The notes beneath the pieces were generated by a model. The model saw only the letters and a list, made by a program, of their open reading frames with translations. It was not told the DNA's origin and made no database searches. From NCBI GenBank assembly GCA_035403105.1, contig DAONEN010000001.1, positions 32,184 to 96,183 of the forward strand: 64,000 bases of DNA. The letters are read 5' to 3'. Shown here in pieces: positions 1 to 64,000 of this stretch. The position numbers and the translations under genes were made by a program. The stretch's first letter is position 1; each line of letters starts with the position of its first letter. The stretch is from Candidatus Egerieousia sp. GTDB taxonomy: Bacteria; Bacteroidota; Bacteroidia; Bacteroidales; UBA932.

Positions 1-22
1 AGATGTTTAAAATATTACCTAA

Positions 23-96
23 GGGGTTGTAGCTCAGTTGGCTAGAGCGCAGCGTTCGCAACGCTGAGGTCGCGGGTTCGATTCCCGTCAACTCCA
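23..96 (+). tRNA. tRNA-Ala (anticodon CGC)
   Basis: Cloverleaf read by eye. Acceptor GGGGTTG/CAACTCC includes the G3:U70 alanine identity pair. D-arm is AGCTCAGTTGGCTAGAGC, anticodon loop TTCGCAA, T-loop GGTTCGATTCC. No CCA is encoded. Confidence 0.9.
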
Positions 97-103
97 CGCA
101 AAG

Positions 104-129
104 GGCAGGCTTTTTAGGCCTGCCTTTTG
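104..129 (+). terminator. Rho-independent terminator after tRNA-Ala
   Basis: Stem GGCAGGC (104-110) pairs with GCCTGCC (118-124) and is followed by TTTT. Confidence 0.7.
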
Positions 130-153
130 CGTATAGCTGACACCTGCTTTAAT

Positions 154-837
154 TTATATCTGCCTGTATTTTCTTGAAATTTCCAGCTTCTTCCCATCTG
201 CTATTACGTATGTTGCCGTTCTCTCTGTTATATGGAGAGTGTTAACTATATATGAGCGATGTATCCTTTCAAATTGTTCATCCATGACCTCGCTCCATCT
301 GGAAATTTTCATTTTAGTTCTGTATGATGTATCTCCTATTGTATGTATCCAAACTTCATCATCATTTGATTCAATATAGATTATATCATTTATTTTTATT
401 GTGATTTTCTTTCTATCGGAAATAAAATCAAATGTTTTATCACTTTGGTGTGTTTCCCGCGACGATACATTGAATATCTTTATTTCTAAGTAGCTATTAA
501 GAATAATTAATGCAGCAGCAATCAATAAAATGAATACTGGATTTAATAGAATAGCATCAGGTTGTTGTGTCTTCCGCAGATACCACTGTGCGCAAAATAT
601 ACCTAAGTATATGACAGTTAGGACTGTTAATGTAAGAAATATTGAATTTTTTATCCCTTCTTTCTTGTTCTTAAAAGATATATCCTTCTTAAGATATTGA
701 GCAAGAAGAACTCCGGGAAGTAAGGAGCATGATATAAATATTGCTTCAATGAATTTATAGTTTTTGCTTAGCAACATTAGGCTAAGCAAAAGAATGACTA
801 TTCCCCAGTATACAATATGAAAGGTTAGTTTATTCAT
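154..837 (-). CDS. Membrane-anchored LytTR-domain DNA-binding protein (no receiver domain)
   Basis: The N-terminal ~130 aa form about 4 hydrophobic helices. The C-terminal ~95 aa (KITIKINDIIYIESNDDEVWIHT...RIHRSYIVN) match the LytTR fold signature. Confidence 0.75.
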   Translation of the reverse strand: MNKLTFHIVYWGIVILLLSLMLLSKNYKFIEAIFISCSLLPGVLLAQYLKKDISFKNKKEGIKNSIFLTLTVLTVIYLGIFCAQWYLRKTQQPDAILLNPVFILLIAAALIILNSYLEIKIFNVSSRETHQSDKTFDFISDRKKITIKINDIIYIESNDDEVWIHTIGDTSYRTKMKISRWSEVMDEQFERIHRSYIVNTLHITERTATYVIADGKKLEISRKYRQI

Positions 838-1064
838 ATTAATGTTTTTTTCTACTACAAAAATGGCAATTTAATTTTTATAAAAACATCTGTCGTGACT
901 TCAAAAGGTGATATAAATGGATTTGACACATGGATAGCGGGTTTTAAAAATATCATTTTTCCTATTTGCACATATTTTTGCACTTGAAAGATATGAAACG
1001 CGTTTCTTTCCAAAACAATAAGTGCTTTTTTAATAACTAATTATTAACTTAAAAAATTAAAACT

Positions 1065-1376
1065 ATGTTTCAATTATTTTATGCTGGTGGACCATTAGGA
1101 ATGTCCATAATAACTATTTTATTTGTAGCAGTTTGTCTTTCTGCATGGAAGGCTCCAGCTTGGGTAAAAGAGTTCGGAATTTTGGCTATGTTGGCTGGTG
1201 TTGTTTACAGTATGTTGGGTGCAGTGCAAGTATGTGCAGCAATCCAAGTTGCAGGGGTACCTCCTGCAAGTGTCATGGCCGGCGGAATTAAAGTGGCGTT
1301 TATCCCGGTAATTTACGGTATTGTAGTTTATGCTATCTCCTTGGTTATTCGTATTATTCAAAAGCCAAGAATATAA
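1065..1376 (+). CDS. Small (103 aa) integral membrane protein, faint MotA/TolQ/ExbB-like helices
   Basis: Three hydrophobic segments. AGGPLGMSIITILF and GGIKVAFIPVIYGIVVYA resemble ExbB/TolQ TM1 and TM3. The function is unknown. Confidence 0.5.
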   Translation: MFQLFYAGGPLGMSIITILFVAVCLSAWKAPAWVKEFGILAMLAGVVYSMLGAVQVCAAIQVAGVPPASVMAGGIKVAFIPVIYGIVVYAISLVIRIIQKPRI

Positions 1377-1508
1377 CATGGGAGATGTATTGCCTGCGCT
1401 GTAAATCAGCATGTTACAAAAGAAGTCCTTCTTGCAGAGGGACTTTTTTTGCTGTTGTTTGAGACACAGAGCTTCCCGCATGTCTTTTTTTGCAGTACAT
1501 AGAAATGT

Positions 1509-1516
1509 TATATTTG
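1509..1516 (+). promoter_or_regulatory. Bacteroidota -7 box TATATTTG (msrA)
   Basis: Matches TAnnTTTG about 55 nt upstream of the msrA ATG. Confidence 0.5.
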
Positions 1517-1571
1517 CACAGGTTGTGCATGTAATTAATGTTTGGGCATACATATTTTAACTACAAATAAT

Positions 1572-2075
1572 ATGACAAAGACAATTTATATGGCAGGTGG
1601 ATGTTTCTGGGGAACAGAGCATTATCTTAAGATAGTGAATGGGGTAGTGAACACTGAGGTGGGGTTTGCAAATGGGCATACGGAGAATCCATCTTATAAG
1701 GATGTGTGTACAGACAGGACCGGTTTTGCGGAGACTGTTAAAGTTGAGTATGACCCGCAAGTGCTGCCGCTGGAGAAGTTGCTTGATATTTTCTTTAAGG
1801 CAATTGACCCTACAAGTCTGAACAAGCAGGGGCATGATATTGGAACTCAATACCGTACGGGTATTTATTATGAAGACAGTGATGATAGAAATATTATAGA
1901 GGAAGCTGTCGGGAAATTAGCTAAACTATACACAAAACCTATTGTGCTGGAGGCTATCCCTTTGCAAAATTTTTACAATGCGGAAGATTATCATCAGGAT
2001 TATCTTGATAAGAATCCAACAGGTTATTGTCATCTTGGCCAAGACCTTTTCATTTATGCCAGGAAAGCGAATTAA
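1572..2075 (+). CDS. msrA: Peptide-methionine (S)-S-oxide reductase
   Basis: Contains the GCFWG active-site motif (MAGGCFWGTEHY) and is of full MsrA length. I moved the start to the ATG at 1572, because the ORF-track start at 1542 is a non-ATG codon lying just downstream of the -7 box (1509-1516), close to the expected transcription start. Confidence 0.9.
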   Translation: MTKTIYMAGGCFWGTEHYLKIVNGVVNTEVGFANGHTENPSYKDVCTDRTGFAETVKVEYDPQVLPLEKLLDIFFKAIDPTSLNKQGHDIGTQYRTGIYYEDSDDRNIIEEAVGKLAKLYTKPIVLEAIPLQNFYNAEDYHQDYLDKNPTGYCHLGQDLFIYARKAN

Positions 2076-2152
2076 TGTTTAAAAATTTTGTCCTTATTGG
2101 TGTCGCGTAAATGTTTTTTTGTAGATTCGCAATTGTTAGCCTCGTATTAGAC

Positions 2153-4183
2153 ATGAAGCGGACATTTTATATTGCTGTTCTACTATTCATTTCTTTTTCT
2201 TGTTACTCTCTTAATGCATTTGCAGAGTCTTATGTAGAGGGTCCGGAAATAGAGATTTCAGATGTGCATGATGTGGCCTCATCAAGTAAAGATACTTTAC
2301 TTATTTACCAATCAGATTCGATAGTATTTCTTGCAGATAGGTTTTATCCTCCCTATGAGTTTATAAACAGCAAAGGGGAGTCTGCGGGATTCAATATAGA
2401 TTTAACCAGACTTGTTATGAAGCGTCTGGGAATCAGTAAATTTCGGATTTTATCCATGGATTGGCCTGATGTGCTAAAATACTATGACAGACATAACCAG
2501 TCCGTTATCATTGGGATGAACTGGACGGTAAGAAAAAGCCAGAAGTATAATTATGGACCTATTCATAATTATCTAAAACATTGTGTTTTGTATAGGCGAG
2601 GAGATAACAGGATAACATCTTTTTCTCAACTTGTTGGCAAAAAAGTTCTTGTTGAATCAGGCACAAGCATGGAGGAAATGCTTATAAGTGTTGGACTTGG
2701 GAAGGAAGTTATATCGGTAAATGATTATGGTCCGGGCATATTTAATTTATCCAAAGGAAAATATGATGCCGTTGTATGTGAGGAGGCCGTTGCGAATTAT
2801 TTTCTGAATTCCCTGAAAATCAAGAATATTAGAATCGCTGATATGCACCTTCCAATTCAGAGATATTGTTTTGTCGGGCGTGATACTGCTCTTATGCGCA
2901 GAATAGATAACGTGCTGGAAAGTATTAATGCGGATGGAAACTTTGAAGCATTGACTGAAAAATGGTTCCATCATAATAGTCATTTTTATGTTCCGGTGGC
3001 GGTTTATGTTATTCTTGCCGTTCTTCTTTTTGCAGCTATTATTCTTGCCCTCTTTACATGGTTATTAATAAGGCGTGTGGATCAAGCAAAGTCCGCGTTA
3101 AACGGGCGCGGTAAGCAAATGGCGCTGGCTCTTAAGTCTTCCGGCGTGGTCTATTGGGAATTTGATGTTAAATCAAATATCTTAAGAACGTATAATGACC
3201 CGGGTATGAACTTTAATGACGGGAAGGAAATTGATCAGGATGAATACTTCAAAAAAGTGAAGATTAGAGATATCAGAGATATGCAGCTTATGGTATATAA
3301 ACTAAAGTGCGGAAGTAATGAAAACTTATATTCAGAAGTTCAGCTTTGGTATGAATGTGATAATAAATGGCATTACTGCACAACTACTGCAAGCCCGCTT
3401 GAGGTTGGAAGAGATGGCGTTGTGACTAAGTTTGTTGGATTTAGACGTGATAATACCAAACTTGTAGAGGTGCAGCAAGAGCTTAAGGTAGAGATGGAGA
3501 AGGCAAAGGAGGCTGATAAACTTAAGTCTTCTTTTCTTGCAAATATGAGTCATGACATCAGAACACCTCTTAATGCAATTGTTGGTTTTGCGAATCTTCT
3601 TCAGGAAAAGGATAATGCGGAGAGCCGGGATGAATATATTGGACTGATAAATGCAAACAGCGAACTTCTGTTGAGATTGGTAAACGATATTTTGGACCTT
3701 TCAAAAATTGAGGCTGGTGCTGTGCAAATAGCTGAGCAAGAATTTGATATGTCTATATGCTTTGCTAATATATTAAATTCTGTCATGAGTAAAGTCCCTG
3801 TAGGGGTGAAACTTGTTGAGAATAATCCATATAAAGAGTGTATTATATTTTCTGACAGGCAGAGGATAGCACAGATACTTACTAATTTTATCACCAACGC
3901 AATAAAGTATACAATCCACGGAACAATCACAGCTTCATACGTTTATGAGAACGGAGGAGTTAAACTTTCAGTATCGGATACAGGCATCGGCATTCCTGAG
4001 GAGAAGCAACATCGTATATTCCAAAGGTTTGAGAAGTTGGATAATTTTGCAAAGGGAACCGGTCTTGGGCTCTCTATATGCAAGGCAATAGTGGATACTT
4101 GTGGTGGAAAGATAGGTTTTTTCTCCAAAGAAAATCAAGGTTCTACGTTCTGGGCATGGATACCATGCAAAAAACGGGAATAA
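2153..4183 (+). CDS. Sensor histidine kinase with a periplasmic SBP_bac_3 (Venus-flytrap) domain, TM, PAS, HisKA and HATPase_c
   Basis: Signal peptide, then a solute-binding-protein family 3-like region (ADRFYPPYEF...), a TM segment (VAVYVILAVLLFAAIILALF) and the H-box SFLANMSHDIRTPLNAIVGF. N, G1 (DTGIGI) and G2 (GTGLGLSI) boxes are intact. The start was set at MKRTF. Confidence 0.85.
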   Translation: MKRTFYIAVLLFISFSCYSLNAFAESYVEGPEIEISDVHDVASSSKDTLLIYQSDSIVFLADRFYPPYEFINSKGESAGFNIDLTRLVMKRLGISKFRILSMDWPDVLKYYDRHNQSVIIGMNWTVRKSQKYNYGPIHNYLKHCVLYRRGDNRITSFSQLVGKKVLVESGTSMEEMLISVGLGKEVISVNDYGPGIFNLSKGKYDAVVCEEAVANYFLNSLKIKNIRIADMHLPIQRYCFVGRDTALMRRIDNVLESINADGNFEALTEKWFHHNSHFYVPVAVYVILAVLLFAAIILALFTWLLIRRVDQAKSALNGRGKQMALALKSSGVVYWEFDVKSNILRTYNDPGMNFNDGKEIDQDEYFKKVKIRDIRDMQLMVYKLKCGSNENLYSEVQLWYECDNKWHYCTTTASPLEVGRDGVVTKFVGFRRDNTKLVEVQQELKVEMEKAKEADKLKSSFLANMSHDIRTPLNAIVGFANLLQEKDNAESRDEYIGLINANSELLLRLVNDILDLSKIEAGAVQIAEQEFDMSICFANILNSVMSKVPVGVKLVENNPYKECIIFSDRQRIAQILTNFITNAIKYTIHGTITASYVYENGGVKLSVSDTGIGIPEEKQHRIFQRFEKLDNFAKGTGLGLSICKAIVDTCGGKIGFFSKENQGSTFWAWIPCKKRE

Positions 4184-4283
4184 AAAGAACCTTTTGAAAA
4201 TTTATCTATTTCCCTGCAACCTTTTGTACCTTTCTGCAGTCTAACTAGAAATAATTAAAAATTAACTATAAAAACTTATTATT

Positions 4284-4709
4284 ATGGAAAGTACTTTAGT
4301 TCCTATTTTTGTGTGCTTTTTATTGCCGGTGGCAATTGTACTGATAGTTTATCTGTCACGCTATCGTACTCAACAAAGTAAAAATGAATTGATAGCCAAA
4401 GCGTTAGAAAAAGGAGTCCCTTTGGATCCCAATTTTTTTAAGATTGCTCAAGAAGCAAAAATTAAAAGAGAAAATCCAATGAAGTTGTTCACCTGGGGAG
4501 TTTCTCTTGTAGGATTAGGTTTGGGAGTTTTCTTTTTGCTTTATTTCATTTTAAATGTACAGCCGGAAGTTGGCGCCTATGCGCTTGGATTTGCATGCAG
4601 CGGACTGGTTCCTGCTCTTGTTGGCGTCGGGCTTCTTGTATCATTTTATGCTGGACGATACTATAAGAAACAGGAAGAAGAGCAAAAGAAATCCGATAGT
4701 TCTAAATAG
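4284..4709 (+). CDS. Small membrane protein (DUF6249-like) preceding the ECF sigma factor
   Basis: Has 3-4 TM helices and a K/E-rich tail. The family assignment is from memory only. Confidence 0.5.
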   Translation: MESTLVPIFVCFLLPVAIVLIVYLSRYRTQQSKNELIAKALEKGVPLDPNFFKIAQEAKIKRENPMKLFTWGVSLVGLGLGVFFLLYFILNVQPEVGAYALGFACSGLVPALVGVGLLVSFYAGRYYKKQEEEQKKSDSSK

Positions 4710-4774
4710 CTCTCTATCAAATTGCTGTGCGGTAATTTGCACAAATTTTCATAAGATTTAATTTAGTTTGTCAA

Positions 4775-5305
4775 TTGGACAAAGCAGAATTCACGGTATT
4801 TGTCAGGGAGCAGCAGGAACCTTTAAGGAGATTCCTGCTTAACCTGTCCGGAGGAGATGGAGCTCTTGCAGATGATATTGCGCAAGATGCTTTTATTAAG
4901 GCCTATACGGGACTATCGTCTTTTCAGGGCAGGTCAAAATTGTCTACCTGGCTCTTTAGAATTGCCTACAACTGCTTTTATGACCAGATGGGCAAACGGG
5001 TGAGACTCAGTGAGGTACAGCTCCCGACAGATAGAAAAATTGACGGCGCGGACCGCGCTTCTGACCCTATGGTGGTGCAAAGTGCAGGTTCAGACAGGAT
5101 TACGGTCAGTAATGATATAAACGGAGCTTTAAGGAATCTTGCGGAAAATGAGAAAGCGGTGCTCTTGTTGTTCTATATGGAAGAGAAGAAAATCTCTGAG
5201 ATTGCGGTGATTACGGGAATGAAGGAGAATACCGTAAAGTCCCATTTATCCAGAGGAAGGGAGCATTTAAAAGTGTACCTCAAGCAAGCAGGTTACGGTG
5301 AATGA
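4775..5305 (+). CDS. ECF-type RNA polymerase sigma-70 factor
   Basis: Region 2 (DIAQDAFIKAY...STWLFRIAYNCFYD) and the region 4 HTH (ISEIAVITGMKENTVKSHLSRGREHL) are present. The start codon is TTG, so the start is uncertain. Confidence 0.85.
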   Translation: MDKAEFTVFVREQQEPLRRFLLNLSGGDGALADDIAQDAFIKAYTGLSSFQGRSKLSTWLFRIAYNCFYDQMGKRVRLSEVQLPTDRKIDGADRASDPMVVQSAGSDRITVSNDINGALRNLAENEKAVLLLFYMEEKKISEIAVITGMKENTVKSHLSRGREHLKVYLKQAGYGE

Positions 5306-5385
5306 GTGCGCTAGTTTGTATGTGCAAAAATGAGATGAGTTGTATAATATGTAGTGCATAAGTTAGATAATATTAAATTTGCAAT

Positions 5386-5799
5386 ATGTTAAGCGATAAA
5401 GAAATAAAGAGTTTTTTTGATGCGGGCAAGCAGCACCTTGATGGAGAGGATTTTACAAAGAAAATCATCTCCCAGCTGGATTATTATCCGCAGCCGCAAG
5501 CAAAAAAAGAACAGTCGGAGTGGACACACTGGATTGTGCTAATATCTCTTTTTCTGGGAGTTGCATTATTTGTGATTTCCGGCGGTGCATCTTTTATATT
5601 GCAGCATTCAATTGATTTATTTGCCGGTATTTCCAAATTAGAGCCATCTTCTGCGGCCTCTGCAATTTGTGGAATATCATCTTTTTTTGCCAACGAAATG
5701 AACATCGTCAATTTGCTGTCTTTGATTATTTTGCTTTCAATTGTAGCGGGCGGAATTATAGTGATTAACAAGTCTCAAATATCAGCATTCGGAAGATAG
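5386..5799 (+). CDS. Putative anti-sigma factor or membrane protein
   Basis: Lies directly downstream of the ECF sigma gene. Has a short cytoplasmic N-terminus followed by TM helices. No recognisable motif. Confidence 0.4.
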   Translation: MLSDKEIKSFFDAGKQHLDGEDFTKKIISQLDYYPQPQAKKEQSEWTHWIVLISLFLGVALFVISGGASFILQHSIDLFAGISKLEPSSAASAICGISSFFANEMNIVNLLSLIILLSIVAGGIIVINKSQISAFGR

Positions 5800-5821
5800 C
5801 ATGGAAATGCTAACAGATAAT

Positions 5822-5857
5822 AAAAACGGCCTCTGATTTGTTTCAGAAGCCGTTTTT
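5822..5857. terminator. Bidirectional hairpin terminator
   Basis: A 14-bp stem with one mismatch (AAAACGGCCTCTGA / TCAGAAGCCGTTTT) flanked by an A-run and a T-run. It sits between the plus-strand ORF and the minus-strand tRNA-Arg. Confidence 0.7.
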
Positions 5858-5865
5858 GAATTTAG

Positions 5866-5939
5866 TGAATCGGGAGGGATTCGAACCCTCGACCCACAGC
5901 TTAGAAGGCTGTTGCTCTATCCAACTGAGCTACCGATCC
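5866..5939 (-). tRNA. tRNA-Arg (anticodon TCT)
   Basis: The reverse complement reads GGATCGGTAGCTCAGTTGGATAGAGCAACAGCCTTCTAAGCTGT...GGGTTCGAATCCCTCCCGATTCA. The anticodon loop is CTTCTAA. Confidence 0.9.
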
Positions 5940-6054
5940 GGTATGAGTTCCGCAGTTGCTGCCGGTATCTGCCCGGCGCCGCGAATCTCCTTCCGATTTT
6001 TAGGCTGCAAATGTAAACATTTTTTGCTTATTGTAAAATTTTACTCCCGACAGA

Positions 6055-6993
6055 TTAATCCTTTGTGCTCTCCGGAGTCTCTTTTTTCTTTTTATTGCCC
6101 AATGACTCAAGTACAACAACAAGCGCAATACCAATGATTATAAAAATTATTGCCATTCCAACTTGCGGAGAGACGCCTATTATTTCCGCAAACTTTCCGG
6201 GTAACACGGGTAATGATGTATCTGTTCCAACGGAGTGCTGTACAACTTTTTGCCACGGCCACACCCTTATAAGTGAGCCAACCATAAAACCGCTCAGAAG
6301 CGCAATAGTCTGTGCGTAAAACTTTTTCAGAAGCCAGCTTAGCAGGTGAGAGAATGCGATAATTCCGGTGACAGCCCCAATTGCAAATAGTAACAGTATC
6401 GGTATGTTGAATGAACTAAGCGCATTCATAACAAATTCGTATTTAACAAGAAGCAGCAGCACAAAGCTTCCGGAAATTCCGGGAAGTATCATTGCGCAAA
6501 TTGCTATGGCGCCGCAAACCATTATAAACCACCATGCGTCAGTTGTTTGAGTAGGGGAAGCCATGCACACAAGTACCGCTATTGCAGTACCGGCCAGCAG
6601 GCAAATTATTGTTCCAATGTTCCACTTTTTTATCTCTCCAAAAATATAGAAACAAGAAACCAATATCAGTCCAAAAAAGAAACTCCACGTTGCAATAGGC
6701 TGATATTTAAGTAAATATACCATCAACTTTGCCAGCGAGAATGCACTTATCAGAATGCCTATCAAAATACATGAAAGAAATGCAAGATCCGTTGCCTTTG
6801 CAAATTCTCTGAATTTTCCCCTAAGTAAGAGCTTAAGATTTGTGATGTTAAATGATTTAATTGATTCTATTAATTCTTCATAAATGCCTGTCAAGAAGGC
6901 TATTGTACCTCCACTTACCCCCGGTATGACGTTAGCCATTCCTATTCCAATTCCCTTAAGCGTAAGGATTGAGTATTTTGCTAAATTGCTCAT
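6055..6993 (-). CDS. DUF368 family membrane protein (PopT-type candidate undecaprenyl-phosphate transporter)
   Basis: Polytopic protein with the repeated DUF368 signature PGVSGGT...PGISGSF. Confidence 0.75.
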   Translation of the reverse strand: MSNLAKYSILTLKGIGIGMANVIPGVSGGTIAFLTGIYEELIESIKSFNITNLKLLLRGKFREFAKATDLAFLSCILIGILISAFSLAKLMVYLLKYQPIATWSFFFGLILVSCFYIFGEIKKWNIGTIICLLAGTAIAVLVCMASPTQTTDAWWFIMVCGAIAICAMILPGISGSFVLLLLVKYEFVMNALSSFNIPILLLFAIGAVTGIIAFSHLLSWLLKKFYAQTIALLSGFMVGSLIRVWPWQKVVQHSVGTDTSLPVLPGKFAEIIGVSPQVGMAIIFIIIGIALVVVLESLGNKKKKETPESTKD

Positions 6994-8054
6994 TATTTGT
7001 TATTTGTAGGTTTATTCGTTTTGCTTTTTTTAATTTTCTTTAGACATGCAATGCCCTCCTTTGCCTCTGTGCAATTTTTATCCAGCATAAGAGCCTTCCG
7101 AAATAGAATTTCCGCCTGTCCGTAATCCCCAAGTCCCATGTAAGCATCTGCCAGTCCGATGGTTCCTGGAATATTTTTCTTCTCTATCTTTTCAAAATCC
7201 GTGAAGTATTCAACAGCGTTTTTAAATTCCTCCAGGTTTAAAGAGACAATTCCCAAATTGTATAGCGCAGAGGAATTTTCACGGTTTAAAGATACTGCAT
7301 ATTCAAATGCATCTACCGCCTCTTTCAACCTCTTCTGTCTTGCGTAAATTGTTCCTATGTTAAACCAGTTAATATCGTCAAACGGATTCATTTCCAAGTA
7401 TTTCTGATAATTCTCCACAGATTTGTCCAGCTTTCCAATCTTCTCATAGCAATACGCATAATCATTATATATGCCCGCAATATCTTCTTCATCTTCCTTG
7501 CAGTTGTTTTTTTCATCCCACTTTTTTGTCAACTCATTTGACCTGTCGAGATAAAAAATTGCCTCACGATAGTTGCCTAGTTCCATGCAGTCTTGCGCAA
7601 TTGCGTAAACCGAATCACATATATTTTCTGGACAAGCCTCAATTCCAATTGCTTTATTATATGAGTCTCTAGCGTCCTTCCACAATTTTCTTTTAATGTA
7701 TATTCTGCTGTACAGCAAATAAATTTCAGAGTAATCAGTGAACGTATCTTTGTATCTGTCTAACAGAGAGATAGCATCTTCAATCTTGTTGCCGAGTATA
7801 AGGGAATCACAGTATTTAACCATCAGCACTGGAGAGTATGAGTACTTCTCAAATGCTAGTGCTGAGACAGTTGCGGCCATGACGGGATCTTCTCTGTCTA
7901 TGTATGATTCTATGATAAAATCGTATTCATCCTCTGAAAGTTCAATGGATGAATAAGTGCCCTTTTTATATGCTGCATCAAACTTTTTGAATAGAGCACG
8001 GAAACGTTCAAATTCCTGCGCTTCAAAATCTGAATTATGATATTTGCTGTTCAT
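6993..8054 (-). CDS. Tetratricopeptide (TPR) repeat protein
   Basis: Multiple 34-aa TPR-like repeats (AIxxYxKALxxxP pattern). Its stop overlaps the DUF368 start (TAATG). Confidence 0.75.
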   Translation of the reverse strand: MNSKYHNSDFEAQEFERFRALFKKFDAAYKKGTYSSIELSEDEYDFIIESYIDREDPVMAATVSALAFEKYSYSPVLMVKYCDSLILGNKIEDAISLLDRYKDTFTDYSEIYLLYSRIYIKRKLWKDARDSYNKAIGIEACPENICDSVYAIAQDCMELGNYREAIFYLDRSNELTKKWDEKNNCKEDEEDIAGIYNDYAYCYEKIGKLDKSVENYQKYLEMNPFDDINWFNIGTIYARQKRLKEAVDAFEYAVSLNRENSSALYNLGIVSLNLEEFKNAVEYFTDFEKIEKKNIPGTIGLADAYMGLGDYGQAEILFRKALMLDKNCTEAKEGIACLKKIKKSKTNKPTNNK

Positions 8055-8619
8055 TTTCCCCTCCTGCTTTAATAACCTTAACGTAATGGAAAATCTGTTT
8101 CACGTATTCTATCTCATCTAGCGTACTTTTGTATTCTCCCTCCAAAACCATTGAGTATAAGGACAGTGCAGAGGAACGCATTCCAACTGAAAATTTGGAT
8201 TTTGCTCTTTTTGTTATGTAGTCAAATTTAAAATCGCTGCGGCTGTTAAAGTTTATAAATAAGTCGTACACATGACTGAAAAACTTTGCAGATCTGTGAA
8301 TATCTGGTATTCCGGTCCAGCTTAGATAGTTCTTTGTGATTATTGTAATATTTTGATTTTTCCCAAGCTCTGGGTATGTCACAAGAATTTTCTTTAATGC
8401 ATTCCTCTTGGATTCCATGACAAGACCCTTGTAGGGTATGTTCTGAGAGCCTATGCACTCAATAATCTGATTTAAAGCATCTCCGGACTCTACAGACTTA
8501 ATATTATATGCAAATCCTATAAGATTTATATCCTCCAAGTTATGATACTCAGCAGGTATATCCCTGGACGGCGTCAAAGGAAATCTCTTGTTTAGATATG
8601 TTCTTAAAGCATTAAGCAT
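8035..8619 (-). CDS. Hypothetical protein
   Basis: Open frame with no recognised motif. I trimmed the start to MLNALRTY, because the first 15 codons of the ORF-track call are the clpB terminator hairpin. Confidence 0.55.
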   Translation of the reverse strand: MLNALRTYLNKRFPLTPSRDIPAEYHNLEDINLIGFAYNIKSVESGDALNQIIECIGSQNIPYKGLVMESKRNALKKILVTYPELGKNQNITIITKNYLSWTGIPDIHRSAKFFSHVYDLFINFNSRSDFKFDYITKRAKSKFSVGMRSSALSLYSMVLEGEYKSTLDEIEYVKQIFHYVKVIKAGGENEQQIS

Positions 8620-8644
8620 AATTGATGCAGATAATCGCCGCAAA

Positions 8645-8681
8645 AATAACAAAAATCCCGCCAATCTCTTGGCGGGATTTT
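8645..8681 (-). terminator. Rho-independent terminator of clpB
   Basis: On the minus strand, AAAATCCCGCC-loop-GGCGGGATTTT is followed by a T-run directly after the clpB TAA. Confidence 0.8.
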
Positions 8682-10823
8682 TTATTTGAATAACAGCTGG
8701 TTATTCTTGTAGTCAATTTTGATTTTTTTACCGGATGATATTTCTCCGCTAATCAACTTTTCTGCGAGGGTGTTGATGACCTCTTTTTGCAGAAGACGCT
8801 TGATAGGGCGGGCACCGTAGGCGATATCGTATCCCTTGTCTGCCAGATAGTTAAGAGTGTTTTCTGTGAAGCTTAGGGTAATGCCTTTCTCTTCCAAAGT
8901 TTTTTCTATCTGGTCGATTTGTAACTTTAATATGCCTTTAACTTCCTCTTTTCCAAGAGGCTGGAACATTATGATTTCATCAATTCTGTTCAAAAATTCC
9001 GGTCTTATGCTCTTTTTAAGAATTGCCATTACTTTCTCTTTACACTCTGCCATCATCTGCGTTTTGTTGCTCTCATTTATCTTGGACATATAGTCCTGGA
9101 TAATGTCCGCACCAACGTTGCTGGTCATAATCAGAATGGTATTCTTAAAGTTGACGGTTCTTCCCTTGCCGTCTGTAAGCCTCCCGTCATCAAGTACTTG
9201 TAGAAGTATGTTAAAAACATCGGGATGCGCTTTTTCAATTTCGTCAAACAGAATAACCGAGTATGGTTTGCGCCTTACCGCCTCTGTCAGCTGGCCTCCT
9301 TCATCATATCCAACATATCCCGGAGGCGCTCCAATTAAACGAGTTACAGCAAAGCTTTCCTGATATTCACTCATATCTATCCTGGTCATCAGGTTCTCAT
9401 CATTGAACAAAAATTCTGCAAGAGCCTTTGCCAGCTCAGTTTTTCCAACACCGGTTGTACCCATGAACAAGAAAGAACCGATTGGCCTCTTCTCACTCTG
9501 AAGCCCTGCACGTGAACGCCTTACAGCATCAGCGACAGCTTCTATTGCCTCATCTTGTCCTACAACTCTTTTGTGCAATTCCTCCTCCAAATTAAGCAGC
9601 TTATCCTTTTCACTCTGCAGCATTCTCTTTACAGGTATGCCTGTCCATTTTGCCACAACCTCTGCAATATCCTCCGGCTTAACCTCTTCATTAATCAGCG
9701 GGTGCTCGTTGCTTTCCTCTTTTTTCTTAAGAACGGCAATCTCTTTCTCCAAACTTGCAACTTTGCCGTAGCGAATTTCAGCAACTTTTGCATAATCGCC
9801 GCTTCTCTCCGCCTCATCAGCTTCAAATTTCAGTTTGTCAATTTCTTGCCTCTTGGTCTGTATGCTGTCCAGAAGAGATTTCTCCTCCTTCCATTGTTTA
9901 TTGTAGATATCTTGCTGTTTTTTAAGAGATTCCAGCTGATTATTAATCTCAGTTAACTTTGGAGATTTGCCCTCTCTTCTGATAGCCTCTCTCTCAATTT
10001 CCAGCTGTTTTACTTTTCTGTTCAGCTCATCAATTTCCTCAGGGACGGAGTTCATCTCCAGCCTTAATTTTGCAGCCGCCTCATCCATCAGGTCTATTGC
10101 CTTATCCGGCAAGTACCTGTTAGTTATGTATCTGTGAGATAATTCTACTGCGGCAATAATAGCGTCATCCTCAATTTTTACCTTGTGATGGTTCTCATAT
10201 TTTGGCTTCAAACCCCTTAATATAGAGATACTTTCTGCGGGCGACGGTTCATCTACCATTACCATCTGGAATCTCCTCTCCAATGCTTTATCTTGCTCAA
10301 AATATTTCTGATATTCATCTAATGTTGTTGAGCCTACGCATCTTAACTCTCCTCTGGAAAGTGCAGGTTTTAGTATGTTTGCAGCATCCATTGCGCCACT
10401 GGTCTGACCCGCTCCAACCAAAGTGTGTATTTCATCTATGTATAGGATGATTTCTCCGTTGCTGTCAACTACCTCTTTTATAACGCCTTTCAGCCTCTCT
10501 TCAAATTCTCCCTGGTACTTTGCTCCTGCAATCAACGCTCCCATATCCAAAGAATAAATCACTTTATCCTTAAGGTTTTCCGCAACATCTCCATGCACAA
10601 TCCTCTGCGCAAGTCCTTCTGCAATAGCCGTCTTACCAACGCCCGGCTCACCTACAAGAATAGGGTTGTTCTTTGTCCTTCTGCTAAGGATTTGCAGAAC
10701 CCTCCTTATCTCATCGTCTCTTCCAATGACGGGGTCCAGCTTTCCCGCCTTTGCCCTCTGGTTTAGATTGACGGCATAACGGTCAAGCGTTTTTTCCTGT
10801 GATTGATTGTTGTTCATTTCCAT
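8682..10823 (-). CDS. clpB: ClpB-type AAA+ disaggregase lacking the N-terminal Clp_N domain
   Basis: Two Walker A boxes ([16 protein letters not shown]) and a long coiled-coil middle domain between NBD1 and NBD2. The 713-aa protein begins just before [15 protein letters not shown]. Confidence 0.9.
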
Positions 10824-10872
10824 AATATTATCTCCTTTTTGCCTCTCCGCTGTCCTTTTGCAGGCTCAGTTT

Positions 10873-10880
10873 CAAAGGTA
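10873..10880 (-). promoter_or_regulatory. -7 box TACCTTTG (clpB)
   Basis: The reverse complement of CAAAGGTA lies about 50 nt upstream of the clpB ATG. Confidence 0.5.
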
Positions 10881-10985
10881 TTGTTATTAATCTCAAATCC
10901 TTTACCAGTACCGCATAAATCTCTGAAAAACCTCATTTTGTGACAATCTGGCACGGATTTACTCTTTTTTGTAAGACAAAAATGT

Positions 10986-10993
10986 TATCTTTG
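10986..10993 (+). promoter_or_regulatory. -7 box TATCTTTG (queE)
   Basis: TAnnTTTG match about 17 nt before the first possible queE start. Confidence 0.5.
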
Positions 10994-11009
10994 TGTCTAA
11001 TAGTCAGAT

Positions 11010-11690
11010 GTGTCCCTTGTGGACGCAGGTTATTTAATTAGGAGTCATAGAATAGTGAGAGAAAATCAGGAATATCCGGAGCTGGAAGGCGGAAAGTTTT
11101 TGCCCTTGGTGGAGAGTTTTTATACTATTCAGGGAGAGGGATTTAATACAGGCAAACCTGCATATTTCATACGTCTTGGGGGATGTGATGTAGGTTGCAG
11201 TTGGTGCGATTCTAAAGAGAGCTGGAATCCTAAAAAATTTCCACCGGTAGATATAGATGTTATAGTGAGGGATGCAGCCATGTGTCCGGCAAAAACAATA
11301 GTCCTTACGGGAGGAGAGCCTCTTAATTATCCTCTCGATAGTTTGTGTAAAGCTTTAAAAGATAAAGGTTTGCAGATATTCTTGGAAACCAGCGGGAGCA
11401 GTCCTCTGTCGGGAGTATTTGACTGGATATGCCTCTCTCCAAAGAAAAATAAAAAGCCGTTGCAGAAGATATACGGGAAAGCGGATGAGCTTAAGGTGAT
11501 TATAGAGAGCGCAGAGGATTTTAAGTGGGCTGAGTATAACAGAAAGCAGGCAGGGGAGAAATGCCTTTTGTATTTGCAGCCGGAGTGGAGCAGGATGAGA
11601 GTGGTGATGCCGCAAATAGTTGATTATGTGAAAAATAATCCGGAATGGAATGTCTCTTTGCAGGCCCACAAGTTTATGAGAATTCCGTAG
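11010..11690 (+). CDS. queE: 7-carboxy-7-deazaguanine synthase (radical SAM)
   Basis: FYTIQGEGFNTGKPAYFIRLGGCDVGCSWCDSK closely matches the E. coli-type QueE cluster-binding region. There is no in-frame ATG, so a GTG start at 11010, 11019 or 11055 is possible. Confidence 0.85.
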   Translation: MSLVDAGYLIRSHRIVRENQEYPELEGGKFLPLVESFYTIQGEGFNTGKPAYFIRLGGCDVGCSWCDSKESWNPKKFPPVDIDVIVRDAAMCPAKTIVLTGGEPLNYPLDSLCKALKDKGLQIFLETSGSSPLSGVFDWICLSPKKNKKPLQKIYGKADELKVIIESAEDFKWAEYNRKQAGEKCLLYLQPEWSRMRVVMPQIVDYVKNNPEWNVSLQAHKFMRIP

Positions 11691-11768
11691 CGGCAAATGT
11701 TGCTGAGAAGTTGAAACAGGGTGAATTAAAGTTACTTATAGGTATAATAATAATTAATTAAATATTTT

Positions 11769-12992
11769 ATGAAAAAATTATTTGCACTACTGACAATTGC
11801 ATTGCTTTGCGCAACAACAACTTACAGCATTGCACAAGACAAAGGTGCTCAGAAGAAAGACTCAGGCTATGTTTTTACCACTGATTTGGCCATTCCAATC
11901 AGCGGTATTAGAAATCAGGGAAGTTCAGGCACTTGCTGGGCTTTTTCTACAACCTCATTCTTGGAAAGCGAGGCAATAAAGAAGGGAACTGCCGATACAA
12001 GCATTGCTCTATCAACGTGGTATACTGTATACAAAAACTATCAGGAAAAATTTGTAAAGTATGTTCGTCTGGACGGAACTCTTAATTTTGCAGAGGGAGG
12101 CGCATCAATGGATGTTGTTCACTCCTATCAAGATTATGGCGTTGTTCTGGAGAAGGATATGCCTTGCCTGAGAGGTGGTGAGAAGAGAATCAATTTCTCA
12201 GAAATGTTTTCTGTTCTTGACGGTTACACAAAAGGTTTTGTTGCAAACACAAAGCACCAGATTTCCGCTCAAGGTAAATGGATGGCTCCTTTCAACGCAA
12301 TACTTGATTCTTACCTTGGCACTTGCCCTGAAAAAGTTACTTACAAAGGTATAGAATATGCGCCTAAAGATTTTGTAACCAAAGGGTTAAAGCTTAATAT
12401 GGATGATTATGTATCAATTAGTTCTTACACTCATCATCCTTTCTATTCACAATTTGCAGTTGAGGTTCCGGACAATTGGCGCTGGGATTTGAGTTACAAT
12501 GTTCCTCTGAATGAGATGATGGAAATCATTGACTATGCACTTGCAAACGGTTACACAATTGCTTGGGGTTCAGATGTTAGCGAGAACGGTTTCACCCGCG
12601 AAGGCATTGCCGTTGTTCCAGATGTTGCAGCTAATGAAAAGGCTGCAGGTTCAGACCAAGAACATTGGGTTGGAAAAGATCCTAATCAGAAGAAGGCCGA
12701 TATTTATAATCTGAACAAACCGGGAAAGGAGATGACTATTACTCAGGAAATGAGGCAGGAAGGTTATGATAATAAGACAACTACAGATGACCACGGTCTT
12801 CAGATTTATGGTATTGCACATGACCAGAATGGTACAAAATATTATATGGTAAAGAACTCTTGGGGCAAGACAGGAAAGTATCAGGGCATCTGGTATGCAT
12901 CTGTTCCGTTTGTACAATTTAAGACAATGGACTTTGTTGTTAACAAGAACGGCATTCCAAAAGAGCTACGCAAGAAGCTAGGTATCAAGTAA
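11769..12992 (+). CDS. Secreted or lipoprotein C1-family cysteine peptidase (aminopeptidase C / bleomycin hydrolase-like)
   Basis: Signal peptide; catalytic Cys in QGSSGTCWAFS; His in DDHGLQIYGIAHD; Asn/Trp in VKNSWG. Confidence 0.8.
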   Translation: MKKLFALLTIALLCATTTYSIAQDKGAQKKDSGYVFTTDLAIPISGIRNQGSSGTCWAFSTTSFLESEAIKKGTADTSIALSTWYTVYKNYQEKFVKYVRLDGTLNFAEGGASMDVVHSYQDYGVVLEKDMPCLRGGEKRINFSEMFSVLDGYTKGFVANTKHQISAQGKWMAPFNAILDSYLGTCPEKVTYKGIEYAPKDFVTKGLKLNMDDYVSISSYTHHPFYSQFAVEVPDNWRWDLSYNVPLNEMMEIIDYALANGYTIAWGSDVSENGFTREGIAVVPDVAANEKAAGSDQEHWVGKDPNQKKADIYNLNKPGKEMTITQEMRQEGYDNKTTTDDHGLQIYGIAHDQNGTKYYMVKNSWGKTGKYQGIWYASVPFVQFKTMDFVVNKNGIPKELRKKLGIK

Positions 12993-13063
12993 TAATAACA
13001 AAGCTATTTATTAATAATCCCGACGGAATTATACTCTGTCGGGATATAAAAAAATAATTAAAA

Positions 13064-14224
13064 ATGAAAAAGATTTTTCTTGTTGCAGCAGCTGCGCTAT
13101 GTGCAGGATTGTTTACTGTTACAGACTCTTATGCGCAGTATAAGTATGAATTTACAACAGTAAATAAAAATCCGGCAACTGCTGTAAAAGACCAGGCCAA
13201 TACTGGCACCTGCTGGTGCTTTGCAACCGTCTCTTTCCTTGAGAGCGAGGCAATTAAGAAGGGCACCGCTGATACGACCCTGGATCTGTCTGAGATGTAT
13301 ATTGTAAGGTGCAACTACATCAGGAGGCTTGAGGATGATTATTACAGGAGAGGAAAAGGAAATACCGGTCCCGGCGGAGTAGGGCACCAGGCTCTTTGGG
13401 TTATGGACCATTATGGACTTATGCCGGAAAGCGCTTATCACGGAATCAATTACGGCATGAATCATCATGACCATTCAAAACTTCAGTTCTCATTGGATTC
13501 TCTTATGGATGTTGCAACTAAAGAGAAAAAGGGTATGCCTTATGACCAGGTTAATGCCATTCTTGATAAGTATCTTGGTGCAGTTCCGGAGAGTTTTGAG
13601 TATAAGGGAAAGACTTATACAGCCCAGACTTTCAGAGATATGCTTGGGCTTAAAGGTTCTGATTATGTAGAAATTACAAGTTTCTCACATCATCCGTTCT
13701 ACGCGCTGTCTCCTCTTGAAATACCGGATAACTTTGATCATTATCTGTATTACAATGTTCCTCTTGACGATATGGTTGAAATAATGGATTACGCCATAAA
13801 AAAGGGTTACACAGTATCATGGGATGCGGATATGAGCGAGACTTATTTTGCTCACCGCAATCACATAGCTGTTTTTGCACCTGGTGAAGACATTAGGGCA
13901 GCAAAAGAGATAAAGGCAAAGTATGTTGAGCAGCCTATAGACCAGGATATTAGAGAGAAAATGTTTATGGATTATACAACATCTGATGACCATTTGATGC
14001 ATATTACCGGAATTGCAAAAGACAAAGAGGGTGTTCAGTATTTTATTGTAAAAAACTCATGGGGAAAGGTTCCGGGTTATAATGAGGACGGATATGATGA
14101 TGCCTCTGTGAATTACGTTAAAGCAAAGACAATATCTATATTGGTGAACAAAAATGCTGTTCCTAAAAAATTGGCAAACAAAGCCTTGTTTGAAACGCTG
14201 AGCAATCAGTTAAATGTCAAATAG
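13064..14224 (+). CDS. Second C1-family cysteine peptidase (paralog of the preceding gene)
   Basis: Signal peptide; NTGTCWCFATVSFLESEAIKKGTADT is almost identical to the neighbour's motif; DDHLMHITGIA and VKNSWG are also present. Confidence 0.8.
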   Translation: MKKIFLVAAAALCAGLFTVTDSYAQYKYEFTTVNKNPATAVKDQANTGTCWCFATVSFLESEAIKKGTADTTLDLSEMYIVRCNYIRRLEDDYYRRGKGNTGPGGVGHQALWVMDHYGLMPESAYHGINYGMNHHDHSKLQFSLDSLMDVATKEKKGMPYDQVNAILDKYLGAVPESFEYKGKTYTAQTFRDMLGLKGSDYVEITSFSHHPFYALSPLEIPDNFDHYLYYNVPLDDMVEIMDYAIKKGYTVSWDADMSETYFAHRNHIAVFAPGEDIRAAKEIKAKYVEQPIDQDIREKMFMDYTTSDDHLMHITGIAKDKEGVQYFIVKNSWGKVPGYNEDGYDDASVNYVKAKTISILVNKNAVPKKLANKALFETLSNQLNVK

Positions 14225-14269
14225 TTTTTGAAGAAAGGAAAATAATAAAATAAAACTGTCGAGATAATT

Positions 14270-14986
14270 ATGTCAATAAGAAAAAATATTCCTAATGCGC
14301 TTACATGCGGCAACCTTATAATGGGTTGCGTTGCAATTGAATTTGCGGTTGAGTGCAATTTTGAAATGGCTCTTGTCTGCATGATTGTCTCTGCAGTTTT
14401 TGATTTTTTTGACGGAATGGCGGCAAGAGCCCTTAACGCACATTCTCCAATAGGGAAGGATTTGGATTCACTTGCGGACATGGTTAGTTTTGGTGTCTCT
14501 CCCGCTTTAATTTTCTCATACGGAATGGATTGTGGTATTACGGGCAATAGATTTCTAATTTTTATTCCTCTTTTGATTGCCGCATGTTCTGCTTTAAGAC
14601 TTGCAAAATTTAATATAGATACCAGGCAGGCAACAACGTTTATTGGACTTGCAACTCCTGCCAACGCACTGTTTGTTGCTTCTCTGTTTTGTACAAGCAA
14701 ATTTTATCCCGCTATCTGGCATTTTTGGCATATTGTACCTTGGTTGCTTGGAATCCTTGCAGTTGGTTTGTCTCTGCTTCTTGTTAGCGAGATACCCATG
14801 TTTTCATTTAAGTTTAAGAACTTTACGTGGAAGGATAACAGTCTTAGATTTGTATTTCTTGCCATAGCAGCGGTGGAGGGACTTGCTACTTTAATTTGCG
14901 GATTAAGATGGAGCGCCGTTGTATTTCTTGTGTTTGCAACTTATATAATTCTTAACCTGTTGTTACTTATTAAAAGGACCGCATAA
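14270..14986 (+). CDS. pssA: CDP-diacylglycerol--serine O-phosphatidyltransferase (CDP-alcohol phosphatidyltransferase family)
   Basis: Contains the motif DFFDGMAARALNAHSPIGKDLDSLADMVSFG (DGx2ARx8Gx3Dx3D) in a polytopic membrane protein. Confidence 0.8.
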   Translation: MSIRKNIPNALTCGNLIMGCVAIEFAVECNFEMALVCMIVSAVFDFFDGMAARALNAHSPIGKDLDSLADMVSFGVSPALIFSYGMDCGITGNRFLIFIPLLIAACSALRLAKFNIDTRQATTFIGLATPANALFVASLFCTSKFYPAIWHFWHIVPWLLGILAVGLSLLLVSEIPMFSFKFKNFTWKDNSLRFVFLAIAAVEGLATLICGLRWSAVVFLVFATYIILNLLLLIKRTA

Positions 14987-15025
14987 GGCAGAATAAATAA
15001 ATTTTGATAAAATGGAATTTGTTTA

Positions 15026-15033
15026 TACTTTTG
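15026..15033 (+). promoter_or_regulatory. -7 box TACTTTTG (tRNA-Lys)
   Basis: TAnnTTTG match 23 nt upstream of the tRNA 5' end. Confidence 0.5.
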
Positions 15034-15055
15034 CAGTCCCAAATCGATAGGGAAT

Positions 15056-15128
15056 GACTTGCTAGCTCAGCTGGTAGAGCACGACACTCTTAATGTTGGG
15101 GTCCAGGGTTCGATCCCCTGGCAGGTCA
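15056..15128 (+). tRNA. tRNA-Lys (anticodon CTT)
   Basis: Reads GACTTGCTAGCTCAGCTGGTAGAGCACGACACTCTTAATGTTG...GGGTTCGATCCCCTGGCAGGTCA. The anticodon loop is CTCTTAA. Confidence 0.9.
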
Positions 15129-15130
15129 CA

Positions 15131-15167
15131 AAAAAAAAGTCCGGTTTTTTACCGGACTTTTTTTTTA
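15131..15167. terminator. Bidirectional terminator (tRNA-Lys and the convergent kinase operon)
   Basis: Reads A8-GTCCGGT-TTTTT-ACCGGAC-T9: a perfect hairpin flanked by an A-run and a T-run. Confidence 0.85.
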
Positions 15168-15181
15168 TTTGTGAACATCTG

Positions 15182-16825
15182 TTACTTCAATAAAAAACTG
15201 AATGTGCTTCCATGCTTTGGTTCAGAATCAATTTGAAGCTCGCTGCCAAGATGTTTTAGAATACTCTTGCACAATGTCAGACCAAGTCCAAGCCCCTGCT
15301 TAAATGTATCTACTTTTTCAAATGGAGAGAATATTCTCTCTTTGTCCTCTTTGCTTATTCCAATGCCGGTGTCTTTAACATAAAAAAGGATACTATGGTC
15401 TTTATTAGGAGTATAGCCAATTGTAATACCGCCCTTTTCCGTAAATTTAAGCCCGTTTGAAATAAGGATAAACATAACTTGTTTTAGCAAGGCCTCATCC
15501 GTTGCTATGACGTGCTCTTCTGCAGGAAAAGAAGTATTTATATAGAGTCTTTTTTGCAAAATATCTTTGATTGTAAAAGACCGTTCCGCTGCGTATTCTT
15601 TTAAATCCTCAATAAAACTGTTTAGCTTAATCTCCTGCTTTGAGACTTTAACCAATCCGGCTGAAAAAGATGAAATGCAGAGAATGTTGTCTATAAGAGT
15701 TTTTAAAAGTTCATTATTCTGCTTTATTACAGGCATGAATTCTTCTCTTTGCTTTTGATTTTCACTGTTTACGTACAAGTCTGTGAATCCGATTATTGAA
15801 TTAAGAGGAGTGCGGATTTCATGGCTGATGGAGTTTAAAAAATCATCTGCATCTTTCTCTGCCTGAATAGCTTTTTTATTTAATTCCGATAATACAAATT
15901 CTTTCTCTTTTAGGTCTGTGATATCCATATTCAAGTCTATGAAATACGGATGATTTTTCTCCTTAAAAGCAGCGTCGTAATCGCTCTTGAAAATATTTAC
16001 CAGCGTCCATTTCTTTTTTCCGTTAGGCAATGTAATCATTACAGTGGTTACAAGCGGCGGAATTTTAGAACCAGGTCTTGGGTCTTTTGCAACGCTGGAG
16101 GTGTAATTTCTGATCTCTGTAAATGCTTCACCTTCAGTATGTACAAACCTACTGTTTGAAGTGGCGTTGCTGTTTTCGCCAAGGTTTTTAAACCAAGAAC
16201 CCGTCGCAAACATTATTTTTCCATCCAAGCTATATGACGCTACACCAACGTTTGAATTTGCAGATGCGGTCCTAAGCCTTTTCTCAATCTCTTCCTGCTC
16301 ATCTTCATTGCTCTCTATGTCGGTAATGTTTGCGGCAACAACAATGTAAGAGTATTTTTTTTCTGTAGTTCTTCTTATGATATATTTGAAAATATGCTCA
16401 GAATTTTCTGCGTTTGAATCGTCCCCGTCTAAAAAATAGGCATATCTGTTTAAAAACGTATCTATTTGATTACTAATGCTTTCTCCTGGCTTAAGATTTT
16501 TAATCACATCTGCAGTTGTGCCGTCAAACGGATTCTCAAAAAGATTTACGCACAACATTCCGCCAAGGGTTATGTTATTATCTTTCTCTTCCCCCTTTAT
16601 AATTATTTTTTCCCTGATTCCGTTTGAATTGTATAGGGCAAAACTCAACCCGGAATCTTTGCTGATATTTTCTATTCTATGGTGGTATTCAGTGATTTTA
16701 GCTTTAAGTTTTTCATTTGTAAGGCCAGCTGTTGATTTAAGAATAATTATCACAAGCAACACAATGACCAGCAGTAGTGTTACTCCCGACAGTGCATAAA
16801 TTGATGATATGGTACAAACGTTCAT
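15182..16825 (-). CDS. Sensor histidine kinase (kinase 4 of the array), catalytically intact
   Basis: N-terminal TM, PAS-like modules (SWFKNLGEN) and the H-box NSISHEIRTPLNSIIGF (His codon at 15821-15823). N box NGLKFT, G1 DTGIGI and G2 GLGLGLTL are present. Confidence 0.85.
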   Translation of the reverse strand: MNVCTISSIYALSGVTLLLVIVLLVIIILKSTAGLTNEKLKAKITEYHHRIENISKDSGLSFALYNSNGIREKIIIKGEEKDNNITLGGMLCVNLFENPFDGTTADVIKNLKPGESISNQIDTFLNRYAYFLDGDDSNAENSEHIFKYIIRRTTEKKYSYIVVAANITDIESNEDEQEEIEKRLRTASANSNVGVASYSLDGKIMFATGSWFKNLGENSNATSNSRFVHTEGEAFTEIRNYTSSVAKDPRPGSKIPPLVTTVMITLPNGKKKWTLVNIFKSDYDAAFKEKNHPYFIDLNMDITDLKEKEFVLSELNKKAIQAEKDADDFLNSISHEIRTPLNSIIGFTDLYVNSENQKQREEFMPVIKQNNELLKTLIDNILCISSFSAGLVKVSKQEIKLNSFIEDLKEYAAERSFTIKDILQKRLYINTSFPAEEHVIATDEALLKQVMFILISNGLKFTEKGGITIGYTPNKDHSILFYVKDTGIGISKEDKERIFSPFEKVDTFKQGLGLGLTLCKSILKHLGSELQIDSEPKHGSTFSFLLK

Positions 16826-18471
16826 TGTGATTGTTCTTGATTTTTACATTCGGCCCGTTTTGCAGGTATCCTGCACCACACGGTATTTATATCTTTTCCA
16901 AATTGTTTCTCAATGCTAAACTCTAGCCTGCCCCCAAGTATTGAAGCAAGATGATGCGCAATATATATTTCCAAACTTGTTTTTGCAGCTTTTTTGACAA
17001 GCGTCTTATAATTATTTGAAATCATCTCCGCTTTGCTCGGCGGTGTGCCGCTGTCTGTAATCGCAATGAATAATTCAATTTGCTCTCCTCTCTCTCTCTC
17101 CTCAGGTTTCTCTCTGACAGTGAACACAATAGAGCCATCATGGGTCCTTTTGGCGGAACTGATAGCAAGGTCTCTCACTATCTCTTTCACCAATCTTATA
17201 TCAATGGATAATTTGCTCTGAACGGTCGGGTGGTACTCAACAAAGACATTCTCTCTTAACATGGCTCTGAATTCTTCAACAACTTCCGCCACTATTACAC
17301 CAGGATCAACGTCGCTGAATTTTTGTACGTATGCATCAGACTCAATTCTTGAAATATTAATTACCTCAGATATTGTAAGCAAAAGTTCTGCATTGCTTCT
17401 GGATAATTCTTTCATCAAATGCTTCTTTTCTTCCTCTTTTGAGGCGCAGAATATCTTTGCAGTATCTAAAAGAATATCATCAAGAGGCTGCTGAATCTCT
17501 GTGCTCATGTTTACAATAGATTTGTTCTTAAGGTTTTCCGCAGATCTTGTCTTGTGCAGGGATTCCAATAATTTTATCTCTCTGTTGACTTGTTCATCAA
17601 TATTGAATAAGACAATTTCGGTCATCATCTTCCCTTCATCCGGAGAGTATTCCGTTAGAATTCCGTAAAATCTTATGTAGTGTGTTACTCCGCCAAAAAT
17701 TATTCTCAAATTTGCAGTAACATCAATTTTGTCTTTATTCTCTTTAGTGTTATTGATATTATACCCGTAATACTTTGCATATTCCTTTTCATTGAACTGA
17801 ATATTCCTAATTCTGTTCATAAAGTTTGTTACTTTGACAAATTCTTCTGAAGGAGCATTTTTAAAACTTTCTCTGAATGTGACTCCCGGTTTTACGTAAA
17901 GCAGGTCATACCACGCATTTGTAACGTTATATGAGTTGTTGAATGCATTAACGGTTGCAACTGCAATATTTGCCTTATCCATTGCAAGCTGAAACATATT
18001 ATACATTGCGCTCCTTGCGCTGCTGGTGGCTATATCCTCGCTCTTATCAATGACCGTCCCAATATATCCTTTGATTTTAAAAGATGTTATTTTTCTTATT
18101 CTTACTAGAAGATCGGAATACTTTGAGCTTTTTGTATGATATTGTATATCAAGTACTCCATATTTCTTAAGATGATTGAAATCTTCCTTTGGAATAACAG
18201 ATGAAGACTCAAAAAGATTAAAACCCTTGTATTCGCAGTTTTCGATATTTTTAAAAATACTTTCAAATTCAGAATTTACATCCTCTATATAACCTCTCTC
18301 TGTCATATAAAAAAACGCAACAGGAAGGCTGCTATTCAGCGTTTGAAATTCATCACTGACAGTTGAGAAATCTTTGGCAAGAGAAACCCTTTCCGCTCTT
18401 ATTTTTTTTCTCTTAAGATACAGATAGACAATGCCAATGATGAGAAGTATGTCAATTAAGGCAATAATCAT
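16822..18471 (-). CDS. Histidine-kinase-like protein with degenerate H-box and ATPase boxes (kinase 3, predicted pseudokinase)
   Basis: N-terminal TM and PAS-like modules. The H-box position reads IVNMSTEIQQPLDDIL, with Thr (codon 17500-17502) in place of His. The N box is lost (SSAKRT), G1 is DSGTP, and there is no G2 GxGLG. Confidence 0.75.
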   Translation of the reverse strand: MIIALIDILLIIGIVYLYLKRKKIRAERVSLAKDFSTVSDEFQTLNSSLPVAFFYMTERGYIEDVNSEFESIFKNIENCEYKGFNLFESSSVIPKEDFNHLKKYGVLDIQYHTKSSKYSDLLVRIRKITSFKIKGYIGTVIDKSEDIATSSARSAMYNMFQLAMDKANIAVATVNAFNNSYNVTNAWYDLLYVKPGVTFRESFKNAPSEEFVKVTNFMNRIRNIQFNEKEYAKYYGYNINNTKENKDKIDVTANLRIIFGGVTHYIRFYGILTEYSPDEGKMMTEIVLFNIDEQVNREIKLLESLHKTRSAENLKNKSIVNMSTEIQQPLDDILLDTAKIFCASKEEEKKHLMKELSRSNAELLLTISEVINISRIESDAYVQKFSDVDPGVIVAEVVEEFRAMLRENVFVEYHPTVQSKLSIDIRLVKEIVRDLAISSAKRTHDGSIVFTVREKPEERERGEQIELFIAITDSGTPPSKAEMISNNYKTLVKKAAKTSLEIYIAHHLASILGGRLEFSIEKQFGKDINTVWCRIPAKRAECKNQEQSQ

Positions 18472-21266
18472 TTTAAATCTTTAAGAACAAACCAAAACGT
18501 TGAACCATCACCTTCATTTGATATGACGCCAAGGTCTCCGTTTAAGTGTCTTACAATACTCTTACACAAAGATAGACCTAAGCCGGTTCCCATGGAATAA
18601 CTATCAAATTTTTCAAACTTGTTAAAAATTCTCTCTTGGTCTCTGTCCGATATTCCGCAGCCGGTATCCTTCACGTAGAAATATATCCCATTCTCTTGAG
18701 GCTGATAGCCAAATGTGATTGTTCCGTTCTTAGTAAATTTAACTGCATTTGAAAGCAGGTTAACCATTACTTGTCTAAAATTCCATTCATCTGTAACTAT
18801 TACATTATCTTCTAGGGGAATTTCTGCAAAGATCTCTATGTTTTTGGCCGTCAGCCGCTTTTCATTATGAAGCATGTGAACGGTTGCAGTCTTAAGTTCT
18901 CTGAATAAACCGTTTAACTTGACCTCGTCTTTTGAAAATTTGTAAAGTCCGGAATCGATTTTTGCTATAGAAAGAATATTATTGAACAGTTCAATAAGCA
19001 CATTATTATTTCTCTTAATAATGCTCGTTATATTTTCAACCTCTTTTGGATTTTGTTCTGTAAGTAACATCTTTGAGAAACCAACAATTGAAGTTAACGG
19101 TGTCCTAATTTCATGGCTGATGGAGTTTATAAATCTATCACTATCCTGGTAAGCAATGTGTACCTCTTTAACCTTTCTCTCCTCTATGATTTCTTTAACT
19201 TTATCCGCTGTAATGTTAAAGTTAATATCTACAACTACAGGGCCTGAGGCTTCTGACGTCTCTCTTAAAAATATGCTCTCCCTTATCCATTTATTTCTGC
19301 CGTTTGGCTGATTCTGAAGCTGAATGTCATTTGTAAACGATCCGGCTTTTCCTTTAATCAAATTCTGTCTAAAATCTGTGATAGCGGCTTTATCACCCTC
19401 TTTTAGATTAATATAGGAGGGCTGAATTAGTCCCGATTTATTGACTTTCTCACCAAGATTGCTGAACCAGAATTCAGTAGCATAACCTTCTCCGGAAATT
19501 ATATTATAGCACGCAATGCCAATATCGGTTGTGCTAATTGCATAATTTATTAATGAATCCAGTTTCTCCTTTTGTTCAACTTCTTGGATCTCTGATGTGA
19601 TATCGGAAATGACCATCATGTATTTATAAGGGGTGATTATCTCACCAATGATAGGGCTAACCATAAAGCTGATCCTCTTTGGGGTGCTTATCTCTCTTGT
19701 GACTTCTCTCTTATTCCTTATATTATTTACATCACTATCTGTAAAAATAGATGTTGTATACAGATTTTCGGGAAGATACTTTTCAATAGCACTTCTGATT
19801 TCTTGTTCTTTTGTCTTTATTATGCTAAATAATTTATTGCCCCTTCCGTCATAGACTGCAAAGTTTAGTTCAGACTCATTGAATAATGAGTTGTATTTTT
19901 CATATATTTTTTTGTCCTGATTAATTATGCGCCTGTTATCCACGTTCTTTTTTAAATGCATGAAATACATATAGATAAGTCGTGAGAATATTAACAGTCC
20001 AATTAGCAGAATGATAAATAATCCTGCATGTATTGCAATCCAGCTTCTTACAGTATTAACATATCTCACTCCGTAGAAATATTTGACGCCGCCCCCTAAC
20101 CCAAATCTATTAAGTGCCATTTTATTAATTATGTAATCGCCGTTTTTAAGGACATAAAAATCTGAAGGCGATCTGTATTTTTTGCCTTGGCTAAAGATGT
20201 TGCTTATTATCTCACATCCTTTTGCAGCTAATATACTTTCAGAAGGATTGTATCCTCCAACAATGTAATTATTAAAATATTGGAAAGAGTTTATTGAGAA
20301 GAGAGGGGACTTTAACTTAGTTGTGAATAAAGAATCAATCTCCTCTCTTGTGTAAGAACTTCCGTCTCCATCATAATTCCAAGCGTATGTGATAAATGCG
20401 GTTTTGGCATCCGAGTTAAGAATTACATTTAATATAGAGTCAGCGTTGTTGGAATTTCTAAAAATGGAGGAATACTTGATTCCAGGATACCCTTTTTTCA
20501 CAGTGCTCTTTAAGAGGGCATTGGCACATAGGCTTTCAATGTATGGGTTATCAATAAATATAATGTGCTTGACTTTTGGTGCAAGCTTACTTATAAGTTT
20601 TAGATTCTCATTAACAGGCGTTTGTGATACTACGCCAAATAATCTGTTTCTATATGATACGTTTTGATAATCAACGCCGGAAGATTTTCTAATGCCGGCT
20701 GGGATGCTCTTTGAGATTCCAAGCGCCACCACGGGGATTCCTTTCCACACACCTGCAAAAACTCCTGATATATTACATGCTATAGTAGCATCGTCTCCTA
20801 CTGTAACAATAATATCGGGACGTTTGCTTCCGTAGTTTGTAAGAATTTGTGAAATGACTTTTGTTGCATAACCGTATCCGGATGAGCAGTCAAAATTTAA
20901 AAAATAAGTATTGACCGTGTACTCCGGACTTCTCTTTTTTAATTGTGAGGCAAGACTATCCGCGGTGTTTTTTGCCCATAGTACATCTGGAGAAAAAGAA
21001 CTGATTATTAATATGTTGCGTGGAATAATGGGCTGCCCGTCTAATTCACGTACGCTAGGTATGCTGTCATCGTCTTTTTCAATAATGTAGACATAATCTC
21101 CTTTGTTATGAGTATTGCCTGCATCTTTTTCATTTTCATGTAATGCATATACACTGTCTTGTGTGCCAAACTGCGCAAATACATTTACATTTGTAAACAT
21201 TAAAAGTATGGCAGCCAGAATAGCGCTGGTGTAAAAATGGCTCTTTATTCTAATTAAATTTTTCAT
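18468..21266 (-). CDS. Sensor histidine kinase with a large periplasmic binding-protein-like domain (kinase 2), catalytically intact
   Basis: Signal peptide, ~390-aa periplasmic domain, TM, PAS-like modules (EFWFSNLGEK) and the H-box NSISHEIRTPLTSIVGF (His codon 19113-19115). NAVKFT, DTGCGI and GTGLGLSL are intact. Confidence 0.85.
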   Translation of the reverse strand: MKNLIRIKSHFYTSAILAAILLMFTNVNVFAQFGTQDSVYALHENEKDAGNTHNKGDYVYIIEKDDDSIPSVRELDGQPIIPRNILIISSFSPDVLWAKNTADSLASQLKKRSPEYTVNTYFLNFDCSSGYGYATKVISQILTNYGSKRPDIIVTVGDDATIACNISGVFAGVWKGIPVVALGISKSIPAGIRKSSGVDYQNVSYRNRLFGVVSQTPVNENLKLISKLAPKVKHIIFIDNPYIESLCANALLKSTVKKGYPGIKYSSIFRNSNNADSILNVILNSDAKTAFITYAWNYDGDGSSYTREEIDSLFTTKLKSPLFSINSFQYFNNYIVGGYNPSESILAAKGCEIISNIFSQGKKYRSPSDFYVLKNGDYIINKMALNRFGLGGGVKYFYGVRYVNTVRSWIAIHAGLFIILLIGLLIFSRLIYMYFMHLKKNVDNRRIINQDKKIYEKYNSLFNESELNFAVYDGRGNKLFSIIKTKEQEIRSAIEKYLPENLYTTSIFTDSDVNNIRNKREVTREISTPKRISFMVSPIIGEIITPYKYMMVISDITSEIQEVEQKEKLDSLINYAISTTDIGIACYNIISGEGYATEFWFSNLGEKVNKSGLIQPSYINLKEGDKAAITDFRQNLIKGKAGSFTNDIQLQNQPNGRNKWIRESIFLRETSEASGPVVVDINFNITADKVKEIIEERKVKEVHIAYQDSDRFINSISHEIRTPLTSIVGFSKMLLTEQNPKEVENITSIIKRNNNVLIELFNNILSIAKIDSGLYKFSKDEVKLNGLFRELKTATVHMLHNEKRLTAKNIEIFAEIPLEDNVIVTDEWNFRQVMVNLLSNAVKFTKNGTITFGYQPQENGIYFYVKDTGCGISDRDQERIFNKFEKFDSYSMGTGLGLSLCKSIVRHLNGDLGVISNEGDGSTFWFVLKDLK

Positions 21267-24200
21267 TTCTTCTCCTCCTTGTCCTCTGATAATACAGTTT
21301 TCAGTTCTTTCTTAAGTTCCGATTCATTTACTGGCTTAGAAATATATCCGTTAAATTGACCATCTCTTACCTGAGCTCTGCTTTTATCTGATGTATAGGC
21401 GGTTACTGCAATGATAGGTGTTTTTGTATCTTTCTTTCTTATAGCGGCGGTAGCTTGGAAACCATCCATCTTTGGCATCTTTATATCCATCAGCACCACG
21501 TCGGGTTTTTTCTCTAAAGTCATTTTAATAACTTCATATCCGTCGTGAGCATGAAGAATTATATAATTCTTTCTCAAAATGAAGTTTAGCAACTGAAAGT
21601 TGTTTTGATTGTCTTCCGCAATAAGAATAACTTTCTGTCCTTTGTTCTTAGAAGTTGTTGCATTCTCCAGCACTCCCTTGATGGCAGATGTGGATTCTGC
21701 TGCATAATGCTTTGGAACAATGCACCATACAATGTTGCCTTTGCCCCTTTCCCCTTGTTTGTATCCGATTTCACCGTGAAGAGATCTGACAATAGAGCGG
21801 GCAATCGGAAGGTCTAATCCCTGTCCTACATAGGACTCATCTGCAAGATGGTCAAATCTGTCAAATAATCTTGCTCTCCTCTCTCCGGATATGCTCTCTC
21901 CGTCATCGTTAGCATACATGTAAACATTGTTTTCTCTCACTTCATAACCAAGCTTGACCGTACCGGCCTTTGAGTGTTCCATAAATGATATGGCGTTGTC
22001 GCATAAAAGTTCAATGATGTTTTGAACTCTTGATTTATCTGACAGAAGAATATTATTACCTTGCTTTGCAAACTCAATGTTGATGTTATTATTTTTGGTT
22101 TTTTCAGCAGCCTCCGCGGCAACTTGCTCAAATACAGCCTCAAGATTAAATTCTGCCATTTGTTTTTGTGCGCTGTTAGACTCAATGTCAGAAACTGAAA
22201 TGATTTGCTGAATCATTTTCAAAAATTTATCACTGTTCTCTTCTATGTATTTCTGCAGTTCTTCTTTATTATCTGACGGTGTTGCTTCAACCAGCAGTTC
22301 TGCAAATCCTACAAGCGCATTTAGAGGTGTTTTAAGTTCATTCCCCATATTGCTGATAAGCGAGTTCCTCAGCTTTGTAGAGTCTACATATTTGTCATAT
22401 GTCTTAGAAAGCTCATCCTCTTTTTGCTTCTGTGAATCTATGTCAGAGATTATGGCGTAACACAATACTTGATTCTCTTCTTTATTGAAACTGCTGACAG
22501 ATATTCTCAGATGAAGCCAATGAGTAGAGTCGTCATTGTTTTTAACTCTGACATCTTTTGAAAATGAAGTTTCAGTTCCTTCTCTAGCCTGGTCGGTAAA
22601 TCTTATTATGGCTGCAAGATCCTCTTTTACAAGATTATTAAAGCTAGTGTCCAGTTGCGTGCCATTCTTTATTTTTAGGTTATAGAACCATGAATCGGTC
22701 CCAATATAGGAGAACTCTTTCTTTGCCAAGTCAAATTTTGCAACACCGTATTTTGACGCGTCCATTGCCAAAAGGAAAGAGGTATTTATCCTATCCTTTT
22801 CTGCACGCTGCATATATTCATCTGTATTGTTGACAATTAGAAGAATTATAGCATCTTTGTCTTCTATGGTTTTAGGTATGAATATTGCCCTTTGATATAT
22901 GTTGCTGTTGTTGACCTTAAAAATGTAATGCTTATCTGCAATCTCTTTGTGTCTTATTTTTTGCAGCGTTGCATCAGATACATAAGGAGAATTGAATATA
23001 GAGAACTCCGCGGATTTGTTATAGTCAGGAACCACAAGGGAGAGTTCCTCCTTTGCCTTGGAATTATACTCAACAAATTTGCCAAGATCTGTGAATACTG
23101 CAATACCTATTGGAGAATTTTTAAACAATGCGCTGTAATCTTTTAACAGCTTATTGTACAGTTCAACATCCTCTGTGACTTTTTTATTTCTCTTGCGGAC
23201 TGCAAAATTTATAAGTAGTGCAAATAGCAACAGAAGGGTCAGCAGCGCGGGGAGAATCTTAACGGCATGCTTTGTAAGAAAGCTTGTACGGTCTTCATAC
23301 ATAATGTTGTACTTCTTGCCTGCCAGCTTAATCCCAATCTTGTCCGCAGCAACTTTGTTAACGGACATTTTTTCCGGAGAAATGTATTTCAACTGTATAG
23401 ATGAAGCGGGCGTGCCGGAAAGAATTTGTTTTAATGAGGCTGCCGTTGCCGCTGCAAGTTTTGGAACACTTATAAAAATTCCGCCAACCATTGGGGTGTT
23501 TGCACCTGCAGGTATCTGCTTTAAAATCACGACAGGTACATTGTTGGAATTGTATAAGGAATTGTAACCGGAAGAATTATCTGTACTAAAAGAGTTAATT
23601 AGAATTGCCGCATTCTTTTTTGCGAAATTGGAAATAGTAGAATTAATAATATCAGCATTAACTTTCTTTATATCGGAAACTATAAAATTAATGTTTCTTG
23701 CACTAAGCTGCGCTTCAAACTTGTTTGTGTTAAGGCAATCTTCAAAAGTCTTTTCTGAAAAATAAATTGCAGTTTTTGTGTTGGGAAACAAGACTTTAAG
23801 AGCAATTATGGTAGCTCTAATATTATCTTTTCCAAAGACTCCTGTTACATTATATCCGGCGGTTTCATCTTTAAGAGAGCATATTAAACTGTCGGGAACC
23901 GTATGAGTTGCAAGGAAATATGTGTAATCCGCCATTGTTTCATCAGAGGGAGCGCAGACTACAATTGGAATATTCCTGAGTTGAATACCAGATTTCTTTA
24001 ACACCATCCATGCCTCTGTTCCAACAATAACTACAGCATCAGGGGCTTTATGAATCCTGGAGAACACATCGGAAATTTCTGAAACGCCTTCCGCCAGAGA
24101 TTGTTTATGTACGATATCTGTGTTTGCTAGGCTGACACTTACGCCGGGTATGATTTTTTTTGCATAAAAGGTAATTTTACTGCAAATCAATTGATTCCAT

Positions 24201-24328
24201 GCGTCATCATAACGGTATGAACTAATGATTTGTATATTCTTCTCCTTACCTGTGCTTTGGGCAAATGCCGGTAAAACTGACATTAGCGCAAGTGCGGCAA
24301 CAAAGATAGAACTGAACAACTTTTTCAT
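21263..24328 (-). CDS. Hybrid kinase-like protein with receiver domain; phospho-acceptor His replaced by Asn (kinase 1)
   Basis: Signal peptide, periplasmic binding-protein-like domain paralogous to kinase 2, TM and PAS-like modules. The H-box position reads LISNMGNELKTPLNALVGF (Asn codon 22340-22342). G1 is DDGES and G2 is GQGLDL. The C-terminal REC is intact (EDN..., LMDIKMPKMDG, AVTAY, SKP). Confidence 0.8.
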   Translation of the reverse strand: MKKLFSSIFVAALALMSVLPAFAQSTGKEKNIQIISSYRYDDAWNQLICSKITFYAKKIIPGVSVSLANTDIVHKQSLAEGVSEISDVFSRIHKAPDAVVIVGTEAWMVLKKSGIQLRNIPIVVCAPSDETMADYTYFLATHTVPDSLICSLKDETAGYNVTGVFGKDNIRATIIALKVLFPNTKTAIYFSEKTFEDCLNTNKFEAQLSARNINFIVSDIKKVNADIINSTISNFAKKNAAILINSFSTDNSSGYNSLYNSNNVPVVILKQIPAGANTPMVGGIFISVPKLAAATAASLKQILSGTPASSIQLKYISPEKMSVNKVAADKIGIKLAGKKYNIMYEDRTSFLTKHAVKILPALLTLLLLFALLINFAVRKRNKKVTEDVELYNKLLKDYSALFKNSPIGIAVFTDLGKFVEYNSKAKEELSLVVPDYNKSAEFSIFNSPYVSDATLQKIRHKEIADKHYIFKVNNSNIYQRAIFIPKTIEDKDAIILLIVNNTDEYMQRAEKDRINTSFLLAMDASKYGVAKFDLAKKEFSYIGTDSWFYNLKIKNGTQLDTSFNNLVKEDLAAIIRFTDQAREGTETSFSKDVRVKNNDDSTHWLHLRISVSSFNKEENQVLCYAIISDIDSQKQKEDELSKTYDKYVDSTKLRNSLISNMGNELKTPLNALVGFAELLVEATPSDNKEELQKYIEENSDKFLKMIQQIISVSDIESNSAQKQMAEFNLEAVFEQVAAEAAEKTKNNNINIEFAKQGNNILLSDKSRVQNIIELLCDNAISFMEHSKAGTVKLGYEVRENNVYMYANDDGESISGERRARLFDRFDHLADESYVGQGLDLPIARSIVRSLHGEIGYKQGERGKGNIVWCIVPKHYAAESTSAIKGVLENATTSKNKGQKVILIAEDNQNNFQLLNFILRKNYIILHAHDGYEVIKMTLEKKPDVVLMDIKMPKMDGFQATAAIRKKDTKTPIIAVTAYTSDKSRAQVRDGQFNGYISKPVNESELKKELKTVLSEDKEEKK

Positions 24329-24351
24329 TATGCGTAATTTATTATCCTCTG

Positions 24352-25332
24352 CTATTTATTCTCCAAAGCATTTTTCAGGTAATTGTTAACGTTTACATCT
24401 GATGTCGGACGTATTACTTTTATACCGGTTATGGATTTTCTTGAATTTACATATTCATTGATGGTCATTTTATCTAATTCTACCTTCATATCGGCAAAAG
24501 ACGCATGGATAAAACCAACTCTTCCATTCTCTACGCAGGCAATTGCCACGTGAGCTATATCAAGTCCTGGAGTAGCTGACATATAACAGATTATATCTCC
24601 GCTGCATATTTTGTCCTCACAATCTGCAATCTTCTCTTTTTGGATATAAGTAATTGGTGTTTTGTTAAGATTATTTTCAATTTCCGTTATGTGACTTAGT
24701 TCCTCTGCTGAGGTTAATTGTTTATATCTCTGATAGTTGCGGCTCATAAAAAAAATAGGATGACTATAAATATCTCCTCCAAGACTCATTGTGATATCTT
24801 TAATGTTGCCAAATTTTTCGCTCTGTCTTATCCACTCGGTTGTATAATGCAAGCGGCTGGAATAACTTCCGATAATCCCATTCCTGTAACGGCTTACTCT
24901 TTCATTTTCAGCAAATTGTTGAAATGTGGCCTTTTTGCCGCTCCTGTGTGCGGTAATAGCCAAATTTAAACAAGTTTCCACAAAAATTATACAATCTGTT
25001 TGGTGCAAGTTGATGGTTAACTGCTCATTAGAGTCTGCCTTGTCAAGTGTTCCGGCAACATAGGGTGTGCCAATAAGCATTTTGGCCGCCATTATCATCA
25101 AATCAGGAACGCTTCTGTCTGAATAGGGTTGCAGTGTTATTAAAATTTTATCTGCAAGATATTTGTCAAGACTAGTTGTCACGATAGAATTCTCAACCAA
25201 AACAGGGGTAATGGAATCCAACTGTGAACGTTGTTCTACGCTGCAAAATTGAGCTCTAATGCAATTAATTGGCGCAATTGATAAAGTTAGCACAAACGCT
25301 ATGCTAATTATACACAGAGCCCTTTTTTTCAT
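24352..25332 (-). CDS. Secreted DUF1460 (AmiA-like, N-acetylmuramoyl-L-alanine amidase-like) domain protein
   Basis: Signal peptide. The motifs LIGTPYVAGTLDK, LTINLHQTDCIIFVETCLNLA and GDIICYMS...LDIAHVAIA...FIHAS are typical of DUF1460 as I remember it. Confidence 0.65.
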   Translation of the reverse strand: MKKRALCIISIAFVLTLSIAPINCIRAQFCSVEQRSQLDSITPVLVENSIVTTSLDKYLADKILITLQPYSDRSVPDLMIMAAKMLIGTPYVAGTLDKADSNEQLTINLHQTDCIIFVETCLNLAITAHRSGKKATFQQFAENERVSRYRNGIIGSYSSRLHYTTEWIRQSEKFGNIKDITMSLGGDIYSHPIFFMSRNYQRYKQLTSAEELSHITEIENNLNKTPITYIQKEKIADCEDKICSGDIICYMSATPGLDIAHVAIACVENGRVGFIHASFADMKVELDKMTINEYVNSRKSITGIKVIRPTSDVNVNNYLKNALENK

Positions 25333-25373
25333 AATAGTCTGATTTTAAATAATTTGACTTTTACCTCAATCCA

Positions 25374-25381
25374 CAAATTTA
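25374..25381 (-). promoter_or_regulatory. -7 box TAAATTTG (DUF1460 and four-kinase operon)
   Basis: The reverse complement of CAAATTTA lies about 42 nt upstream of the DUF1460 ATG. It is the only such box I saw between ilvE and the end of the array. Confidence 0.5.
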
Positions 25382-25394
25382 GCAATCTTTTTAT

Positions 25395-25431
25395 ATAAAA
25401 TAAAAAAGAGAGCTGCCTTTTGGCAGCTCTC
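25395..25431 (-). terminator. Rho-independent terminator of ilvE
   Basis: GAGAGCTGCC-TTTT-GGCAGCTCTC is a perfect 10-bp stem, followed on the minus strand by a T-run. Confidence 0.85.
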
Positions 25432-25445
25432 AATGAACAATAACC

Positions 25446-26474
25446 CTAAAAACTATTTTGTTGAAGAATGACGCACCAATTGTGCTCGTCTTTAATTTCG
25501 CCGTTTTGAATTCCTACGATGTGGTTGTAAAGTTTAATGCATGTTTCAATTCCATCATAGGTATAGCGCTTGCACTCGCTGACATCAATATCCGGTTTAT
25601 CGTCAATTGATTTAACAGGGGTGATAACAACGGCAGTACCACATTCACCAACTTCTTTGAACTCTGCAAGTTCCTCAGAAGGAACTCTGCGTCTCTCCAC
25701 CTTCATTCCGAGGTCTTTGGCAGCAACTTCCAGAGATTTATTGGTGATGGACGGAAGGATACTGTTGGAAAGAGGTGTAATATATGTATTGTCCTTAATA
25801 CCAAAGAAATTTGATGAGGAAAACTCGTCTATGTATTTGTGTTCTATAGGATCCAAGTAAAGAACCGCCTTATAACCTTGCTGTTTTGCAACTTGTCCCG
25901 CATGAATAGATGCTGCATAATTGCCTCCAACTTTGTAGCAACCTGTTCCGTGGCCCGCTGCGCGGTCATACTTTCTTGCTATAACACCATTTACGGCAAC
26001 TAAGTTGCCTTGTCCGGAATAAGAACCAACGGGGGCAACTGCAACGAATAACATTTGTTTTTTTGCCGGAGCAATTCCAAGCTGGGATCCTGAACCAAAA
26101 AGAACCGGTCTTATATATAGGGAGGCACCGCTTCCGTAAGGAGGAAGATACCTCTCATTCTCCTTTACCGCCATTATACATAGGTTTGTAAAATCTTCTG
26201 TTGTAGGTGCGTCCATTCCAACATATGCAGCGGAAGACTGCATTCTTTTTGCATTCTCATCCGGGCGGAAAAGTCTGATTTTGCCATCTTTGCCCCTAAA
26301 AGCTTTTAAACCCTCAAAACACTCAATACCATAATGAAGTGAAGGAGCCAAACCACTTAAAGGGATATTAATATCAGAACTGATAACCGGCTTGCCCCAG
26401 ATGCCGTCTTCATACGCACATGAAATATATTTATCAGTAGGGGTGAACGAGAAACTTAATTTACTCCAATCCAT
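25446..26474 (-). CDS. ilvE: Branched-chain amino acid aminotransferase (class IV)
   Basis: Length and motifs (LHYGIECFEGLKAFR; GTGCYKVGGNYAAS; ECGTAVVITPV) fit the eukaryote-like BCAT subgroup. Confidence 0.85.
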   Translation of the reverse strand: MDWSKLSFSFTPTDKYISCAYEDGIWGKPVISSDINIPLSGLAPSLHYGIECFEGLKAFRGKDGKIRLFRPDENAKRMQSSAAYVGMDAPTTEDFTNLCIMAVKENERYLPPYGSGASLYIRPVLFGSGSQLGIAPAKKQMLFVAVAPVGSYSGQGNLVAVNGVIARKYDRAAGHGTGCYKVGGNYAASIHAGQVAKQQGYKAVLYLDPIEHKYIDEFSSSNFFGIKDNTYITPLSNSILPSITNKSLEVAAKDLGMKVERRRVPSEELAEFKEVGECGTAVVITPVKSIDDKPDIDVSECKRYTYDGIETCIKLYNHIVGIQNGEIKDEHNWCVILQQNSF

Positions 26475-26657
26475 ACTATTGTTTTTTAAATGATTAACTA
26501 ATTTATTAAATTAATTTACAAACGTTTTCTTTTATTCTATATGCGAATATAGAACCAAAATTGGCATAAACCAAATAATTTTTAAGAAAATCTTTAAATA
26601 TTTTGAAAAATTGCCAATGGAACATATTGGGCGCTGAAGCAGTAAAGATTAAATTCA

Positions 26658-26665
26658 TATATTTG
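26658..26665 (+). promoter_or_regulatory. -7 box TATATTTG (DUF47 gene)
   Basis: TAnnTTTG match 58 nt upstream of the ATG at 26723. Confidence 0.5.
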
Positions 26666-26722
26666 CAACGTTGTGAACATGAAAAGTGTATTTTTTATTG
26701 CAAAAAGATTTTTACCGTCAAT

Positions 26723-27373
26723 ATGTGGTTAAACAAATTTATTCATATTATAACAGGAAAGGGTAAAAAGTTCTATCCGCTGTTTATCAGTCAGTCTGAT
26801 ATTGTTGAGAGGTCTGCAGAAATCCTTGTAAAAATACTCAAAGAAGAATCTTATGAGAAGAAAAAGGAGTATGCGCGTGCCATTAAAGTGCTTGAGAAGC
26901 AGGGGGATGTTATGGAAACAAAAATTTTTGAGACACTTTACAGAACTTATTCCACTCCATTTGACAGGGAAGATGTTCAAAATTTATGCTCTTCCATAGA
27001 GACCTTATTGGATTATATTCATGATTCTGCAAAGAAAGTTGTTATATATCAGCCCAAATATGTGGATAATACGTGGATAGAGATTGGAGAATCTATCTAT
27101 GAAGATTCTAAAATTCTATCTGAGATAACAAGGGAACTTTCATCATTTAGAAATAAGTCAAATATATTGATGGCTAAGTGTATGAAAATTAAAGATATAG
27201 AGCAAGAGGTAGATGATCAGTATGAATGCTATATGAGCAACTTGTTTGAAGTTGAAAAAAACGGGATAGAACTTACTAAGTATAAGAATATCATTCAGTC
27301 TCTGGAAGATACCACTGATAAGGCAAAAGAGGTTGGTGATTGCATAAAGATGATTCTTGTAAAGGAAGGCTAA
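26723..27373 (+). CDS. DUF47 (PhoU-like, TIGR00153) family protein
   Basis: About 216 aa, helical. The N-terminus KKFYPLFISQSDIVERSAEILVKIL and the central FDREDV motif are typical of DUF47. The start was moved to the ATG downstream of the promoter box. Confidence 0.7.
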   Translation: MWLNKFIHIITGKGKKFYPLFISQSDIVERSAEILVKILKEESYEKKKEYARAIKVLEKQGDVMETKIFETLYRTYSTPFDREDVQNLCSSIETLLDYIHDSAKKVVIYQPKYVDNTWIEIGESIYEDSKILSEITRELSSFRNKSNILMAKCMKIKDIEQEVDDQYECYMSNLFEVEKNGIELTKYKNIIQSLEDTTDKAKEVGDCIKMILVKEG

Positions 27374-27403
27374 TGTAAATACATATCATATTCATAAACT
27401 ATT

Positions 27404-29083
27404 ATGCCCTGGAAAAAACTCATGACACTAGTGTGTTGCGTCTTTTTGATGTGCACTTCTTTTTTTGTTTTTGCACAGAGCACTCTTAAAGAGGAAATCA
27501 TCCGTTATGTATCTGATACATCAAATAAACATATAGACAGTTCTCATGATGCAGAGCCGATAATAATTAATCACAAAATCATAGCAAGCGGTGACAGACA
27601 GTTTTATCCTTATGAGTATATTAATAAGGATGGAGCGCCAGATGGTTTTGATGTTGAACTGTTCCGGGCTCTTATGAAGAATCTTCATTTGGACTACGAT
27701 CTTACGCTTGGGGATTGGTCTCAGGTTCACCAACTTATGAAGAATGAAAAAATTGATGTAATTGTCGGAGTAATGTATTCTCCCCAGAGGGCCAAGTATA
27801 TCAAGTTTAGTATCCCCCATAGTATCCTTACGCTCTCTTTTACAGTAAGAAATGGGAGCGGTTTTGAGTCTTCAGATAATTTGAGGGGCAAGAGGATTGT
27901 GGTGCAGAAAATGGACAGGGGATATGACTATTTGCATGAAACGGGTTTTACAGATAAAATAGTGGCAGTGAACACAATAAAAGAGGGTTTTAGAATGCTT
28001 GAATCAGGAGATTGCGATGCCGTTTTATTTGATCATCTCTCTTCACTGACTATGGCAAGAGATTTAAAGTTGGAAGATACCAAGATTATTGCCTCAAATA
28101 TTGCTCCTCAACGCTATTCGATTGGTGTCAACAATAAAGATGAAGACTTGTTATTTCTTCTCAATGAGGGACTTTATGAGATGAAAGTCAGCGGAGAATA
28201 CGATAAAATTTATGATAAGTGGTTTAATGTTACCGACCCTGGCGGGGAGAGGTACAAGCGCACGATATTCATCGTGAAATGTGTTTTGGTCTCACTTTGG
28301 GTTTTGCTGATGTTGGGTGTAATTTTTATTTTGGTATTAAAGTCTAAAGTAAAGAGATCAACAATGGAAATTCTAAAAGAAAGGGATAGGGCGGAAAGGG
28401 CAGATAAATTGAAAAGTGTTTTCTTATCAAATATGAGTCATGAAATTCGTACACCGCTTAATGCAATTGTCGGTTTTGCAAGCCTTTTGTGCGAGGAGGG
28501 GCAAGACATTGAGGATAAAAAAAACTATGCGGAGATTATAAAATGTAACAGCAGGCAATTGCTTCAACTTGCGAGCGATATACTTGATACTGCAAGAATT
28601 GAATCAGGTACTCTAGTCCTTAATAAAAACGATTTTACCATAGAAGATCCGTGTATGGAAGCTTTTATTTCAGTGAAGGTTAACTTTAATAGCAAGGACG
28701 TAATTCTGCAAGAAGACTATCAGTGTGATTGTCTTGTGAATGCAGATTTGCTAAGAATAGAGCAGGTTGTCGCAAACTTTCTTACCAATGCGATAAAGTT
28801 CACTAAAAAGGGCTCAATCACTTTGAGTACAATTCGTTGTCAAGATGTTGATATGGTTGAAGTCTCTGTTACAGATACCGGTATTGGCATTTCTAATGAA
28901 GATGCCAATACCGTATTTGACAGATTTAAGCAAGTTGGCAAAATGGGCAAAGGCACCGGTCTCGGCTTGTCTATAAGCAAGAACATCATAGAATTAAGCG
29001 GAGGGGAGATTGGAGTTGATTCTGAAGAGGGAAAAGGCTCCAAGTTCTGGTTTCGCCTTCCTATAGCGGGAATGTCTCACTAA
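27404..29083 (+). CDS. Sensor histidine kinase with periplasmic SBP_bac_3 (Venus-flytrap) domain
   Basis: Signal peptide, SBP3-like region (DRQFYPYEYINKDGAPDGFDVELF), TM, and the H-box VFLSNMSHEIRTPLNAIVGF. NAIKFT, DTGIGI and GTGLGLSI are intact. There is no PAS and no REC. Confidence 0.85.
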   Translation: MPWKKLMTLVCCVFLMCTSFFVFAQSTLKEEIIRYVSDTSNKHIDSSHDAEPIIINHKIIASGDRQFYPYEYINKDGAPDGFDVELFRALMKNLHLDYDLTLGDWSQVHQLMKNEKIDVIVGVMYSPQRAKYIKFSIPHSILTLSFTVRNGSGFESSDNLRGKRIVVQKMDRGYDYLHETGFTDKIVAVNTIKEGFRMLESGDCDAVLFDHLSSLTMARDLKLEDTKIIASNIAPQRYSIGVNNKDEDLLFLLNEGLYEMKVSGEYDKIYDKWFNVTDPGGERYKRTIFIVKCVLVSLWVLLMLGVIFILVLKSKVKRSTMEILKERDRAERADKLKSVFLSNMSHEIRTPLNAIVGFASLLCEEGQDIEDKKNYAEIIKCNSRQLLQLASDILDTARIESGTLVLNKNDFTIEDPCMEAFISVKVNFNSKDVILQEDYQCDCLVNADLLRIEQVVANFLTNAIKFTKKGSITLSTIRCQDVDMVEVSVTDTGIGISNEDANTVFDRFKQVGKMGKGTGLGLSISKNIIELSGGEIGVDSEEGKGSKFWFRLPIAGMSH

Positions 29084-30044
29084 TAGGGAATAACCCAAAC
29101 AAACCGCCTGTATGGATGAACAAAATATTCCCATTGTGGCTGAAATTTCCTCCCGGCTGAAGTTCATTCCAAATGCCGTACATGGCTTTCCCGGTGTAAA
29201 CCGGATCAAATATAATCCCTTCTGTTCTAGCTGCTTTTTTAATAAATTCCAGTTCTTCCGGTCTGCTTAATGCGTAACCTATCCCAACATATTTATCATT
29301 GATTTCTATGTTGTTCTTGTCTAATTTTCTTCCTTTATATTCCGGTAGCAAAGCGACAGCTTCGGATGCTATTTCATAAGCAGTATCTGTAAAGTATTTA
29401 GTATCATCACATACTGCCATTCCCACAATTCGTTTTCCAAGGGTCATTAATTCATTTGCAAGGTAAAGTCCTGCTACAGTTCCGCCGCTGCCTGTTGCTA
29501 CAACAATTGTATCAAATTGAATACCTAGCAGCTTCTCTTGTTCCAGAATTTCTTTCATACAATTAAAATAACCCATTGTACCAATAGCATCAGATGCTCC
29601 TTCTGGGATCACGTATGGTTTATATCCTTGAGCCTTATACTCTTCCGCCATTTGGTTCATGATTTCCGCGCGGTGATTTTTATACTCTTCCTGGTTGCAG
29701 AATTTAACATCTGCACCAAGCAACCTGTCGAGAAAATAATTGCCCGTCACAGGCGGGGTTTGAGAGATTCTAAGAAGTACTGCCGATTTCATCCCAAGCA
29801 ATGTGGCAACCTCTACTGTTGCACGGCAATGGTTGGATTGTATTCCTCCGCAGGTAATCAGCATGTTGCAGCCTTTATCCAGTGCCTCGGCAGCTTCATA
29901 TTCCAATTTGCGGATTTTATTTCCGGAAAATTCACTGCCGGTTTGATCGTCACGTTTGATGTATAGATTGGCATTCAATTCTTTTGAAAGTCTCTCCAGT
30001 TTTTGAATTTTAGTTGGCAGGTTAGCCAGATTTAACTTTTTCAT
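29061..30044 (-). CDS. PLP-dependent D-cysteine desulfhydrase / ACC deaminase family protein
   Basis: SGNKIRKLEY contains the PLP lysine motif, and GGIQSNHCRAT and GTGGT-like ATGSGGT are present. The start was set at the ATG (MKKLNL), because the track's TTG start lies inside the promoter box. The 3' end overlaps the convergent kinase gene by 23 nt. Confidence 0.8.
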   Translation of the reverse strand: MKKLNLANLPTKIQKLERLSKELNANLYIKRDDQTGSEFSGNKIRKLEYEAAEALDKGCNMLITCGGIQSNHCRATVEVATLLGMKSAVLLRISQTPPVTGNYFLDRLLGADVKFCNQEEYKNHRAEIMNQMAEEYKAQGYKPYVIPEGASDAIGTMGYFNCMKEILEQEKLLGIQFDTIVVATGSGGTVAGLYLANELMTLGKRIVGMAVCDDTKYFTDTAYEIASEAVALLPEYKGRKLDKNNIEINDKYVGIGYALSRPEELEFIKKAARTEGIIFDPVYTGKAMYGIWNELQPGGNFSHNGNILFIHTGGLFGLFPISETFPL

Positions 30045-30077
30045 TTTTTCATTTTTTACGGAACTTAATTTGTGTGG

Positions 30078-30085
30078 CAAATTTA
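30078..30085 (-). promoter_or_regulatory. -7 box TAAATTTG (desulfhydrase gene)
   Basis: Reverse complement of CAAATTTA. It sits back-to-back with the plus-strand box at 30099. Confidence 0.45.
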
Positions 30086-30098
30086 CTATGACTTTTAG

Positions 30099-30106
30099 TA
30101 ACTTTG
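30099..30106 (+). promoter_or_regulatory. -7 box TAACTTTG (large secreted protein gene)
   Basis: TAnnTTTG match 58 nt upstream of the ATG at 30164. Confidence 0.45.
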
Positions 30107-30163
30107 CAAAAATCTCCGTACTATTTTACGGACTGTTTCAGTTTAGAAAGAAATACTCTAATT

Positions 30164-33100
30164 ATGATAAAAAACAAATTTTTTTCAAGAACGGCAGTAT
30201 CGCTTTTTGTTGCCGTATTATGCTGTTCTTTAAGTCTTTATGCACAACCGGAAAAGTACATTACATCCAGGCTTAAGGGTAAAAACTACACAAAAGTTAC
30301 AGATGTTGCAGATTTCGCATCGGCTGCTGTTGCTGTAAAAGCCTATCTTTTACCAACTTCCGGAATCAGAGTGCCAATAAAAGTGGAGTCCGCCTACACT
30401 TTTGCGGATGATGATTCATTACTAATATGTTTTAATAGTCAAATGGCAGATTATCCTTTCCGTCCTCAGACTGTTAAAGAGGTTTATTCATTGACCCGTC
30501 AGAATCTTCCGGAAAAGTACAAAGACAAAAAAATGGGTATCATTGCAAATGACTCAAAAATAGAAGATTTAGTACCTCCATTTTTTAATCCCGACAGTAA
30601 ATTTTTTAAACTTCAGAGTGAGGCTGAGGAACTTTTGCAGGATGGTAAATTAGCGGCAAGAGAAGAGAAGGCTGAGGCCAAGAAAAAAAGCGCGAGGGAG
30701 AAGGATAAAAATTTTACTCCGCCATTGAAATCAGAGACATCACGTCCGTATGATATTTATAATGGTCTGCAAGATAGACATATATGTGTTTCAAACAGTC
30801 ACGGATGGTATTATGAGCCAAAACTGGACAGATGGGAGTGGCAAAGAGCCAGACTGTTTGAAACAGTTGAGGATATGTACACTCAGAGCTATGTTATTCC
30901 GTTCCTTGTTCCAATGTTGGAAAATGCAGGTGCGGTTGTAATGATGCCAAAAGAGAGGGATTACAACAAAAATGAGATAATTGTTGATAATGATACAAAT
31001 ACGGATGGCCTCTCCGTCACAAACGGAGTATCTTCTTGGCAAAAGGGTGATTCCCTTGGATTTGCAAACCCAAAGGAATCATACGTATTCAAAGAGAATC
31101 CGTTTAAACTAGGTTCCTATCTTCAGGTTCAGGGACTTATTAAATCTTCTAAGCCGGCAGAAGAAAACCAGATAGAAAAAAATGAGAGTGAGGTTAAATG
31201 GCTTCCAAATATTCCTGAAGATGGAAACTATGCGGTTTATATTTCATATCATTCTCTACCGGAGAGTACTAAGAGTGCCGGATATACTGTTAAGTATAGC
31301 GGCGGCATTGCAAAATTCAGAGTTAATCAGCAGATGGGAGGGGGAATATGGGTTTATCTTGGCACATTTTATTTTAAGAAAGGGGCAAATGATCAGGGTG
31401 TTTATTTAACAAATGTGAACTCGTTGGATAAGGGGATTGTAACTGCTGATGCTGTAAAATTTGGCGGAGGATGGGGCAACATGGCCCGCGGAAAAGGAGA
31501 TGGTTATATCAGCGAAATGCCAAGATTCGCAGAGGGAGCAAGATATTGGCTGCAATGGAGCGGTTTCCCGGATACGGTTTACTCATATTCTCATAACTTA
31601 AATGACTACAATGATGATTATGTAAGCCGCGGCAAATGGACAAACAGATTGGCAGGCGGTTCATCCAAATTGCCAAACTGGGGATATGGCGGAGAGAAAA
31701 TCCCGATAGATTTATCTTTTGCTCTTCATACGGATGCCGGTACTTTTTTAAATGACTCAATCGTTGGTACACTCTCTATCTATACTCGTAACTGTGAAGA
31801 TTTTGGCGGAGGTATAAAATATCCAAACGGAGAGGACAGATTGTATGGACGAGAGCTCGCCGATATAGTTCAAACACAGGTGGTTAATGACGTATCCGGC
31901 AAGTACGGATTCCCATGGACAAGGAGGGGATTGTGGGATCGTTCTTATTCAGAGAGCAGGACCCCTCAGGTTCCTGGAATGTTGCTGGAATTCTTGTCAC
32001 ATGAGAACTTTGCAGACATGAAATACGGTCTTGACCCCGCATTTAGATTTACGGCTGCAAGAGGAATGTACAAGGGAATATTAAAATTCCTTGCATTTAA
32101 AAATAATGTGCCGTATGTTGTTGAACCTCTTCCTGTTAATGATGTAAGGGTGACAGTAGATAACGGAGATTCTTCTGATAATTCATCCTTGCAGCAAGGC
32201 AAGCATAAAAGAAAATCTTCTGCATCCAGAAGAAGCAGGAAAAATAAAAAGAACAGAGATGTCGTTGCCCAGACAACGCCTCGTATCTATAATGTAGTTG
32301 ATGCAAGCAAGACAGTTTATGCGCAAGTAGATTGGTCTGCAGTAGAAGACCCGGAGGAGCCAACGGCAAAACCATCTAATTATCTTGTTTATACGGCAAT
32401 TGACGATAACGGTTTTGATGGGGGAACTGTTGTGAAAGACACAGCATATAGAGTTGAAATAGAAAAGGGAAAAGTATATAGATTTAAAATATGCGCTCTT
32501 AATGAGGGCGGAAAGAGTTTCCCTTCAGAAGTTGTAGCTGTCGGGATATCAGGTAATTCTAATAAAGAAAAAGTTGCTCTTATTGTAAATGCCTTTGACA
32601 GAGTAGGTTCTCCAAAATGGCTGCAGAGCAGAGATTCCACTCTGGCAGGTTTCTTTGATGATTATGATCATGGCGTGCCCTATATTCAAGATGCAGGCTT
32701 TATAGGCAGTATGTATGAATTCCGCCGCAGTGTTCCATGGACCGATGATGATGCTCCCGGATTTGGAGCCTGTCACGGTGACTATGCAAAAATGGTAATA
32801 GCCGGCAACACGTTTGATTACTCTTACGATCATGGAATAGCCTTTATGCAAAAGGGTTATAGCTTTGTGTCATCTACCCGCAGCGCAGTTGAAAAAGGAA
32901 AGACAATCCTGAAAGATTACGACATCTGCGATATGATTATGGGCAAGCAGGCTCAGAGCAATGATGGAGGAAAAATGAAAGCGGTGAACTTTGCAGTTTA
33001 TACTCCTGCAATGAGAGAGGCAATCGTTAAATTCTGTGCCGGAGGCAGAAAACTTTTATTGTCAGGAGCTTACATATCTACTGATTTAATTGACGGATAT

Positions 33101-33466
33101 AAAATAGATACCGGAGGAAAGAATTTTGCGTCCAAGGTCCTTAAATTCAAATGGATGACTCACTCTGCTTCAACTGACGGACATATTTCCGCCGTAGATA
33201 ACCCGTTTGGCTTTAGCGGAGATTACAATTTCTATTCTCAGCTGAATGAGAAAAAATATTGCTGCGAGTCTCCGGATGCCTTCACTCCTGAGGAGAAAAA
33301 TGCTTACACTATTTTTAGATATCCGCAGACAAGTATCTCTGCAGCAGTAGCTTATAAGGGGAATGATTATAGAATAGCATCCTTTGGATTCCCGTTGGAG
33401 ACTTTAACTTCACAAGCTCAGATTAATAAATTAATTGGGCAGGTTATAGATTTCTTTGAGAAATAA
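30164..33466 (+). CDS. Large secreted multidomain protein (family often annotated xanthan lyase / amidase-like with golvesin-C-like and Fn3-like modules)
   Basis: The long ORF with signal peptide MIKNKFFSRTAVSLFVAVLCCSLSLYAQ is certain. The domain assignment (FRVNQQMGGGIWVYLGTFYF; FALHTDAG; LLEFLSHENFADM) is from memory of Bacteroides homologs and is weak. Confidence 0.45.
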   Translation: MIKNKFFSRTAVSLFVAVLCCSLSLYAQPEKYITSRLKGKNYTKVTDVADFASAAVAVKAYLLPTSGIRVPIKVESAYTFADDDSLLICFNSQMADYPFRPQTVKEVYSLTRQNLPEKYKDKKMGIIANDSKIEDLVPPFFNPDSKFFKLQSEAEELLQDGKLAAREEKAEAKKKSAREKDKNFTPPLKSETSRPYDIYNGLQDRHICVSNSHGWYYEPKLDRWEWQRARLFETVEDMYTQSYVIPFLVPMLENAGAVVMMPKERDYNKNEIIVDNDTNTDGLSVTNGVSSWQKGDSLGFANPKESYVFKENPFKLGSYLQVQGLIKSSKPAEENQIEKNESEVKWLPNIPEDGNYAVYISYHSLPESTKSAGYTVKYSGGIAKFRVNQQMGGGIWVYLGTFYFKKGANDQGVYLTNVNSLDKGIVTADAVKFGGGWGNMARGKGDGYISEMPRFAEGARYWLQWSGFPDTVYSYSHNLNDYNDDYVSRGKWTNRLAGGSSKLPNWGYGGEKIPIDLSFALHTDAGTFLNDSIVGTLSIYTRNCEDFGGGIKYPNGEDRLYGRELADIVQTQVVNDVSGKYGFPWTRRGLWDRSYSESRTPQVPGMLLEFLSHENFADMKYGLDPAFRFTAARGMYKGILKFLAFKNNVPYVVEPLPVNDVRVTVDNGDSSDNSSLQQGKHKRKSSASRRSRKNKKNRDVVAQTTPRIYNVVDASKTVYAQVDWSAVEDPEEPTAKPSNYLVYTAIDDNGFDGGTVVKDTAYRVEIEKGKVYRFKICALNEGGKSFPSEVVAVGISGNSNKEKVALIVNAFDRVGSPKWLQSRDSTLAGFFDDYDHGVPYIQDAGFIGSMYEFRRSVPWTDDDAPGFGACHGDYAKMVIAGNTFDYSYDHGIAFMQKGYSFVSSTRSAVEKGKTILKDYDICDMIMGKQAQSNDGGKMKAVNFAVYTPAMREAIVKFCAGGRKLLLSGAYISTDLIDGYKIDTGGKNFASKVLKFKWMTHSASTDGHISAVDNPFGFSGDYNFYSQLNEKKYCCESPDAFTPEEKNAYTIFRYPQTSISAAVAYKGNDYRIASFGFPLETLTSQAQINKLIGQVIDFFEK

Positions 33467-33499
33467 ATTGCCTTATAGATTGCATAACAAATAAAGAGT

Positions 33500-34956
33500 A
33501 TGAAAAGAAACATTTCTGTGATTCATCTGTTTGCCTTTATCATGCTGGTATCCAGCGTTTCTGTTGGCGCGCAGGAAGTTAGGGAGAAGATATTTAGTAA
33601 TGTCAATATTGGTGGCGGAAGTTTGTGGGCATATCCGTATACTGCAACTGCATCTGCTCCTGCAACGGTTGCTGTGCCAAAATTGACTCCGGCGCCGCAG
33701 GGCTACAAACCATTCTATATCAGTCATTACGGAAGACATGGCTCACGCTGGCTGATAAGTCCTAAAGATTATGGTTTTGCTTATGATGTATTTAATGCGG
33801 CTGAGAAAGCGGGTGTTCTTACTCCTCTCGGTGCTTCCGTTAAACTTAAAGTTGATTCAATTTATATTGCATCAACCGGCCGGCTTGGGGAGCTGACACA
33901 ACTTGGCGCAAAACAACACAGAGAAATTGCAGACAGAATGATTGCAACTTTCCGGAAGTCTTTGCCGGAGATGTAAAAGTTGATGCTCGATCAACAGTTA
34001 TAATACGCTGTATATTAAGCATGATGGCGGAATGCGGAGAGCTTAAGGCATACAATAAAAACATCAGCATAACCAATGACGCAAGCGAGCATGACATGTA
34101 TTATATGAATTATGATGATAAAGACGGAGCCTTAAGTTTTGCTAAGTTTTATGAAGATGAGGGCAGAAAGAGCGCATTGGAAACCTTTGAGGCAAACAAT
34201 ACTCATCCCGACAGATTGATGTCCGCTTTGTTTACCGATACTACATTTATTACAAGATGCTCTGTCCCTTATGACAAAAAATCCTACGGACCAGACGGCA
34301 AAGTAATTATCTCCAACCAGTCTGTTCATCTTTTCAACAAGCTGTGCAATCTGGCTCAGTCTATGCAGGACCTTGATTTTAAGATTTCTATGAAAGATGT
34401 CTTTACAAAGGAAGAACTTTATAATTACTATTTGAATGACAATGCTTATTGGTACTGCATAAGAGGATTTTCAGAGCTGTCGGGAGCCAAAATGCCTTAC
34501 AGCCAAACATATCTTCTTAAAAATATTATCAAAAGCGCAGATTCCGTTATTGCCTGCAACGGACGCGGTGCTACTTTAAGATTTGGACATGATTCGGACG
34601 TGCTTCCGCTATCATGTCTGATTGGAATTAATGGCGGCAATTACCAGACCGGCAATTTGGATTCCCTTGCATATCATTGGAACATAGTAGATTATATCTC
34701 AATGGCTGCAAACATTCAGTTTATATTTTATAGGAAATCAGCGACAGGAAAAACTAACGGAAAGACGGTTGCAAAGGCTAGTGCGTGCGCAAATAAGCAT
34801 GCAAACGCTGTTGCAAATGCTCCCGTTTATGTAAAAATCTTAGTCAATGAACGTGAAGCCAAGCTCCCCCTAGAGAGCAAGATGTGGCCCTACTATGATT
34901 GGAAAGACTTAAGGCAATACTTCACGGACATCCTTGTAAAATCTCCCGTCAAGTAG
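33500..34956 (+). pseudogene. Histidine acid phosphatase (branch 2, MINPP-like) interrupted by a 1-nt frameshift
   Basis: ORF 33500-33976 carries the signal peptide and the RHGSRW catalytic motif. ORF 34021-34956 carries the HD motif (FGHDSDV). The second frame stays open upstream and reads NFPEVFAGDVKVDARSTVIIRCILSM, continuous with the first ORF if one base is restored near 33944-33954. Confidence 0.75.
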
Positions 34957-34999
34957 GGAATGTGAAAAAAATGACAATTTGTTACTTGAGAACCATATG

Positions 35000-35031
35000 G
35001 AAAAGGGCCTGAAAATTTCTTCTCAGACCCT
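35000..35031. terminator. Hairpin terminator between the phosphatase gene and rnpB
   Basis: AGGGCCTGA / TCAGACCCT stem with one mismatch, flanked by AAAA and TATTTT. Confidence 0.6.
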
Positions 35032-35035
35032 CTAT

Positions 35036-35376
35036 TTTGCAGGCGGGAGTGTAAGCCGAATTCTGTACCGTTTAAACAGCGGCCTTTATCATTTATCTAA
35101 TGCAGCCTACCCCCCGGCAACGAGCGAGCAGCTCTTAACTGCCGGTATATGTGGCCTTGCAGGATGTGGCTGAATACTAAAGCAAAATCACTTTTGCCTT
35201 CTGTGAGCTCTTGACTCGCATTTTCACCCTTGCTTCCATCCGTTTCCACGGAAAAAAGCGGTTGTTTTCTGTTACCCTCACACAAGCTTTCACCTGTCTG
35301 CGCTTTCCGCAGCACATTGCTCTATCCTGTCCGGACTTTCCTCCCAATTACTTGAGCGATAAAGCCTCCCGCCGTG
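35036..35376 (-). ncRNA. rnpB: RNase P RNA, bacterial type A
   Basis: The minus strand contains the universally conserved P4 strands GGGAGGAAAGTCCGGAC (5') and ACAGAATTCGGCTTACA (3'). P1 pairs GGCGGGAG (35366-35373 rc) with CTCCCGCC (35042-49 rc). GGGTGAAAATGCGAGTCAAGAGC and ACAGAAAACAACCGC also match conserved blocks. The ends are approximate to about 5 nt. Confidence 0.9.
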
Positions 35377-35379
35377 GCA

Positions 35380-35387
35380 CAAAAGTA
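35380..35387 (-). promoter_or_regulatory. -7 box TACTTTTG (rnpB)
   Basis: The reverse complement of CAAAAGTA lies immediately upstream of the P1 5' strand. Confidence 0.6.
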
Positions 35388-35447
35388 TGCTTTTTAATTT
35401 TACAAAGCAAATGCGGTAAAAACTTTGCTTTGAATTTTAATTAGAAT

Positions 35448-35455
35448 TACCTTTG
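35448..35455 (+). promoter_or_regulatory. -7 box TACCTTTG (pyrG)
   Basis: TAnnTTTG match 49 nt upstream of the pyrG ATG. Confidence 0.5.
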
Positions 35456-35473
35456 CATCCCGACAGGAAGTGA

Positions 35474-37165
<1,692 letters not shown>

Positions 37166-37172
37166 TTTTGGT

Positions 37173-38012
37173 ATGAAGGTTAGTAAATTGCATATTAAAA
37201 AAGGGGCCGTTATATTTTTTATTATGGTTTTTGCTTTTTTGCTATGCTCTGTAAATAACGGTGCTATGGCAGATAATTTAACTGGCAGATCTGAGAGTTC
37301 TGCAGGAAAAACCATTGCAAAGAAATATAAAGTTAGGGTGCTTGCCACTTTTCCTCACGACAGACATTCCTATACTCAGGGATTGTTTTTCAATAAGGGA
37401 GTAATGTATGAGAGCGCAGGACAATACGGTGAAAGCAGCTTTAGGATAGTGGATTACAAGACAGGGAGTCTTAAGAAAAGATGGAATTTTAATGCAAAAT
37501 ATTTTCTGGAGGGTTCATGCATTTTTGGAAACAATATTTACATTCTTACATGGCAGGAACATTCATGTTTTGTTTACTCTGCAGATAAATTTAAGAAGGT
37601 AGGTGTGGCTTCATATCCTACTGAAGGATGGGGACTTACAACTGATGGCAAAGAGATGATTATGAGCGATGGCTCATCCACTTTGTATTTTATGGACCCG
37701 GCCAGTTTCTATTGCACGCGCAGAATTAATGTTACCCTGAACGGCGCACCTCTTAAATGGATTAATGAACTTGAATATATAGACGGTCTTGTTTGGGCAA
37801 ACGTTTATGAGACAGACAAGATGGTTATGATTGATCCCAAAACCGGCATTGTAAAAGCAGAGCTTGATTGCAGCGGTATTCTCTCTGCGTCATTGAAAAA
37901 GGCTGATACAGATGTGCTTAACGGTATTGCGTATAATCCGTTGGATGGTGGCATTTATATTACCGGCAAGTATTGGCCTCGTCTTTTCCGTATTGCTAAT
38001 CCATTAAGGTAA
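37173..38012 (+). CDS. Glutaminyl-peptide cyclotransferase (beta-propeller, plant/bacterial type)
   Basis: Signal/TM segment followed by HDRHSYTQGLFF...YESAGQYGESS...GWGLTTDG...NELEYIDG..WANV, which is typical of Glu_cyclase_2. The start was set at the ATG after the pyrG stop. Confidence 0.8.
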   Translation: MKVSKLHIKKGAVIFFIMVFAFLLCSVNNGAMADNLTGRSESSAGKTIAKKYKVRVLATFPHDRHSYTQGLFFNKGVMYESAGQYGESSFRIVDYKTGSLKKRWNFNAKYFLEGSCIFGNNIYILTWQEHSCFVYSADKFKKVGVASYPTEGWGLTTDGKEMIMSDGSSTLYFMDPASFYCTRRINVTLNGAPLKWINELEYIDGLVWANVYETDKMVMIDPKTGIVKAELDCSGILSASLKKADTDVLNGIAYNPLDGGIYITGKYWPRLFRIANPLR

Positions 38013-38046
38013 TCATTTATATTTTTGTTTTGCAAAAACAAAAATA

Positions 38047-38054
38047 TATCTTTG
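38047..38054 (+). promoter_or_regulatory. -7 box TATCTTTG (thiamine uptake operon)
   Basis: TAnnTTTG match immediately upstream of the riboswitch. Confidence 0.5.
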
Positions 38055-38055
38055 C

Positions 38056-38135
38056 AGCGGCTTAGGGGTGCCGAAAGGCTGAGATCATACCCTTGGAACC
38101 TGACACGGTTAGTACCGCCGGAGGGAGAGCAAGAT
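38056..38135 (+). promoter_or_regulatory. TPP (THI-box) riboswitch
   Basis: The conserved blocks appear in order: GGGGTGC, GCTGAGA, ACCC, GAACCTGA, GGTTAGTACC, GCCGGAGGGA. Confidence 0.85.
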
Positions 38136-38172
38136 ACCTTTGCATTTCTAAGCTTTTAATATTTAGCTTGTT

Positions 38173-40389
38173 ATGAAGAGGTTATTTTTTTTATTCCTTC
38201 TTGTATTTCCTTTAACGGCAAATGCATTTTCTGCAAAGTCTGATACCTCAAAGGTCAATCGGCTGGACAGCATAATTGTTTCTGCGGTGCGTGCCGGAGC
38301 AAATACGCCCGTTACATTTTCTACTATATCAAAGGCGCAATTAAAGAGCGTAGCTGCATCTCATTCTCTACCAATGGTTTTGGGCTTTCAACCATCTGTG
38401 GTTGCAACCACTGAAGGCGGTTTGGGCCTGGGATACAGCAAGTTTAGCGTGCGCGGAAGCGATGCCAGCAGAATTAATGTAACGTTAAACGGAATTGCAA
38501 TTAATGATGCTGAGAGTCAGGAAGTTTTCTGGGTCGATATTCCGTCTTTGGGTAATTCCTTGCAGTCTGTTCAGCTTCAGCGTGGTGTGGGGACATCCAC
38601 AAACGGTCCCGGTGCATTTGGCGCAAGCATGAATATGCAGACTTTGACTCCCGCCCGGTATCCGTACGGAAATGCAGAATTTTCATTTGGTTCTTTTAAA
38701 ACATATATCACTGCAATCGGAGCGGGAACCGGTGAGATGAAAAACGGTTTCTCTTTTGACGTTAGATATTCTCATAACAGTACCAATGGTTACATCAGAA
38801 ATGCAAAGGCGGATTTGAATTCACTGTATCTGTCGGGAGGATGGAAAAATGAGAATAACTCTTTCAAAATCACTTATATATACGGAGACCAGGCAACCGG
38901 TATTACATGGAACGGATGTCCGCTGGAGATTTACCATAATAACAGAAGATACAATAGTGCCGGCGAATATTATGATGAGGCAGGTAATGTGCATTATTAT
39001 GATAATGAGACAGATAACTACAGACAGCATCATGTCCAGCTGCACTATATTCATCAGTTTTCTCCGTATGTGACTTTTGATGCAACCGTGCATTATACCA
39101 AAGGAACCGGCTATTATGAAAACTATATTTACAACAAAAAGTTCTCTAAGTATGGTCTTGAAAATCAGATAATTGATGGGGTTGCCCATAAAATGGGAGA
39201 TTTCATTATCAGACAATATATGAACAATGATTACGTTGCTTCCGCCGCCAATGTGAACTATAACAAAAATAAAATTAATGCAACCGCCGGGGCTGCTTAT
39301 TCATTTTACAACGGAGATCATTTTGGTCGTGTTAAATGGAGCAAATACAATCAAAATGTTGCAAATAATTTTGAATGGTATCGCAACAACGGGAAGAAAA
39401 ATGATGTAAGTTTTTATGCAAGAGCTGAATATGAACTTGTCAGCGGACTGACGGCTTTTGCGGATTTACAGTATCGCTATATCTTCTTTAAACTCAGCGG
39501 AATGGATAAAGATTTTATAGGTCTCGACAGAGGTTCGCATTATAACTTTTTTAACCCTAAGGCAGGTCTGACTTACAATATAACGGATAACAGCAAGGTC
39601 TATTTTTCTGTTGCAGCAGGTCATAGGGAGCCAAGCAGAAGTGATGTTAAAGAGTCTATAAAAGCGGGAAAGGCGGATGCAATTAAATCTGAAAGGATGA
39701 TAGATTATGAACTAGGATATAAGTTTGCAAATGAGCATGTTAATGCCGGCATTAATCTATATGCGATGGAGTATAAAAACCAGCTTGTTGCAACGGGAAA
39801 ATTAACGGAAACAGGATATATAATTCAAGAGAATATTCCAGACAGCTACCGCAGAGGGGTTGAGTTGTCCGCCGGTTGGATGCCGTTGGAGAAGTTCTCA
39901 TTAGATGGCAATATCACATTTTCCAAAAATAAACTGAAAAATTATACTCTATACACAGATACATTTGATAATCCAAATGATTGGAATTCCGTCCCTCAGA
40001 CAGCAACATATTACAAGAAATCAAATCTTACCTTGTCTCCGGAACTGATATGGGCGGCGATGCTTTCATATATGCCTGTTAAAACTGCCGTGATATCTTT
40101 AAACGGCAAATATGTAGACAAACAATACATGGATAATTCCTCTTCCAAGGAGGCCGAAGTTCCAAGCTATTTTGTAATGGGATTTAATGCTCAGAAGAGC
40201 TTTAAAATTAAGGGCACCGCTACAGCTACGCTATCTATCTGTGTTGACAATTTATTGAATAATAAATACTATTCTTATGGTTGGATTTATAGAGCAAAGT
40301 TTAAGGATGGTTCTGCGGATAATGTAAGCGGCGGCGTTTACGCTCAGGCAACAACCAATTTTATTGTACGCTTATCATTCAGTTTTTAG
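38173..40389 (+). CDS. TonB-dependent outer-membrane receptor (riboswitch-controlled, thiamine-related)
   Basis: Signal peptide, plug domain (IIVSAVRAG...NVTLNGIAINDAESQEVFWVD), a long beta-barrel and a C-terminal aromatic residue (LSFSF). Confidence 0.85.
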   Translation: MKRLFFLFLLVFPLTANAFSAKSDTSKVNRLDSIIVSAVRAGANTPVTFSTISKAQLKSVAASHSLPMVLGFQPSVVATTEGGLGLGYSKFSVRGSDASRINVTLNGIAINDAESQEVFWVDIPSLGNSLQSVQLQRGVGTSTNGPGAFGASMNMQTLTPARYPYGNAEFSFGSFKTYITAIGAGTGEMKNGFSFDVRYSHNSTNGYIRNAKADLNSLYLSGGWKNENNSFKITYIYGDQATGITWNGCPLEIYHNNRRYNSAGEYYDEAGNVHYYDNETDNYRQHHVQLHYIHQFSPYVTFDATVHYTKGTGYYENYIYNKKFSKYGLENQIIDGVAHKMGDFIIRQYMNNDYVASAANVNYNKNKINATAGAAYSFYNGDHFGRVKWSKYNQNVANNFEWYRNNGKKNDVSFYARAEYELVSGLTAFADLQYRYIFFKLSGMDKDFIGLDRGSHYNFFNPKAGLTYNITDNSKVYFSVAAGHREPSRSDVKESIKAGKADAIKSERMIDYELGYKFANEHVNAGINLYAMEYKNQLVATGKLTETGYIIQENIPDSYRRGVELSAGWMPLEKFSLDGNITFSKNKLKNYTLYTDTFDNPNDWNSVPQTATYYKKSNLTLSPELIWAAMLSYMPVKTAVISLNGKYVDKQYMDNSSSKEAEVPSYFVMGFNAQKSFKIKGTATATLSICVDNLLNNKYYSYGWIYRAKFKDGSADNVSGGVYAQATTNFIVRLSFSF

Positions 40390-40400
40390 TATAACAAATA

Positions 40401-41060
40401 ATGAATTTTAGCTGGATAGAAATACTTGGTTTTGCCGGTGGCATTATTTACACCTTATTTGAAATTTTGCAGCTAAGGGCTATGTGGATTGTAGCTCTTA
40501 TCACCTCAACATCTTATGCTGTAATATTCTATAATCAAGGTATTTATGCCCAGATGGGACTCCAGATATATTTTGTAATAATGAGTTTTTATGGAATTTG
40601 GCAATGGACTTTGCAGCGTAGAAATTATAAGAAGTCATTTGAGCAAAGCAGTTTAGGCAGCACTGTTTCTGAGACCGTAAAGGAGAGCAGTGTTATCTAT
40701 TGTATCCCGACAGGTAAACAAATTACATGGGGCGCTGTCATTCTATGTCTCTTAACTGCAGCTCTTTATATCCTTATCGTATTTTTTAGCAAATTGTTTT
40801 CGCAGTCTCCGGATCCTTACCCGTTTTGGGATGCGCTTGCAACCGCGCTCAGCATATTGGGCACATATTGGCTGAGTAAATCGTACTTGTATCAGTGGTG
40901 GTTGTGGATTGTAGCCGATATCATAATGACGGCGATTTTTTCAATGCAATATGTTGGCGGGCAAAATGGGATGATTCTGTCGGCGATACTATATATATAT
41001 TACGTCATATCAGCATTTTACGGAGTTTTACACTGGAGAAAGAGCGGAGTCAAAATCTGA
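40401..41060 (+). CDS. pnuT: PnuC-family transporter, PnuT-type (thiamine)
   Basis: About 7 TM helices and a PnuC-like N-terminus (IEILGFAGGIIYTLFEILQLRAMW...YGIWQW). It lies in the TPP-riboswitch operon. Confidence 0.7.
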   Translation: MNFSWIEILGFAGGIIYTLFEILQLRAMWIVALITSTSYAVIFYNQGIYAQMGLQIYFVIMSFYGIWQWTLQRRNYKKSFEQSSLGSTVSETVKESSVIYCIPTGKQITWGAVILCLLTAALYILIVFFSKLFSQSPDPYPFWDALATALSILGTYWLSKSYLYQWWLWIVADIIMTAIFSMQYVGGQNGMILSAILYIYYVISAFYGVLHWRKSGVKI

Positions 41061-41123
41061 TTGCCCCGCAAGTCTGTTTTACTTAAAAATTATTAGTAAA
41101 TTTGCCGGACTAAATAGTAACGA

Positions 41124-41975
41124 ATGATTCTAATAGCAGATAGCGGTTCCACAAAAGTTGATTGGTGTGCTCTTAAGGAGGACGGGACCTACAGCATTAT
41201 AAAAACAGCGGGAATCAACCCGGTTTTCATTACAAAAGATAAGATTGTTAACATCTTAAAAGATAAGCTCTTATCGGTGATAGGCACGGAAATCTCTGCC
41301 GTGTATTTTTATGGCGCCGGCGTTGTGTCAAATGGAGTGTGCGGAGATTTGGCGGAGGCTTTTGGAGAAGTTTTTCCCAAGGCCAAATGCGAGTCCGCTT
41401 CTGATATCCTGGCTGCGGCAAGGGCAGTCTGCGGTCACAACAAGGGAATTGCATGTATAATGGGAACAGGCTCAAATTCATGCTTTTATGATGGCTCGCA
41501 AATTACACAGCATGTTAACGCCGGGGGATTCATTCTAGGTGATGAGGCTAGCGGCGGAGTGCTTGGACGTAAATTGGTTTCTGACTATATCAAAGGGATG
41601 CTGCCAAAAGATTTGCAAACCGCATTTACCGGAGAGTATCATCTCGATTATGCGCAAATTGTGGATAAGGTTTATAAACAGCCGGTTCCAAGCAGATTTC
41701 TTGCTTCATTCTCACACTTCATAGAGGCTCACATGGACAGTCCGCATATTGACCATTTATTGCGGTCTAGTTTTAAAGAGTTCTTTACGCGCAATGTTTA
41801 CCAATATGATTATAAGAGCTACAAGGTTAATTTTGTTGGTTCTATTGCATTTGTATTCAGAAAGATACTGGAACAGGTTGCTGAAGAGTGCGGCGTGGAG
41901 ATTGGCATTATAATGCGCTCTCCAATTGAGGGATTAATTCACTATCATCAAATAGACGTTAAAGGAGGAAGATAA
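41124..41975 (+). CDS. BadF/BadG/BcrA/BcrD-type sugar kinase (GlcNAc/MurNAc kinase-like, MurK-like)
   Basis: MILIADSGSTKVDW phosphate-1 motif and GTGSNS. There is a 1-nt gap to murQ. Confidence 0.7.
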   Translation: MILIADSGSTKVDWCALKEDGTYSIIKTAGINPVFITKDKIVNILKDKLLSVIGTEISAVYFYGAGVVSNGVCGDLAEAFGEVFPKAKCESASDILAAARAVCGHNKGIACIMGTGSNSCFYDGSQITQHVNAGGFILGDEASGGVLGRKLVSDYIKGMLPKDLQTAFTGEYHLDYAQIVDKVYKQPVPSRFLASFSHFIEAHMDSPHIDHLLRSSFKEFFTRNVYQYDYKSYKVNFVGSIAFVFRKILEQVAEECGVEIGIIMRSPIEGLIHYHQIDVKGGR

Positions 41976-41976
41976 T

Positions 41977-42798
41977 ATGACAAGAGTAACAGAACAATCA
42001 TCACATTACAGCAACTTGGACAAAATGTCCACGGTTGATTTACTGCGCGGAATGAACAATGAGGATAAACAAGTTCCCATTGCGGTTGAGAAATGTATTC
42101 CACAGATAGAGAAACTAATAGACGGACTTGTGGAGAGGATGGAAAAGGGCGGCAGGCTGTTTTATCTTGGGGCGGGTACAAGTGGACGTTTAGGAATCTT
42201 GGATGCCTCTGAGATTCCTCCAACTTACGGAGCTCCGTTTGATTTGGTAATAGGCCTTATTGCAGGCGGGGATACGGCTATAAGAAAGGCCGTGGAAAAT
42301 GCTGAAGATGATTATAATGGAGGATGGAGAGATTTGGAGAAATTTAATATAAATCAGAATGATACAGTTGTAGGGATTGCAGCAAGCGGTTCAACTCCTT
42401 ATGTAATTGGGGCATGTGTGGATGCAAAAAAGCGCGGACTTCTTACCGGTTGTATTACCTGCAACCCTGATGCAAAAGTTGCAGAAGTTGTAGATGTTCC
42501 CATAGTCGCCGTTGTAGGACCCGAGTTTGTAACCGGCTCTACCAGAATGAAATCTGGAACTGCAGAGAAACTGATTTTAAATATGATTTCTACCTCTGCA
42601 ATGATTAAGCTTGGCCATGTCAAGGGCAACAAGATGGTGGACATGCAGCTGAATAATGCAAAACTTGTTGACCGCGGCACAAGAATGATTATGGATGAAA
42701 CTAAAATAGCAGACTATAACCTTGCAAAATCTTATCTTGTTAAATATGGCTCCGTCCGCAATGCAATTGACAAGTACAAATCTGAACAGGAAAAATAA
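41977..42798 (+). CDS. murQ: N-acetylmuramic acid 6-phosphate etherase
   Basis: SIS domain with LFYLGAGTSGRLGILDASE and GIAASGSTPYV, plus the C-terminal VDMQLNNAKLVDR. Confidence 0.9.
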   Translation: MTRVTEQSSHYSNLDKMSTVDLLRGMNNEDKQVPIAVEKCIPQIEKLIDGLVERMEKGGRLFYLGAGTSGRLGILDASEIPPTYGAPFDLVIGLIAGGDTAIRKAVENAEDDYNGGWRDLEKFNINQNDTVVGIAASGSTPYVIGACVDAKKRGLLTGCITCNPDAKVAEVVDVPIVAVVGPEFVTGSTRMKSGTAEKLILNMISTSAMIKLGHVKGNKMVDMQLNNAKLVDRGTRMIMDETKIADYNLAKSYLVKYGSVRNAIDKYKSEQEK

Positions 42799-42840
42799 CT
42801 GTCGGGATTAAAACTTGATTATCATGCAAATAGAAAACTA

Positions 42841-43461
42841 ATGTTTAAGCAGAATTATTCTTCAAAACTCCTGGAGGAAGCGGTTGACCAGTTTGCAACG
42901 CTTCCGGGGATTGGCAGGAAGAGCGCGCTGCGCATGGCGCTTCATCTGCTTAAGCAGCCGGAGGAAAATATTCACAAGTTTGCCTCTTCTTTTTTGGAAC
43001 TGCGCAAAAATGCAAGGCATTGTTCTATTTGCAATATGATTTCAGATACTGAGATTTGCGGCGTGTGTTCAGACAAACGCAGAGATCATTCTGTGATTTG
43101 TGTGGTGGAGAGCATCAGAGATGTGTTGAGCATAGAAAACACAGAGACTTATAATGGTCTTTATCATGTTCTCGACGGTATCATATCTCCAATGGACGGG
43201 ATTGGACCGTCTGACCTTCCAATTACGCAGCTGGAAGAGAGGCTTAAGAAAGGAGGTGTAAATGAGGTTATTCTGGCTCTCTCTACAAGCATGGAAGGGG
43301 AGACTACTTCATTTTATCTTTACAAGAAATTAAAGAAGTACAATCTTAATATTACGTCTATTGCGCGCGGAGTTGCCTTTGGAAATGACCTGGAGTACAC
43401 AGATCAAGTGACGCTTGCAAAATCAATAGAAAACAGACAACCATTTAAAGCTAACAATTAA
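42841..43461 (+). CDS. recR: Recombination protein RecR
   Basis: HhH motif LPGIGRKSALRMALHLL, a C4 zinc finger (CSICNMISDTEICGVC) and a Toprim domain. Confidence 0.95.
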   Translation: MFKQNYSSKLLEEAVDQFATLPGIGRKSALRMALHLLKQPEENIHKFASSFLELRKNARHCSICNMISDTEICGVCSDKRRDHSVICVVESIRDVLSIENTETYNGLYHVLDGIISPMDGIGPSDLPITQLEERLKKGGVNEVILALSTSMEGETTSFYLYKKLKKYNLNITSIARGVAFGNDLEYTDQVTLAKSIENRQPFKANN

Positions 43462-43472
43462 AGGAGATATAA

Positions 43473-44930
43473 ATGAATTCTACTATCCTTCTGATTACAT
43501 TTTTGGTTTATACCATTTTGCTATTTGCAATTGCTTTTTTGACATCCAGAAAAGCAGATAATAATTCATACTTTACCGGGAACCGCAAATCTAACTGGTT
43601 CTTAGTGGCTTATGGAATGATAGGGGCGTCTCTTAGCGGTGTCTCTTTTATGAGCGTTCCTGGAAATGTCTTCAATGAGAAGTTTTATTATTTGCCAATG
43701 CTTATTGGCATGATCGGCGGCTATGTAATAATAGCAGCAGTGCTTGTGCCTCTTTATTACAAAATGAATTTGACCTCCATTTATACATACTTGGATAAAA
43801 GATTTGGCAATTACAGCTATAAAACCGGAGCCTCTTTCTTCATTATTTCCAGATTGCTGGGGGCAACGGTAAGAACTTTTCTGGTTGTATTTGTGCTGTT
43901 TAATTTTGTGCTGGCGCCATTGCATATTCCGTTCTGGGTTGCTGCGGTAATTTTTGTGCTGCTTGCAATTCTATACACAATGAAGGGCGGAATAAAGACA
44001 ATCATTTGGACCGATATGATTCAGACCTCCTTTATGATAATTGCAGTAGTTGTCTCATTAGTATTTATTTGCAGAGGGATGAATTGGAATTTCTCTGATA
44101 TGGTTTCTAATATTCATGCATCAAATTATTCCAACATTTTTGATACGGACTGGGCATCAAAGACCAATTGGGTTAAGAGATTTTTAAGCGGTCTTGTTAT
44201 CCCTATTGCAATGACGGGACTGGATCAGGCTATGATGCAGAAAAACTTGAGCTGTAAAAATATACACGAGTCTCAAAAAAATATTATGACATCTATTGGG
44301 ATGATGATAATTATGAATATTCTCTTCCTTGCTCTTGGTGCAGTTCTGGCAATTTTTGTGCAGAGCCATCCTGACTTGCTTGCACTGGCAACAACATCTG
44401 CAGGCAAAGTTGAGGCTGATAAAATATTCCCGATAGTTGCATTTAACCTTAAGCCGATAGTTGGGGTTATCTTCTTTGTTGGCTTAATATCAGCAGCTTA
44501 CCCAACGTGCGCAAATGCAATTACATCTCTTACCACTTCTACCTGCATAGATATTGTTGGCATGGAGAAGAGAAACTGGAATGATAAAAAGAAGAAGCAA
44601 GTCCGCCAGATTGTGAACATTATAATGGCCGTTCTTTTTGTTTTGTTGATAATAGTATTTAATATTTTAAAGAACGACGCAGTTATAAACATGGTATATA
44701 CCATTGCATCATATACTTATGGCCCTCTTCTTGGATTGTTTATGTTTGGAATTTTGACAAAGAAGCATATTGCAGACAAAGCTGTGCCTTATGTATGTAT
44801 TTTATCCCCAGTGATTTGCTACTTCCTGCAAACAATGGTATTTGATTTTGGTTTTGCTCTGATTGTTGTATGCGCCCTGCTTACTTTTGCAGGCCTTGCA
44901 ATGTTTGTCAAAAAACCGACAGCGGCATAG
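43473..44930 (+). CDS. Sodium:solute symporter family transporter
   Basis: About 13 TM helices with SSF-like N-terminal organisation. The substrate is not inferable. Confidence 0.7.
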   Translation: MNSTILLITFLVYTILLFAIAFLTSRKADNNSYFTGNRKSNWFLVAYGMIGASLSGVSFMSVPGNVFNEKFYYLPMLIGMIGGYVIIAAVLVPLYYKMNLTSIYTYLDKRFGNYSYKTGASFFIISRLLGATVRTFLVVFVLFNFVLAPLHIPFWVAAVIFVLLAILYTMKGGIKTIIWTDMIQTSFMIIAVVVSLVFICRGMNWNFSDMVSNIHASNYSNIFDTDWASKTNWVKRFLSGLVIPIAMTGLDQAMMQKNLSCKNIHESQKNIMTSIGMMIIMNILFLALGAVLAIFVQSHPDLLALATTSAGKVEADKIFPIVAFNLKPIVGVIFFVGLISAAYPTCANAITSLTTSTCIDIVGMEKRNWNDKKKKQVRQIVNIIMAVLFVLLIIVFNILKNDAVINMVYTIASYTYGPLLGLFMFGILTKKHIADKAVPYVCILSPVICYFLQTMVFDFGFALIVVCALLTFAGLAMFVKKPTAA

Positions 44931-44951
44931 CACACTTTTAAAAGAATTTTG

Positions 44952-44959
44952 ATATTTTT
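44952..44959 (+). promoter_or_regulatory. -7 box TATTTTTG (corA)
   Basis: TAnnTTTG match about 73 nt upstream of the corA ATG. Confidence 0.4.
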
Positions 44960-45031
44960 GCGGAGTTGGCCTAACGCCATCAATGCATTGAAAATGAACA
45001 ACACGCTAATCATAACAAAGGAGGCCGGATT

Positions 45032-45988
45032 ATGATTCAGGTTTTTTACAAATCTAAAGGGCAGATTATCACCACGTCAGATGTTAAGGAACTGACGGAA
45101 AATCTGGGTTTTGATGATGTCCTATGGATAGATTTGTATGAACCTAGCGCAGTTGAAACTAAATCAGTTGAGGAATTTCTAGAGACAACACTACAGAGCC
45201 GTGAACAGGCGGAAGAGATTGAAAGTTCTTCCCGCTATTCAGAGACGGACACGGCAATCTTTGCAAATACGGATTTTATCTCTCCGGGTCCCGACAGTTA
45301 TTCAGAAGAGTCAGTATCATTTGTAATATCAGAGGGTGTGCTTGTTACAACAAGGCAGGCGCCGCTAAGGACTTTTACGGAGTTCCAAAGAAGAATGCTG
45401 AGTTCTTACAAGTTGTATCCTACAGGCTATCATATTTTTGTCGCAATCATGGAGGGAAGAGTAGATTTGGATGCCGATATGATAGAAGTTATGGCCAAGG
45501 AGATAGAAAAATACGGACAGAATATAAGCGTTGGTGCCAAGGTTAATGAAGATTTCTTGCTGGATGTCAATCAAATGCAGGAAAATACGATGAAGGTCAG
45601 GGAAAATATTGTAGACAAGCAGAGGATTGTAACCGCGGTGCTGAGGAGCGATAAGTTCCCAAGCGATATTCGTCCGAGACTTGAGGTTTTGGTGAACGAT
45701 ATTGTCTCTTTGCTGAGCCACACAAATTTTAATTTTGAAAGATTGGAGTATTTGCAGAATACCGTTCTTGGACTAATTAATTTGGAGCAAAACAAAATAG
45801 TTAGAATCTTAACTTTTGTGCAAATTTTATTTATGCCGCCTACTCTAATTGCCGGCATTTACGGAATGAACGTAAAACTTCCAATTTATGGAGAGTTCAA
45901 TGGACTGGTAGACTTTCTTTTGATAATTGTTATTATGCTTATTTCAGTCTTTTTGGCCTCTTTTCTGTTGCGCAAAAAAAATAAATAG
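45032..45988 (+). CDS. corA: CorA-family magnesium/cobalt transporter
   Basis: Cytoplasmic domain plus two C-terminal TM helices carrying the YGMNV (GMN) signature. Confidence 0.85.
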   Translation: MIQVFYKSKGQIITTSDVKELTENLGFDDVLWIDLYEPSAVETKSVEEFLETTLQSREQAEEIESSSRYSETDTAIFANTDFISPGPDSYSEESVSFVISEGVLVTTRQAPLRTFTEFQRRMLSSYKLYPTGYHIFVAIMEGRVDLDADMIEVMAKEIEKYGQNISVGAKVNEDFLLDVNQMQENTMKVRENIVDKQRIVTAVLRSDKFPSDIRPRLEVLVNDIVSLLSHTNFNFERLEYLQNTVLGLINLEQNKIVRILTFVQILFMPPTLIAGIYGMNVKLPIYGEFNGLVDFLLIIVIMLISVFLASFLLRKKNK

Positions 45989-45991
45989 ATA

Positions 45992-46960
45992 ATGGCTGTA
46001 ATAGGAATTGATTTGGGCGGCACCAAAGTATCGGCGGCTGTTTTTAATGAATACGGCAATGTTCAGAATAGAGACATGCGTCTATTGGATGGACGTACTG
46101 GAAGTGCTGTAGGTGAGCTGGTTGTAGAGATAATAAAGAGTCTGGCTGCACAATATGCCATAACCGGCGCGGGGATATGCGTTCCCGGAATTGTGTATTC
46201 AAAAAAGGGAACCGTTTGGGCTCCTAATATTCCGGGCTGGGAGAATTTCCCTCTGAAAAAGTATATTTTTGATGTCATCGGTTCATCAAAAGCACATATT
46301 GCAATTGAAAGTGACAGAACATGTTACATACTTGGTGAAAAATGGAGGGGAGCTGCAAAAGATTGTACTGATGCTATATATATTGCTGTAGGGACCGGAA
46401 TAGGTGCAGGGATTTTGATTGACGGAAGAGTGCTTCACGGAGCAAATGATATTGTTGGGGCAACAGGGTGGATGGCTTTGGAAATTCCTTATAATAAAGA
46501 GTTTGACCAGTGCGGCTGTTTTGAAACTTATGCCAGCGGCAGCGGAATTGGGTATCAGGCCAGAAAAGAATTGGCGGCTTTAAAAGAGACTGTCGGGAGT
46601 GAAAAATTTTCAGAAATTAAAAGTGCATTAAGAGATAAGCCCATTGAGAGCGTGACGTCACATGATGTGTTTGCTTCTTACCCTTCTGATCCTGTTGCTG
46701 TTAAAGTGTTGAGCAAAGCGATTCAGATGTGGGGAATGGGAGCTGCAAATCTTGTCAGTCTGTTTGATCCGCAGAAAATAATTTTTGGCGGAGGAGTGTT
46801 TGGGCCGGCAGTACAGTTTATTCCGCAGATTTATAATGAGGCGTGCAAATGGGGGCAGCCAATATCAATGAAGAGCGTCAAGTTTTGCGCAACTGAGGTT
46901 CAGAGTGATGCGGCTCTTTTGGGAGCTGCGTATCTTGTTCTTGGAAAGGAATTTATTTAA
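45992..46960 (+). CDS. ROK-family sugar kinase
   Basis: IGIDLGGTK ATP-binding motif and GTGIGAGILIDG. The Cys-rich ROK motif is only partial (QCGCFETYASG). Confidence 0.75.
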   Translation: MAVIGIDLGGTKVSAAVFNEYGNVQNRDMRLLDGRTGSAVGELVVEIIKSLAAQYAITGAGICVPGIVYSKKGTVWAPNIPGWENFPLKKYIFDVIGSSKAHIAIESDRTCYILGEKWRGAAKDCTDAIYIAVGTGIGAGILIDGRVLHGANDIVGATGWMALEIPYNKEFDQCGCFETYASGSGIGYQARKELAALKETVGSEKFSEIKSALRDKPIESVTSHDVFASYPSDPVAVKVLSKAIQMWGMGAANLVSLFDPQKIIFGGGVFGPAVQFIPQIYNEACKWGQPISMKSVKFCATEVQSDAALLGAAYLVLGKEFI

Positions 46961-46984
46961 ACTTAAACAATATATTTTAATCAT

Positions 46985-49150
46985 ATGAAATTAGCAGTAA
47001 TAATGAGCGCATTACTTATGACTGTTGCGGGCGCTTCTGCTCAGAAGGCTGAAGCACAAGTGTTTATAGGCAAGCAGAATATAGATGTTAAGGGCGGCGT
47101 TCTTACTCCGGAAGCCTTGTGGGCCATGGGAAGAATTGGCGGTCTGGACGTTTCTCCCGATGGGAGCAAGATTGTCTATACCGTCTCATACTACAGTGTA
47201 AAAGAGAACAAAAGCCACAGCGTTATTTATGTGATGAATGCAGATGGCTCTGATAACAAGATGATTACCATATCTGCCAAGAGTGAGACGGATTGCTCCT
47301 GGATAGAAAACGGCAAAAAGATTGCCTTCTTAAGTTCAGAAAATGGAAAGAGCCAGATATGGACAATGAATCCTGACGGCTCTGCCAGACAGGTAATTGA
47401 TTGCGGAGATAGAGAGCCGGAAGGTTTTATTTTTTCTCCGGACGGTTCAAAGGTTATGTTTGTACACTCTATTCCTTGCAGCGGACCGGTAAAAAAAGCC
47501 GCAGATATTTATAAAGATCTTCCTAAATCATCAGGAATGCTTATAACAGATTTGATGCATAAGCATTGGGATGAGTGGGTTGAGAGTATCCCACATACAT
47601 TTGTGGCAAATATCAGAGATGGTAAATTGGTTGATGTTAAGGATATTATGGAGGGAGAGCCTTACGAGTGTCCGGGAAAACCCTTTGGCGGAATTGAGCA
47701 ATTGGCATGGAGTCCGGACGGCAAAAAGATTGCCTATACATGCCGCAAGAAGACAGGAGTTGATTATGCTACATCCACAGATTCAGATATTTACGAGTAT
47801 GATGTTGAAACCGGCAAAACCGTGAATCTTTGCAAGCCGGAGGGTTACAAAGACCCTGCAATAAAATATGATGAGTCATTGCAGCACCAGAGCATCAATC
47901 ATCAAGAGGGTGATTTGAGTATGGGCTATGACATCAATCCAAAATACAGCCCTGACGGAAAATATATTGCATGGCAGAGCATGGAGAGAGACGGCTATGA
48001 GAGTGATCGTAATCGCCTATGTGTTAAGGATTTTGCAACGGGCAAAAAAGTTTACGTTACAGAGTCTTTTGACTCGAACGTGGATGATTATTGCTGGAGC
48101 CCCGACGGAAAACAATTATATTTTGTCGGCACTTGGCATGGCACTACTCAACTTTACAGCACTAATCTAAAGGGTGATGTAAAGAAACTGACAGATGGGC
48201 AGCATGATTACGGCTCCGTTGCAATGATGGGCAAGAATCTGATAGCCAAGCGCCACAGCATGAGCGTACCGGATGATATATACACTATTAATCTGAAAAC
48301 AAAAGAAGTTAAACAGATTACTCAGGAGAACAAATCTATCCTTGACCAGATTACTCTTGGAGATGTAAAAGAGAGATGGGTAAAGACTACAGATGGCAAA
48401 GATATGCTTTGCTGGGTTATCTATCCGCCTCATTTTGACGTAAATAAGAAGTATCCAACATTGCTTTACTGTGAAGGCGGACCTCAGAGCCCTGTAAGTC
48501 AGTTCTGGAGCTACAGATGGAATTTCCAGATGATGGCTGCAAACGGTTATATCATAGTAGCTCCTAACCGCCGCGGTCTTCCGGGATTCGGACAGGAATG
48601 GCTGGAGGAAATCAGCGGAGATTATGCGGGTCAGTGCATGAAGGATTATCTTACGGCCATTGATGATGCTTGCAATGAGAAATACGTTGACAAAGACCAT
48701 CTTGGCTGCGTAGGCGCAAGTTTTGGCGGCTACTCTGTATATTGGCTTGCCGGCAATCACAACAAGAGATTTAAGGCTTTTATAGCTCACGACGGTATAT
48801 TCAATGAGCAGCAGCAGTATGCAGAGACAGAAGAGATGTGGTTTGCCAACTGGGATTTGGGTGGCGCATTTTGGGATAAAGATAACGCGGTTGCCCAAAA
48901 TACTTATGCGCATTCCCCTCATTTATACGTAGATAAATGGGATACTCCAATTCTTTGCATCCACAGCCAGAAAGATTACAGAATCCTGTACTCACAAGGT
49001 GAGTCAGCATTCAATGCCGCAAAACTAAGAGGCATACCTGCAGAGTTCCTAATCTATCCCGATGAAAACCACTGGGTACTAAAACCGCAGAACGGCATCT
49101 TCTGGCAGCGCACATTCTTCAGCTGGCTGGACAAGTGGCTTAAATTTTGA
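46985..49150 (+). CDS. Secreted S9-family serine peptidase (beta-propeller plus alpha/beta hydrolase)
   Basis: Signal peptide, repeated SPDG propeller motifs, nucleophile elbow GASFGGY, and a C-terminal D...H (DENHW). Confidence 0.85.
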   Translation: MKLAVIMSALLMTVAGASAQKAEAQVFIGKQNIDVKGGVLTPEALWAMGRIGGLDVSPDGSKIVYTVSYYSVKENKSHSVIYVMNADGSDNKMITISAKSETDCSWIENGKKIAFLSSENGKSQIWTMNPDGSARQVIDCGDREPEGFIFSPDGSKVMFVHSIPCSGPVKKAADIYKDLPKSSGMLITDLMHKHWDEWVESIPHTFVANIRDGKLVDVKDIMEGEPYECPGKPFGGIEQLAWSPDGKKIAYTCRKKTGVDYATSTDSDIYEYDVETGKTVNLCKPEGYKDPAIKYDESLQHQSINHQEGDLSMGYDINPKYSPDGKYIAWQSMERDGYESDRNRLCVKDFATGKKVYVTESFDSNVDDYCWSPDGKQLYFVGTWHGTTQLYSTNLKGDVKKLTDGQHDYGSVAMMGKNLIAKRHSMSVPDDIYTINLKTKEVKQITQENKSILDQITLGDVKERWVKTTDGKDMLCWVIYPPHFDVNKKYPTLLYCEGGPQSPVSQFWSYRWNFQMMAANGYIIVAPNRRGLPGFGQEWLEEISGDYAGQCMKDYLTAIDDACNEKYVDKDHLGCVGASFGGYSVYWLAGNHNKRFKAFIAHDGIFNEQQQYAETEEMWFANWDLGGAFWDKDNAVAQNTYAHSPHLYVDKWDTPILCIHSQKDYRILYSQGESAFNAAKLRGIPAEFLIYPDENHWVLKPQNGIFWQRTFFSWLDKWLKF

Positions 49151-49169
49151 AAGTTTAGCACCCTTTTTG

Positions 49170-49205
49170 CAACCGCAGCGTATCTTTGCTGCGGTTGTTG
49201 TTTTA
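49170..49205 (+). terminator. Rho-independent terminator
   Basis: CAACCGCAGC-loop-GCTGCGGTTG is a perfect 10-bp stem followed by TTGTTTT. Confidence 0.8.
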
Positions 49206-49232
49206 GGTAGAGATTAAGCAGCTTTTTGGGTT

Positions 49233-52200
49233 ATGGCAAAGCAAGTTTTTCAGGCGGATAGTTCCTCCAGATGGAGGAAAATCAAGTGGAGTGCAAGAGT
49301 TATTCTTTTTGCTGTGGCTCTGCTGGTTGCTGTATTTATTGCAATGTTTATCATTGACCATATTCCCTCATTGCCGTTTAACCAAGACTATAAAAAAGCG
49401 GTGCTGGCTACCCGTCCTTTTTTGCAGGAGACTAAATACTCCAAAGAATATTCCGGTTTCAGACCTTATATTTTAGATAAAAAAATACATCATAACTATG
49501 CGCAGGAGAAAGCTGCAAAACTCTCAAAATTAAAGAGATTCCAAGGTTTTGGAGACACATTGCAGCAAAAATACATAGACAGCTGGGGAGATTGCAACGC
49601 GGGAATACGCGCCGGTTTCTATGTGGCATGGGATCCAAAATCATACAACTCTTTGCGGAGGAATATTCACAATTTGAATCTTGTGATGCCCGAGTGGTTT
49701 TTCATTGATACCCTTAAGGACAAACTTATAACAAACATAGATTCTAAAGGTTTGAACTTAATGAGAAAGAGCGGCGTTCCAATTATGCCAATGCTTACAA
49801 ACAATTTAAAAAAGGAGTTCAGGGCAGATGCTATTGGGCGCATACTCCATTCTCCTCAAAAGCAAAAAGCACTAATAGACAGCCTTATAAAAGCTTGCCT
49901 TAAATATAAATTCATTGGAGTTAATCTGGACATAGAGGAGCTTCAAGAGAATAGAGATGAATATCTAACAGAATTTGTTAAAAGACTCTCGACAGAATTT
50001 CATAACCATAACTTGCTGGTATCCCAGGATATAGAGCCTTTCAATACTGATTATAATGTTAGGGAGCTGGCCAAATATGAAGATTATCTGGTGCTTATGG
50101 CGTATGATGAATATTCTATGTCCAGTGATCCGGGACCTATATGTTCTCAAAAATGGATAGAGGCGGCATTGGATAATCTTGCAAAGGAAGTGCCTAATAA
50201 TAAGATAATCTTAGGTTTAGCGGCTTTTGGGTATGACTGGGGCAACGGGCCGGACGGCAATGTAAGCATAACTTATCAGGATGCTCTGTCGAGAGCTGCA
50301 GAAAGTGGTTCTAAAATAAACTTTGACGATAACACTTATAATCTCAGCTACGCATGTGAAGATGAGCGCGGCTTTTTGCATCAGGTGTTTTTTACGGATG
50401 CTGCAACTACCTACAATGTAATGCGTTTTGGTTCTGAATACGACATTGCGGGATTTGGATTGTGGCGCCTTGGAAGCGAGGATAACAGGATTTGGAAGTA
50501 TTATCCTGAAGATATGGAGGATAATCCTCTTGGGCATGAAAGGGAGAAAAATTTTGAGGAAGTGCGGTTGGTGAACGGCATTAACTATCTTGGAGACGGT
50601 GAGATTCTGGATGTTATGAAGACCCCGCAAAGAGGTAAGATAGAGATAGTTATGGATAGCACATATAAATTGATTGCAGAGGAAAACTATCTTAAAATTC
50701 CAACCTCTTTTCAGATCTTGAAATACGGAGAGGCGGAAGACAAACAGTTGCTGCTTACTTTTGATGACGGACCTGATGAGAGATGGACTCCTAAAATCCT
50801 GGATATCTTAAAGAAATATCATGTACATGCTGCATTTTTCCTGGTAGGTTTGCAGGCGGAGAGAAATCTTCCAATTGTAAAAAGAATTTATGAAGAGGGG
50901 AATCTTCTTGGAAATCATACATTTACACATAAAAACGTTGCTAAAGAGTCTCCCGACAGAACATTTGCAGAATTGAAGCTTACCCGTCTTTTGATAGAGT
51001 GCATAACGGGGCACAGCACAATCTTATTCCGTCCTCCGTATAATGCGGACAGCGAACCGGCAAACATGGAAGAGCTTATCCCTGTTGTACTTGCACGCAA
51101 ACAAAACTACATTGATGTAGGAGAATCTATAGACCCTGAGGACTGGCAGCCCGGTATAACTGCGGATACTATTTTCAATAGAGTTGTCAGGCAGGTAAAG
51201 CAGGGAAACGGTCATATAATTTTACTGCATGATGCAGGCGGAGAGACTAGAAAAGAGACAATAAAGGTGCTGCCTAGAATTATAGAATACTTTCAGAAAC
51301 AGGGATATACGTTTACTACGCTAGATAAAATACTGGATAAGAAAAAGGATCAGCTGATGCCAAATGTTGACAAGGGCAATGAGTATTATGCTATTCAGGC
51401 AAACATGGCATCAGTTGCTATTATGTATGAAATCATTAAGTTCCTGACAGCGCTGTTCATAATATTTATCATACTTGGACTTGGGCGGCTTGTATTTATG
51501 ATAGTTCTAACAACCAAGGAGAGAATCAGAGAGAGGAGAAGAAGAAATGAGTTGAACCCGGGATCAATAGTGCGCAGTACTGCTCCCAAAGTTTCCATTA
51601 TTGTTCCTGCGTATAATGAGGAGATAAATGCCGTGTCTTCTTTACAAAACCTTCTAAAACAGGATTATTCAAACTTTGATATAATATTTGTAGATGACGG
51701 CAGCAAGGATGAGACTTACAAGAGAGTGTGTGATGCTCTACAGGGAAATAAAAAAATTAAAATATTAACCAAACCAAACGGAGGCAAGGCATCTGCTTTA
51801 AACTTTGGAATTGAGCAAACTACAGCTGATTTTCTGGTTTGCATAGATGCTGATACAAAGCTTTACAGCAATGCAGTCTCTTTACTTATGACACATTTTA
51901 TTTGTGATAAGGATAAAAAGGTTGGAGCAGTGGCGGGCAACGTAAAGGTTGGCAATCAGCTTAATATGCTTACCAAATGGCAGGCTATAGAATATACAAC
52001 CAGCCAAAATTTTGACCGCAACGCTTATGCTGCAATTAACGCAATTACGGTTGTTCCGGGTGCAATAGGGGGATTCCGCAAGAGCGCAATTGAGGCAGCA
52101 GGCGGACTCACGACGGATACTCTTGCAGAGGATTGCGATTTGACAATCAGAATTTTAAGAGCCGGTTATGTTGTTGAGAATGAGAACCGAGCTGTGGCAA

Positions 52201-52667
52201 TGACGGAGGCTCCGGAGAAGATTGACCAGTTTGTGCGTCAGAGAGTGCGCTGGAGTTTTGGAGTAATGCAGACATTCTGGAAGAACAGAGATGCATTAAT
52301 GAGCCAAAAGCATAAAGGCTTGGGAATGTGGGCGCTGCCAAATATGCTGGTGTTCCAGTTTATTATTCCTACGTTCTCTCCTCTTGCAGATTTATTCATG
52401 ATAATAGGACTTTTCAGCGGCAACGCCGGGAGAATTTTTATCTATTATCTGTTGTTTACATTAGTTGACGCCAGTATATCTATAGCTGCATATCTATTTG
52501 AAAGAGAGAAACTTTGGGTTCTGCTATGGATTATTCCTCAACGTTTTTGTTACAGATGGATAATGTATGTTGTTCTTTTTAAGAGCTATAAGCGTGCAAT
52601 TAAAGGTGAGCTGCAAACTTGGGGAGTTCTTAAGAGGACCGGCAATGTCAAGGAAATAGGAGCATAA
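49233..52667 (+). CDS. Fusion protein: N-terminal TM, GH18-like domain, CE4 (NodB) polysaccharide deacetylase, and processive family-2 glycosyltransferase with TM channel
   Basis: GH18-like FIGVNLDIEE; NodB motifs TFDDGPD and LGNHTFTH; GT2 motifs IIVPAYNEE, VDDGSKDET, IDADT and QRVRWSFG (QxxRW). TM clusters occur between the modules and at the C-terminus. Confidence 0.8.
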   Translation: MAKQVFQADSSSRWRKIKWSARVILFAVALLVAVFIAMFIIDHIPSLPFNQDYKKAVLATRPFLQETKYSKEYSGFRPYILDKKIHHNYAQEKAAKLSKLKRFQGFGDTLQQKYIDSWGDCNAGIRAGFYVAWDPKSYNSLRRNIHNLNLVMPEWFFIDTLKDKLITNIDSKGLNLMRKSGVPIMPMLTNNLKKEFRADAIGRILHSPQKQKALIDSLIKACLKYKFIGVNLDIEELQENRDEYLTEFVKRLSTEFHNHNLLVSQDIEPFNTDYNVRELAKYEDYLVLMAYDEYSMSSDPGPICSQKWIEAALDNLAKEVPNNKIILGLAAFGYDWGNGPDGNVSITYQDALSRAAESGSKINFDDNTYNLSYACEDERGFLHQVFFTDAATTYNVMRFGSEYDIAGFGLWRLGSEDNRIWKYYPEDMEDNPLGHEREKNFEEVRLVNGINYLGDGEILDVMKTPQRGKIEIVMDSTYKLIAEENYLKIPTSFQILKYGEAEDKQLLLTFDDGPDERWTPKILDILKKYHVHAAFFLVGLQAERNLPIVKRIYEEGNLLGNHTFTHKNVAKESPDRTFAELKLTRLLIECITGHSTILFRPPYNADSEPANMEELIPVVLARKQNYIDVGESIDPEDWQPGITADTIFNRVVRQVKQGNGHIILLHDAGGETRKETIKVLPRIIEYFQKQGYTFTTLDKILDKKKDQLMPNVDKGNEYYAIQANMASVAIMYEIIKFLTALFIIFIILGLGRLVFMIVLTTKERIRERRRRNELNPGSIVRSTAPKVSIIVPAYNEEINAVSSLQNLLKQDYSNFDIIFVDDGSKDETYKRVCDALQGNKKIKILTKPNGGKASALNFGIEQTTADFLVCIDADTKLYSNAVSLLMTHFICDKDKKVGAVAGNVKVGNQLNMLTKWQAIEYTTSQNFDRNAYAAINAITVVPGAIGGFRKSAIEAAGGLTTDTLAEDCDLTIRILRAGYVVENENRAVAMTEAPEKIDQFVRQRVRWSFGVMQTFWKNRDALMSQKHKGLGMWALPNMLVFQFIIPTFSPLADLFMIIGLFSGNAGRIFIYYLLFTLVDASISIAAYLFEREKLWVLLWIIPQRFCYRWIMYVVLFKSYKRAIKGELQTWGVLKRTGNVKEIGA

Positions 52668-52729
52668 TATACTATCTTTCTTTGCTTAAAATTTACAAAA
52701 TCAATTTTTGTCCTTATAATTTAATACAA

Positions 52730-52737
52730 TACCTTTG
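52730..52737 (+). promoter_or_regulatory. -7 box TACCTTTG (MFS-MFS-SIS-creatininase cassette)
   Basis: TAnnTTTG match 71 nt upstream of the first MFS ATG. Confidence 0.5.
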
Positions 52738-52807
52738 CGATGCTTTTTTTGTGCATGGTAAGTAAGGGGAGTCTGTGTTATTAGATTAAATGTTTGGATA
52801 GATTAAG

Positions 52808-54067
52808 ATGAAAAATTATTCTGTTGAAAGAGTTAACATGACCGCCTATTTGGGCTGCGCTTTTTTTGGAGTGACCATGCTCTCATTGGGAGTAATTCTT
52901 CCCCCTTTGCAAAAACTTATGCCTGAAGCTCTTGCTCTACCTCCAATTATATCTGTCGGGATTATAACGGGAACAATTCTTTTTGGTCCTATTATGGACA
53001 AATATGGTTACAAGTGGCTACTCACCGGGGCAACAATTTTTCTTCTTATAGGTCTTGTGGGCATGGCTTATTCTATGTCTATCAATGTGTTGCGGGTATG
53101 TATATTTCTAATAGGTTTTGGCGGAGGAATTCTTAACGGAGAAACAATTGCAATTGTTTCAGATGTGAATGACGATGCGCACCGCACAATAAAACTCAGT
53201 ATTTTAGGAGGCAGCTATTGCGTTGGCTGCATTATATGGACGCTCTCTTGCTATATTTTTCCAAACTATAAAATTCCCCTGATTTCCAGCGCTATAATAA
53301 TGGCGGCATCTGTCGTTTTCTTTATCATTACAAAGTTTCCGGAAGCTAAGGGAAAGATGGCGGCAGAGAAAATTGCCGCGGAAAATGAGGCAGCCGGTGT
53401 TGGACAAGTTAAAGAGGAGAATGGGCTGGTTGCATTTTTTAAATCTTTTGCGTTGCTTAAATATCCGGTCCTGGTTATTGTTGCGATAATGCTGTTCTTT
53501 CAGACCGCATTGGAGACTGTAAGTTTAACATTTACAACTTCTTATATTACAAAATTTCCCGGAGGACTTACTCTTAAGCAGGCGCTTTTTTCTCTTACGC
53601 TTATGACTGTTGGAATGATGGCAGGCAGGTTTGCCGTTCCTTTGATTATAAAAAAGTTAAGAGATATTGTTGCTCTGGACATCTATTTGCTTTTGGCATT
53701 TATCGGCTGTATTTTATTGGTATTGCAACCTTTATTTGTGGCAGCCGTTTATGCGGCCATGACTTTGATCGGTTTTGGAATTGCAGCTACTCCTCCAATT
53801 ATTCTTGGATATTTGGGCGGAGTTTTTCATAAAAAATCAGGTGCGGCTTTTTCATTGGCAATTTTTATTGCATTGTGCGGACAGCTTGTTGCTAACTTGC
53901 TGGTTGGTAAATTTTTCTTGGCAAATGAAAAATTTACAGGTGCATTTATATTTCTCCCGGTTGTCCTTTGTATTTTGATTGTAATTGTAATTGCGCTGGC
54001 TCCGTTTGCCATTGCCAGCTGCAAAAAAGCTCGCAGCTATAATGAACGTAATAAAGTAGAGTTATAA
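52808..54067 (+). CDS. MFS transporter (paralog 1)
   Basis: 12 predicted TM helices. Strongly similar to the next gene (for example LSLGVILPPL...GPIMDKYGYKWLL). Confidence 0.75.
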   Translation: MKNYSVERVNMTAYLGCAFFGVTMLSLGVILPPLQKLMPEALALPPIISVGIITGTILFGPIMDKYGYKWLLTGATIFLLIGLVGMAYSMSINVLRVCIFLIGFGGGILNGETIAIVSDVNDDAHRTIKLSILGGSYCVGCIIWTLSCYIFPNYKIPLISSAIIMAASVVFFIITKFPEAKGKMAAEKIAAENEAAGVGQVKEENGLVAFFKSFALLKYPVLVIVAIMLFFQTALETVSLTFTTSYITKFPGGLTLKQALFSLTLMTVGMMAGRFAVPLIIKKLRDIVALDIYLLLAFIGCILLVLQPLFVAAVYAAMTLIGFGIAATPPIILGYLGGVFHKKSGAAFSLAIFIALCGQLVANLLVGKFFLANEKFTGAFIFLPVVLCILIVIVIALAPFAIASCKKARSYNERNKVEL

Positions 54068-54068
54068 A

Positions 54069-55364
54069 ATGAGTAAATATTCAATTGGCAAAGTGAATTT
54101 TGCCGCATGTGCCGGAATGTCGTTTTTTGGAGTTGCAATGCTCTCCCTGGGAGCTATTTTGCCTCCCCTAAAAGTTGCTGTCCCTGAAGCCATTGGATTG
54201 CCTCCCATTATGTCTGTCGGGATTATTATAGGGACAATTTTCTTTGGCCCAATTATGGACAGATTTGGCTATAAGTGGCTGCTGATTGGGAGTTCATTTT
54301 TGCTGATGGCGGGACTCATTGGGCTTGCAACTGGGGCGCATATTGGAATGTCTAATTCTGCAGTTTTGAATTTTTTGAGAGTCAGCATTTTTCTGGTGGG
54401 TCTTGGCGGAGGGGTACTGAACGGTGAGACAAATGCTATTGTATCAGATATTTATGATGACGGCAGCCGTGGCGCAAAACTTAGCATCCTTGGAGCGTGT
54501 TACTGTATTGGCGCTCTTTTGTGGACGCTGACTTGCTTTGCAACGTCAAATATATTCTTTGAATTTGCCGGTATTGTAGTCAACGGATATCAGTTCTGTC
54601 TCTTTGCATTCTCTCTTATGATGGCAGTGCTAATTATTTATTTTTTCTGCATTAAATTTCCTGAGGCAAAACTTAAGACCTTTACAAACTCGGAGGGCAA
54701 GCCGGTAAAGACTGCTGCGGAAGAGGTGAATTTTTGGAACTCCTTCAAATTCATTAAGTATCCGGCTCTTGTTTTAGTTGGCGCCGTTCTGTTTTTCCAG
54801 AGCGCGCTGGAGGGAACAAGCGGAAGTTATACAACTTCATTTCTTACATCAACCCCGGGCGGACTTGCTGCAAACATTGCAACTCTTTCACTTACAATGT
54901 TTACCATTGGAATGATGGGCGGCCGTTTTGCTCTTGGAGCTTTAATGAAAAAGATGCAGGCCATAATGGTTCTGAATTTTTATATGGTCATTGGCGTTAT
55001 TGGTGCAATCTTAATGTCCTTTATGCCAGCATCAGTCACAGCTGTTTACATATCAATGATATTGCTGGGCTTTGGCGTTGGAGCAACATATCCCGTAATG
55101 CTTACATATCTTGGAGGCTTATTTCGCAAACAATCCGGTGCCGCATTTTCAGTTGCAATATTTATTGGATTATGCGGCCAGTTCCTTGGCAATTTTTTTG
55201 TAGGGAAAATGTTTACAACGCAGTCCATATTTGAGGGAATGTTTAGGTTTTTCCCTATAGTGCTCGGGGTCTTCATACTAATAATCATCGCGATAGCTCC
55301 TGCTACAGCGCGCAAGTGTGAGAAGACAAAAGAGGAGAATGAGAGGAGGGAAATAGAGTTATAG
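54069..55364 (+). CDS. MFS transporter (paralog 2)
   Basis: 12 predicted TM helices. Starts 1 nt after the stop of paralog 1 and shares blocks with it (LSLGAILPPL...GPIMDRFGYKWLL; GGLFRKQSGAAFSVAIFIGLCGQ). Confidence 0.75.
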   Translation: MSKYSIGKVNFAACAGMSFFGVAMLSLGAILPPLKVAVPEAIGLPPIMSVGIIIGTIFFGPIMDRFGYKWLLIGSSFLLMAGLIGLATGAHIGMSNSAVLNFLRVSIFLVGLGGGVLNGETNAIVSDIYDDGSRGAKLSILGACYCIGALLWTLTCFATSNIFFEFAGIVVNGYQFCLFAFSLMMAVLIIYFFCIKFPEAKLKTFTNSEGKPVKTAAEEVNFWNSFKFIKYPALVLVGAVLFFQSALEGTSGSYTTSFLTSTPGGLAANIATLSLTMFTIGMMGGRFALGALMKKMQAIMVLNFYMVIGVIGAILMSFMPASVTAVYISMILLGFGVGATYPVMLTYLGGLFRKQSGAAFSVAIFIGLCGQFLGNFFVGKMFTTQSIFEGMFRFFPIVLGVFILIIIAIAPATARKCEKTKEENERREIEL

Positions 55365-55454
55365 ACTATTTGGAATATTAATATTAAAAGATATTAAAGA
55401 TATTTTTATAGATTTATAAAATATTATATATTAATTAGTTATAAAAATTATATC

Positions 55455-56216
55455 ATGTTAGCAAATCAATGGAAAAAGAACGCAATAAGCGTTATGGACA
55501 AAATTGAATCTACTCAGATGGAGCAGATCAAGAAGGTTGCAGGTGTTATGGCTGACTGTCTTCAGAGCGGTCATTTGGTTCACACTTTTGGATGCGGGCA
55601 TGCAAATCTTCCAATAGAAGAGATGTACCCAAGAATCGGGGGCTTTGTCGGATTCCATCCACTTTGCGAGCTTCCTCTTACTTTCTTCACTCATATTGTT
55701 GGAGAGATGGGCATCAACCAGTTTCTGTGGCTGGAGAGAGCGGAAGGTTATGGAAAGGCAATCATGTCCAGCTGGAACTTTAATAAGAATGATTTACTGT
55801 GGATCTTCTCGCATACAGGAATCAACGCAGTAAATATTGAGGTTGCATTGGAGGCACAGAAGAGAGGAATGAAAGTTATCGCTTACGGAAGTGCCGGAGA
55901 TACAGGCAATAAGCCAAGCCGTCACTCAAGTGGAAAGAATTTGTTTCAGGTTGCAGATTATGTGGTTGATTCTTGCTGCCCTTTGCAGGATGCTTCTGTA
56001 GATTTAAAGAACCATCAAGATAAAATAGGTCCTCTTTCTACAATGGCATTTGTTACAACTGTCTGGATGACAATGTGTACTGTTGCAGAAATACTTGCGG
56101 ACAGAGGAGTTCATCTGTACATACATCCGTCTCATAACGTACCCGGAGATACAACAGCTCATGAGAGACTTGATGCCTGTCTTGCAGAGTACAAGAGGAG
56201 AGTTGCAGGCGTATAA
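55455..56216 (+). CDS. SIS-domain protein of the UPF0309 type
   Basis: About 250 aa. GHLVHTFGCGHANLPIEEMYPRIGGF and IFSHTGINAVNIE match the UPF0309/SIS_2 pattern as I remember it. Confidence 0.6.
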   Translation: MLANQWKKNAISVMDKIESTQMEQIKKVAGVMADCLQSGHLVHTFGCGHANLPIEEMYPRIGGFVGFHPLCELPLTFFTHIVGEMGINQFLWLERAEGYGKAIMSSWNFNKNDLLWIFSHTGINAVNIEVALEAQKRGMKVIAYGSAGDTGNKPSRHSSGKNLFQVADYVVDSCCPLQDASVDLKNHQDKIGPLSTMAFVTTVWMTMCTVAEILADRGVHLYIHPSHNVPGDTTAHERLDACLAEYKRRVAGV

Positions 56217-56241
56217 CTGCCGGAAAATTAACTAAGTAAAA

Positions 56242-57003
56242 ATGTATTCAAAATACGATATCACAACGGCCAAGTGGGGCAGTGTTTCCAAAGTGAAGCA
56301 GTATCACTTGGCCATTTTGCCTTGGGGCTCAACTGAACCTCACAACAGACATCTGCCTTATTGCACGGATATGCTTACCGTTCAGGCAATTGCATTTGAA
56401 GTTGCAGAGGCCGCAGCAAAACAGGGGGTTAACGCAATGGTTTTGCCCGGCATTCCGCTGGGTTCTCAAAATCCTGGACAGATACAGCTCCCATTCTGCA
56501 TTCATGCAACTCAGCAGACACAAATGTGCGTGCTGCGTGATGTTGTTAATTCTCTTAAACATCAGGGAATTAACAAGTTGCTTATAATGAGCGGGCACGG
56601 CGGAAATATTTTTAAGGGGATGATAAGAGATATTGCAATGGAGGAACCGTCATTTACAATTTGTCACAATGAGTGGTTTACTTTTATTCCTCGCGACGGA
56701 TTTTTTGAGGAGAAAGAGGATGACCATGCGGGTGAACAGGAGACTTCCGTAATGCTCCATTATTACCCGGAATTGGTAGATATGAAACTGGCCGGAGAGG
56801 GTAAATTCAAAAGATTTACAATAGAAGGGCTTAATAAAAAAGTTGCTTGGGCTCCAAGAGACTGGGCAAAAACTACGCAAGATACCGGCGTGGGCAATCC
56901 GTTGAAAGCTACTGCTGCAAAAGGCGCTGCCTATATGAATGCCGTTCTTCCGCCGATTGTAAAATTTGTTGTTGATTTTGCCAGCTCTAAGAGCTTATAT
57001 TAA
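56242..57003 (+). CDS. Creatininase-family metal-dependent amidohydrolase
   Basis: AILPWGSTEPHNRHLPYCTD and SGHGGN ... DDHAGEQETS match the creatinine amidohydrolase family metal ligands. Confidence 0.75.
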   Translation: MYSKYDITTAKWGSVSKVKQYHLAILPWGSTEPHNRHLPYCTDMLTVQAIAFEVAEAAAKQGVNAMVLPGIPLGSQNPGQIQLPFCIHATQQTQMCVLRDVVNSLKHQGINKLLIMSGHGGNIFKGMIRDIAMEEPSFTICHNEWFTFIPRDGFFEEKEDDHAGEQETSVMLHYYPELVDMKLAGEGKFKRFTIEGLNKKVAWAPRDWAKTTQDTGVGNPLKATAAKGAAYMNAVLPPIVKFVVDFASSKSLY

Positions 57004-57030
57004 ATTTGTGTAACAATCAAAAAATCTTTA

Positions 57031-57067
57031 CATTTGCCGCTCCTTAAGAGGCGGCAAATGCTGTTTT
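57031..57067 (+). terminator. Rho-independent terminator
   Basis: CATTTGCCGC-loop-GCGGCAAATG is a perfect 10-bp stem followed by CTGTTTT. Confidence 0.8.
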
Positions 57068-57136
57068 AAGGAATGGACCTCCGCATAAGCGGAACTACAA
57101 ATAATGTTAAACAACTAACCAATTTATTAATTAATT

Positions 57137-59083
57137 ATGAGCAAAGAAGAACCAATCGTTGGAAATGAGGAGACTGCAGAGACTCCCGTCCGCAAAAAAG
57201 AAGACTCTTTAGAGGCTTACAAAGAAGAAACCGCAGAGGCTTCTGAGCAATCTAAAAAAAGACACAGCAACGCATCTGTTGATCCTGCAAAATTTAAATG
57301 GGATGAATTTGAGAAGGCTGCTGATTACGGCGCGCCAAAAGAAGAAGTAGAAAAAGAGTATGACAATACATTCTCTAAAGTTCTTGAGAATGAAGTTGTT
57401 GAAGGAACCGTTGCCGCCATGACAAAACGTGAGGTAATGGTAAACATCGGCTACAAGAGTGAAGGCGTTATTTCTATAAGCGAGTTCAGATATAATCCGG
57501 ATTTAAAAGTCGGAGACAAAGTAGACGTTTACGTAGAAAGTGTTGAAGACAGAAACGGAAAATTAATAGTATCACATAAAAAAGCATGCGCTCTTAAGTC
57601 TTGGGATAGAGTTAATGAGGCTTATGACAAGAGCGAGATTGTTAAGGGATATATCAAGTGCCGTACTAAGGGCGGTATGATTGTTGACGTCTTTGGAATA
57701 GAGGCTTTCTTGCCTGGTTCTCAGATAGATGTTAAGCCAATCAGAGACTACGATATCTTTGTTAATAAGACAATGGAATTCAAGGTTGTTAAAATCAATC
57801 ATGAATTCAAAAACGTAGTTTTGTCTCACAAGACTTTGATTGAGGCAGAGCTTGAGGCTCAAAAAGCACAGATTATCAGCAAGCTGGAGAAGGGACAGGT
57901 TCTTGAGGGAACTGTTAAGAACATTACTTCTTACGGAGTATTTGTTGACCTTGGCGGTGTTGACGGTCTTATCCATATCACAGATTTGTCATGGGGCAGA
58001 ATTAATAATCCGGAAGAGGTTGTTAAATTAGACCAGAAGATAAATGTTGTTATCCTAGATTTTGACGGTGAAAAGAAGAGAATCGCTCTTGGTTTGAAGC
58101 AGCTTACTCCTCATCCTTGGGATGCTTTGGATCCAAACTTGAAGGTTGGAGATAAGGTAAAGGGCAAGGTTGTAGTCATTATGGATTACGGTGCTTTTGT
58201 AGAGATTCAGCCTGGTATTGAGGGTCTTATCCACGTATCAGAGATGTCTTGGTCTTCTCATCTGAGAAGTGCTCAGGATTTTATAAAGCTTGGTGATGAG
58301 GTTGAGGCACAGGTTCTTACTTTAGACAGAGATGAACATAAGATGTCTCTTGGCATGAAGCAGTTAAAGGCAGATCCTTGGACAACTATTATGGATAAAT
58401 ATCCTGTCGGGAGCAAGCATACTGCAATTGTTAGAAACTTCACAAACTTTGGAGTTTTTGTAGAGCTGGAAGAGGGTGTTGACGGTCTCGTACATATCAG
58501 TGATTTGTCTTGGACTAAAAAGATTAAACATCCTTCTGAGTTTACTGCTCTTGGTGACAAATTAGAGGTTGTCGTTTTGGAAATTGATAAGGACAACAGA
58601 AGATTGTCATTGGGTCACAAGCAGTTAGAAGAGAATCCTTGGGATACATTTGAGACTATATTTACAGTTGGTTCTGTTCATAATGGAACAATTGTTTCAT
58701 TCAATGAGAAGGGCGCAACCGTTGCACTTGAATATGGCATTGAGGGATTTGCACCTGTAAAGGGACTTGTTAAAGAGGACGGCACCAATGCAAAGGCAGA
58801 GGAGAAGCTAGACTTTAAGGTTATTGAGTTCAACAAGGGCGCAAAGAAGATTGTTCTTTCACACTCCAGAATAGCTGAGGACAATAAGAGAGAAGCTAAT
58901 GGCGAAAAGCCGATAGCTGCTGATGTAAAAGCTTCTGAGACTGAGGCTACTAAGAAGGCAGCTAAGAAGGTAAAGGCTGGCGTTGAAAAGACTACGCTGG
59001 GTGATATCTCTGAGCTTGCAGATCTTAAGAAGGAGATGGATAAAGAGGCAAAGGCAGAAAAGAAAGAAGAAAAAGCTGAATAG
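57137..59083 (+). CDS. rpsA: 30S ribosomal protein S1
   Basis: Six S1 (OB-fold) repeats (G.V....G..V.L..G..G..H.S pattern), an acidic N-terminal extension and a K/E/A-rich tail. Confidence 0.9.
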   Translation: MSKEEPIVGNEETAETPVRKKEDSLEAYKEETAEASEQSKKRHSNASVDPAKFKWDEFEKAADYGAPKEEVEKEYDNTFSKVLENEVVEGTVAAMTKREVMVNIGYKSEGVISISEFRYNPDLKVGDKVDVYVESVEDRNGKLIVSHKKACALKSWDRVNEAYDKSEIVKGYIKCRTKGGMIVDVFGIEAFLPGSQIDVKPIRDYDIFVNKTMEFKVVKINHEFKNVVLSHKTLIEAELEAQKAQIISKLEKGQVLEGTVKNITSYGVFVDLGGVDGLIHITDLSWGRINNPEEVVKLDQKINVVILDFDGEKKRIALGLKQLTPHPWDALDPNLKVGDKVKGKVVVIMDYGAFVEIQPGIEGLIHVSEMSWSSHLRSAQDFIKLGDEVEAQVLTLDRDEHKMSLGMKQLKADPWTTIMDKYPVGSKHTAIVRNFTNFGVFVELEEGVDGLVHISDLSWTKKIKHPSEFTALGDKLEVVVLEIDKDNRRLSLGHKQLEENPWDTFETIFTVGSVHNGTIVSFNEKGATVALEYGIEGFAPVKGLVKEDGTNAKAEEKLDFKVIEFNKGAKKIVLSHSRIAEDNKREANGEKPIAADVKASETEATKKAAKKVKAGVEKTTLGDISELADLKKEMDKEAKAEKKEEKAE

Positions 59084-59088
59084 ATTTA

Positions 59089-60042
59089 GTGGAATTTTCT
59101 TTTACCACATTGGGTACCGCATCTGCGCGTCCCACTTCTAACAGATATCCAAGCGCTCACATACTAACCATAGGTGGGCGCTTGTTTTTGATAGACTGTG
59201 GGGAAAGCGCTCAGATACAGATGACTAGAGCAGGATTGTCTATCGCGAGAATAGATAATATCTTTATCTCTCATCTGCACGGGGATCATATTTTTGGTCT
59301 GTTTGGGCTGCTCTCCACAATGGATATGATAGGGAGAGTTTCACCACTGCACATGTATGCTCCTGCCCAGATGCGGAACATTATAGATTTCTTTTTGAAG
59401 CAGTTTGGGGGTCTTAAGTATCAGGTTGTTCTGCATAAGGTAAAATGTACGGAGCCCGTTAAAATTCTTGAGTTTAAATCTTTGGATGTATATGCGTTTC
59501 CGCTAAGGCACAGAGTGGAAACATACGGTTATCTTTTTAAAGAGAAGGCACCGCAGCAAAACATTATCAAAGAGAAAATTGAGGAGAAGCATCTGACTAT
59601 AGAGGAGATGGCGCGGCTGAAAGAAGGGAATAATATTACTCGCGATGGCGGTGAGGTCTTGCTCTCTTCTGAACTTACATACACTCCTTTCTACCCGCGC
59701 GGCTTTGCATACTGCTGTGATACAGCTCCTTTCCGTGAATTGTCGGGATGGGTGAAAGGTGTTGATCTAATGTATCATGAGGCCACTTATGGAAATGATT
59801 TGGATGTTCTTGCAAAGAGTACTTTTCATTCTACTGCTGCGGATGCAGCGCAATGTGCCAAAGATGCATGCGCCGGAAAGCTTGTGATTGGCCATTTTTC
59901 TTCCCGCTATAGAAGCGTGGAAGTTCTTCTTGCTGAGGCACGTAAACTGTTCCCGGAAACTTACCTGTCAAAAGAGGGAACGAAATTTGATATCCCTGTT
60001 AATACCGCAGTATCAGATACCAAAAATTTGGCAACTCATTAA
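59089..60042 (+). CDS. rnz: Ribonuclease Z
   Basis: Metallo-beta-lactamase motif SHLHGDHIFGL and N-terminal LGTASARP. GTG start 5 nt after the rpsA stop. Confidence 0.85.
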   Translation: MEFSFTTLGTASARPTSNRYPSAHILTIGGRLFLIDCGESAQIQMTRAGLSIARIDNIFISHLHGDHIFGLFGLLSTMDMIGRVSPLHMYAPAQMRNIIDFFLKQFGGLKYQVVLHKVKCTEPVKILEFKSLDVYAFPLRHRVETYGYLFKEKAPQQNIIKEKIEEKHLTIEEMARLKEGNNITRDGGEVLLSSELTYTPFYPRGFAYCCDTAPFRELSGWVKGVDLMYHEATYGNDLDVLAKSTFHSTAADAAQCAKDACAGKLVIGHFSSRYRSVEVLLAEARKLFPETYLSKEGTKFDIPVNTAVSDTKNLATH

Positions 60043-60089
60043 GAAGTGCACGGTTAACAACTGTCGGGATTAAAATTATTTTATTTGTT

Positions 60090-61721
60090 ATGTCAAGATT
60101 TTTTAAGAGATTTTTATTGTCTGCTGCAATTGTCTGTGCGGCAGGTGTTTATAGCGCTAATGCGCAGAGTTATCTGAACACTCCCAGCACTTATCCTTCT
60201 ATTAATTATAACTCTAATGATTTGAATTTTGCCGCTGCAAAAGTCAAACAGACATTGTTCTATCTCTCTAATTTTTACCTGGATACGGTGAATGTACAGA
60301 AAGTGACGGATGAAGCAATTACCAAAGTTATGCAGCAGTTTGACCCGCACTCTGTTTACATTACAGCAAAGGATGTGGATGAGATGGAGGAGCCACTGGT
60401 TGGGAATTTTGACGGTATAGGTGTTGAGTATGCTATCATAAATGATTCATTATCAGTACAGAGCGTTATTCCAGGAGGTCCGTCTGAGAAAGTAGGGCTG
60501 CATGCAGGTGATAAAATAGTAAAAGTCAACGGAGAGGAGATATGCGGTACTCATCTGACCACCAAGCGCGTGCTGGGTTATCTGAGAGGTGACCGCGGAA
60601 CAAAAGTTAACGTTGCGATTTTAAGAAGAGGGGCAAGCGGAGAAATTGACGTTACTATTACCAGAGATAAAATTCCTTTGAATACCGTTGACGCTGCTTA
60701 TGAAATTTCCAACGGTATTATGATGATTCGCATAAGCCGCTTTGGAGCAGAGACTTATAAAGAGATGATTATTCCGGTTAAACAGTATATCTCCGCTCAT
60801 AAGGGCAAACTTAAAGGTATTATTCTAGATTTGCGTGGCAATCCCGGCGGATATCTGGAGACTGCTTTAACTATTGCTAATGAGTTCCTTGATAAAGGTC
60901 AGCTGATTCTTTATACGGAGGGACGTGTTGTAAAACGTACTGATGACATAGCAAACGGAGCCGGTATTTTGAAAAATGTTCCGCTTGCAATTTTGATAGA
61001 TGAGAGTTCCGCTTCTGCCAGCGAGATTGTTGCCGGTGCAATGCAGGATTGGGACAGAGGCACAATAATAGGGCGCCGTTCATTTGGTAAAGGCCTTGTG
61101 CAGCAGGAGTTTCCGTTGCAAGACGGCGGACGTCTGCGTATGACAATTGCACGTTACCACACTCCAAGCGGCCGTGTAATTCAGTCTCCTTATGAGAACG
61201 GAGAGGCTGACAAATATTATGAGAACGTAATAAAAAGATACCTTTCTGACGAGCGTTTTAATAAAGACAGCATTAAAATAAATGACTCATTAAAATTTAA
61301 GACTCTCAAAAAAGGACGCATAGTCTATGGCGGCGGCGGAATTATTCCGGATGTCTTTATGCCTGTTGATACATCCTTCTACTCAAAGAGTTACATTAAA
61401 TGCGTGAACAAAGGCGTCTTGACAGATTTTGTCAATATCTACACAGACAATCATCGTAAAGAATTTAATGCGCAGTACAAAAACATGGAGCAATTTGCCA
61501 AGAACTATCAAGTTCCCGACAGTTACTGGAATGAATTCCTTGCATACTCCAAAGCTCACGGCGTAGAATTCACAGATCCGGACTTAAAAACCTCCGGTGC
61601 AGAAATCCGTAAGAACCTCAAAGCCCTAATAGTCAGAGCTCTCTATGGTCTTGACGGCTATCTGGAATATGACTACTCTACAGATCCCGAGGTCCAAAGA
61701 GCCTTGAAGGTTCTGAAATAA
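60090..61721 (+). CDS. S41-family C-terminal processing peptidase with PDZ domain
   Basis: Signal peptide, PDZ (GGPSEKVGLHAGDKIVKVNG), the catalytic region LDLRGNPGG ... SASASEIVAGA, and the Lys region RSFGKG. Confidence 0.85.
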   Translation: MSRFFKRFLLSAAIVCAAGVYSANAQSYLNTPSTYPSINYNSNDLNFAAAKVKQTLFYLSNFYLDTVNVQKVTDEAITKVMQQFDPHSVYITAKDVDEMEEPLVGNFDGIGVEYAIINDSLSVQSVIPGGPSEKVGLHAGDKIVKVNGEEICGTHLTTKRVLGYLRGDRGTKVNVAILRRGASGEIDVTITRDKIPLNTVDAAYEISNGIMMIRISRFGAETYKEMIIPVKQYISAHKGKLKGIILDLRGNPGGYLETALTIANEFLDKGQLILYTEGRVVKRTDDIANGAGILKNVPLAILIDESSASASEIVAGAMQDWDRGTIIGRRSFGKGLVQQEFPLQDGGRLRMTIARYHTPSGRVIQSPYENGEADKYYENVIKRYLSDERFNKDSIKINDSLKFKTLKKGRIVYGGGGIIPDVFMPVDTSFYSKSYIKCVNKGVLTDFVNIYTDNHRKEFNAQYKNMEQFAKNYQVPDSYWNEFLAYSKAHGVEFTDPDLKTSGAEIRKNLKALIVRALYGLDGYLEYDYSTDPEVQRALKVLK

Positions 61722-62003
61722 CTTCGGCAGTTTGGAAAAGTGTAGCCCTGTGCGTTTTAGAACAGGATGCTAAAAGTGTACCTCTGGGTTGCACTGTGTA
61801 TCAGTATGTTACAGAAGATCTCAATTTTAAATCCGAGATGTTTTACAACTGCTTGATTATCAATATCACCCCAGACTATACCAGATCAGACAGTTACGTA
61901 ATCGTATTTCCAAGACCCCATGCTCGCATTTCTCCAAACATATTGTCAAAACTGCTGAATAATAATCTTTAAGCGGAGCGGCTGAAATGTCCCCAAGGCC
62001 TCA

Positions 62004-62117
62004 GGCCCGCGACCGTAGGGAGCGTGCCTTTCCGCGGCGGTAGCCGCGTGAACCACAAGGCATTACGCCGCTTTGTGGCGGAATGCTCTGCATGTGGCGC
62101 ACAGCGGCACATGCAAT
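62004..62117 (+). repeat. GC-rich structured repeat, copy A
   Basis: Shares CCGCGACCGNAGGGAGCGTGC ... GCTTTGT ... TGCTCTGCATGTG.CGCA.AGCGGCACATGCAAT with copy B. Three hairpins: 62033-62048, 62060-62086 and 62089-62115. Confidence 0.8.
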
Positions 62118-62395
62118 CTTGGCGCAACTTCATTTTGTGCGCAAAATCTTGTTATGTTCTCGCTTGCGCCTACGGTTTTTTAACGGCTTATTGCCTGGGC
62201 TGCACTTGGTTGAAGAGGAAACTCAGATGCCATTGGTTATGAGTAATTTTCAGCAACAGAGCCGGGCATCTTCGGACAATCCTCTTCAACCTGCGTTCAG
62301 CGCGGCAATGGCGTCTAAAACCTTATGGCTGCAGAGCAAGACATAACTTCAACTTTGCTTGGAAGATGTTCTATAAGACGGGCGGCAGTGCCGCG

Positions 62396-62508
62396 AGTCC
62401 GCGACCGAAGGGAGCGTGCAGCTCCGCGCGACAGCGCGTTAAACCCCAATGCAATGCGCTGCTTTGTAGCGCATTGCTCTGCATGTGACGCAAAGCGGCA
62501 CATGCAAT
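62396..62508 (+). repeat. GC-rich structured repeat, copy B
   Basis: Direct repeat of copy A, offset about 391 nt and roughly four-fifths identical by eye. Hairpins at 62425-62438, 62451-62477 and 62480-62506. It abuts the stop codon of the response-regulator gene. Confidence 0.8.
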
Positions 62509-62509
62509 T

Positions 62510-63193
62510 TTAATCCGTCAGCATCAGACCAGTGCGCTTGTACGTTTGAATATTCACGGCCGTATCTTCCTCCAACAGTTTGCGCAGCTTAAGTATGTGA
62601 TTATCAAGGCTACGTGATGTGAAATAATCATCCGCACCCCAAATTTGATTCATAATCGTGTTTCTTTCAACAATGCTCCCTTTGTGTCTGCATAGCACCT
62701 CAAGTACCTCCGCCTCCTTAGGGGTCAACTTCACTTCTCTGCCTGCTGCATTAAGCACTAAGATATTTCTGCTCTTGTCAAATGTGTAATGTCCTAGTTT
62801 GAAGAGATATATGGATTTTTCTCTGTTTGTCCTCCTTAGCAATGATTTGATTTGTCCGTCAAGCTGCTCTTTTGTAAACGGCTTCTTAAGATATGTGTCA
62901 ATACCGGAAGCATAGCCCTTTTTAAAGTCATCGGACTCTGTCAATCCCGATAGTATAATAATTGGGATATCCGGATTTTTCTTCCTTATCATAGCAGCCA
63001 TAGTGTTGCCATCCATTACCGGCATATCTACATCAGTAACAACTACATCCGGGTGTACAGAAGCAAAAGTATCCAACCCTTTTTTCCCATCCGGTGCAAG
63101 CGTTACCTCGTAGCCTCCAATTACTTTTTCAAGCTCTGATTTTACAATAAACCTGAGCCCGGAATCATCTTCCACAAACAGAACTTTTATCAT
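62510..63193 (-). CDS. OmpR/PhoB-family response regulator
   Basis: REC (FVEDD, VVTDVDMPVMDG, ILSGL, LKKPF) plus a winged-helix output (LTPKEAEVLEVLCRHKGSIVERNTIMNQIWG). Confidence 0.9.
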   Translation of the reverse strand: MIKVLFVEDDSGLRFIVKSELEKVIGGYEVTLAPDGKKGLDTFASVHPDVVVTDVDMPVMDGNTMAAMIRKKNPDIPIIILSGLTESDDFKKGYASGIDTYLKKPFTKEQLDGQIKSLLRRTNREKSIYLFKLGHYTFDKSRNILVLNAAGREVKLTPKEAEVLEVLCRHKGSIVERNTIMNQIWGADDYFTSRSLDNHILKLRKLLEEDTAVNIQTYKRTGLMLTD

Positions 63194-63975
63194 AATATGC
63201 TGTGTTTCAAAGGATACATTAATATAACATTTGTGTATTTATTTAATTCACTCTCAATCTTGACATCTCCTCCTTGTCCTCTAACTATCTGATAAACAAA
63301 GTTGAGGCCAATTCCGTGCCCGCTTCCTTCAGTAACATTATCGCCTCTTTCAAAAATATCAAAAACCTTCTTTAAATTTTCTTTAGGAATTCCACGTCCG
63401 TTATCCCTCACAGAAATCTGCATATAGTTGTTTTTTAATTCAGATGATAATTCAATCCTCACCTCATCCCCGGAATACTTTATACAATTCTCAATCAAAT
63501 TTTCCAGCGCTTCAATAAAGTAATCTTTATCAGTATCAACGTATTTTCCTTTGCTGCAATCTATTATGAAATCAATTTTCCTGCCTGAATTTTCAACTTT
63601 ATACTTTTCTGCAAGAGATTCAAGCACCGGTTGAATTATGACTCTCGATGTCTCAAATTTTAATCGCTTCTGTTCCAGTTTTGCAATAGCAAGCACTTTA
63701 TTGCACAAATCCAGAAGGTGTTTTGCTTCTGTCATCAGTGTAGTAAGATATTCTCCCTTCAAATGCTCGTCGTCTCCTAAAGAATTGTTGTTAAGGCTTT
63801 TAGAAATAAGTGATATAGAACTAAGAGGTGTCTTCATATCGTGAATCATGGCATAAGTATGGTCTTGCCTCATCTTTGCTATAGCTCTCTGTCGCCTGAT
63901 TATGTTAACTTGTTTTACAAGACAATAAATAACAAAGACAATGATTATAAAAGTAGATACGACAAGTTCCCACAT
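63190..63975 (-). CDS. Small membrane sensor histidine kinase (partner of the OmpR-type regulator)
   Basis: One N-terminal TM and the H-box YAMIHDMKTPLSSI. N box ENCIKYS, G1 DNGRGI and G2 GHGIGL are present. The 4-nt ATGA overlap with the regulator gene indicates coupling. Confidence 0.85.
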   Translation of the reverse strand: MWELVVSTFIIIVFVIYCLVKQVNIIRRQRAIAKMRQDHTYAMIHDMKTPLSSISLISKSLNNNSLGDDEHLKGEYLTTLMTEAKHLLDLCNKVLAIAKLEQKRLKFETSRVIIQPVLESLAEKYKVENSGRKIDFIIDCSKGKYVDTDKDYFIEALENLIENCIKYSGDEVRIELSSELKNNYMQISVRDNGRGIPKENLKKVFDIFERGDNVTEGSGHGIGLNFVYQIVRGQGGDVKIESELNKYTNVILMYPLKHSIL

Positions 63976-64000
63976 ATTATTAAGAATTGCCTTGTAAGGA

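Follow-up and report, generated by a model that had tools for sequence, protein, structure and literature searches.

Described kinase pairs and the five-gene locus

In Pseudomonas aeruginosa, RetS, a membrane-bound sensor whose kinase-like core is joined to receiver(s) but to no HPt or DNA-binding output, acts on the kinase GacS by three mechanisms, namely direct contact, phosphoryl siphoning and phosphatase action (PMC5992135). The adjacent, co-operonic kinase-like proteins FasB and FasC of group A Streptococcus (fasBCAX) were found by two-hybrid assay to bind each other but not themselves, and one of the two was proposed to be a pseudokinase with a dispensable kinase domain (PMC12675982). 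Four two-component proteins are encoded in a single operon in the RedCDEF 'four-component' system of Myxococcus xanthus, and one of them is kinase-like, without autophosphorylation, and serves phosphoryl removal (PMC2755868). In Enterobacteria, the hybrid kinase RcsC is encoded adjacent to RcsD, a membrane pseudo-kinase without the H-box His. In Caulobacter, the PAS-bearing pseudokinase DivL, whose H-box residue is changed to Tyr, regulates the active hybrid kinase CckA.

The window analysed here, a 64,000-nt stretch of DNA from a gut Bacteroidales bacterium (Candidatus Egerieousia sp.), harbours five minus-strand genes encoding an AmiA-like amidase and four paralogous sensor proteins, K1 to K4 (Table 1). 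Coordinates and lengths of the five ORFs were exactly those of the initial annotation, which had spoken of four sensor kinases; this description holds for K2 and K4, which have the phospho-acceptor His and the ATP boxes, but not for K1 (His to Asn) and K3 (His to Thr), where the His is missing in all orthologs. From these motifs, only K2 and K4 are predicted to be capable of working as kinases, and K1 and K3 probably act as partners of active kinases.

By analogy, RetS–GacS, FasB–FasC and RcsC–RcsD appear to be the closest counterparts, and kinase–kinase regulation of the RetS/GacS type, proposed before, was judged the best analogy. The K1 architecture, with an inactive-looking transmitter between a periplasmic sensor and a receiver and with no HPt, is compatible with that of RetS, and the structural match of highest identity to the K3 kinase core is the RetS kinase region (6dk7, 22–23%); at the sequence level, the window sensors showed no orthology to RetS. 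However, RetS keeps its His, unlike K1 and K3; the RetS and GacS genes are not adjacent and their sensor domains are not paralogous, whereas the window has adjacent paralogs with matched sensors; and GacS possesses its own REC and HPt and the regulator GacA, whereas the window unit is duplicated and without a known regulator. FasB–FasC likewise is an adjacent heterodimer with a proposed pseudokinase (the pairing in the window being predicted), yet FasC keeps a functional acceptor His (H246), only its kinase domain being dispensable, whereas K1 and K3 have lost theirs; moreover, the fas operon includes the regulator FasA and an sRNA output, and the system is Gram-positive, comprises just one pair and uses other sensor domains. 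The RcsD pseudo-kinase region is among the weak NCBIfam kinase-core matches of K3 (NF007907, 6.2e-12), but the role of RcsD is carried by a C-terminal HPt, which K1–K4 do not have, and the receiver is on the active kinase RcsC, whereas in the window it is on the His-less K1. DivL (4q20) is among the best structural matches of K3; DivL and CckA, however, are encoded by non-adjacent genes, have sensors unrelated to those of the window and employ the ChpT–CtrA output of CckA. RedCDEF differs in its two separate response regulators, in RedE, which keeps a phosphorylatable His, and in that its four proteins are not paralog pairs. Kinase/pseudokinase pairing of the sort considered here seems undescribed so far.

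Table 1. Features of the amidase–K1–K4 locus (positions in the window)
Feature	Position	Strand	Remark
AmiA-like (DUF1460) amidase gene	24352–25332	–	326 aa ORF
K1 (A-type, pair 1)	21263–24328	–	1021 aa ORF
K2 (B-type, pair 1)	18468–21266	–	932 aa ORF
K3 (A-type, pair 2)	16822–18471	–	549 aa ORF
K4 (B-type, pair 2)	15182–16825	–	547 aa ORF
Family motif, K1 copy	22676–22696	–	DSWFYNL
Family motif, K2 copy	19449–19475	–	
Family motif, K3 copy	17899–17919	–	
Family motif, K4 copy	16175–16201	–	
Putative promoter box TAAATTTG	25374–25381	–	Fits Bacteroidota -7 promoter consensus TAnnTTTG
Intrinsic terminator	15131–15167	.	Usable from both sides; A-tract / GTCCGG...CCGGAC hairpin / T-tract, read directly
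tRNA-Lys(CTT)	15056–15129	+	Separated from K4 by the terminator

The 23-nt spacing between the amidase gene and K1, the ATGA stop/start overlaps at the K1–K2, K2–K3 and K3–K4 junctions and the terminator hairpin behind K4 were all found in the sequence as annotated; the hairpin is absent from the list produced by a terminator consensus scan. The TAAATTTG box, just downstream of the terminator of the upstream gene (25408–25431), is the sole intergenic TAnnTTTG match upstream of the operon. On the gene strand between 15100 and 25500, six matches to this consensus were found, with 4.0 ± 2.0 expected from shuffling, and the motif by itself is weak promoter evidence. The box is present as proposed, but its being the single promoter is unsupported; intragenic matches occur at chance frequency.

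Domains, catalytic residues and selection

Among the Pfam domains anticipated by the initial annotation, AmiA/DUF1460 in the first gene and HisKA plus HATPase_c in K1, K2 and K4 were found, whereas K3 gave zero matches in the Pfam search and PAS remained below threshold. The first gene matches PF07313 (AmiA-like/DUF1460) at 136.5 bits (cutoff 27) and PDB entries 2p1g (4.5e-38) and 4h4j (Bacteroides uniformis AmiA; 8.6e-38); these alignments include the DC..FVE and H..IA motifs. It encodes an N-terminal signal peptide and keeps the catalytic Cys114 (24991–24993) and His261 (24550–24552) as aligned to solved AmiA. By these features it belongs to the AmiA/DUF1460 NlpC/P60 amidase family, and the product is a predicted periplasmic peptidoglycan-fragment amidase.

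K1 consists of a signal peptide, a periplasmic ABC_sub_bind-like domain (PF04392, 38.2 bits versus a cutoff of 25.9; PDB 3lft at 4.5e-6), a TM helix, a putative PAS-PAS module, DHp, CA and a receiver (Response_reg). In its H-box, GNELKTPL, Asn663 (codon 22340–22342) stands instead of the phospho-acceptor His, which is absent in 7/7 orthologs (N in six, S in one). Its CA has degenerate G1 and G2 boxes, DDGES and GQGLDL, the latter variable among orthologs, and the Asn is shifted by one residue. The receiver is complete (ED, Asp948 at 21485–21487, T and Lys998; 90.5 bits in Pfam); K1 was nevertheless rejected as a hybrid histidine kinase, as its transmitter is without the His. Next to the lost His, an E-x-x-T phosphatase motif is kept. 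Among the K1 domains, constraint is strongest in the REC (dN/dS 0.11), and the CA is at 0.13; together with the E-x-x-T motif, this CA constraint suggests that K1 itself may serve some enzymatic function. K2 can be aligned with K1 from end to end and comprises a signal peptide, a periplasmic PBP-like domain (ABC_sub_bind at 25.7 bits, just below the 25.9 cutoff), a TM helix, a putative PAS-PAS module, HisKA and HATPase_c. Its H-box is the canonical SHEIRTPL with His718 (19113–19115), the N, G1, F and G2 boxes are intact, and dN/dS is 0.03 in DHp and 0.06 in CA.

K3 is made up of a TM helix, PAS1, PAS2, DHp and a CA-like fold, after which it ends, with no receiver. Thr324 (17500–17502) takes the place of the His in the H-box STEIQQPL, and NMSTEI is found in 7/7 orthologs, so the loss is fixed. 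The ATP-binding boxes are gone (N to S, no DxGxG (G1), no GxGxGL (G2)). The AF2 model (pLDDT 82) folds as PAS-PAS-DHp-CA, and by Foldseek it matches PAS-PAS-HK proteins and the kinase cores of RetS, DivL and HK853. K4 has a TM helix, a putative PAS-PAS module and canonical HisKA and HATPase_c domains, with His335 (15821–15823) in the H-box SHEIRTPL and intact N, G1, F and G2 boxes. The DHp domains of K1 and K3 contain no other conserved His among the ortholog sequences; the missing acceptor His of both proteins had been overlooked earlier.

Paralogy of the four proteins was borne out by matches between K1 and K2 (5e-39, full length), K2 and K4 (3e-78; 35% identity over 507 aa) and K1 and K3 (9e-17). 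The W-F/Y-x-N/L-L motif is real as well: its T, W and L are invariant in 24 family members, and in the K3 model it forms helix 185–191 of PAS2, the first helix after strand 2. Pfam itself calls no PAS: in K1 the PAS models stay sub-threshold (PAS_3, the best, 17 bits versus 25.6, E 0.007; PAS_8, 15.8 versus 21.8), and none matches in K2–K4. The K3 model contains two PAS-like beta-beta-alpha-alpha-alpha-beta-beta-beta modules.

The only receiver is that of K1, with no other REC within 37 kb, and all related loci are devoid of genes for a response regulator, an HPt or a DNA-binding protein, as the initial annotation had held for this operon. In K1–K4, no HPt (Pfam, NCBIfam; K1 ends after its REC) and no HTH_AraC or other DNA-binding domain (Pfam) was found. 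Two identities were accordingly rejected for K1–K4, i.e. a Bacteroides hybrid two-component system (HTCS), for lack of a DNA-binding domain, and an RcsD-type pseudo-kinase phosphotransferase, for lack of a C-terminal HPt.

Purifying selection acts on all five genes, with dN/dS from 0.12 (amidase gene) to 0.23 (K3, the highest). These values, together with that of the K1 REC, indicate that the K1 and K3 genes are not decaying.

Gene order and domain losses in related loci

The window and 95 loci (96 sources) were covered by an HMM census, and four more loci brought the related loci to 99. The family consists of two types, A (K1/K3-like, variable) and B (K2/K4-like), and across these loci the order of multi-gene loci is always A-B or A-B-A-B. 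The B type always has His and CA, with no loss in 17 B sequences. In the A type, the His position is taken by H, N, S, T, K or D, and CA and/or REC may be missing; His, CA or REC was lost repeatedly. In a simple NJ tree, bootstrap support (out of 200) was 200 for all B, 180 for B2, 165 for A1, 164 for A3 and a moderate 145 for B4; thus, for each gene of the window, L013 and L097, two distant Bacteroidales MAGs, contain an ortholog at the matching position. For the four-gene unit, although composed of paralogs as first described, two A-B pairs are a better description than four equivalents.

That the genes form one tight conserved unit agrees with the recurrence of the five-gene block in all related loci whose K1 is at least 52% identical, and in more distant MAGs. 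The exact ATGA junctions, in contrast, are species-specific: all three occur together only in the window species, and relatives have gaps of 2–45 nt at one or more junctions instead. All A-B and B-A junctions are overlapping or ≤45 nt, but the earlier suggestion that ATGA coupling fixes the stoichiometry is not sustained.

A1 retains His, CA and REC in five loci (L013, L097, L099, L016 and L098), and in the first three the proteins conform to the definition of a hybrid histidine kinase; hence the ancestor of the A partner was a functional hybrid kinase, and A-B pairing does not require a pseudokinase member. The A3 protein of L013 and L097 is a DHp (no His)-REC protein without CA, which, judging from its domains, can only be phosphorylated by another kinase. 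Furthermore, presence or absence of the PBP-like domain is matched in both members of every pair. L013, whose A3 and B4 both have it, is sister to L097, whose A3 and B4 both lack it (199/200 and 200/200), and the window clade has it in neither; the losses were thus concerted and happened twice.

Proposed pairing and alternative readings

The evidence leans, by a little, towards two ancient pseudokinase/kinase pairs, K1–K2 and K3–K4, that form a multikinase module with an unlinked output. Physical pairing, phosphoryl flow, signal and output we infer as follows. K2 and K4 would be the sole autophosphorylating proteins. Pair 1 would sense in the periplasm via its matched PBP-like domains, and pair 2 via putative cytoplasmic PAS domains only. 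K1 and K3 would each bind their own B partner, through DHp helices and/or the matched sensors, and adjust the balance between its kinase and phosphatase activities. Asp948 of K1 would be the likely acceptor of phosphoryl from a B-type His in trans, as a sink or a relay, and the output would pass through an HPt protein or response regulator from another locus, or through protein contacts of the phosphorylated K1 receiver. Counting against such pairing, paralogous histidine kinases as a rule do not heterodimerise, being insulated from one another; the ancestral hybrid kinase of the A type and the possible enzymatic function of K1 also weigh against it.

The proteins could instead be ordinary tandem duplicates that work as independent homodimers, each signalling to a separate response regulator at another locus; K1 and K3 would then be stand-alone phosphatases or scaffolds, and adjacency a trace of duplication in a syntenic region. 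Related loci do share flanking synteny (PhoU_div, PALP and Aminotran_4), so conservation of order is partly inheritance; in addition, many family members are single genes (L019–L052), the exact overlaps are not conserved, and K1 keeps the E-x-x-T motif. However, the strict A-B order of all multi-gene loci holds also with unrelated flanks (L014, L016–L018, L096 and L098), His and CA losses are confined to A, the periplasmic domain was twice lost jointly from both pair members, and A proteins reduced to DHp or DHp-REC have no catalysis to perform by themselves. Independent duplicates are hence considered unlikely.

We likewise doubt that the operon is a cell-wall turnover circuit, in which the amidase would free stem peptides from anhydro-muropeptides, the PBP-like domains of K1 and K2 would bind its product or substrate, and peptidoglycan turnover or damage would be reported. 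In the window clade, L008, L015, L097 and L099, the block begins with an AmiA-like gene, the catalytic Cys and His are conserved in the window amidase, and the ligands of PF04392 proteins with solved structures are the amino acids L-Trp, L-Tyr and L-Phe (PMC10443332). Yet L013 is without AmiA despite its full A-B-A-B block, as are all pair-only loci, and the amidase might equally be a regulated output or a mere neighbour. A lack of function in K1 and K3, as decaying pseudogenes or as artefacts of assembly, is highly improbable and already contradicted by selection and conservation, for despite the missing Pfam match and the highest dN/dS of K3, every assembly, across many samples, has uninterrupted reading frames, dN/dS is well under 1 in every domain, the K3 fold is confident and His-less A3 orthologs are kept across deep divergence.

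A further reading of the paired arrangement, which we put forward tentatively as the less probable case, is that the family consists of obligate asymmetric heterodimeric receptors, A non-catalytic and B catalytic, with two of them converging on Asp948 of K1. If so, these would be heterodimers with matched periplasmic Venus-flytrap-like domains, akin to class C GPCR heterodimers, in which the A subunit would be at liberty to lose His, CA or REC, and two heterodimers would feed one membrane-tethered receiver with no DNA-binding partner at the locus.

Organization of the operon and its neighbours

The coordinates of the five minus-strand ORFs, encoding an AmiA-like amidase and the sensors K1, K2, K3 and K4, matched those of the initial annotation exactly on re-reading, and the claimed 23-nt spacing between the amidase gene stop and K1 and the ATGA stop/start overlaps were present, the latter at all three junctions among the sensor genes in the window. 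The claimed terminator was likewise read from the sequence downstream of the operon, as an A-tract, a hairpin and a T-tract; it is bidirectional and common to the operon and the tRNA-Lys gene converging on it. For the claimed single promoter, the TAAATTTG box was found, located between the strong hairpin terminator of the upstream neighbour gene and the first start codon of the operon, yet its uniqueness was not: TAnnTTTG matches the gene strand of 15100-25500 six times (4.0 ± 2.0 in shuffles, thus a chance-level count), with one match (TATCTTTG, inside K2) ~96 nt upstream of the K3 start. This match to the Bacteroidota −7 consensus, of a kind found at chance count in the region, may serve K3 and K4 as an internal promoter. 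Because the TAAATTTG box is one of six such matches, one promoter for the whole operon is no more than a plausible arrangement. Scans for sigma-70 promoters and for terminators returned counts equal to the shuffle expectation and are uninformative for Bacteroidota, the latter overlooking the obvious hairpin at the end of the operon.

Features of the window, with dN/dS between the window and its relative L001
Feature	Position	Strand	Remark	dN/dS
AmiA-like	24352-25332	-	ORF	0.12
K1	21263-24328	-	ORF	0.14
K1 receiver (REC)				0.11
K2	18468-21266	-	ORF	0.14
K3	16822-18471	-	ORF	0.23
K3 CA-like domain				0.28
K4	15182-16825	-	ORF	0.13
TATCTTTG	18567-18574	-	-7 consensus match	
Terminator	15131-15167		bidirectional	
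tRNA-Lys (CTT)	15056-15129	+		
Hairpin terminator	25408-25431		of upstream neighbour gene	
Peptidase_C1-like	11769-12992	+	407 aa	
Peptidase_C1-like	13064-14224	+	386 aa	
PhoU_div (PF01865)	26723-27373	+		
SBP_bac_3-HisKA-HATPase_c kinase	27404-29083	+	follows PhoU_div	
Kinase	2111-4183	+	690 aa, canonical H-box	
Regulator and kinase pair	62510-63193 and 63190-63975	-	far end of window	

Fixed stoichiometry through ATGA coupling had also been proposed, but the overlaps are not conserved as such. The K1/K2 genes overlap in most relatives and are separated by 12 nt in L008 (the most distant five-gene block), while gaps occur at K2/K3 (19, 45 and 3 nt in the related loci L002, L005 and L008, respectively) and at K3/K4 (22, 10 and 15 nt in L001, L002 and L005, respectively); every junction across the relatives is nevertheless of 45 nt or less.

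No gene for a response regulator, an HPt or a DNA-binding protein was found in any related locus examined, which bears out the core intuition of the initial annotation, a RetS-like coupled multi-sensor unit without output gene. The only other receiver in the window belongs to a conventional regulator beside its own kinase (62.5-64 kb). The 64-kb window as a whole harbours seven kinase-family genes versus one stand-alone regulator. The usual upstream neighbour of the block is a divergent PhoU_div gene. Its partner is a PHO4 phosphate transporter in the syntenic loci further away (L013, L015 and L097) but a sensor kinase in the window clade, where the kinase therefore stands in the place of the transporter. 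Two tandem paralogous Peptidase_C1-like genes lie just past the tRNA-Lys and a CDP-alcohol phosphatidyltransferase gene, and occupy the same position in relatives.

Kinase motifs of the four sensors and their maintenance

The first gene product belongs to PF07313 (AmiA-like/DUF1460) in Pfam and matches the solved Bacteroides AmiA proteins 4h4j and 2p1g (about 1e-38), with the catalytic Cys114 and His261 in place. The claimed paralogy of the four sensors agrees with BLAST, in which K2 and K4 are closest (35%, 3e-78) and the top match of K3 among its paralogs is K1 (9e-17). Pfam assigned ABC_sub_bind, HisKA, HATPase_c and Response_reg to K1, HisKA and HATPase_c to K2 (ABC_sub_bind being marginally below cutoff) and HisKA and HATPase_c to K4. 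For K3 there were zero Pfam matches, and NCBIfam returned weak kinase-core matches alone, the RcsD pseudo-kinase region among them.

Although four kinases had been claimed, alignment of the cytoplasmic parts revealed the canonical H-box SHEIRTPL and the N, G1 and G2 boxes in K2 and K4 only, the H-box position reading GNELKTPL in K1 and STEIQQPL in K3. In K1 the Asn is shifted, the G1 and G2 boxes are degenerate and variable among orthologs, the E-x-x-T motif is retained beside the lost His, and the receiver is complete and near-invariant (D948, K998). K3 is without the N-box Asn and either glycine box, has lost E-x-x-T (T to Q) and differs from K1, K2 and K4 in its DHp (H-box helical domain) surface below the H position. 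An alternative phospho-acceptor His is absent from the K1 DHp, and the single one in the K3 DHp (KKHLM) is not conserved in orthologs. From these motifs, two of the four proteins (K1 and K3) are predicted not to be phosphorylatable on the H-box, and one of the two to be incapable of conventional ATP binding.

When modelled with AlphaFold2 (pLDDT 82.3), K3 has a transmembrane helix, a pair of PAS-like modules, a hairpin for the DHp and an alpha/beta domain resembling CA (the ATP-binding domain); the motif highlighted by the initial annotation (NAWYDLL in K3) falls in the first helix after strand 2 of the second PAS. The PAS fold is taken from this model, as PAS domains were below threshold in Pfam searched at E ≤ 10. 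Foldseek matched the model to the full-length PAS-PAS kinases WalK, NifL and LOV-HK, and its core to RetS (highest identity, 22-23%), DivL and HK853. Membership of the HTCS and RcsD families was ruled out by the lack of an HTH and an HPt, respectively.

Close relatives are few (eight clusters for K3, to 59% identity, and seven for K1, to 52%), and all of them sit in an AmiA-K1-K2-K3-K4 block; among genomes, a Candidatus Egerieousia sp. MAG (Bacteroidales; K3 87% identical) is nearest, and a scan of genome contigs with K3 found a single locus, in Ca. Egerieousia sp. NMSTEI is present in 7/7 K3 orthologs, the K1 orthologs have N at the His position in six cases and S in one, and K3 of L008 has S. 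The same substitution in independent assemblies rules out an assembly error at the His codon, and pseudogene decay of K1 or K3 is ruled out by dN/dS (see table) and fold confidence. All five operon products are proteins maintained under selection rather than relics.

The A/B family in Bacteroidales

An exhaustive HMMER search with a K3 profile recovered a larger Bacteroidales family of architecture PBP-TM-PAS-PAS-DHp(-CA)(-REC), where PBP is the periplasmic ABC_sub_bind-like domain (PF04392), with the His absent in many members. Contexts were fetched together with 80 metagenome loci, collected with a five-sequence alignment (A5) and mostly single-gene members or generic DHp matches, and all ORFs were scanned with purpose-built HMMs for the sensor, DHp, CA, REC, PBP, AmiA and PhoU modules. 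Two types were distinguished by H-box context: A (NMxxE, as in K1 and K3) and B ((S/N/T)I(S/N)HE, as in K2 and K4). Gene order is A-B or A-B-A-B in every multi-gene locus. All B-type members retain His and CA, and catalytic parts are lost on the A side only. A-type proteins range from full hybrid kinases with His (gene 1 of L013, L097 and L099; also L016 and L098), through those with His replaced by N (window K1, L015) or S (L008) and DHp(no His)-REC proteins without CA (gene 3 of L013, with Lys at the His position, and of L097, with Asn), to ~720-aa PBP-PAS-PAS-DHp proteins with T or D (L014, L017, L018 and L096).

In a bootstrapped NJ tree of the shared sensor-DHp region, clades named by type and array position were recovered in 200 (all B), 193 (B2+B4), 180 (B2), 145 (B4), 165 (A1) and 164 (A3) of 200 replicates; therefore L013 and L097 each hold a positional ortholog for every window gene, and the four-gene array is older than these two lineages. 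Furthermore, within every pair the periplasmic domain is carried by both members or neither. For pair 2 (K3-K4), L013 (with PBP) is sister to L097 (without PBP; support 199 and 200 of 200), and the window clade is likewise without it, so both partners lost the domain jointly at least two times.

Bacteroides sp. 214 (GCA_010501015.1) harbours two separate pairs (L014 and L096) at unrelated loci, each consisting of a ~720-aa His-less protein annotated as 'hypothetical protein' and, downstream and overlapping with it, a complete kinase of ~930 aa; an ECF sigma factor gene adjoins one of the pairs. Single-gene members without adjacent A/B partner form a sister clade (L019-L052) that is common in human gut metagenome contigs, as ~945-aa PBP-PAS-PAS kinases with NMSHEIRTPL plus shorter forms without PBP. 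Public annotations of the family are generic ("response regulator", "HAMP domain-containing histidine kinase", "hypothetical protein").

Putative mechanism and significance

Histidine kinases are textbook homodimers, and to our knowledge partnerships between two kinases, or between a kinase and a pseudokinase, are limited to a few cases (RetS/GacS, FasB/FasC, DivL/CckA and RocA/CovS). We propose that A and B would act as one unit, a heteromer formed through the DHp and/or sensor domains, in which B would be the sole autokinase and be tuned by A, and any receiver on A (K1; gene 3 in L013 and L097) would be phosphorylated by B in trans. Such trans phosphorylation seems hard to avoid in the L013 and L097 lineages, because their DHp(no His)-REC proteins are not themselves kinases. 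Since K1 keeps E-x-x-T, it may also act as a phosphatase, in the manner of RetS mechanism 2 (PMC5992135). K3 looks like a pure modulator.

As to the signal, one hypothesis is a peptidoglycan-turnover ligand made by AmiA, an enzyme that separates the sugar of anhydro-muropeptides from the stem peptide (PMC4600125); aromatic amino acids are ligands of solved PF04392 proteins (PMC10443332). The AmiA-like gene comes first in the block of the window clade, L008, L015, L097 and L099, but its absence from L013 and pair-only loci weakens the idea.

Each of the closest systems, RetS/GacS (PMC5992135), FasB/FasC (PMC12675982), RcsC/RcsD, RedCDEF (PMC2755868) and DivL/CckA, lacks some part of the combination seen here: neighbouring paralogous partners whose sensors match, a doubled A-B-A-B array, a receiver on the His-less partner and an operon without regulator. 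No description of the A-B system was found in the literature on PF04392-linked kinases, His-less kinases in Bacteroides, or Egerieousia. Placed entirely by comparative inference, the system would belong with multikinase or pseudokinase regulation, and its link to a peptidoglycan-fragment amidase suggests a cell-wall turnover signal. It represents a gut Bacteroidales family with a fixed A-B order, repeated catalytic loss in one partner only and sensor domains lost in step. If the pairing is physical, the family would offer a natural variant series (His+, His−, no CA, no REC, with or without periplasmic domain) for heteromeric kinase signalling, and a route to annotating hundreds of "hypothetical protein" and "response regulator" genes in gut metagenomes.

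What the first reader, a model, noticed from the sequence alone, without database searches (positions are those of the whole stretch)
16822..24328. Alternating loss of the phospho-acceptor histidine: kinases 1 and 3 are predicted pseudokinases, kinases 2 and 4 are intact
The H-box positions read directly from the sequence as follows. Kinase 1: SNMGNELKTPL (Asn, codon 22340-22342). Kinase 2: SISHEIRTPL (His, 19113-19115). Kinase 3: NMSTEIQQPL (Thr, 17500-17502). Kinase 4: SISHEIRTPL (His, 15821-15823). Kinase 3 has also lost the N box and G2 box. Kinase 1 has weakened G1 and G2 boxes (DDGES, GQGLDL) yet keeps a receiver domain with every conserved residue (ED, D in LMDIKMP, T, K). Kinase 1 therefore cannot phosphorylate its own receiver by the canonical route. 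The receiver is most simply a target of kinase 2 and/or 4, with the His-less members acting as sensory or regulatory subunits. The intact reading frames and retained sensor domains argue against simple decay.
Basis: seen in the sequence. Interest (0 to 1): 0.65.

Follow-up and report, generated by a model that had tools for sequence, protein, structure and literature searches.

The report
Two kinase–pseudokinase sensor pairs in one operon
Four back-to-back sensor-kinase genes of a wastewater Bacteroidales bacterium form two pairs, each made of a conserved catalytically dead kinase followed by an intact one, and the same pairing recurs across a wider uncharacterised family.

Summary
K1 (21263-24328) has Asn663 and K3 (16822-18471) has Thr324 exactly where K2 (His718) and K4 (His335) carry the phospho-acceptor histidine. 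No conserved alternative His lies nearby. K3 also lacks the N-box Asn and the G1/G2 glycines. K1 has variable G1/G2 boxes but a fully intact receiver (E905-D906, D948, T976, K998).

This is not decay. The same four-gene cluster, with the same pattern, is present in 7 other lineages (K1 identity down to 52%, K3 down to 32%). dN/dS is about 0.04-0.4 in the degenerate domains.

The pattern comes from duplication of an older gene pair. The upstream member is a hybrid-type "A" protein and the downstream member an intact "B" kinase.

- B members always keep His.
- A members lost it repeatedly (N, S, T, K, Y, D, E...) and then lost the ATPase domain, or the ATPase and receiver domains.
- Relatives with an intact-His A member exist.
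- Every complete His-less A gene examined is followed directly by an intact kinase.

The most likely mechanism is inferred, not shown. The dead members would be sensory or regulatory partners of their neighbours, and K1's receiver would be phosphorylated in trans by K2. This is a new variant of the known kinase/pseudokinase theme (RetS-GacS, FasBC, DivL).

The parts
24352..25332 (-). AmiA-like (PF07313) gene, 23 nt upstream of K1. It sits immediately upstream of the K1 orthologue in the 8 related loci that cover this position, and is probably co-transcribed.
   Evidence: Pfam E=1e-39. Synteny in L001, L002, L004-L008 and L010. A metatranscriptome contig spans 24063-24415.
21263..24328 (-). K1: 1021-aa His-less hybrid pseudokinase. 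Order: signal peptide, periplasmic PF04392 SBP-like domain, TM 354-379, about 250 aa PAS-like region, DHp, degenerate CA, receiver.
23324..24055 (-). K1 periplasmic solute-binding-protein-like domain (PF04392, aa 92-335)
   Evidence: Pfam E=1.3e-9, 38 bits against a cut-off of 25.9. dN/dS 0.05-0.12.
22178..22369 (-). K1 DHp (HisKA, aa 654-717). Asn663 (codon 22340-22342, AAT) replaces the phospho-acceptor His. The E664-x-x-T667 phosphatase motif is retained and invariant.
21710..22039 (-). K1 CA domain (HATPase_c, aa 764-873). N-box Asn and G1 Asp are kept. G1 is DDGES and G2 is GQGLDL, both variable between orthologues.
21302..21628 (-). K1 receiver domain (aa 901-1009) with the complete active site E905-D906, D948 (codon 21485-21487), T976 and K998
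   Evidence: Pfam E=1e-25
18468..21266 (-). K2: 932-aa intact kinase. Domains: PF04392 periplasmic domain, TM, PAS-like region, HisKA 18948-19139 with His718 (codon 19113-19115), HATPase_c 18480-18791. It has no receiver.
   Evidence: DHp dN/dS 0.01-0.02.
16822..18471 (-). K3: 549-aa membrane-anchored pseudokinase. It has an N-terminal TM helix and a PAS-like region. The DHp (about 17317-17544) has Thr324 (codon 17500-17502, ACA). The CA-like domain (16861-17202) lacks the N-box Asn, the second G1 Gly and G2.
15182..16825 (-). K4: 547-aa intact kinase. Domains: N-terminal TM, PAS-like region, HisKA 15665-15847 with His335 (codon 15821-15823), HATPase_c 15188-15499. Its core is 48% identical to K2.

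Best explanation
The cluster encodes two kinase/pseudokinase pairs, K1+K2 and K3+K4. They arose by tandem duplication of an older gene pair: an upstream hybrid-type 'A' sensor followed by a downstream plain 'B' kinase.

K2 and K4 are normal autokinases. K1 and K3 cannot autophosphorylate, because they lack the acceptor His and their ATP-binding domains are eroded.

K1 and K3 are nevertheless maintained as non-catalytic partners of their intact neighbours. They would bring extra sensory input: a second, different periplasmic SBP-like domain in K1 and PAS-like domains in both. They would act on the neighbour through the retained DHp dimerisation helix, most simply as DHp heterodimers or hetero-oligomers made in fixed ratio from translationally coupled genes.

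K1 also supplies the only receiver in the operon, and K2 (possibly also K4) would phosphorylate it in trans. K1 plus K2 together would then amount to one split hybrid kinase. K1's retained E-x-x-T motif could additionally let it dephosphorylate that receiver.

Shown here: the anatomy, the conservation, the purifying selection, the recurrence of the pairing and transcription. Inferred: physical association, trans-phosphorylation, the sign of regulation and the output (no HPt or response regulator is encoded in the operon).
For: 1. Substitutions sit at the aligned His position, and there is no conserved substitute His.
2. The four-gene cluster has the same N/S - H - T/S - H pattern in L001, L002/L003, L004, L005, L006 (K1 and K2 only), L007 and L008. 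L010 holds a still more distant K1 orthologue with Asn.
3. dN/dS: K1 DHp 0.03-0.19; K1 CA 0.04-0.14; K3 DHp 0.06-0.31; K3 CA 0.07-0.41.
4. ATGA stop/start overlaps occur at all three junctions.
5. Paralogy and tree:
   - K2 and K4 cores are 48% identical, and the K3 core is closest to K1.
   - The NJ tree puts all His-bearing downstream kinases in one clade (85% bootstrap), with K2+L015_g2 and K4+L015_g4 as sisters. K1 groups with L015_g1/L010_g1 (95%) and K3 with L015_g3 (75%).
6. The pairing recurs outside the genus.
   - L011: a 722-aa A protein (Asn, no CA, no REC) followed by an intact 957-aa kinase.
   - L012: a 711-aa A protein (Tyr, REC) followed by an intact 526-aa kinase.
   - L015: H, H, Lys (no CA, REC), H.
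   - L013: both members intact.
   - In a metagenome scan, all 6 complete His-less A genes with enough downstream sequence (L016-L019, L021, L023) are followed within -11 to +11 nt by an intact kinase of about 950 aa.
7. The receiver active site is conserved in A proteins lacking His, and even in one lacking any CA domain. Receiver identity K1 vs L015_g3 is 49%, against 25% overall.
8. K1 keeps E664/T667 and residues like those of K2/K4 at the HK853-type specificity positions +8/+11/+15 (A,G,L vs S,G,M and S,G,L). K3 differs there (D,L,K). This is read; the positions come from the title of PDB entry 4jau.
9. Low-level metatranscriptome coverage of all four genes.
10. [quoted passage not shown] FasB/FasC form a heterodimer with a proposed pseudokinase (PMC12675982).
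Against: - There is no direct evidence of K1-K2 or K3-K4 contact or of phosphotransfer.
- AlphaFold models were too poor to examine interfaces (pLDDT 45 and 54), and no multimer prediction was possible.
- A heterodimer with a dead CA on one side works only if K2 autophosphorylates in cis. This was not assessable.
- No HPt protein or output regulator is encoded in the operon, nor among the ORFs scanned. About 41-62 kb of the window was not scanned. What the K1 receiver does is therefore unknown.
- The E-x-x-T motif is not kept in more distant A proteins (N-D-I-R-M in L010 and L011).
- Support within the A-type part of the tree is weak, including the K1+K3 sister grouping at 25%.
- The metatranscriptome contigs are shallow and may contain DNA.
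Confidence: 0.55

Rival explanations
1. RetS-like antagonists. K1 (and K3) would be dedicated negative regulators of K2/K4. The K1 receiver would drain phosphoryl groups as a sink. The K1 DHp would act as a transmitter phosphatase through E-x-x-T. DHp binding would disrupt the productive K2 (K4) homodimer. The pairs would then be inhibitor/kinase pairs rather than a split hybrid kinase that passes the signal on.
For: - The K3 core's best solved-structure relatives are the RetS entries (6dk7/6dk8 and the RetS-like 7n0e, E about 1e-7), and K1 also hits RetS.
- The ATPase domains are degenerate as in RetS, and K1 retains E664 and T667.
- All three RetS mechanisms are experimentally documented (PMC5992135; PMC8498467).
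- No HPt or response regulator in the operon could carry a K1 receiver signal onward.
Against: - retS and gacS are not adjacent genes and RetS keeps its His (my own knowledge of the Pseudomonas system, not tested here). Here the genes are translationally coupled and the His is gone.
- Fixed 1:1 co-expression of a pure inhibitor with its target is an odd design.
- K2 has no receiver or cognate regulator of its own nearby, so the K1 receiver is the obvious forward acceptor.
- Distant A proteins lack both the receiver and the E-x-x-T Thr, yet remain paired.
Confidence: 0.22
2. Stand-alone repurposed pseudokinases, like DivL or PsmA. K1 and K3 would act as scaffolds or reverse-signalling adaptors for partners encoded elsewhere. 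The K1 receiver would be phosphorylated by an unlinked kinase or by acetyl phosphate. Adjacency to K2/K4 would reflect only duplication history.
For: - DivL (Tyr for His) and PsmA (a hybrid pseudokinase) work through protein-protein contacts rather than phosphotransfer (PMC12963549).
- L012_A carries Tyr at the His position, like DivL.
- K1 matches the DivL structure 4q20.
Against: - The pseudo/intact adjacency is maintained across lineages that are only 23-30% identical, with tight or overlapping junctions, in every complete locus examined. Mere history would have been scrambled.
- Tandem duplicates that no longer interact usually disperse or are lost.
Confidence: 0.13
3. K1 and/or K3 are still catalytic through a non-canonical route. 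A different residue would be phosphorylated: another His, or Thr324/Ser as in Ser/Thr-kinase derivatives of the GHKL fold. Alternatively, K1's CA domain would phosphorylate K2's His in trans.
For: - K1 retains the N-box Asn and the G1 Asp, which are the main Mg-ATP contacts.
- The distant K1 orthologue in L010 has Asn at the His position but fully canonical N, G1 and G2 boxes. A His-less protomer with a working ATPase domain therefore exists in the family.
Against: - K1 has no His at 630-730, and K3's nearby His residues are not conserved.
- K3 lacks the N-box Asn and both Gly-rich boxes.
- K1's G1 and G2 vary freely between orthologues: DDGES/DNGDS/DTGNK/DDANI and GQGLDL/GQELNL/GQRLDL/DQGLDL.
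- The residue at the His position varies (N/S; T/S/K), which does not fit a conserved alternative acceptor.
Confidence: 0.06
4. Simple decay. K1 and K3 would be recently inactivated genes on the way to loss.
For: K3 evolves fastest of the four (32% identity where K2 keeps 58%). Its CA domain has the highest dN/dS, up to 0.41 in close pairs.
Against: - Full-length open frames occur in all 8 clusters.
- dN/dS is well below 1 in every domain.
- Sequence blocks around the substituted position are invariant (E664-L672 in K1).
- The substitutions are shared across deep divergence.
Confidence: 0.02

Closest known systems
RetS-GacS multikinase pair of Pseudomonas aeruginosa
   Same: - A hybrid sensor with a degenerate ATPase domain that cannot autophosphorylate acts on an intact kinase.
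- It does so through receiver-mediated phosphoryl capture, E-x-x-T transmitter phosphatase activity and DHp contact (PMC5992135, PMC8498467).
- RetS is the best solved-structure match of the K3 core.
   Different: - RetS keeps its His, has two receivers and a 7TMR-DISMED2 sensor, and is not encoded next to gacS (recalled from my own knowledge, not tested here).
- Here the His is lost, the genes overlap, the sensor is PF04392/PAS-like, and the intact partner has no receiver or HPt of its own.
FasB/FasC of group A Streptococcus
   Same: Two adjacent kinase-like genes whose products heterodimerise rather than homodimerise. One is proposed to be a pseudokinase, and together they make a single functional transmitter (PMC12675982).
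   Different: - In Fas the pseudokinase (FasC) keeps the acceptor His and loses the need for its kinase domain. Here the pseudokinase loses the His.
- Fas has an adjacent response regulator (FasA) and no fused receiver.
DivL (Caulobacter) and PsmA (Streptomyces) histidine pseudokinases
   Same: Conserved HK-fold proteins lacking the acceptor His (Tyr in DivL; a hybrid architecture with a receiver in PsmA). They are kept for protein-protein signalling (PMC12963549). One family member here (L012_A) also has Tyr.
   Different: Neither is described in the text read as one half of an operonic pair with an intact paralogue, and PsmA also lacks the E-x-x-T motif. K1 keeps E-x-x-T and sits directly in front of its paralogous kinase.
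RcsC/RcsD of enterobacteria
   Same: RcsD has a His-less pseudo-HK domain and works with the hybrid kinase RcsC. The NCBIfam RcsD model is the second-best hit of K3 (E = 6e-12, far below its cut-off).
   Different: RcsD carries the HPt domain that relays the phosphoryl group. No HPt is present in K1-K4.

Membership tests
Catalytically competent HisKA-type histidine kinase | Phospho-acceptor His in the H-box of the DHp domain | tested here: not met
   K1 has Asn663 and K3 has Thr324 at the aligned position. K2 (His718) and K4 (His335) meet the feature.
Catalytically competent HisKA-type histidine kinase | ATP-binding N, G1 (DxGxG) and G2 (GxGLGL) boxes in the CA domain | tested here: not met
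   - K3: N-box Asn replaced by Ser438, G1 is DSGTP, no G2.
- K1: N-box Asn and G1 Asp are present, but G1 is DDGES and G2 is GQGLDL, both variable in orthologues.
- K2 and K4 are canonical and nearly invariant.
Catalytically competent HisKA-type histidine kinase | Homology to the HisKA and HATPase_c domains | tested here: met
   K1: HisKA 39 bits and HATPase_c 49 bits, both above the cut-offs. K3: Pfam is below cut-off (HATPase_c 16 bits), but phmmer to RetS gives E = 1e-7 over DHp+CA, and NCBIfam TorS/RcsD give 1e-13/6e-12.
Bacterial histidine pseudokinase (DivL / RetS / RcsD / PsmA / FasC kind) | HK-like fold with loss of a residue or domain essential for autophosphorylation | tested here: met
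Bacterial histidine pseudokinase (DivL / RetS / RcsD / PsmA / FasC kind) | Maintained by selection (conserved orthologues, dN/dS well below 1) | tested here: met
   8 clusters plus L010. dN/dS is 0.03-0.41 in the degenerate domains.
Bacterial histidine pseudokinase (DivL / RetS / RcsD / PsmA / FasC kind) | Demonstrated absence of autokinase activity and a defined partner | not testable with these tools
   This needs 32P-ATP autophosphorylation and interaction assays. Only gene-neighbourhood evidence for the partner is available.
Hybrid histidine kinase (intramolecular His-to-Asp relay) | Receiver domain with an intact active site fused to the transmitter | tested here: met
   K1 receiver, Pfam E = 1e-25, with E905-D906, D948, T976 and K998.
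Hybrid histidine kinase (intramolecular His-to-Asp relay) | Own phospho-His as donor for the fused receiver | tested here: not met
   Asn663, and no His in residues 630-730. Intact-His relatives L013_g1 and L015_g1 show the ancestral state.
RetS family proper | 7TMR-DISMED2 sensor, HExxT with His retained, two C-terminal receivers | tested here: not met
   The defining features are recalled from my own knowledge, apart from HExxT. K1 has a PF04392 sensor, one receiver and N-E-L-K-T. K3 has no receiver.

The most novel reading that the evidence does not exclude
The A/B gene pair defines a widespread, undescribed class of obligate heteromeric sensor kinases in Bacteroidales. One protomer would be a dedicated ligand-binding, receiver-bearing pseudokinase and the other the sole catalytic subunit. 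This would be a bacterial counterpart of heterodimeric Venus-flytrap receptors such as GABA-B. Repeated, independent loss of His, then the ATPase domain, then the receiver in the A protomer would trace the stepwise evolution of a pseudoenzyme subunit. The window's four-gene operon would be two such heteromers feeding one receiver.
Probability: 0.3. Interest if true: 0.7.

Novelty: new variant of a known kind. Interest (0 to 1): 0.5.

Why it matters
Histidine pseudokinases are known only from a handful of individually studied cases. How often and how they arise is poorly charted.

This locus gives a natural series within one family. It runs from an intact hybrid kinase, to His lost with the ATPase domain intact, to an eroded ATPase domain, to ATPase deleted, to receiver deleted as well. 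At every stage the protein sits directly in front of an intact paralogous kinase.

That makes three questions directly testable:
- whether sensor kinases can be obligate heteromers;
- whether a receiver can be served by the neighbouring protomer (a split hybrid kinase);
- in what order catalytic features are lost once a partner makes them redundant.

There is also a practical point for annotation. K3-type proteins are currently called 'hypothetical' or mis-called 'histidine kinase', and counts of kinases in Bacteroidales genomes overestimate the number of phosphodonors.

Tried and rejected
- **Alternative acceptor His.** Rejected. K1 has none in residues 630-730, and K3's H306 and H351 are not conserved.
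- **Structure route.** The AlphaFold2 models of K3 (pLDDT 45) and K1 (pLDDT 54), built from shallow alignments, were too poor. Foldseek on K1 only returned generic PAS-kinase structures. No fold search was run on K3.
- **Reference-genome scan with K3.** It gave a single locus, from Candidatus Egerieousia sp.. Metagenome look-ups had to supply the orthologues.
- **Pfam on K3.** It fails to see HisKA. Pairwise HMM searches were needed.
- **First tree attempt.** A Biopython bootstrap tree timed out. It was redone with numpy distances.
- **HPt or response regulator search.** The operon has none. Among the ORFs scanned I found only an unrelated OmpR-type pair at 62.5-64 kb and a membrane LytTR protein at 154-837. 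ORFs between about 41 and 62 kb were not scanned.
- **Literature.** Searches for PF04392 sensor kinases, for Bacteroides His-less kinases and for adjacent His-less kinases gave no description of this family in the held library. The Myxococcus EspA/EspC precedent that I recall was not retrievable there and is therefore not used as evidence.
- **Not attempted.** Cis/trans autophosphorylation prediction.

Full report
**1. What is in the window**

Four genes lie head to tail on the minus strand:
- K1, 21263-24328, 1021 aa
- K2, 18468-21266, 932 aa
- K3, 16822-18471, 549 aa
- K4, 15182-16825, 547 aa

Each stop overlaps the next start in the sequence ATGA.

Domain architecture from Pfam and a hydropathy scan:
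- K1: signal peptide, periplasmic PF04392 solute-binding-like domain, one TM helix, about 250 aa of PAS-like sequence, HisKA, HATPase_c, receiver.
- K2: the same architecture without a receiver.
- K3 and K4: only an N-terminal membrane anchor in front of the PAS-like region and the kinase core.

All four share the PAS-like region at 20-25% identity. The K2 and K4 cores are 48% identical. K1's core is nearest to K2 (29%) and K3's is nearest to K1 (23%).

An AmiA-like gene sits 23 nt upstream of K1. A convergent tRNA-Lys and a phospholipid-synthesis gene lie beyond K4. The closest reference genome is a Candidatus Egerieousia sp. MAG (Bacteroidales). The sequence occurs in activated-sludge, wastewater and digester metagenomes.

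**2.

The quoted codons translate as stated: AAT Asn663, CAT His718, ACA Thr324, CAT His335.

Alignments to solved kinases put Asn663 and Thr324 on the phospho-acceptor His, and a four-way alignment agrees. K1 has no His anywhere between residues 630 and 730. K3's two nearby His residues are not conserved in orthologues.

K3 also has Ser in place of the N-box Asn, lacks the second G1 glycine and has no G2 box. Pfam detects its ATPase domain only at E = 0.016 and misses its DHp.

K1 keeps the N-box Asn and the G1 Asp. Its G1 and G2 boxes deviate from consensus and differ from orthologue to orthologue. K1's receiver has the full catalytic set E905-D906, D948, T976 and K998.

As a background rate, 105 of 105 alignable generic hybrid kinases found with K1 carry His at that column. 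So do the other three HisKA kinases in the window.

**3. It is conserved, not decaying**

Look-ups of K1 homologues returned the same cluster (AmiA-like, K1, K2, K3, K4) in seven further lineages. Identity to the window falls to these values:

| Gene | Lowest identity to the window |
|---|---|
| K1 | 52% |
| K2 | 58% |
| K3 | 32% |
| K4 | 41% |

The state of the His position across these clusters:
- K1: Asn in seven clusters, counting the window, and Ser (AGT, one step from AAT) in the most distant one.
- K3: Thr in six and Ser in the most distant one (L006 ends before K3).
- K2 and K4: always His, with almost invariant catalytic boxes.

Nei-Gojobori dN/dS:

| Domain | dN/dS |
|---|---|
| K1 DHp | 0.03-0.19 |
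| K1 CA | 0.04-0.14 |
| K3 DHp | 0.06-0.31 |
| K3 CA | 0.07-0.41 |
| K2 DHp | 0.01-0.04 |

K3 is the least constrained, but all domains are under purifying selection. The block E664-L672 next to the lost His is invariant in K1. Metatranscriptome contigs from activated sludge cover all four genes at low depth, and one contig crosses the AmiA-like/K1 junction.

**4. Where the pattern comes from**

A profile search with K3 over 1.8 billion representative proteins showed that the PAS-like+DHp module defines a larger family. Inspecting its members and their loci gave a series of states.

- **Both members intact.** In L013, an intact hybrid kinase (His) is followed by an intact kinase.
- **K1-type intact, K3-type degenerate.** L015 sits in the same syntenic position as the window. 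Its four genes read: His (K1 orthologue, 36% identical), His (K2 orthologue), Lys with no ATPase domain but an intact receiver, and His (K4-like).
- **His lost, ATPase boxes canonical.** L010 has a K1 orthologue with Asn but canonical ATPase boxes.
- **Tyr at the His position.** In L012, a Tyr-substituted, receiver-bearing protein is followed after 3 nt by an intact kinase.
- **DHp-terminal proteins.** About 20 clusters of proteins 656-740 aa long end right after a His-less DHp. The residue at that position is S, E, T, C, D, N, R or F. One of them, L011_A, is followed by an intact kinase.
- **Metagenome scan for this last type.** All six complete loci with enough downstream sequence have an intact kinase of about 950 aa within -11 to +11 nt.

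A neighbour-joining tree of the shared region gave these groupings:
- All downstream, His-bearing kinases form one clade (85% bootstrap).
- K2+L015_g2 and K4+L015_g4 are sister groups.
- K1 groups with L015_g1/L010_g1 (95%).
- K3 groups with L015_g3 (75%).
- The deeper A-type branches are unresolved.

Together this indicates an ancient A/B pair that was duplicated before the split from the L015 lineage. The His was then lost repeatedly in the A member only. The K3-lineage loss came before the K1 loss. Asn, Tyr and Asp are each one nucleotide away from His, and Ser, Thr and Lys are one step from Asn.

**5. How it most likely works**

Shown here: the two His-less proteins are conserved, transcribed, selected and always placed directly before an intact paralogue. 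Receivers with intact active sites persist in family members that have neither His nor an ATPase domain.

Inferred:
- K1 and K3 cannot autophosphorylate.
- They act with or on their neighbours through the retained DHp, most simply as heteromers produced in fixed ratio from coupled genes.
- They contribute distinct sensory domains. The K1 and K2 periplasmic domains share only about 26% identity over about 100 aligned residues.
- K1's receiver is phosphorylated in trans by K2, possibly also by K4.

K1 keeps the E-x-x-T motif that RetS uses for transmitter phosphatase activity. It also has K2/K4-like residues at the positions that set kinase-receiver specificity in HK853, and K3 does not. This is read from the translations; the positions come from the 4jau entry title. 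K1 may therefore both present and reset the receiver.

Whether the net effect is forward relay (a split hybrid kinase) or RetS-like damping cannot be decided from sequence. The output is unknown, because the operon holds no HPt protein or response regulator, and none that could serve was found among the ORFs scanned. ORFs between about 41 and 62 kb were not scanned.

**6. Comparison with known systems**

The nearest experimentally studied cases:
- RetS-GacS (PMC5992135, PMC8498467)
- FasB/FasC (PMC12675982)
- DivL and PsmA (PMC12963549)
- RcsC/RcsD

The locus works like these in that a dead kinase paralogue modulates or completes an active one. It is not a member of any of those families. The sensors differ. 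The His is lost, whereas RetS and FasC retain it. There is no HPt, unlike RcsD. The partner is the adjacent, translationally coupled paralogue.

I found no description of this Bacteroidales family in the held literature. That library is incomplete.

**7. Verdict**

One refinement applies: the alternation reflects duplication of an old pseudo/intact pair, with stepwise erosion of the upstream member.
- Novelty: a new variant of a known kind.
- Interest: moderate (0.5). Pseudo-histidine-kinases are no longer surprising. A conserved operonic pair family that shows repeated His loss, with the receiver on the dead subunit, is a useful and testable system.

Noticed in passing
window 15056-15129 (+): A tRNA-Lys(CTT) gene lies between the convergent CDP-alcohol phosphatidyltransferase gene and the end of K4. 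It explains the very high RNA depth and the tRNA-like loose ends seen at 15.06-15.12 kb in run X25.
   Followed up: partly
window 27404-29083 (+); compare L002, L004, L006, L007, L008, L010, L015: A fifth, intact kinase (SBP_bac_3 sensor) sits between the PhoU_div and PALP genes in the window and in L007. It is absent at that spot in L002, L004, L006 and L008. In L010 and L015 a PHO4 phosphate transporter occupies the position. This slot next to the cluster is therefore variable.
   Followed up: partly
L009 8001-12236 (P0181); also P0182, P0207, P0250: TPR-containing proteins of about 1400 aa carry two kinase cores in one chain. The first has His and the second has R, S, E or K at the His position. 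This is a natural fusion of an intact core and a His-less core. P0181 lies beside glycoside hydrolase genes and an ECF sigma/FecR/TonB set.
   Followed up: partly
L026 and L028 about 4914-9916 (human gut metagenome contigs): Both the His-less A gene and the downstream kinase are split into two reading frames each in these loci. This is either joint pseudogenisation of the pair or assembly frameshifts.
   Followed up: no
window 154-837 (-) and 2111-4183 (+): A LytTR DNA-binding protein has a hydrophobic, membrane-like N-terminal half and no detectable receiver domain. It lies near another SBP_bac_3 histidine kinase.
   Followed up: no
K1-K4 codon alignments, window vs L001/L007 vs L008: Pairs with almost the same protein identity (89-91%) differ about 3.5-fold in synonymous divergence (dS about 0.3 vs about 1.1). 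dN/dS is therefore 0.14-0.25 in the close pairs and about 0.05 in the others. This may be the usual time-dependence of dN/dS, or recombination.
   Followed up: no
window 25446-26474 (-): The class IV aminotransferase gene upstream of the AmiA-like gene has about 10-fold higher metatranscriptome contig depth than the kinase genes in run X28. This suggests a separate, stronger promoter. Together with the amidase-like gene it hints at a link to cell-wall or D-amino-acid metabolism.
   Followed up: no
window 18406/18488, run X29: One metatranscriptome contig shows an 'opposite strands' joint at the K2/K3 junction. It is a single contig and probably an assembly artefact.
   Followed up: no
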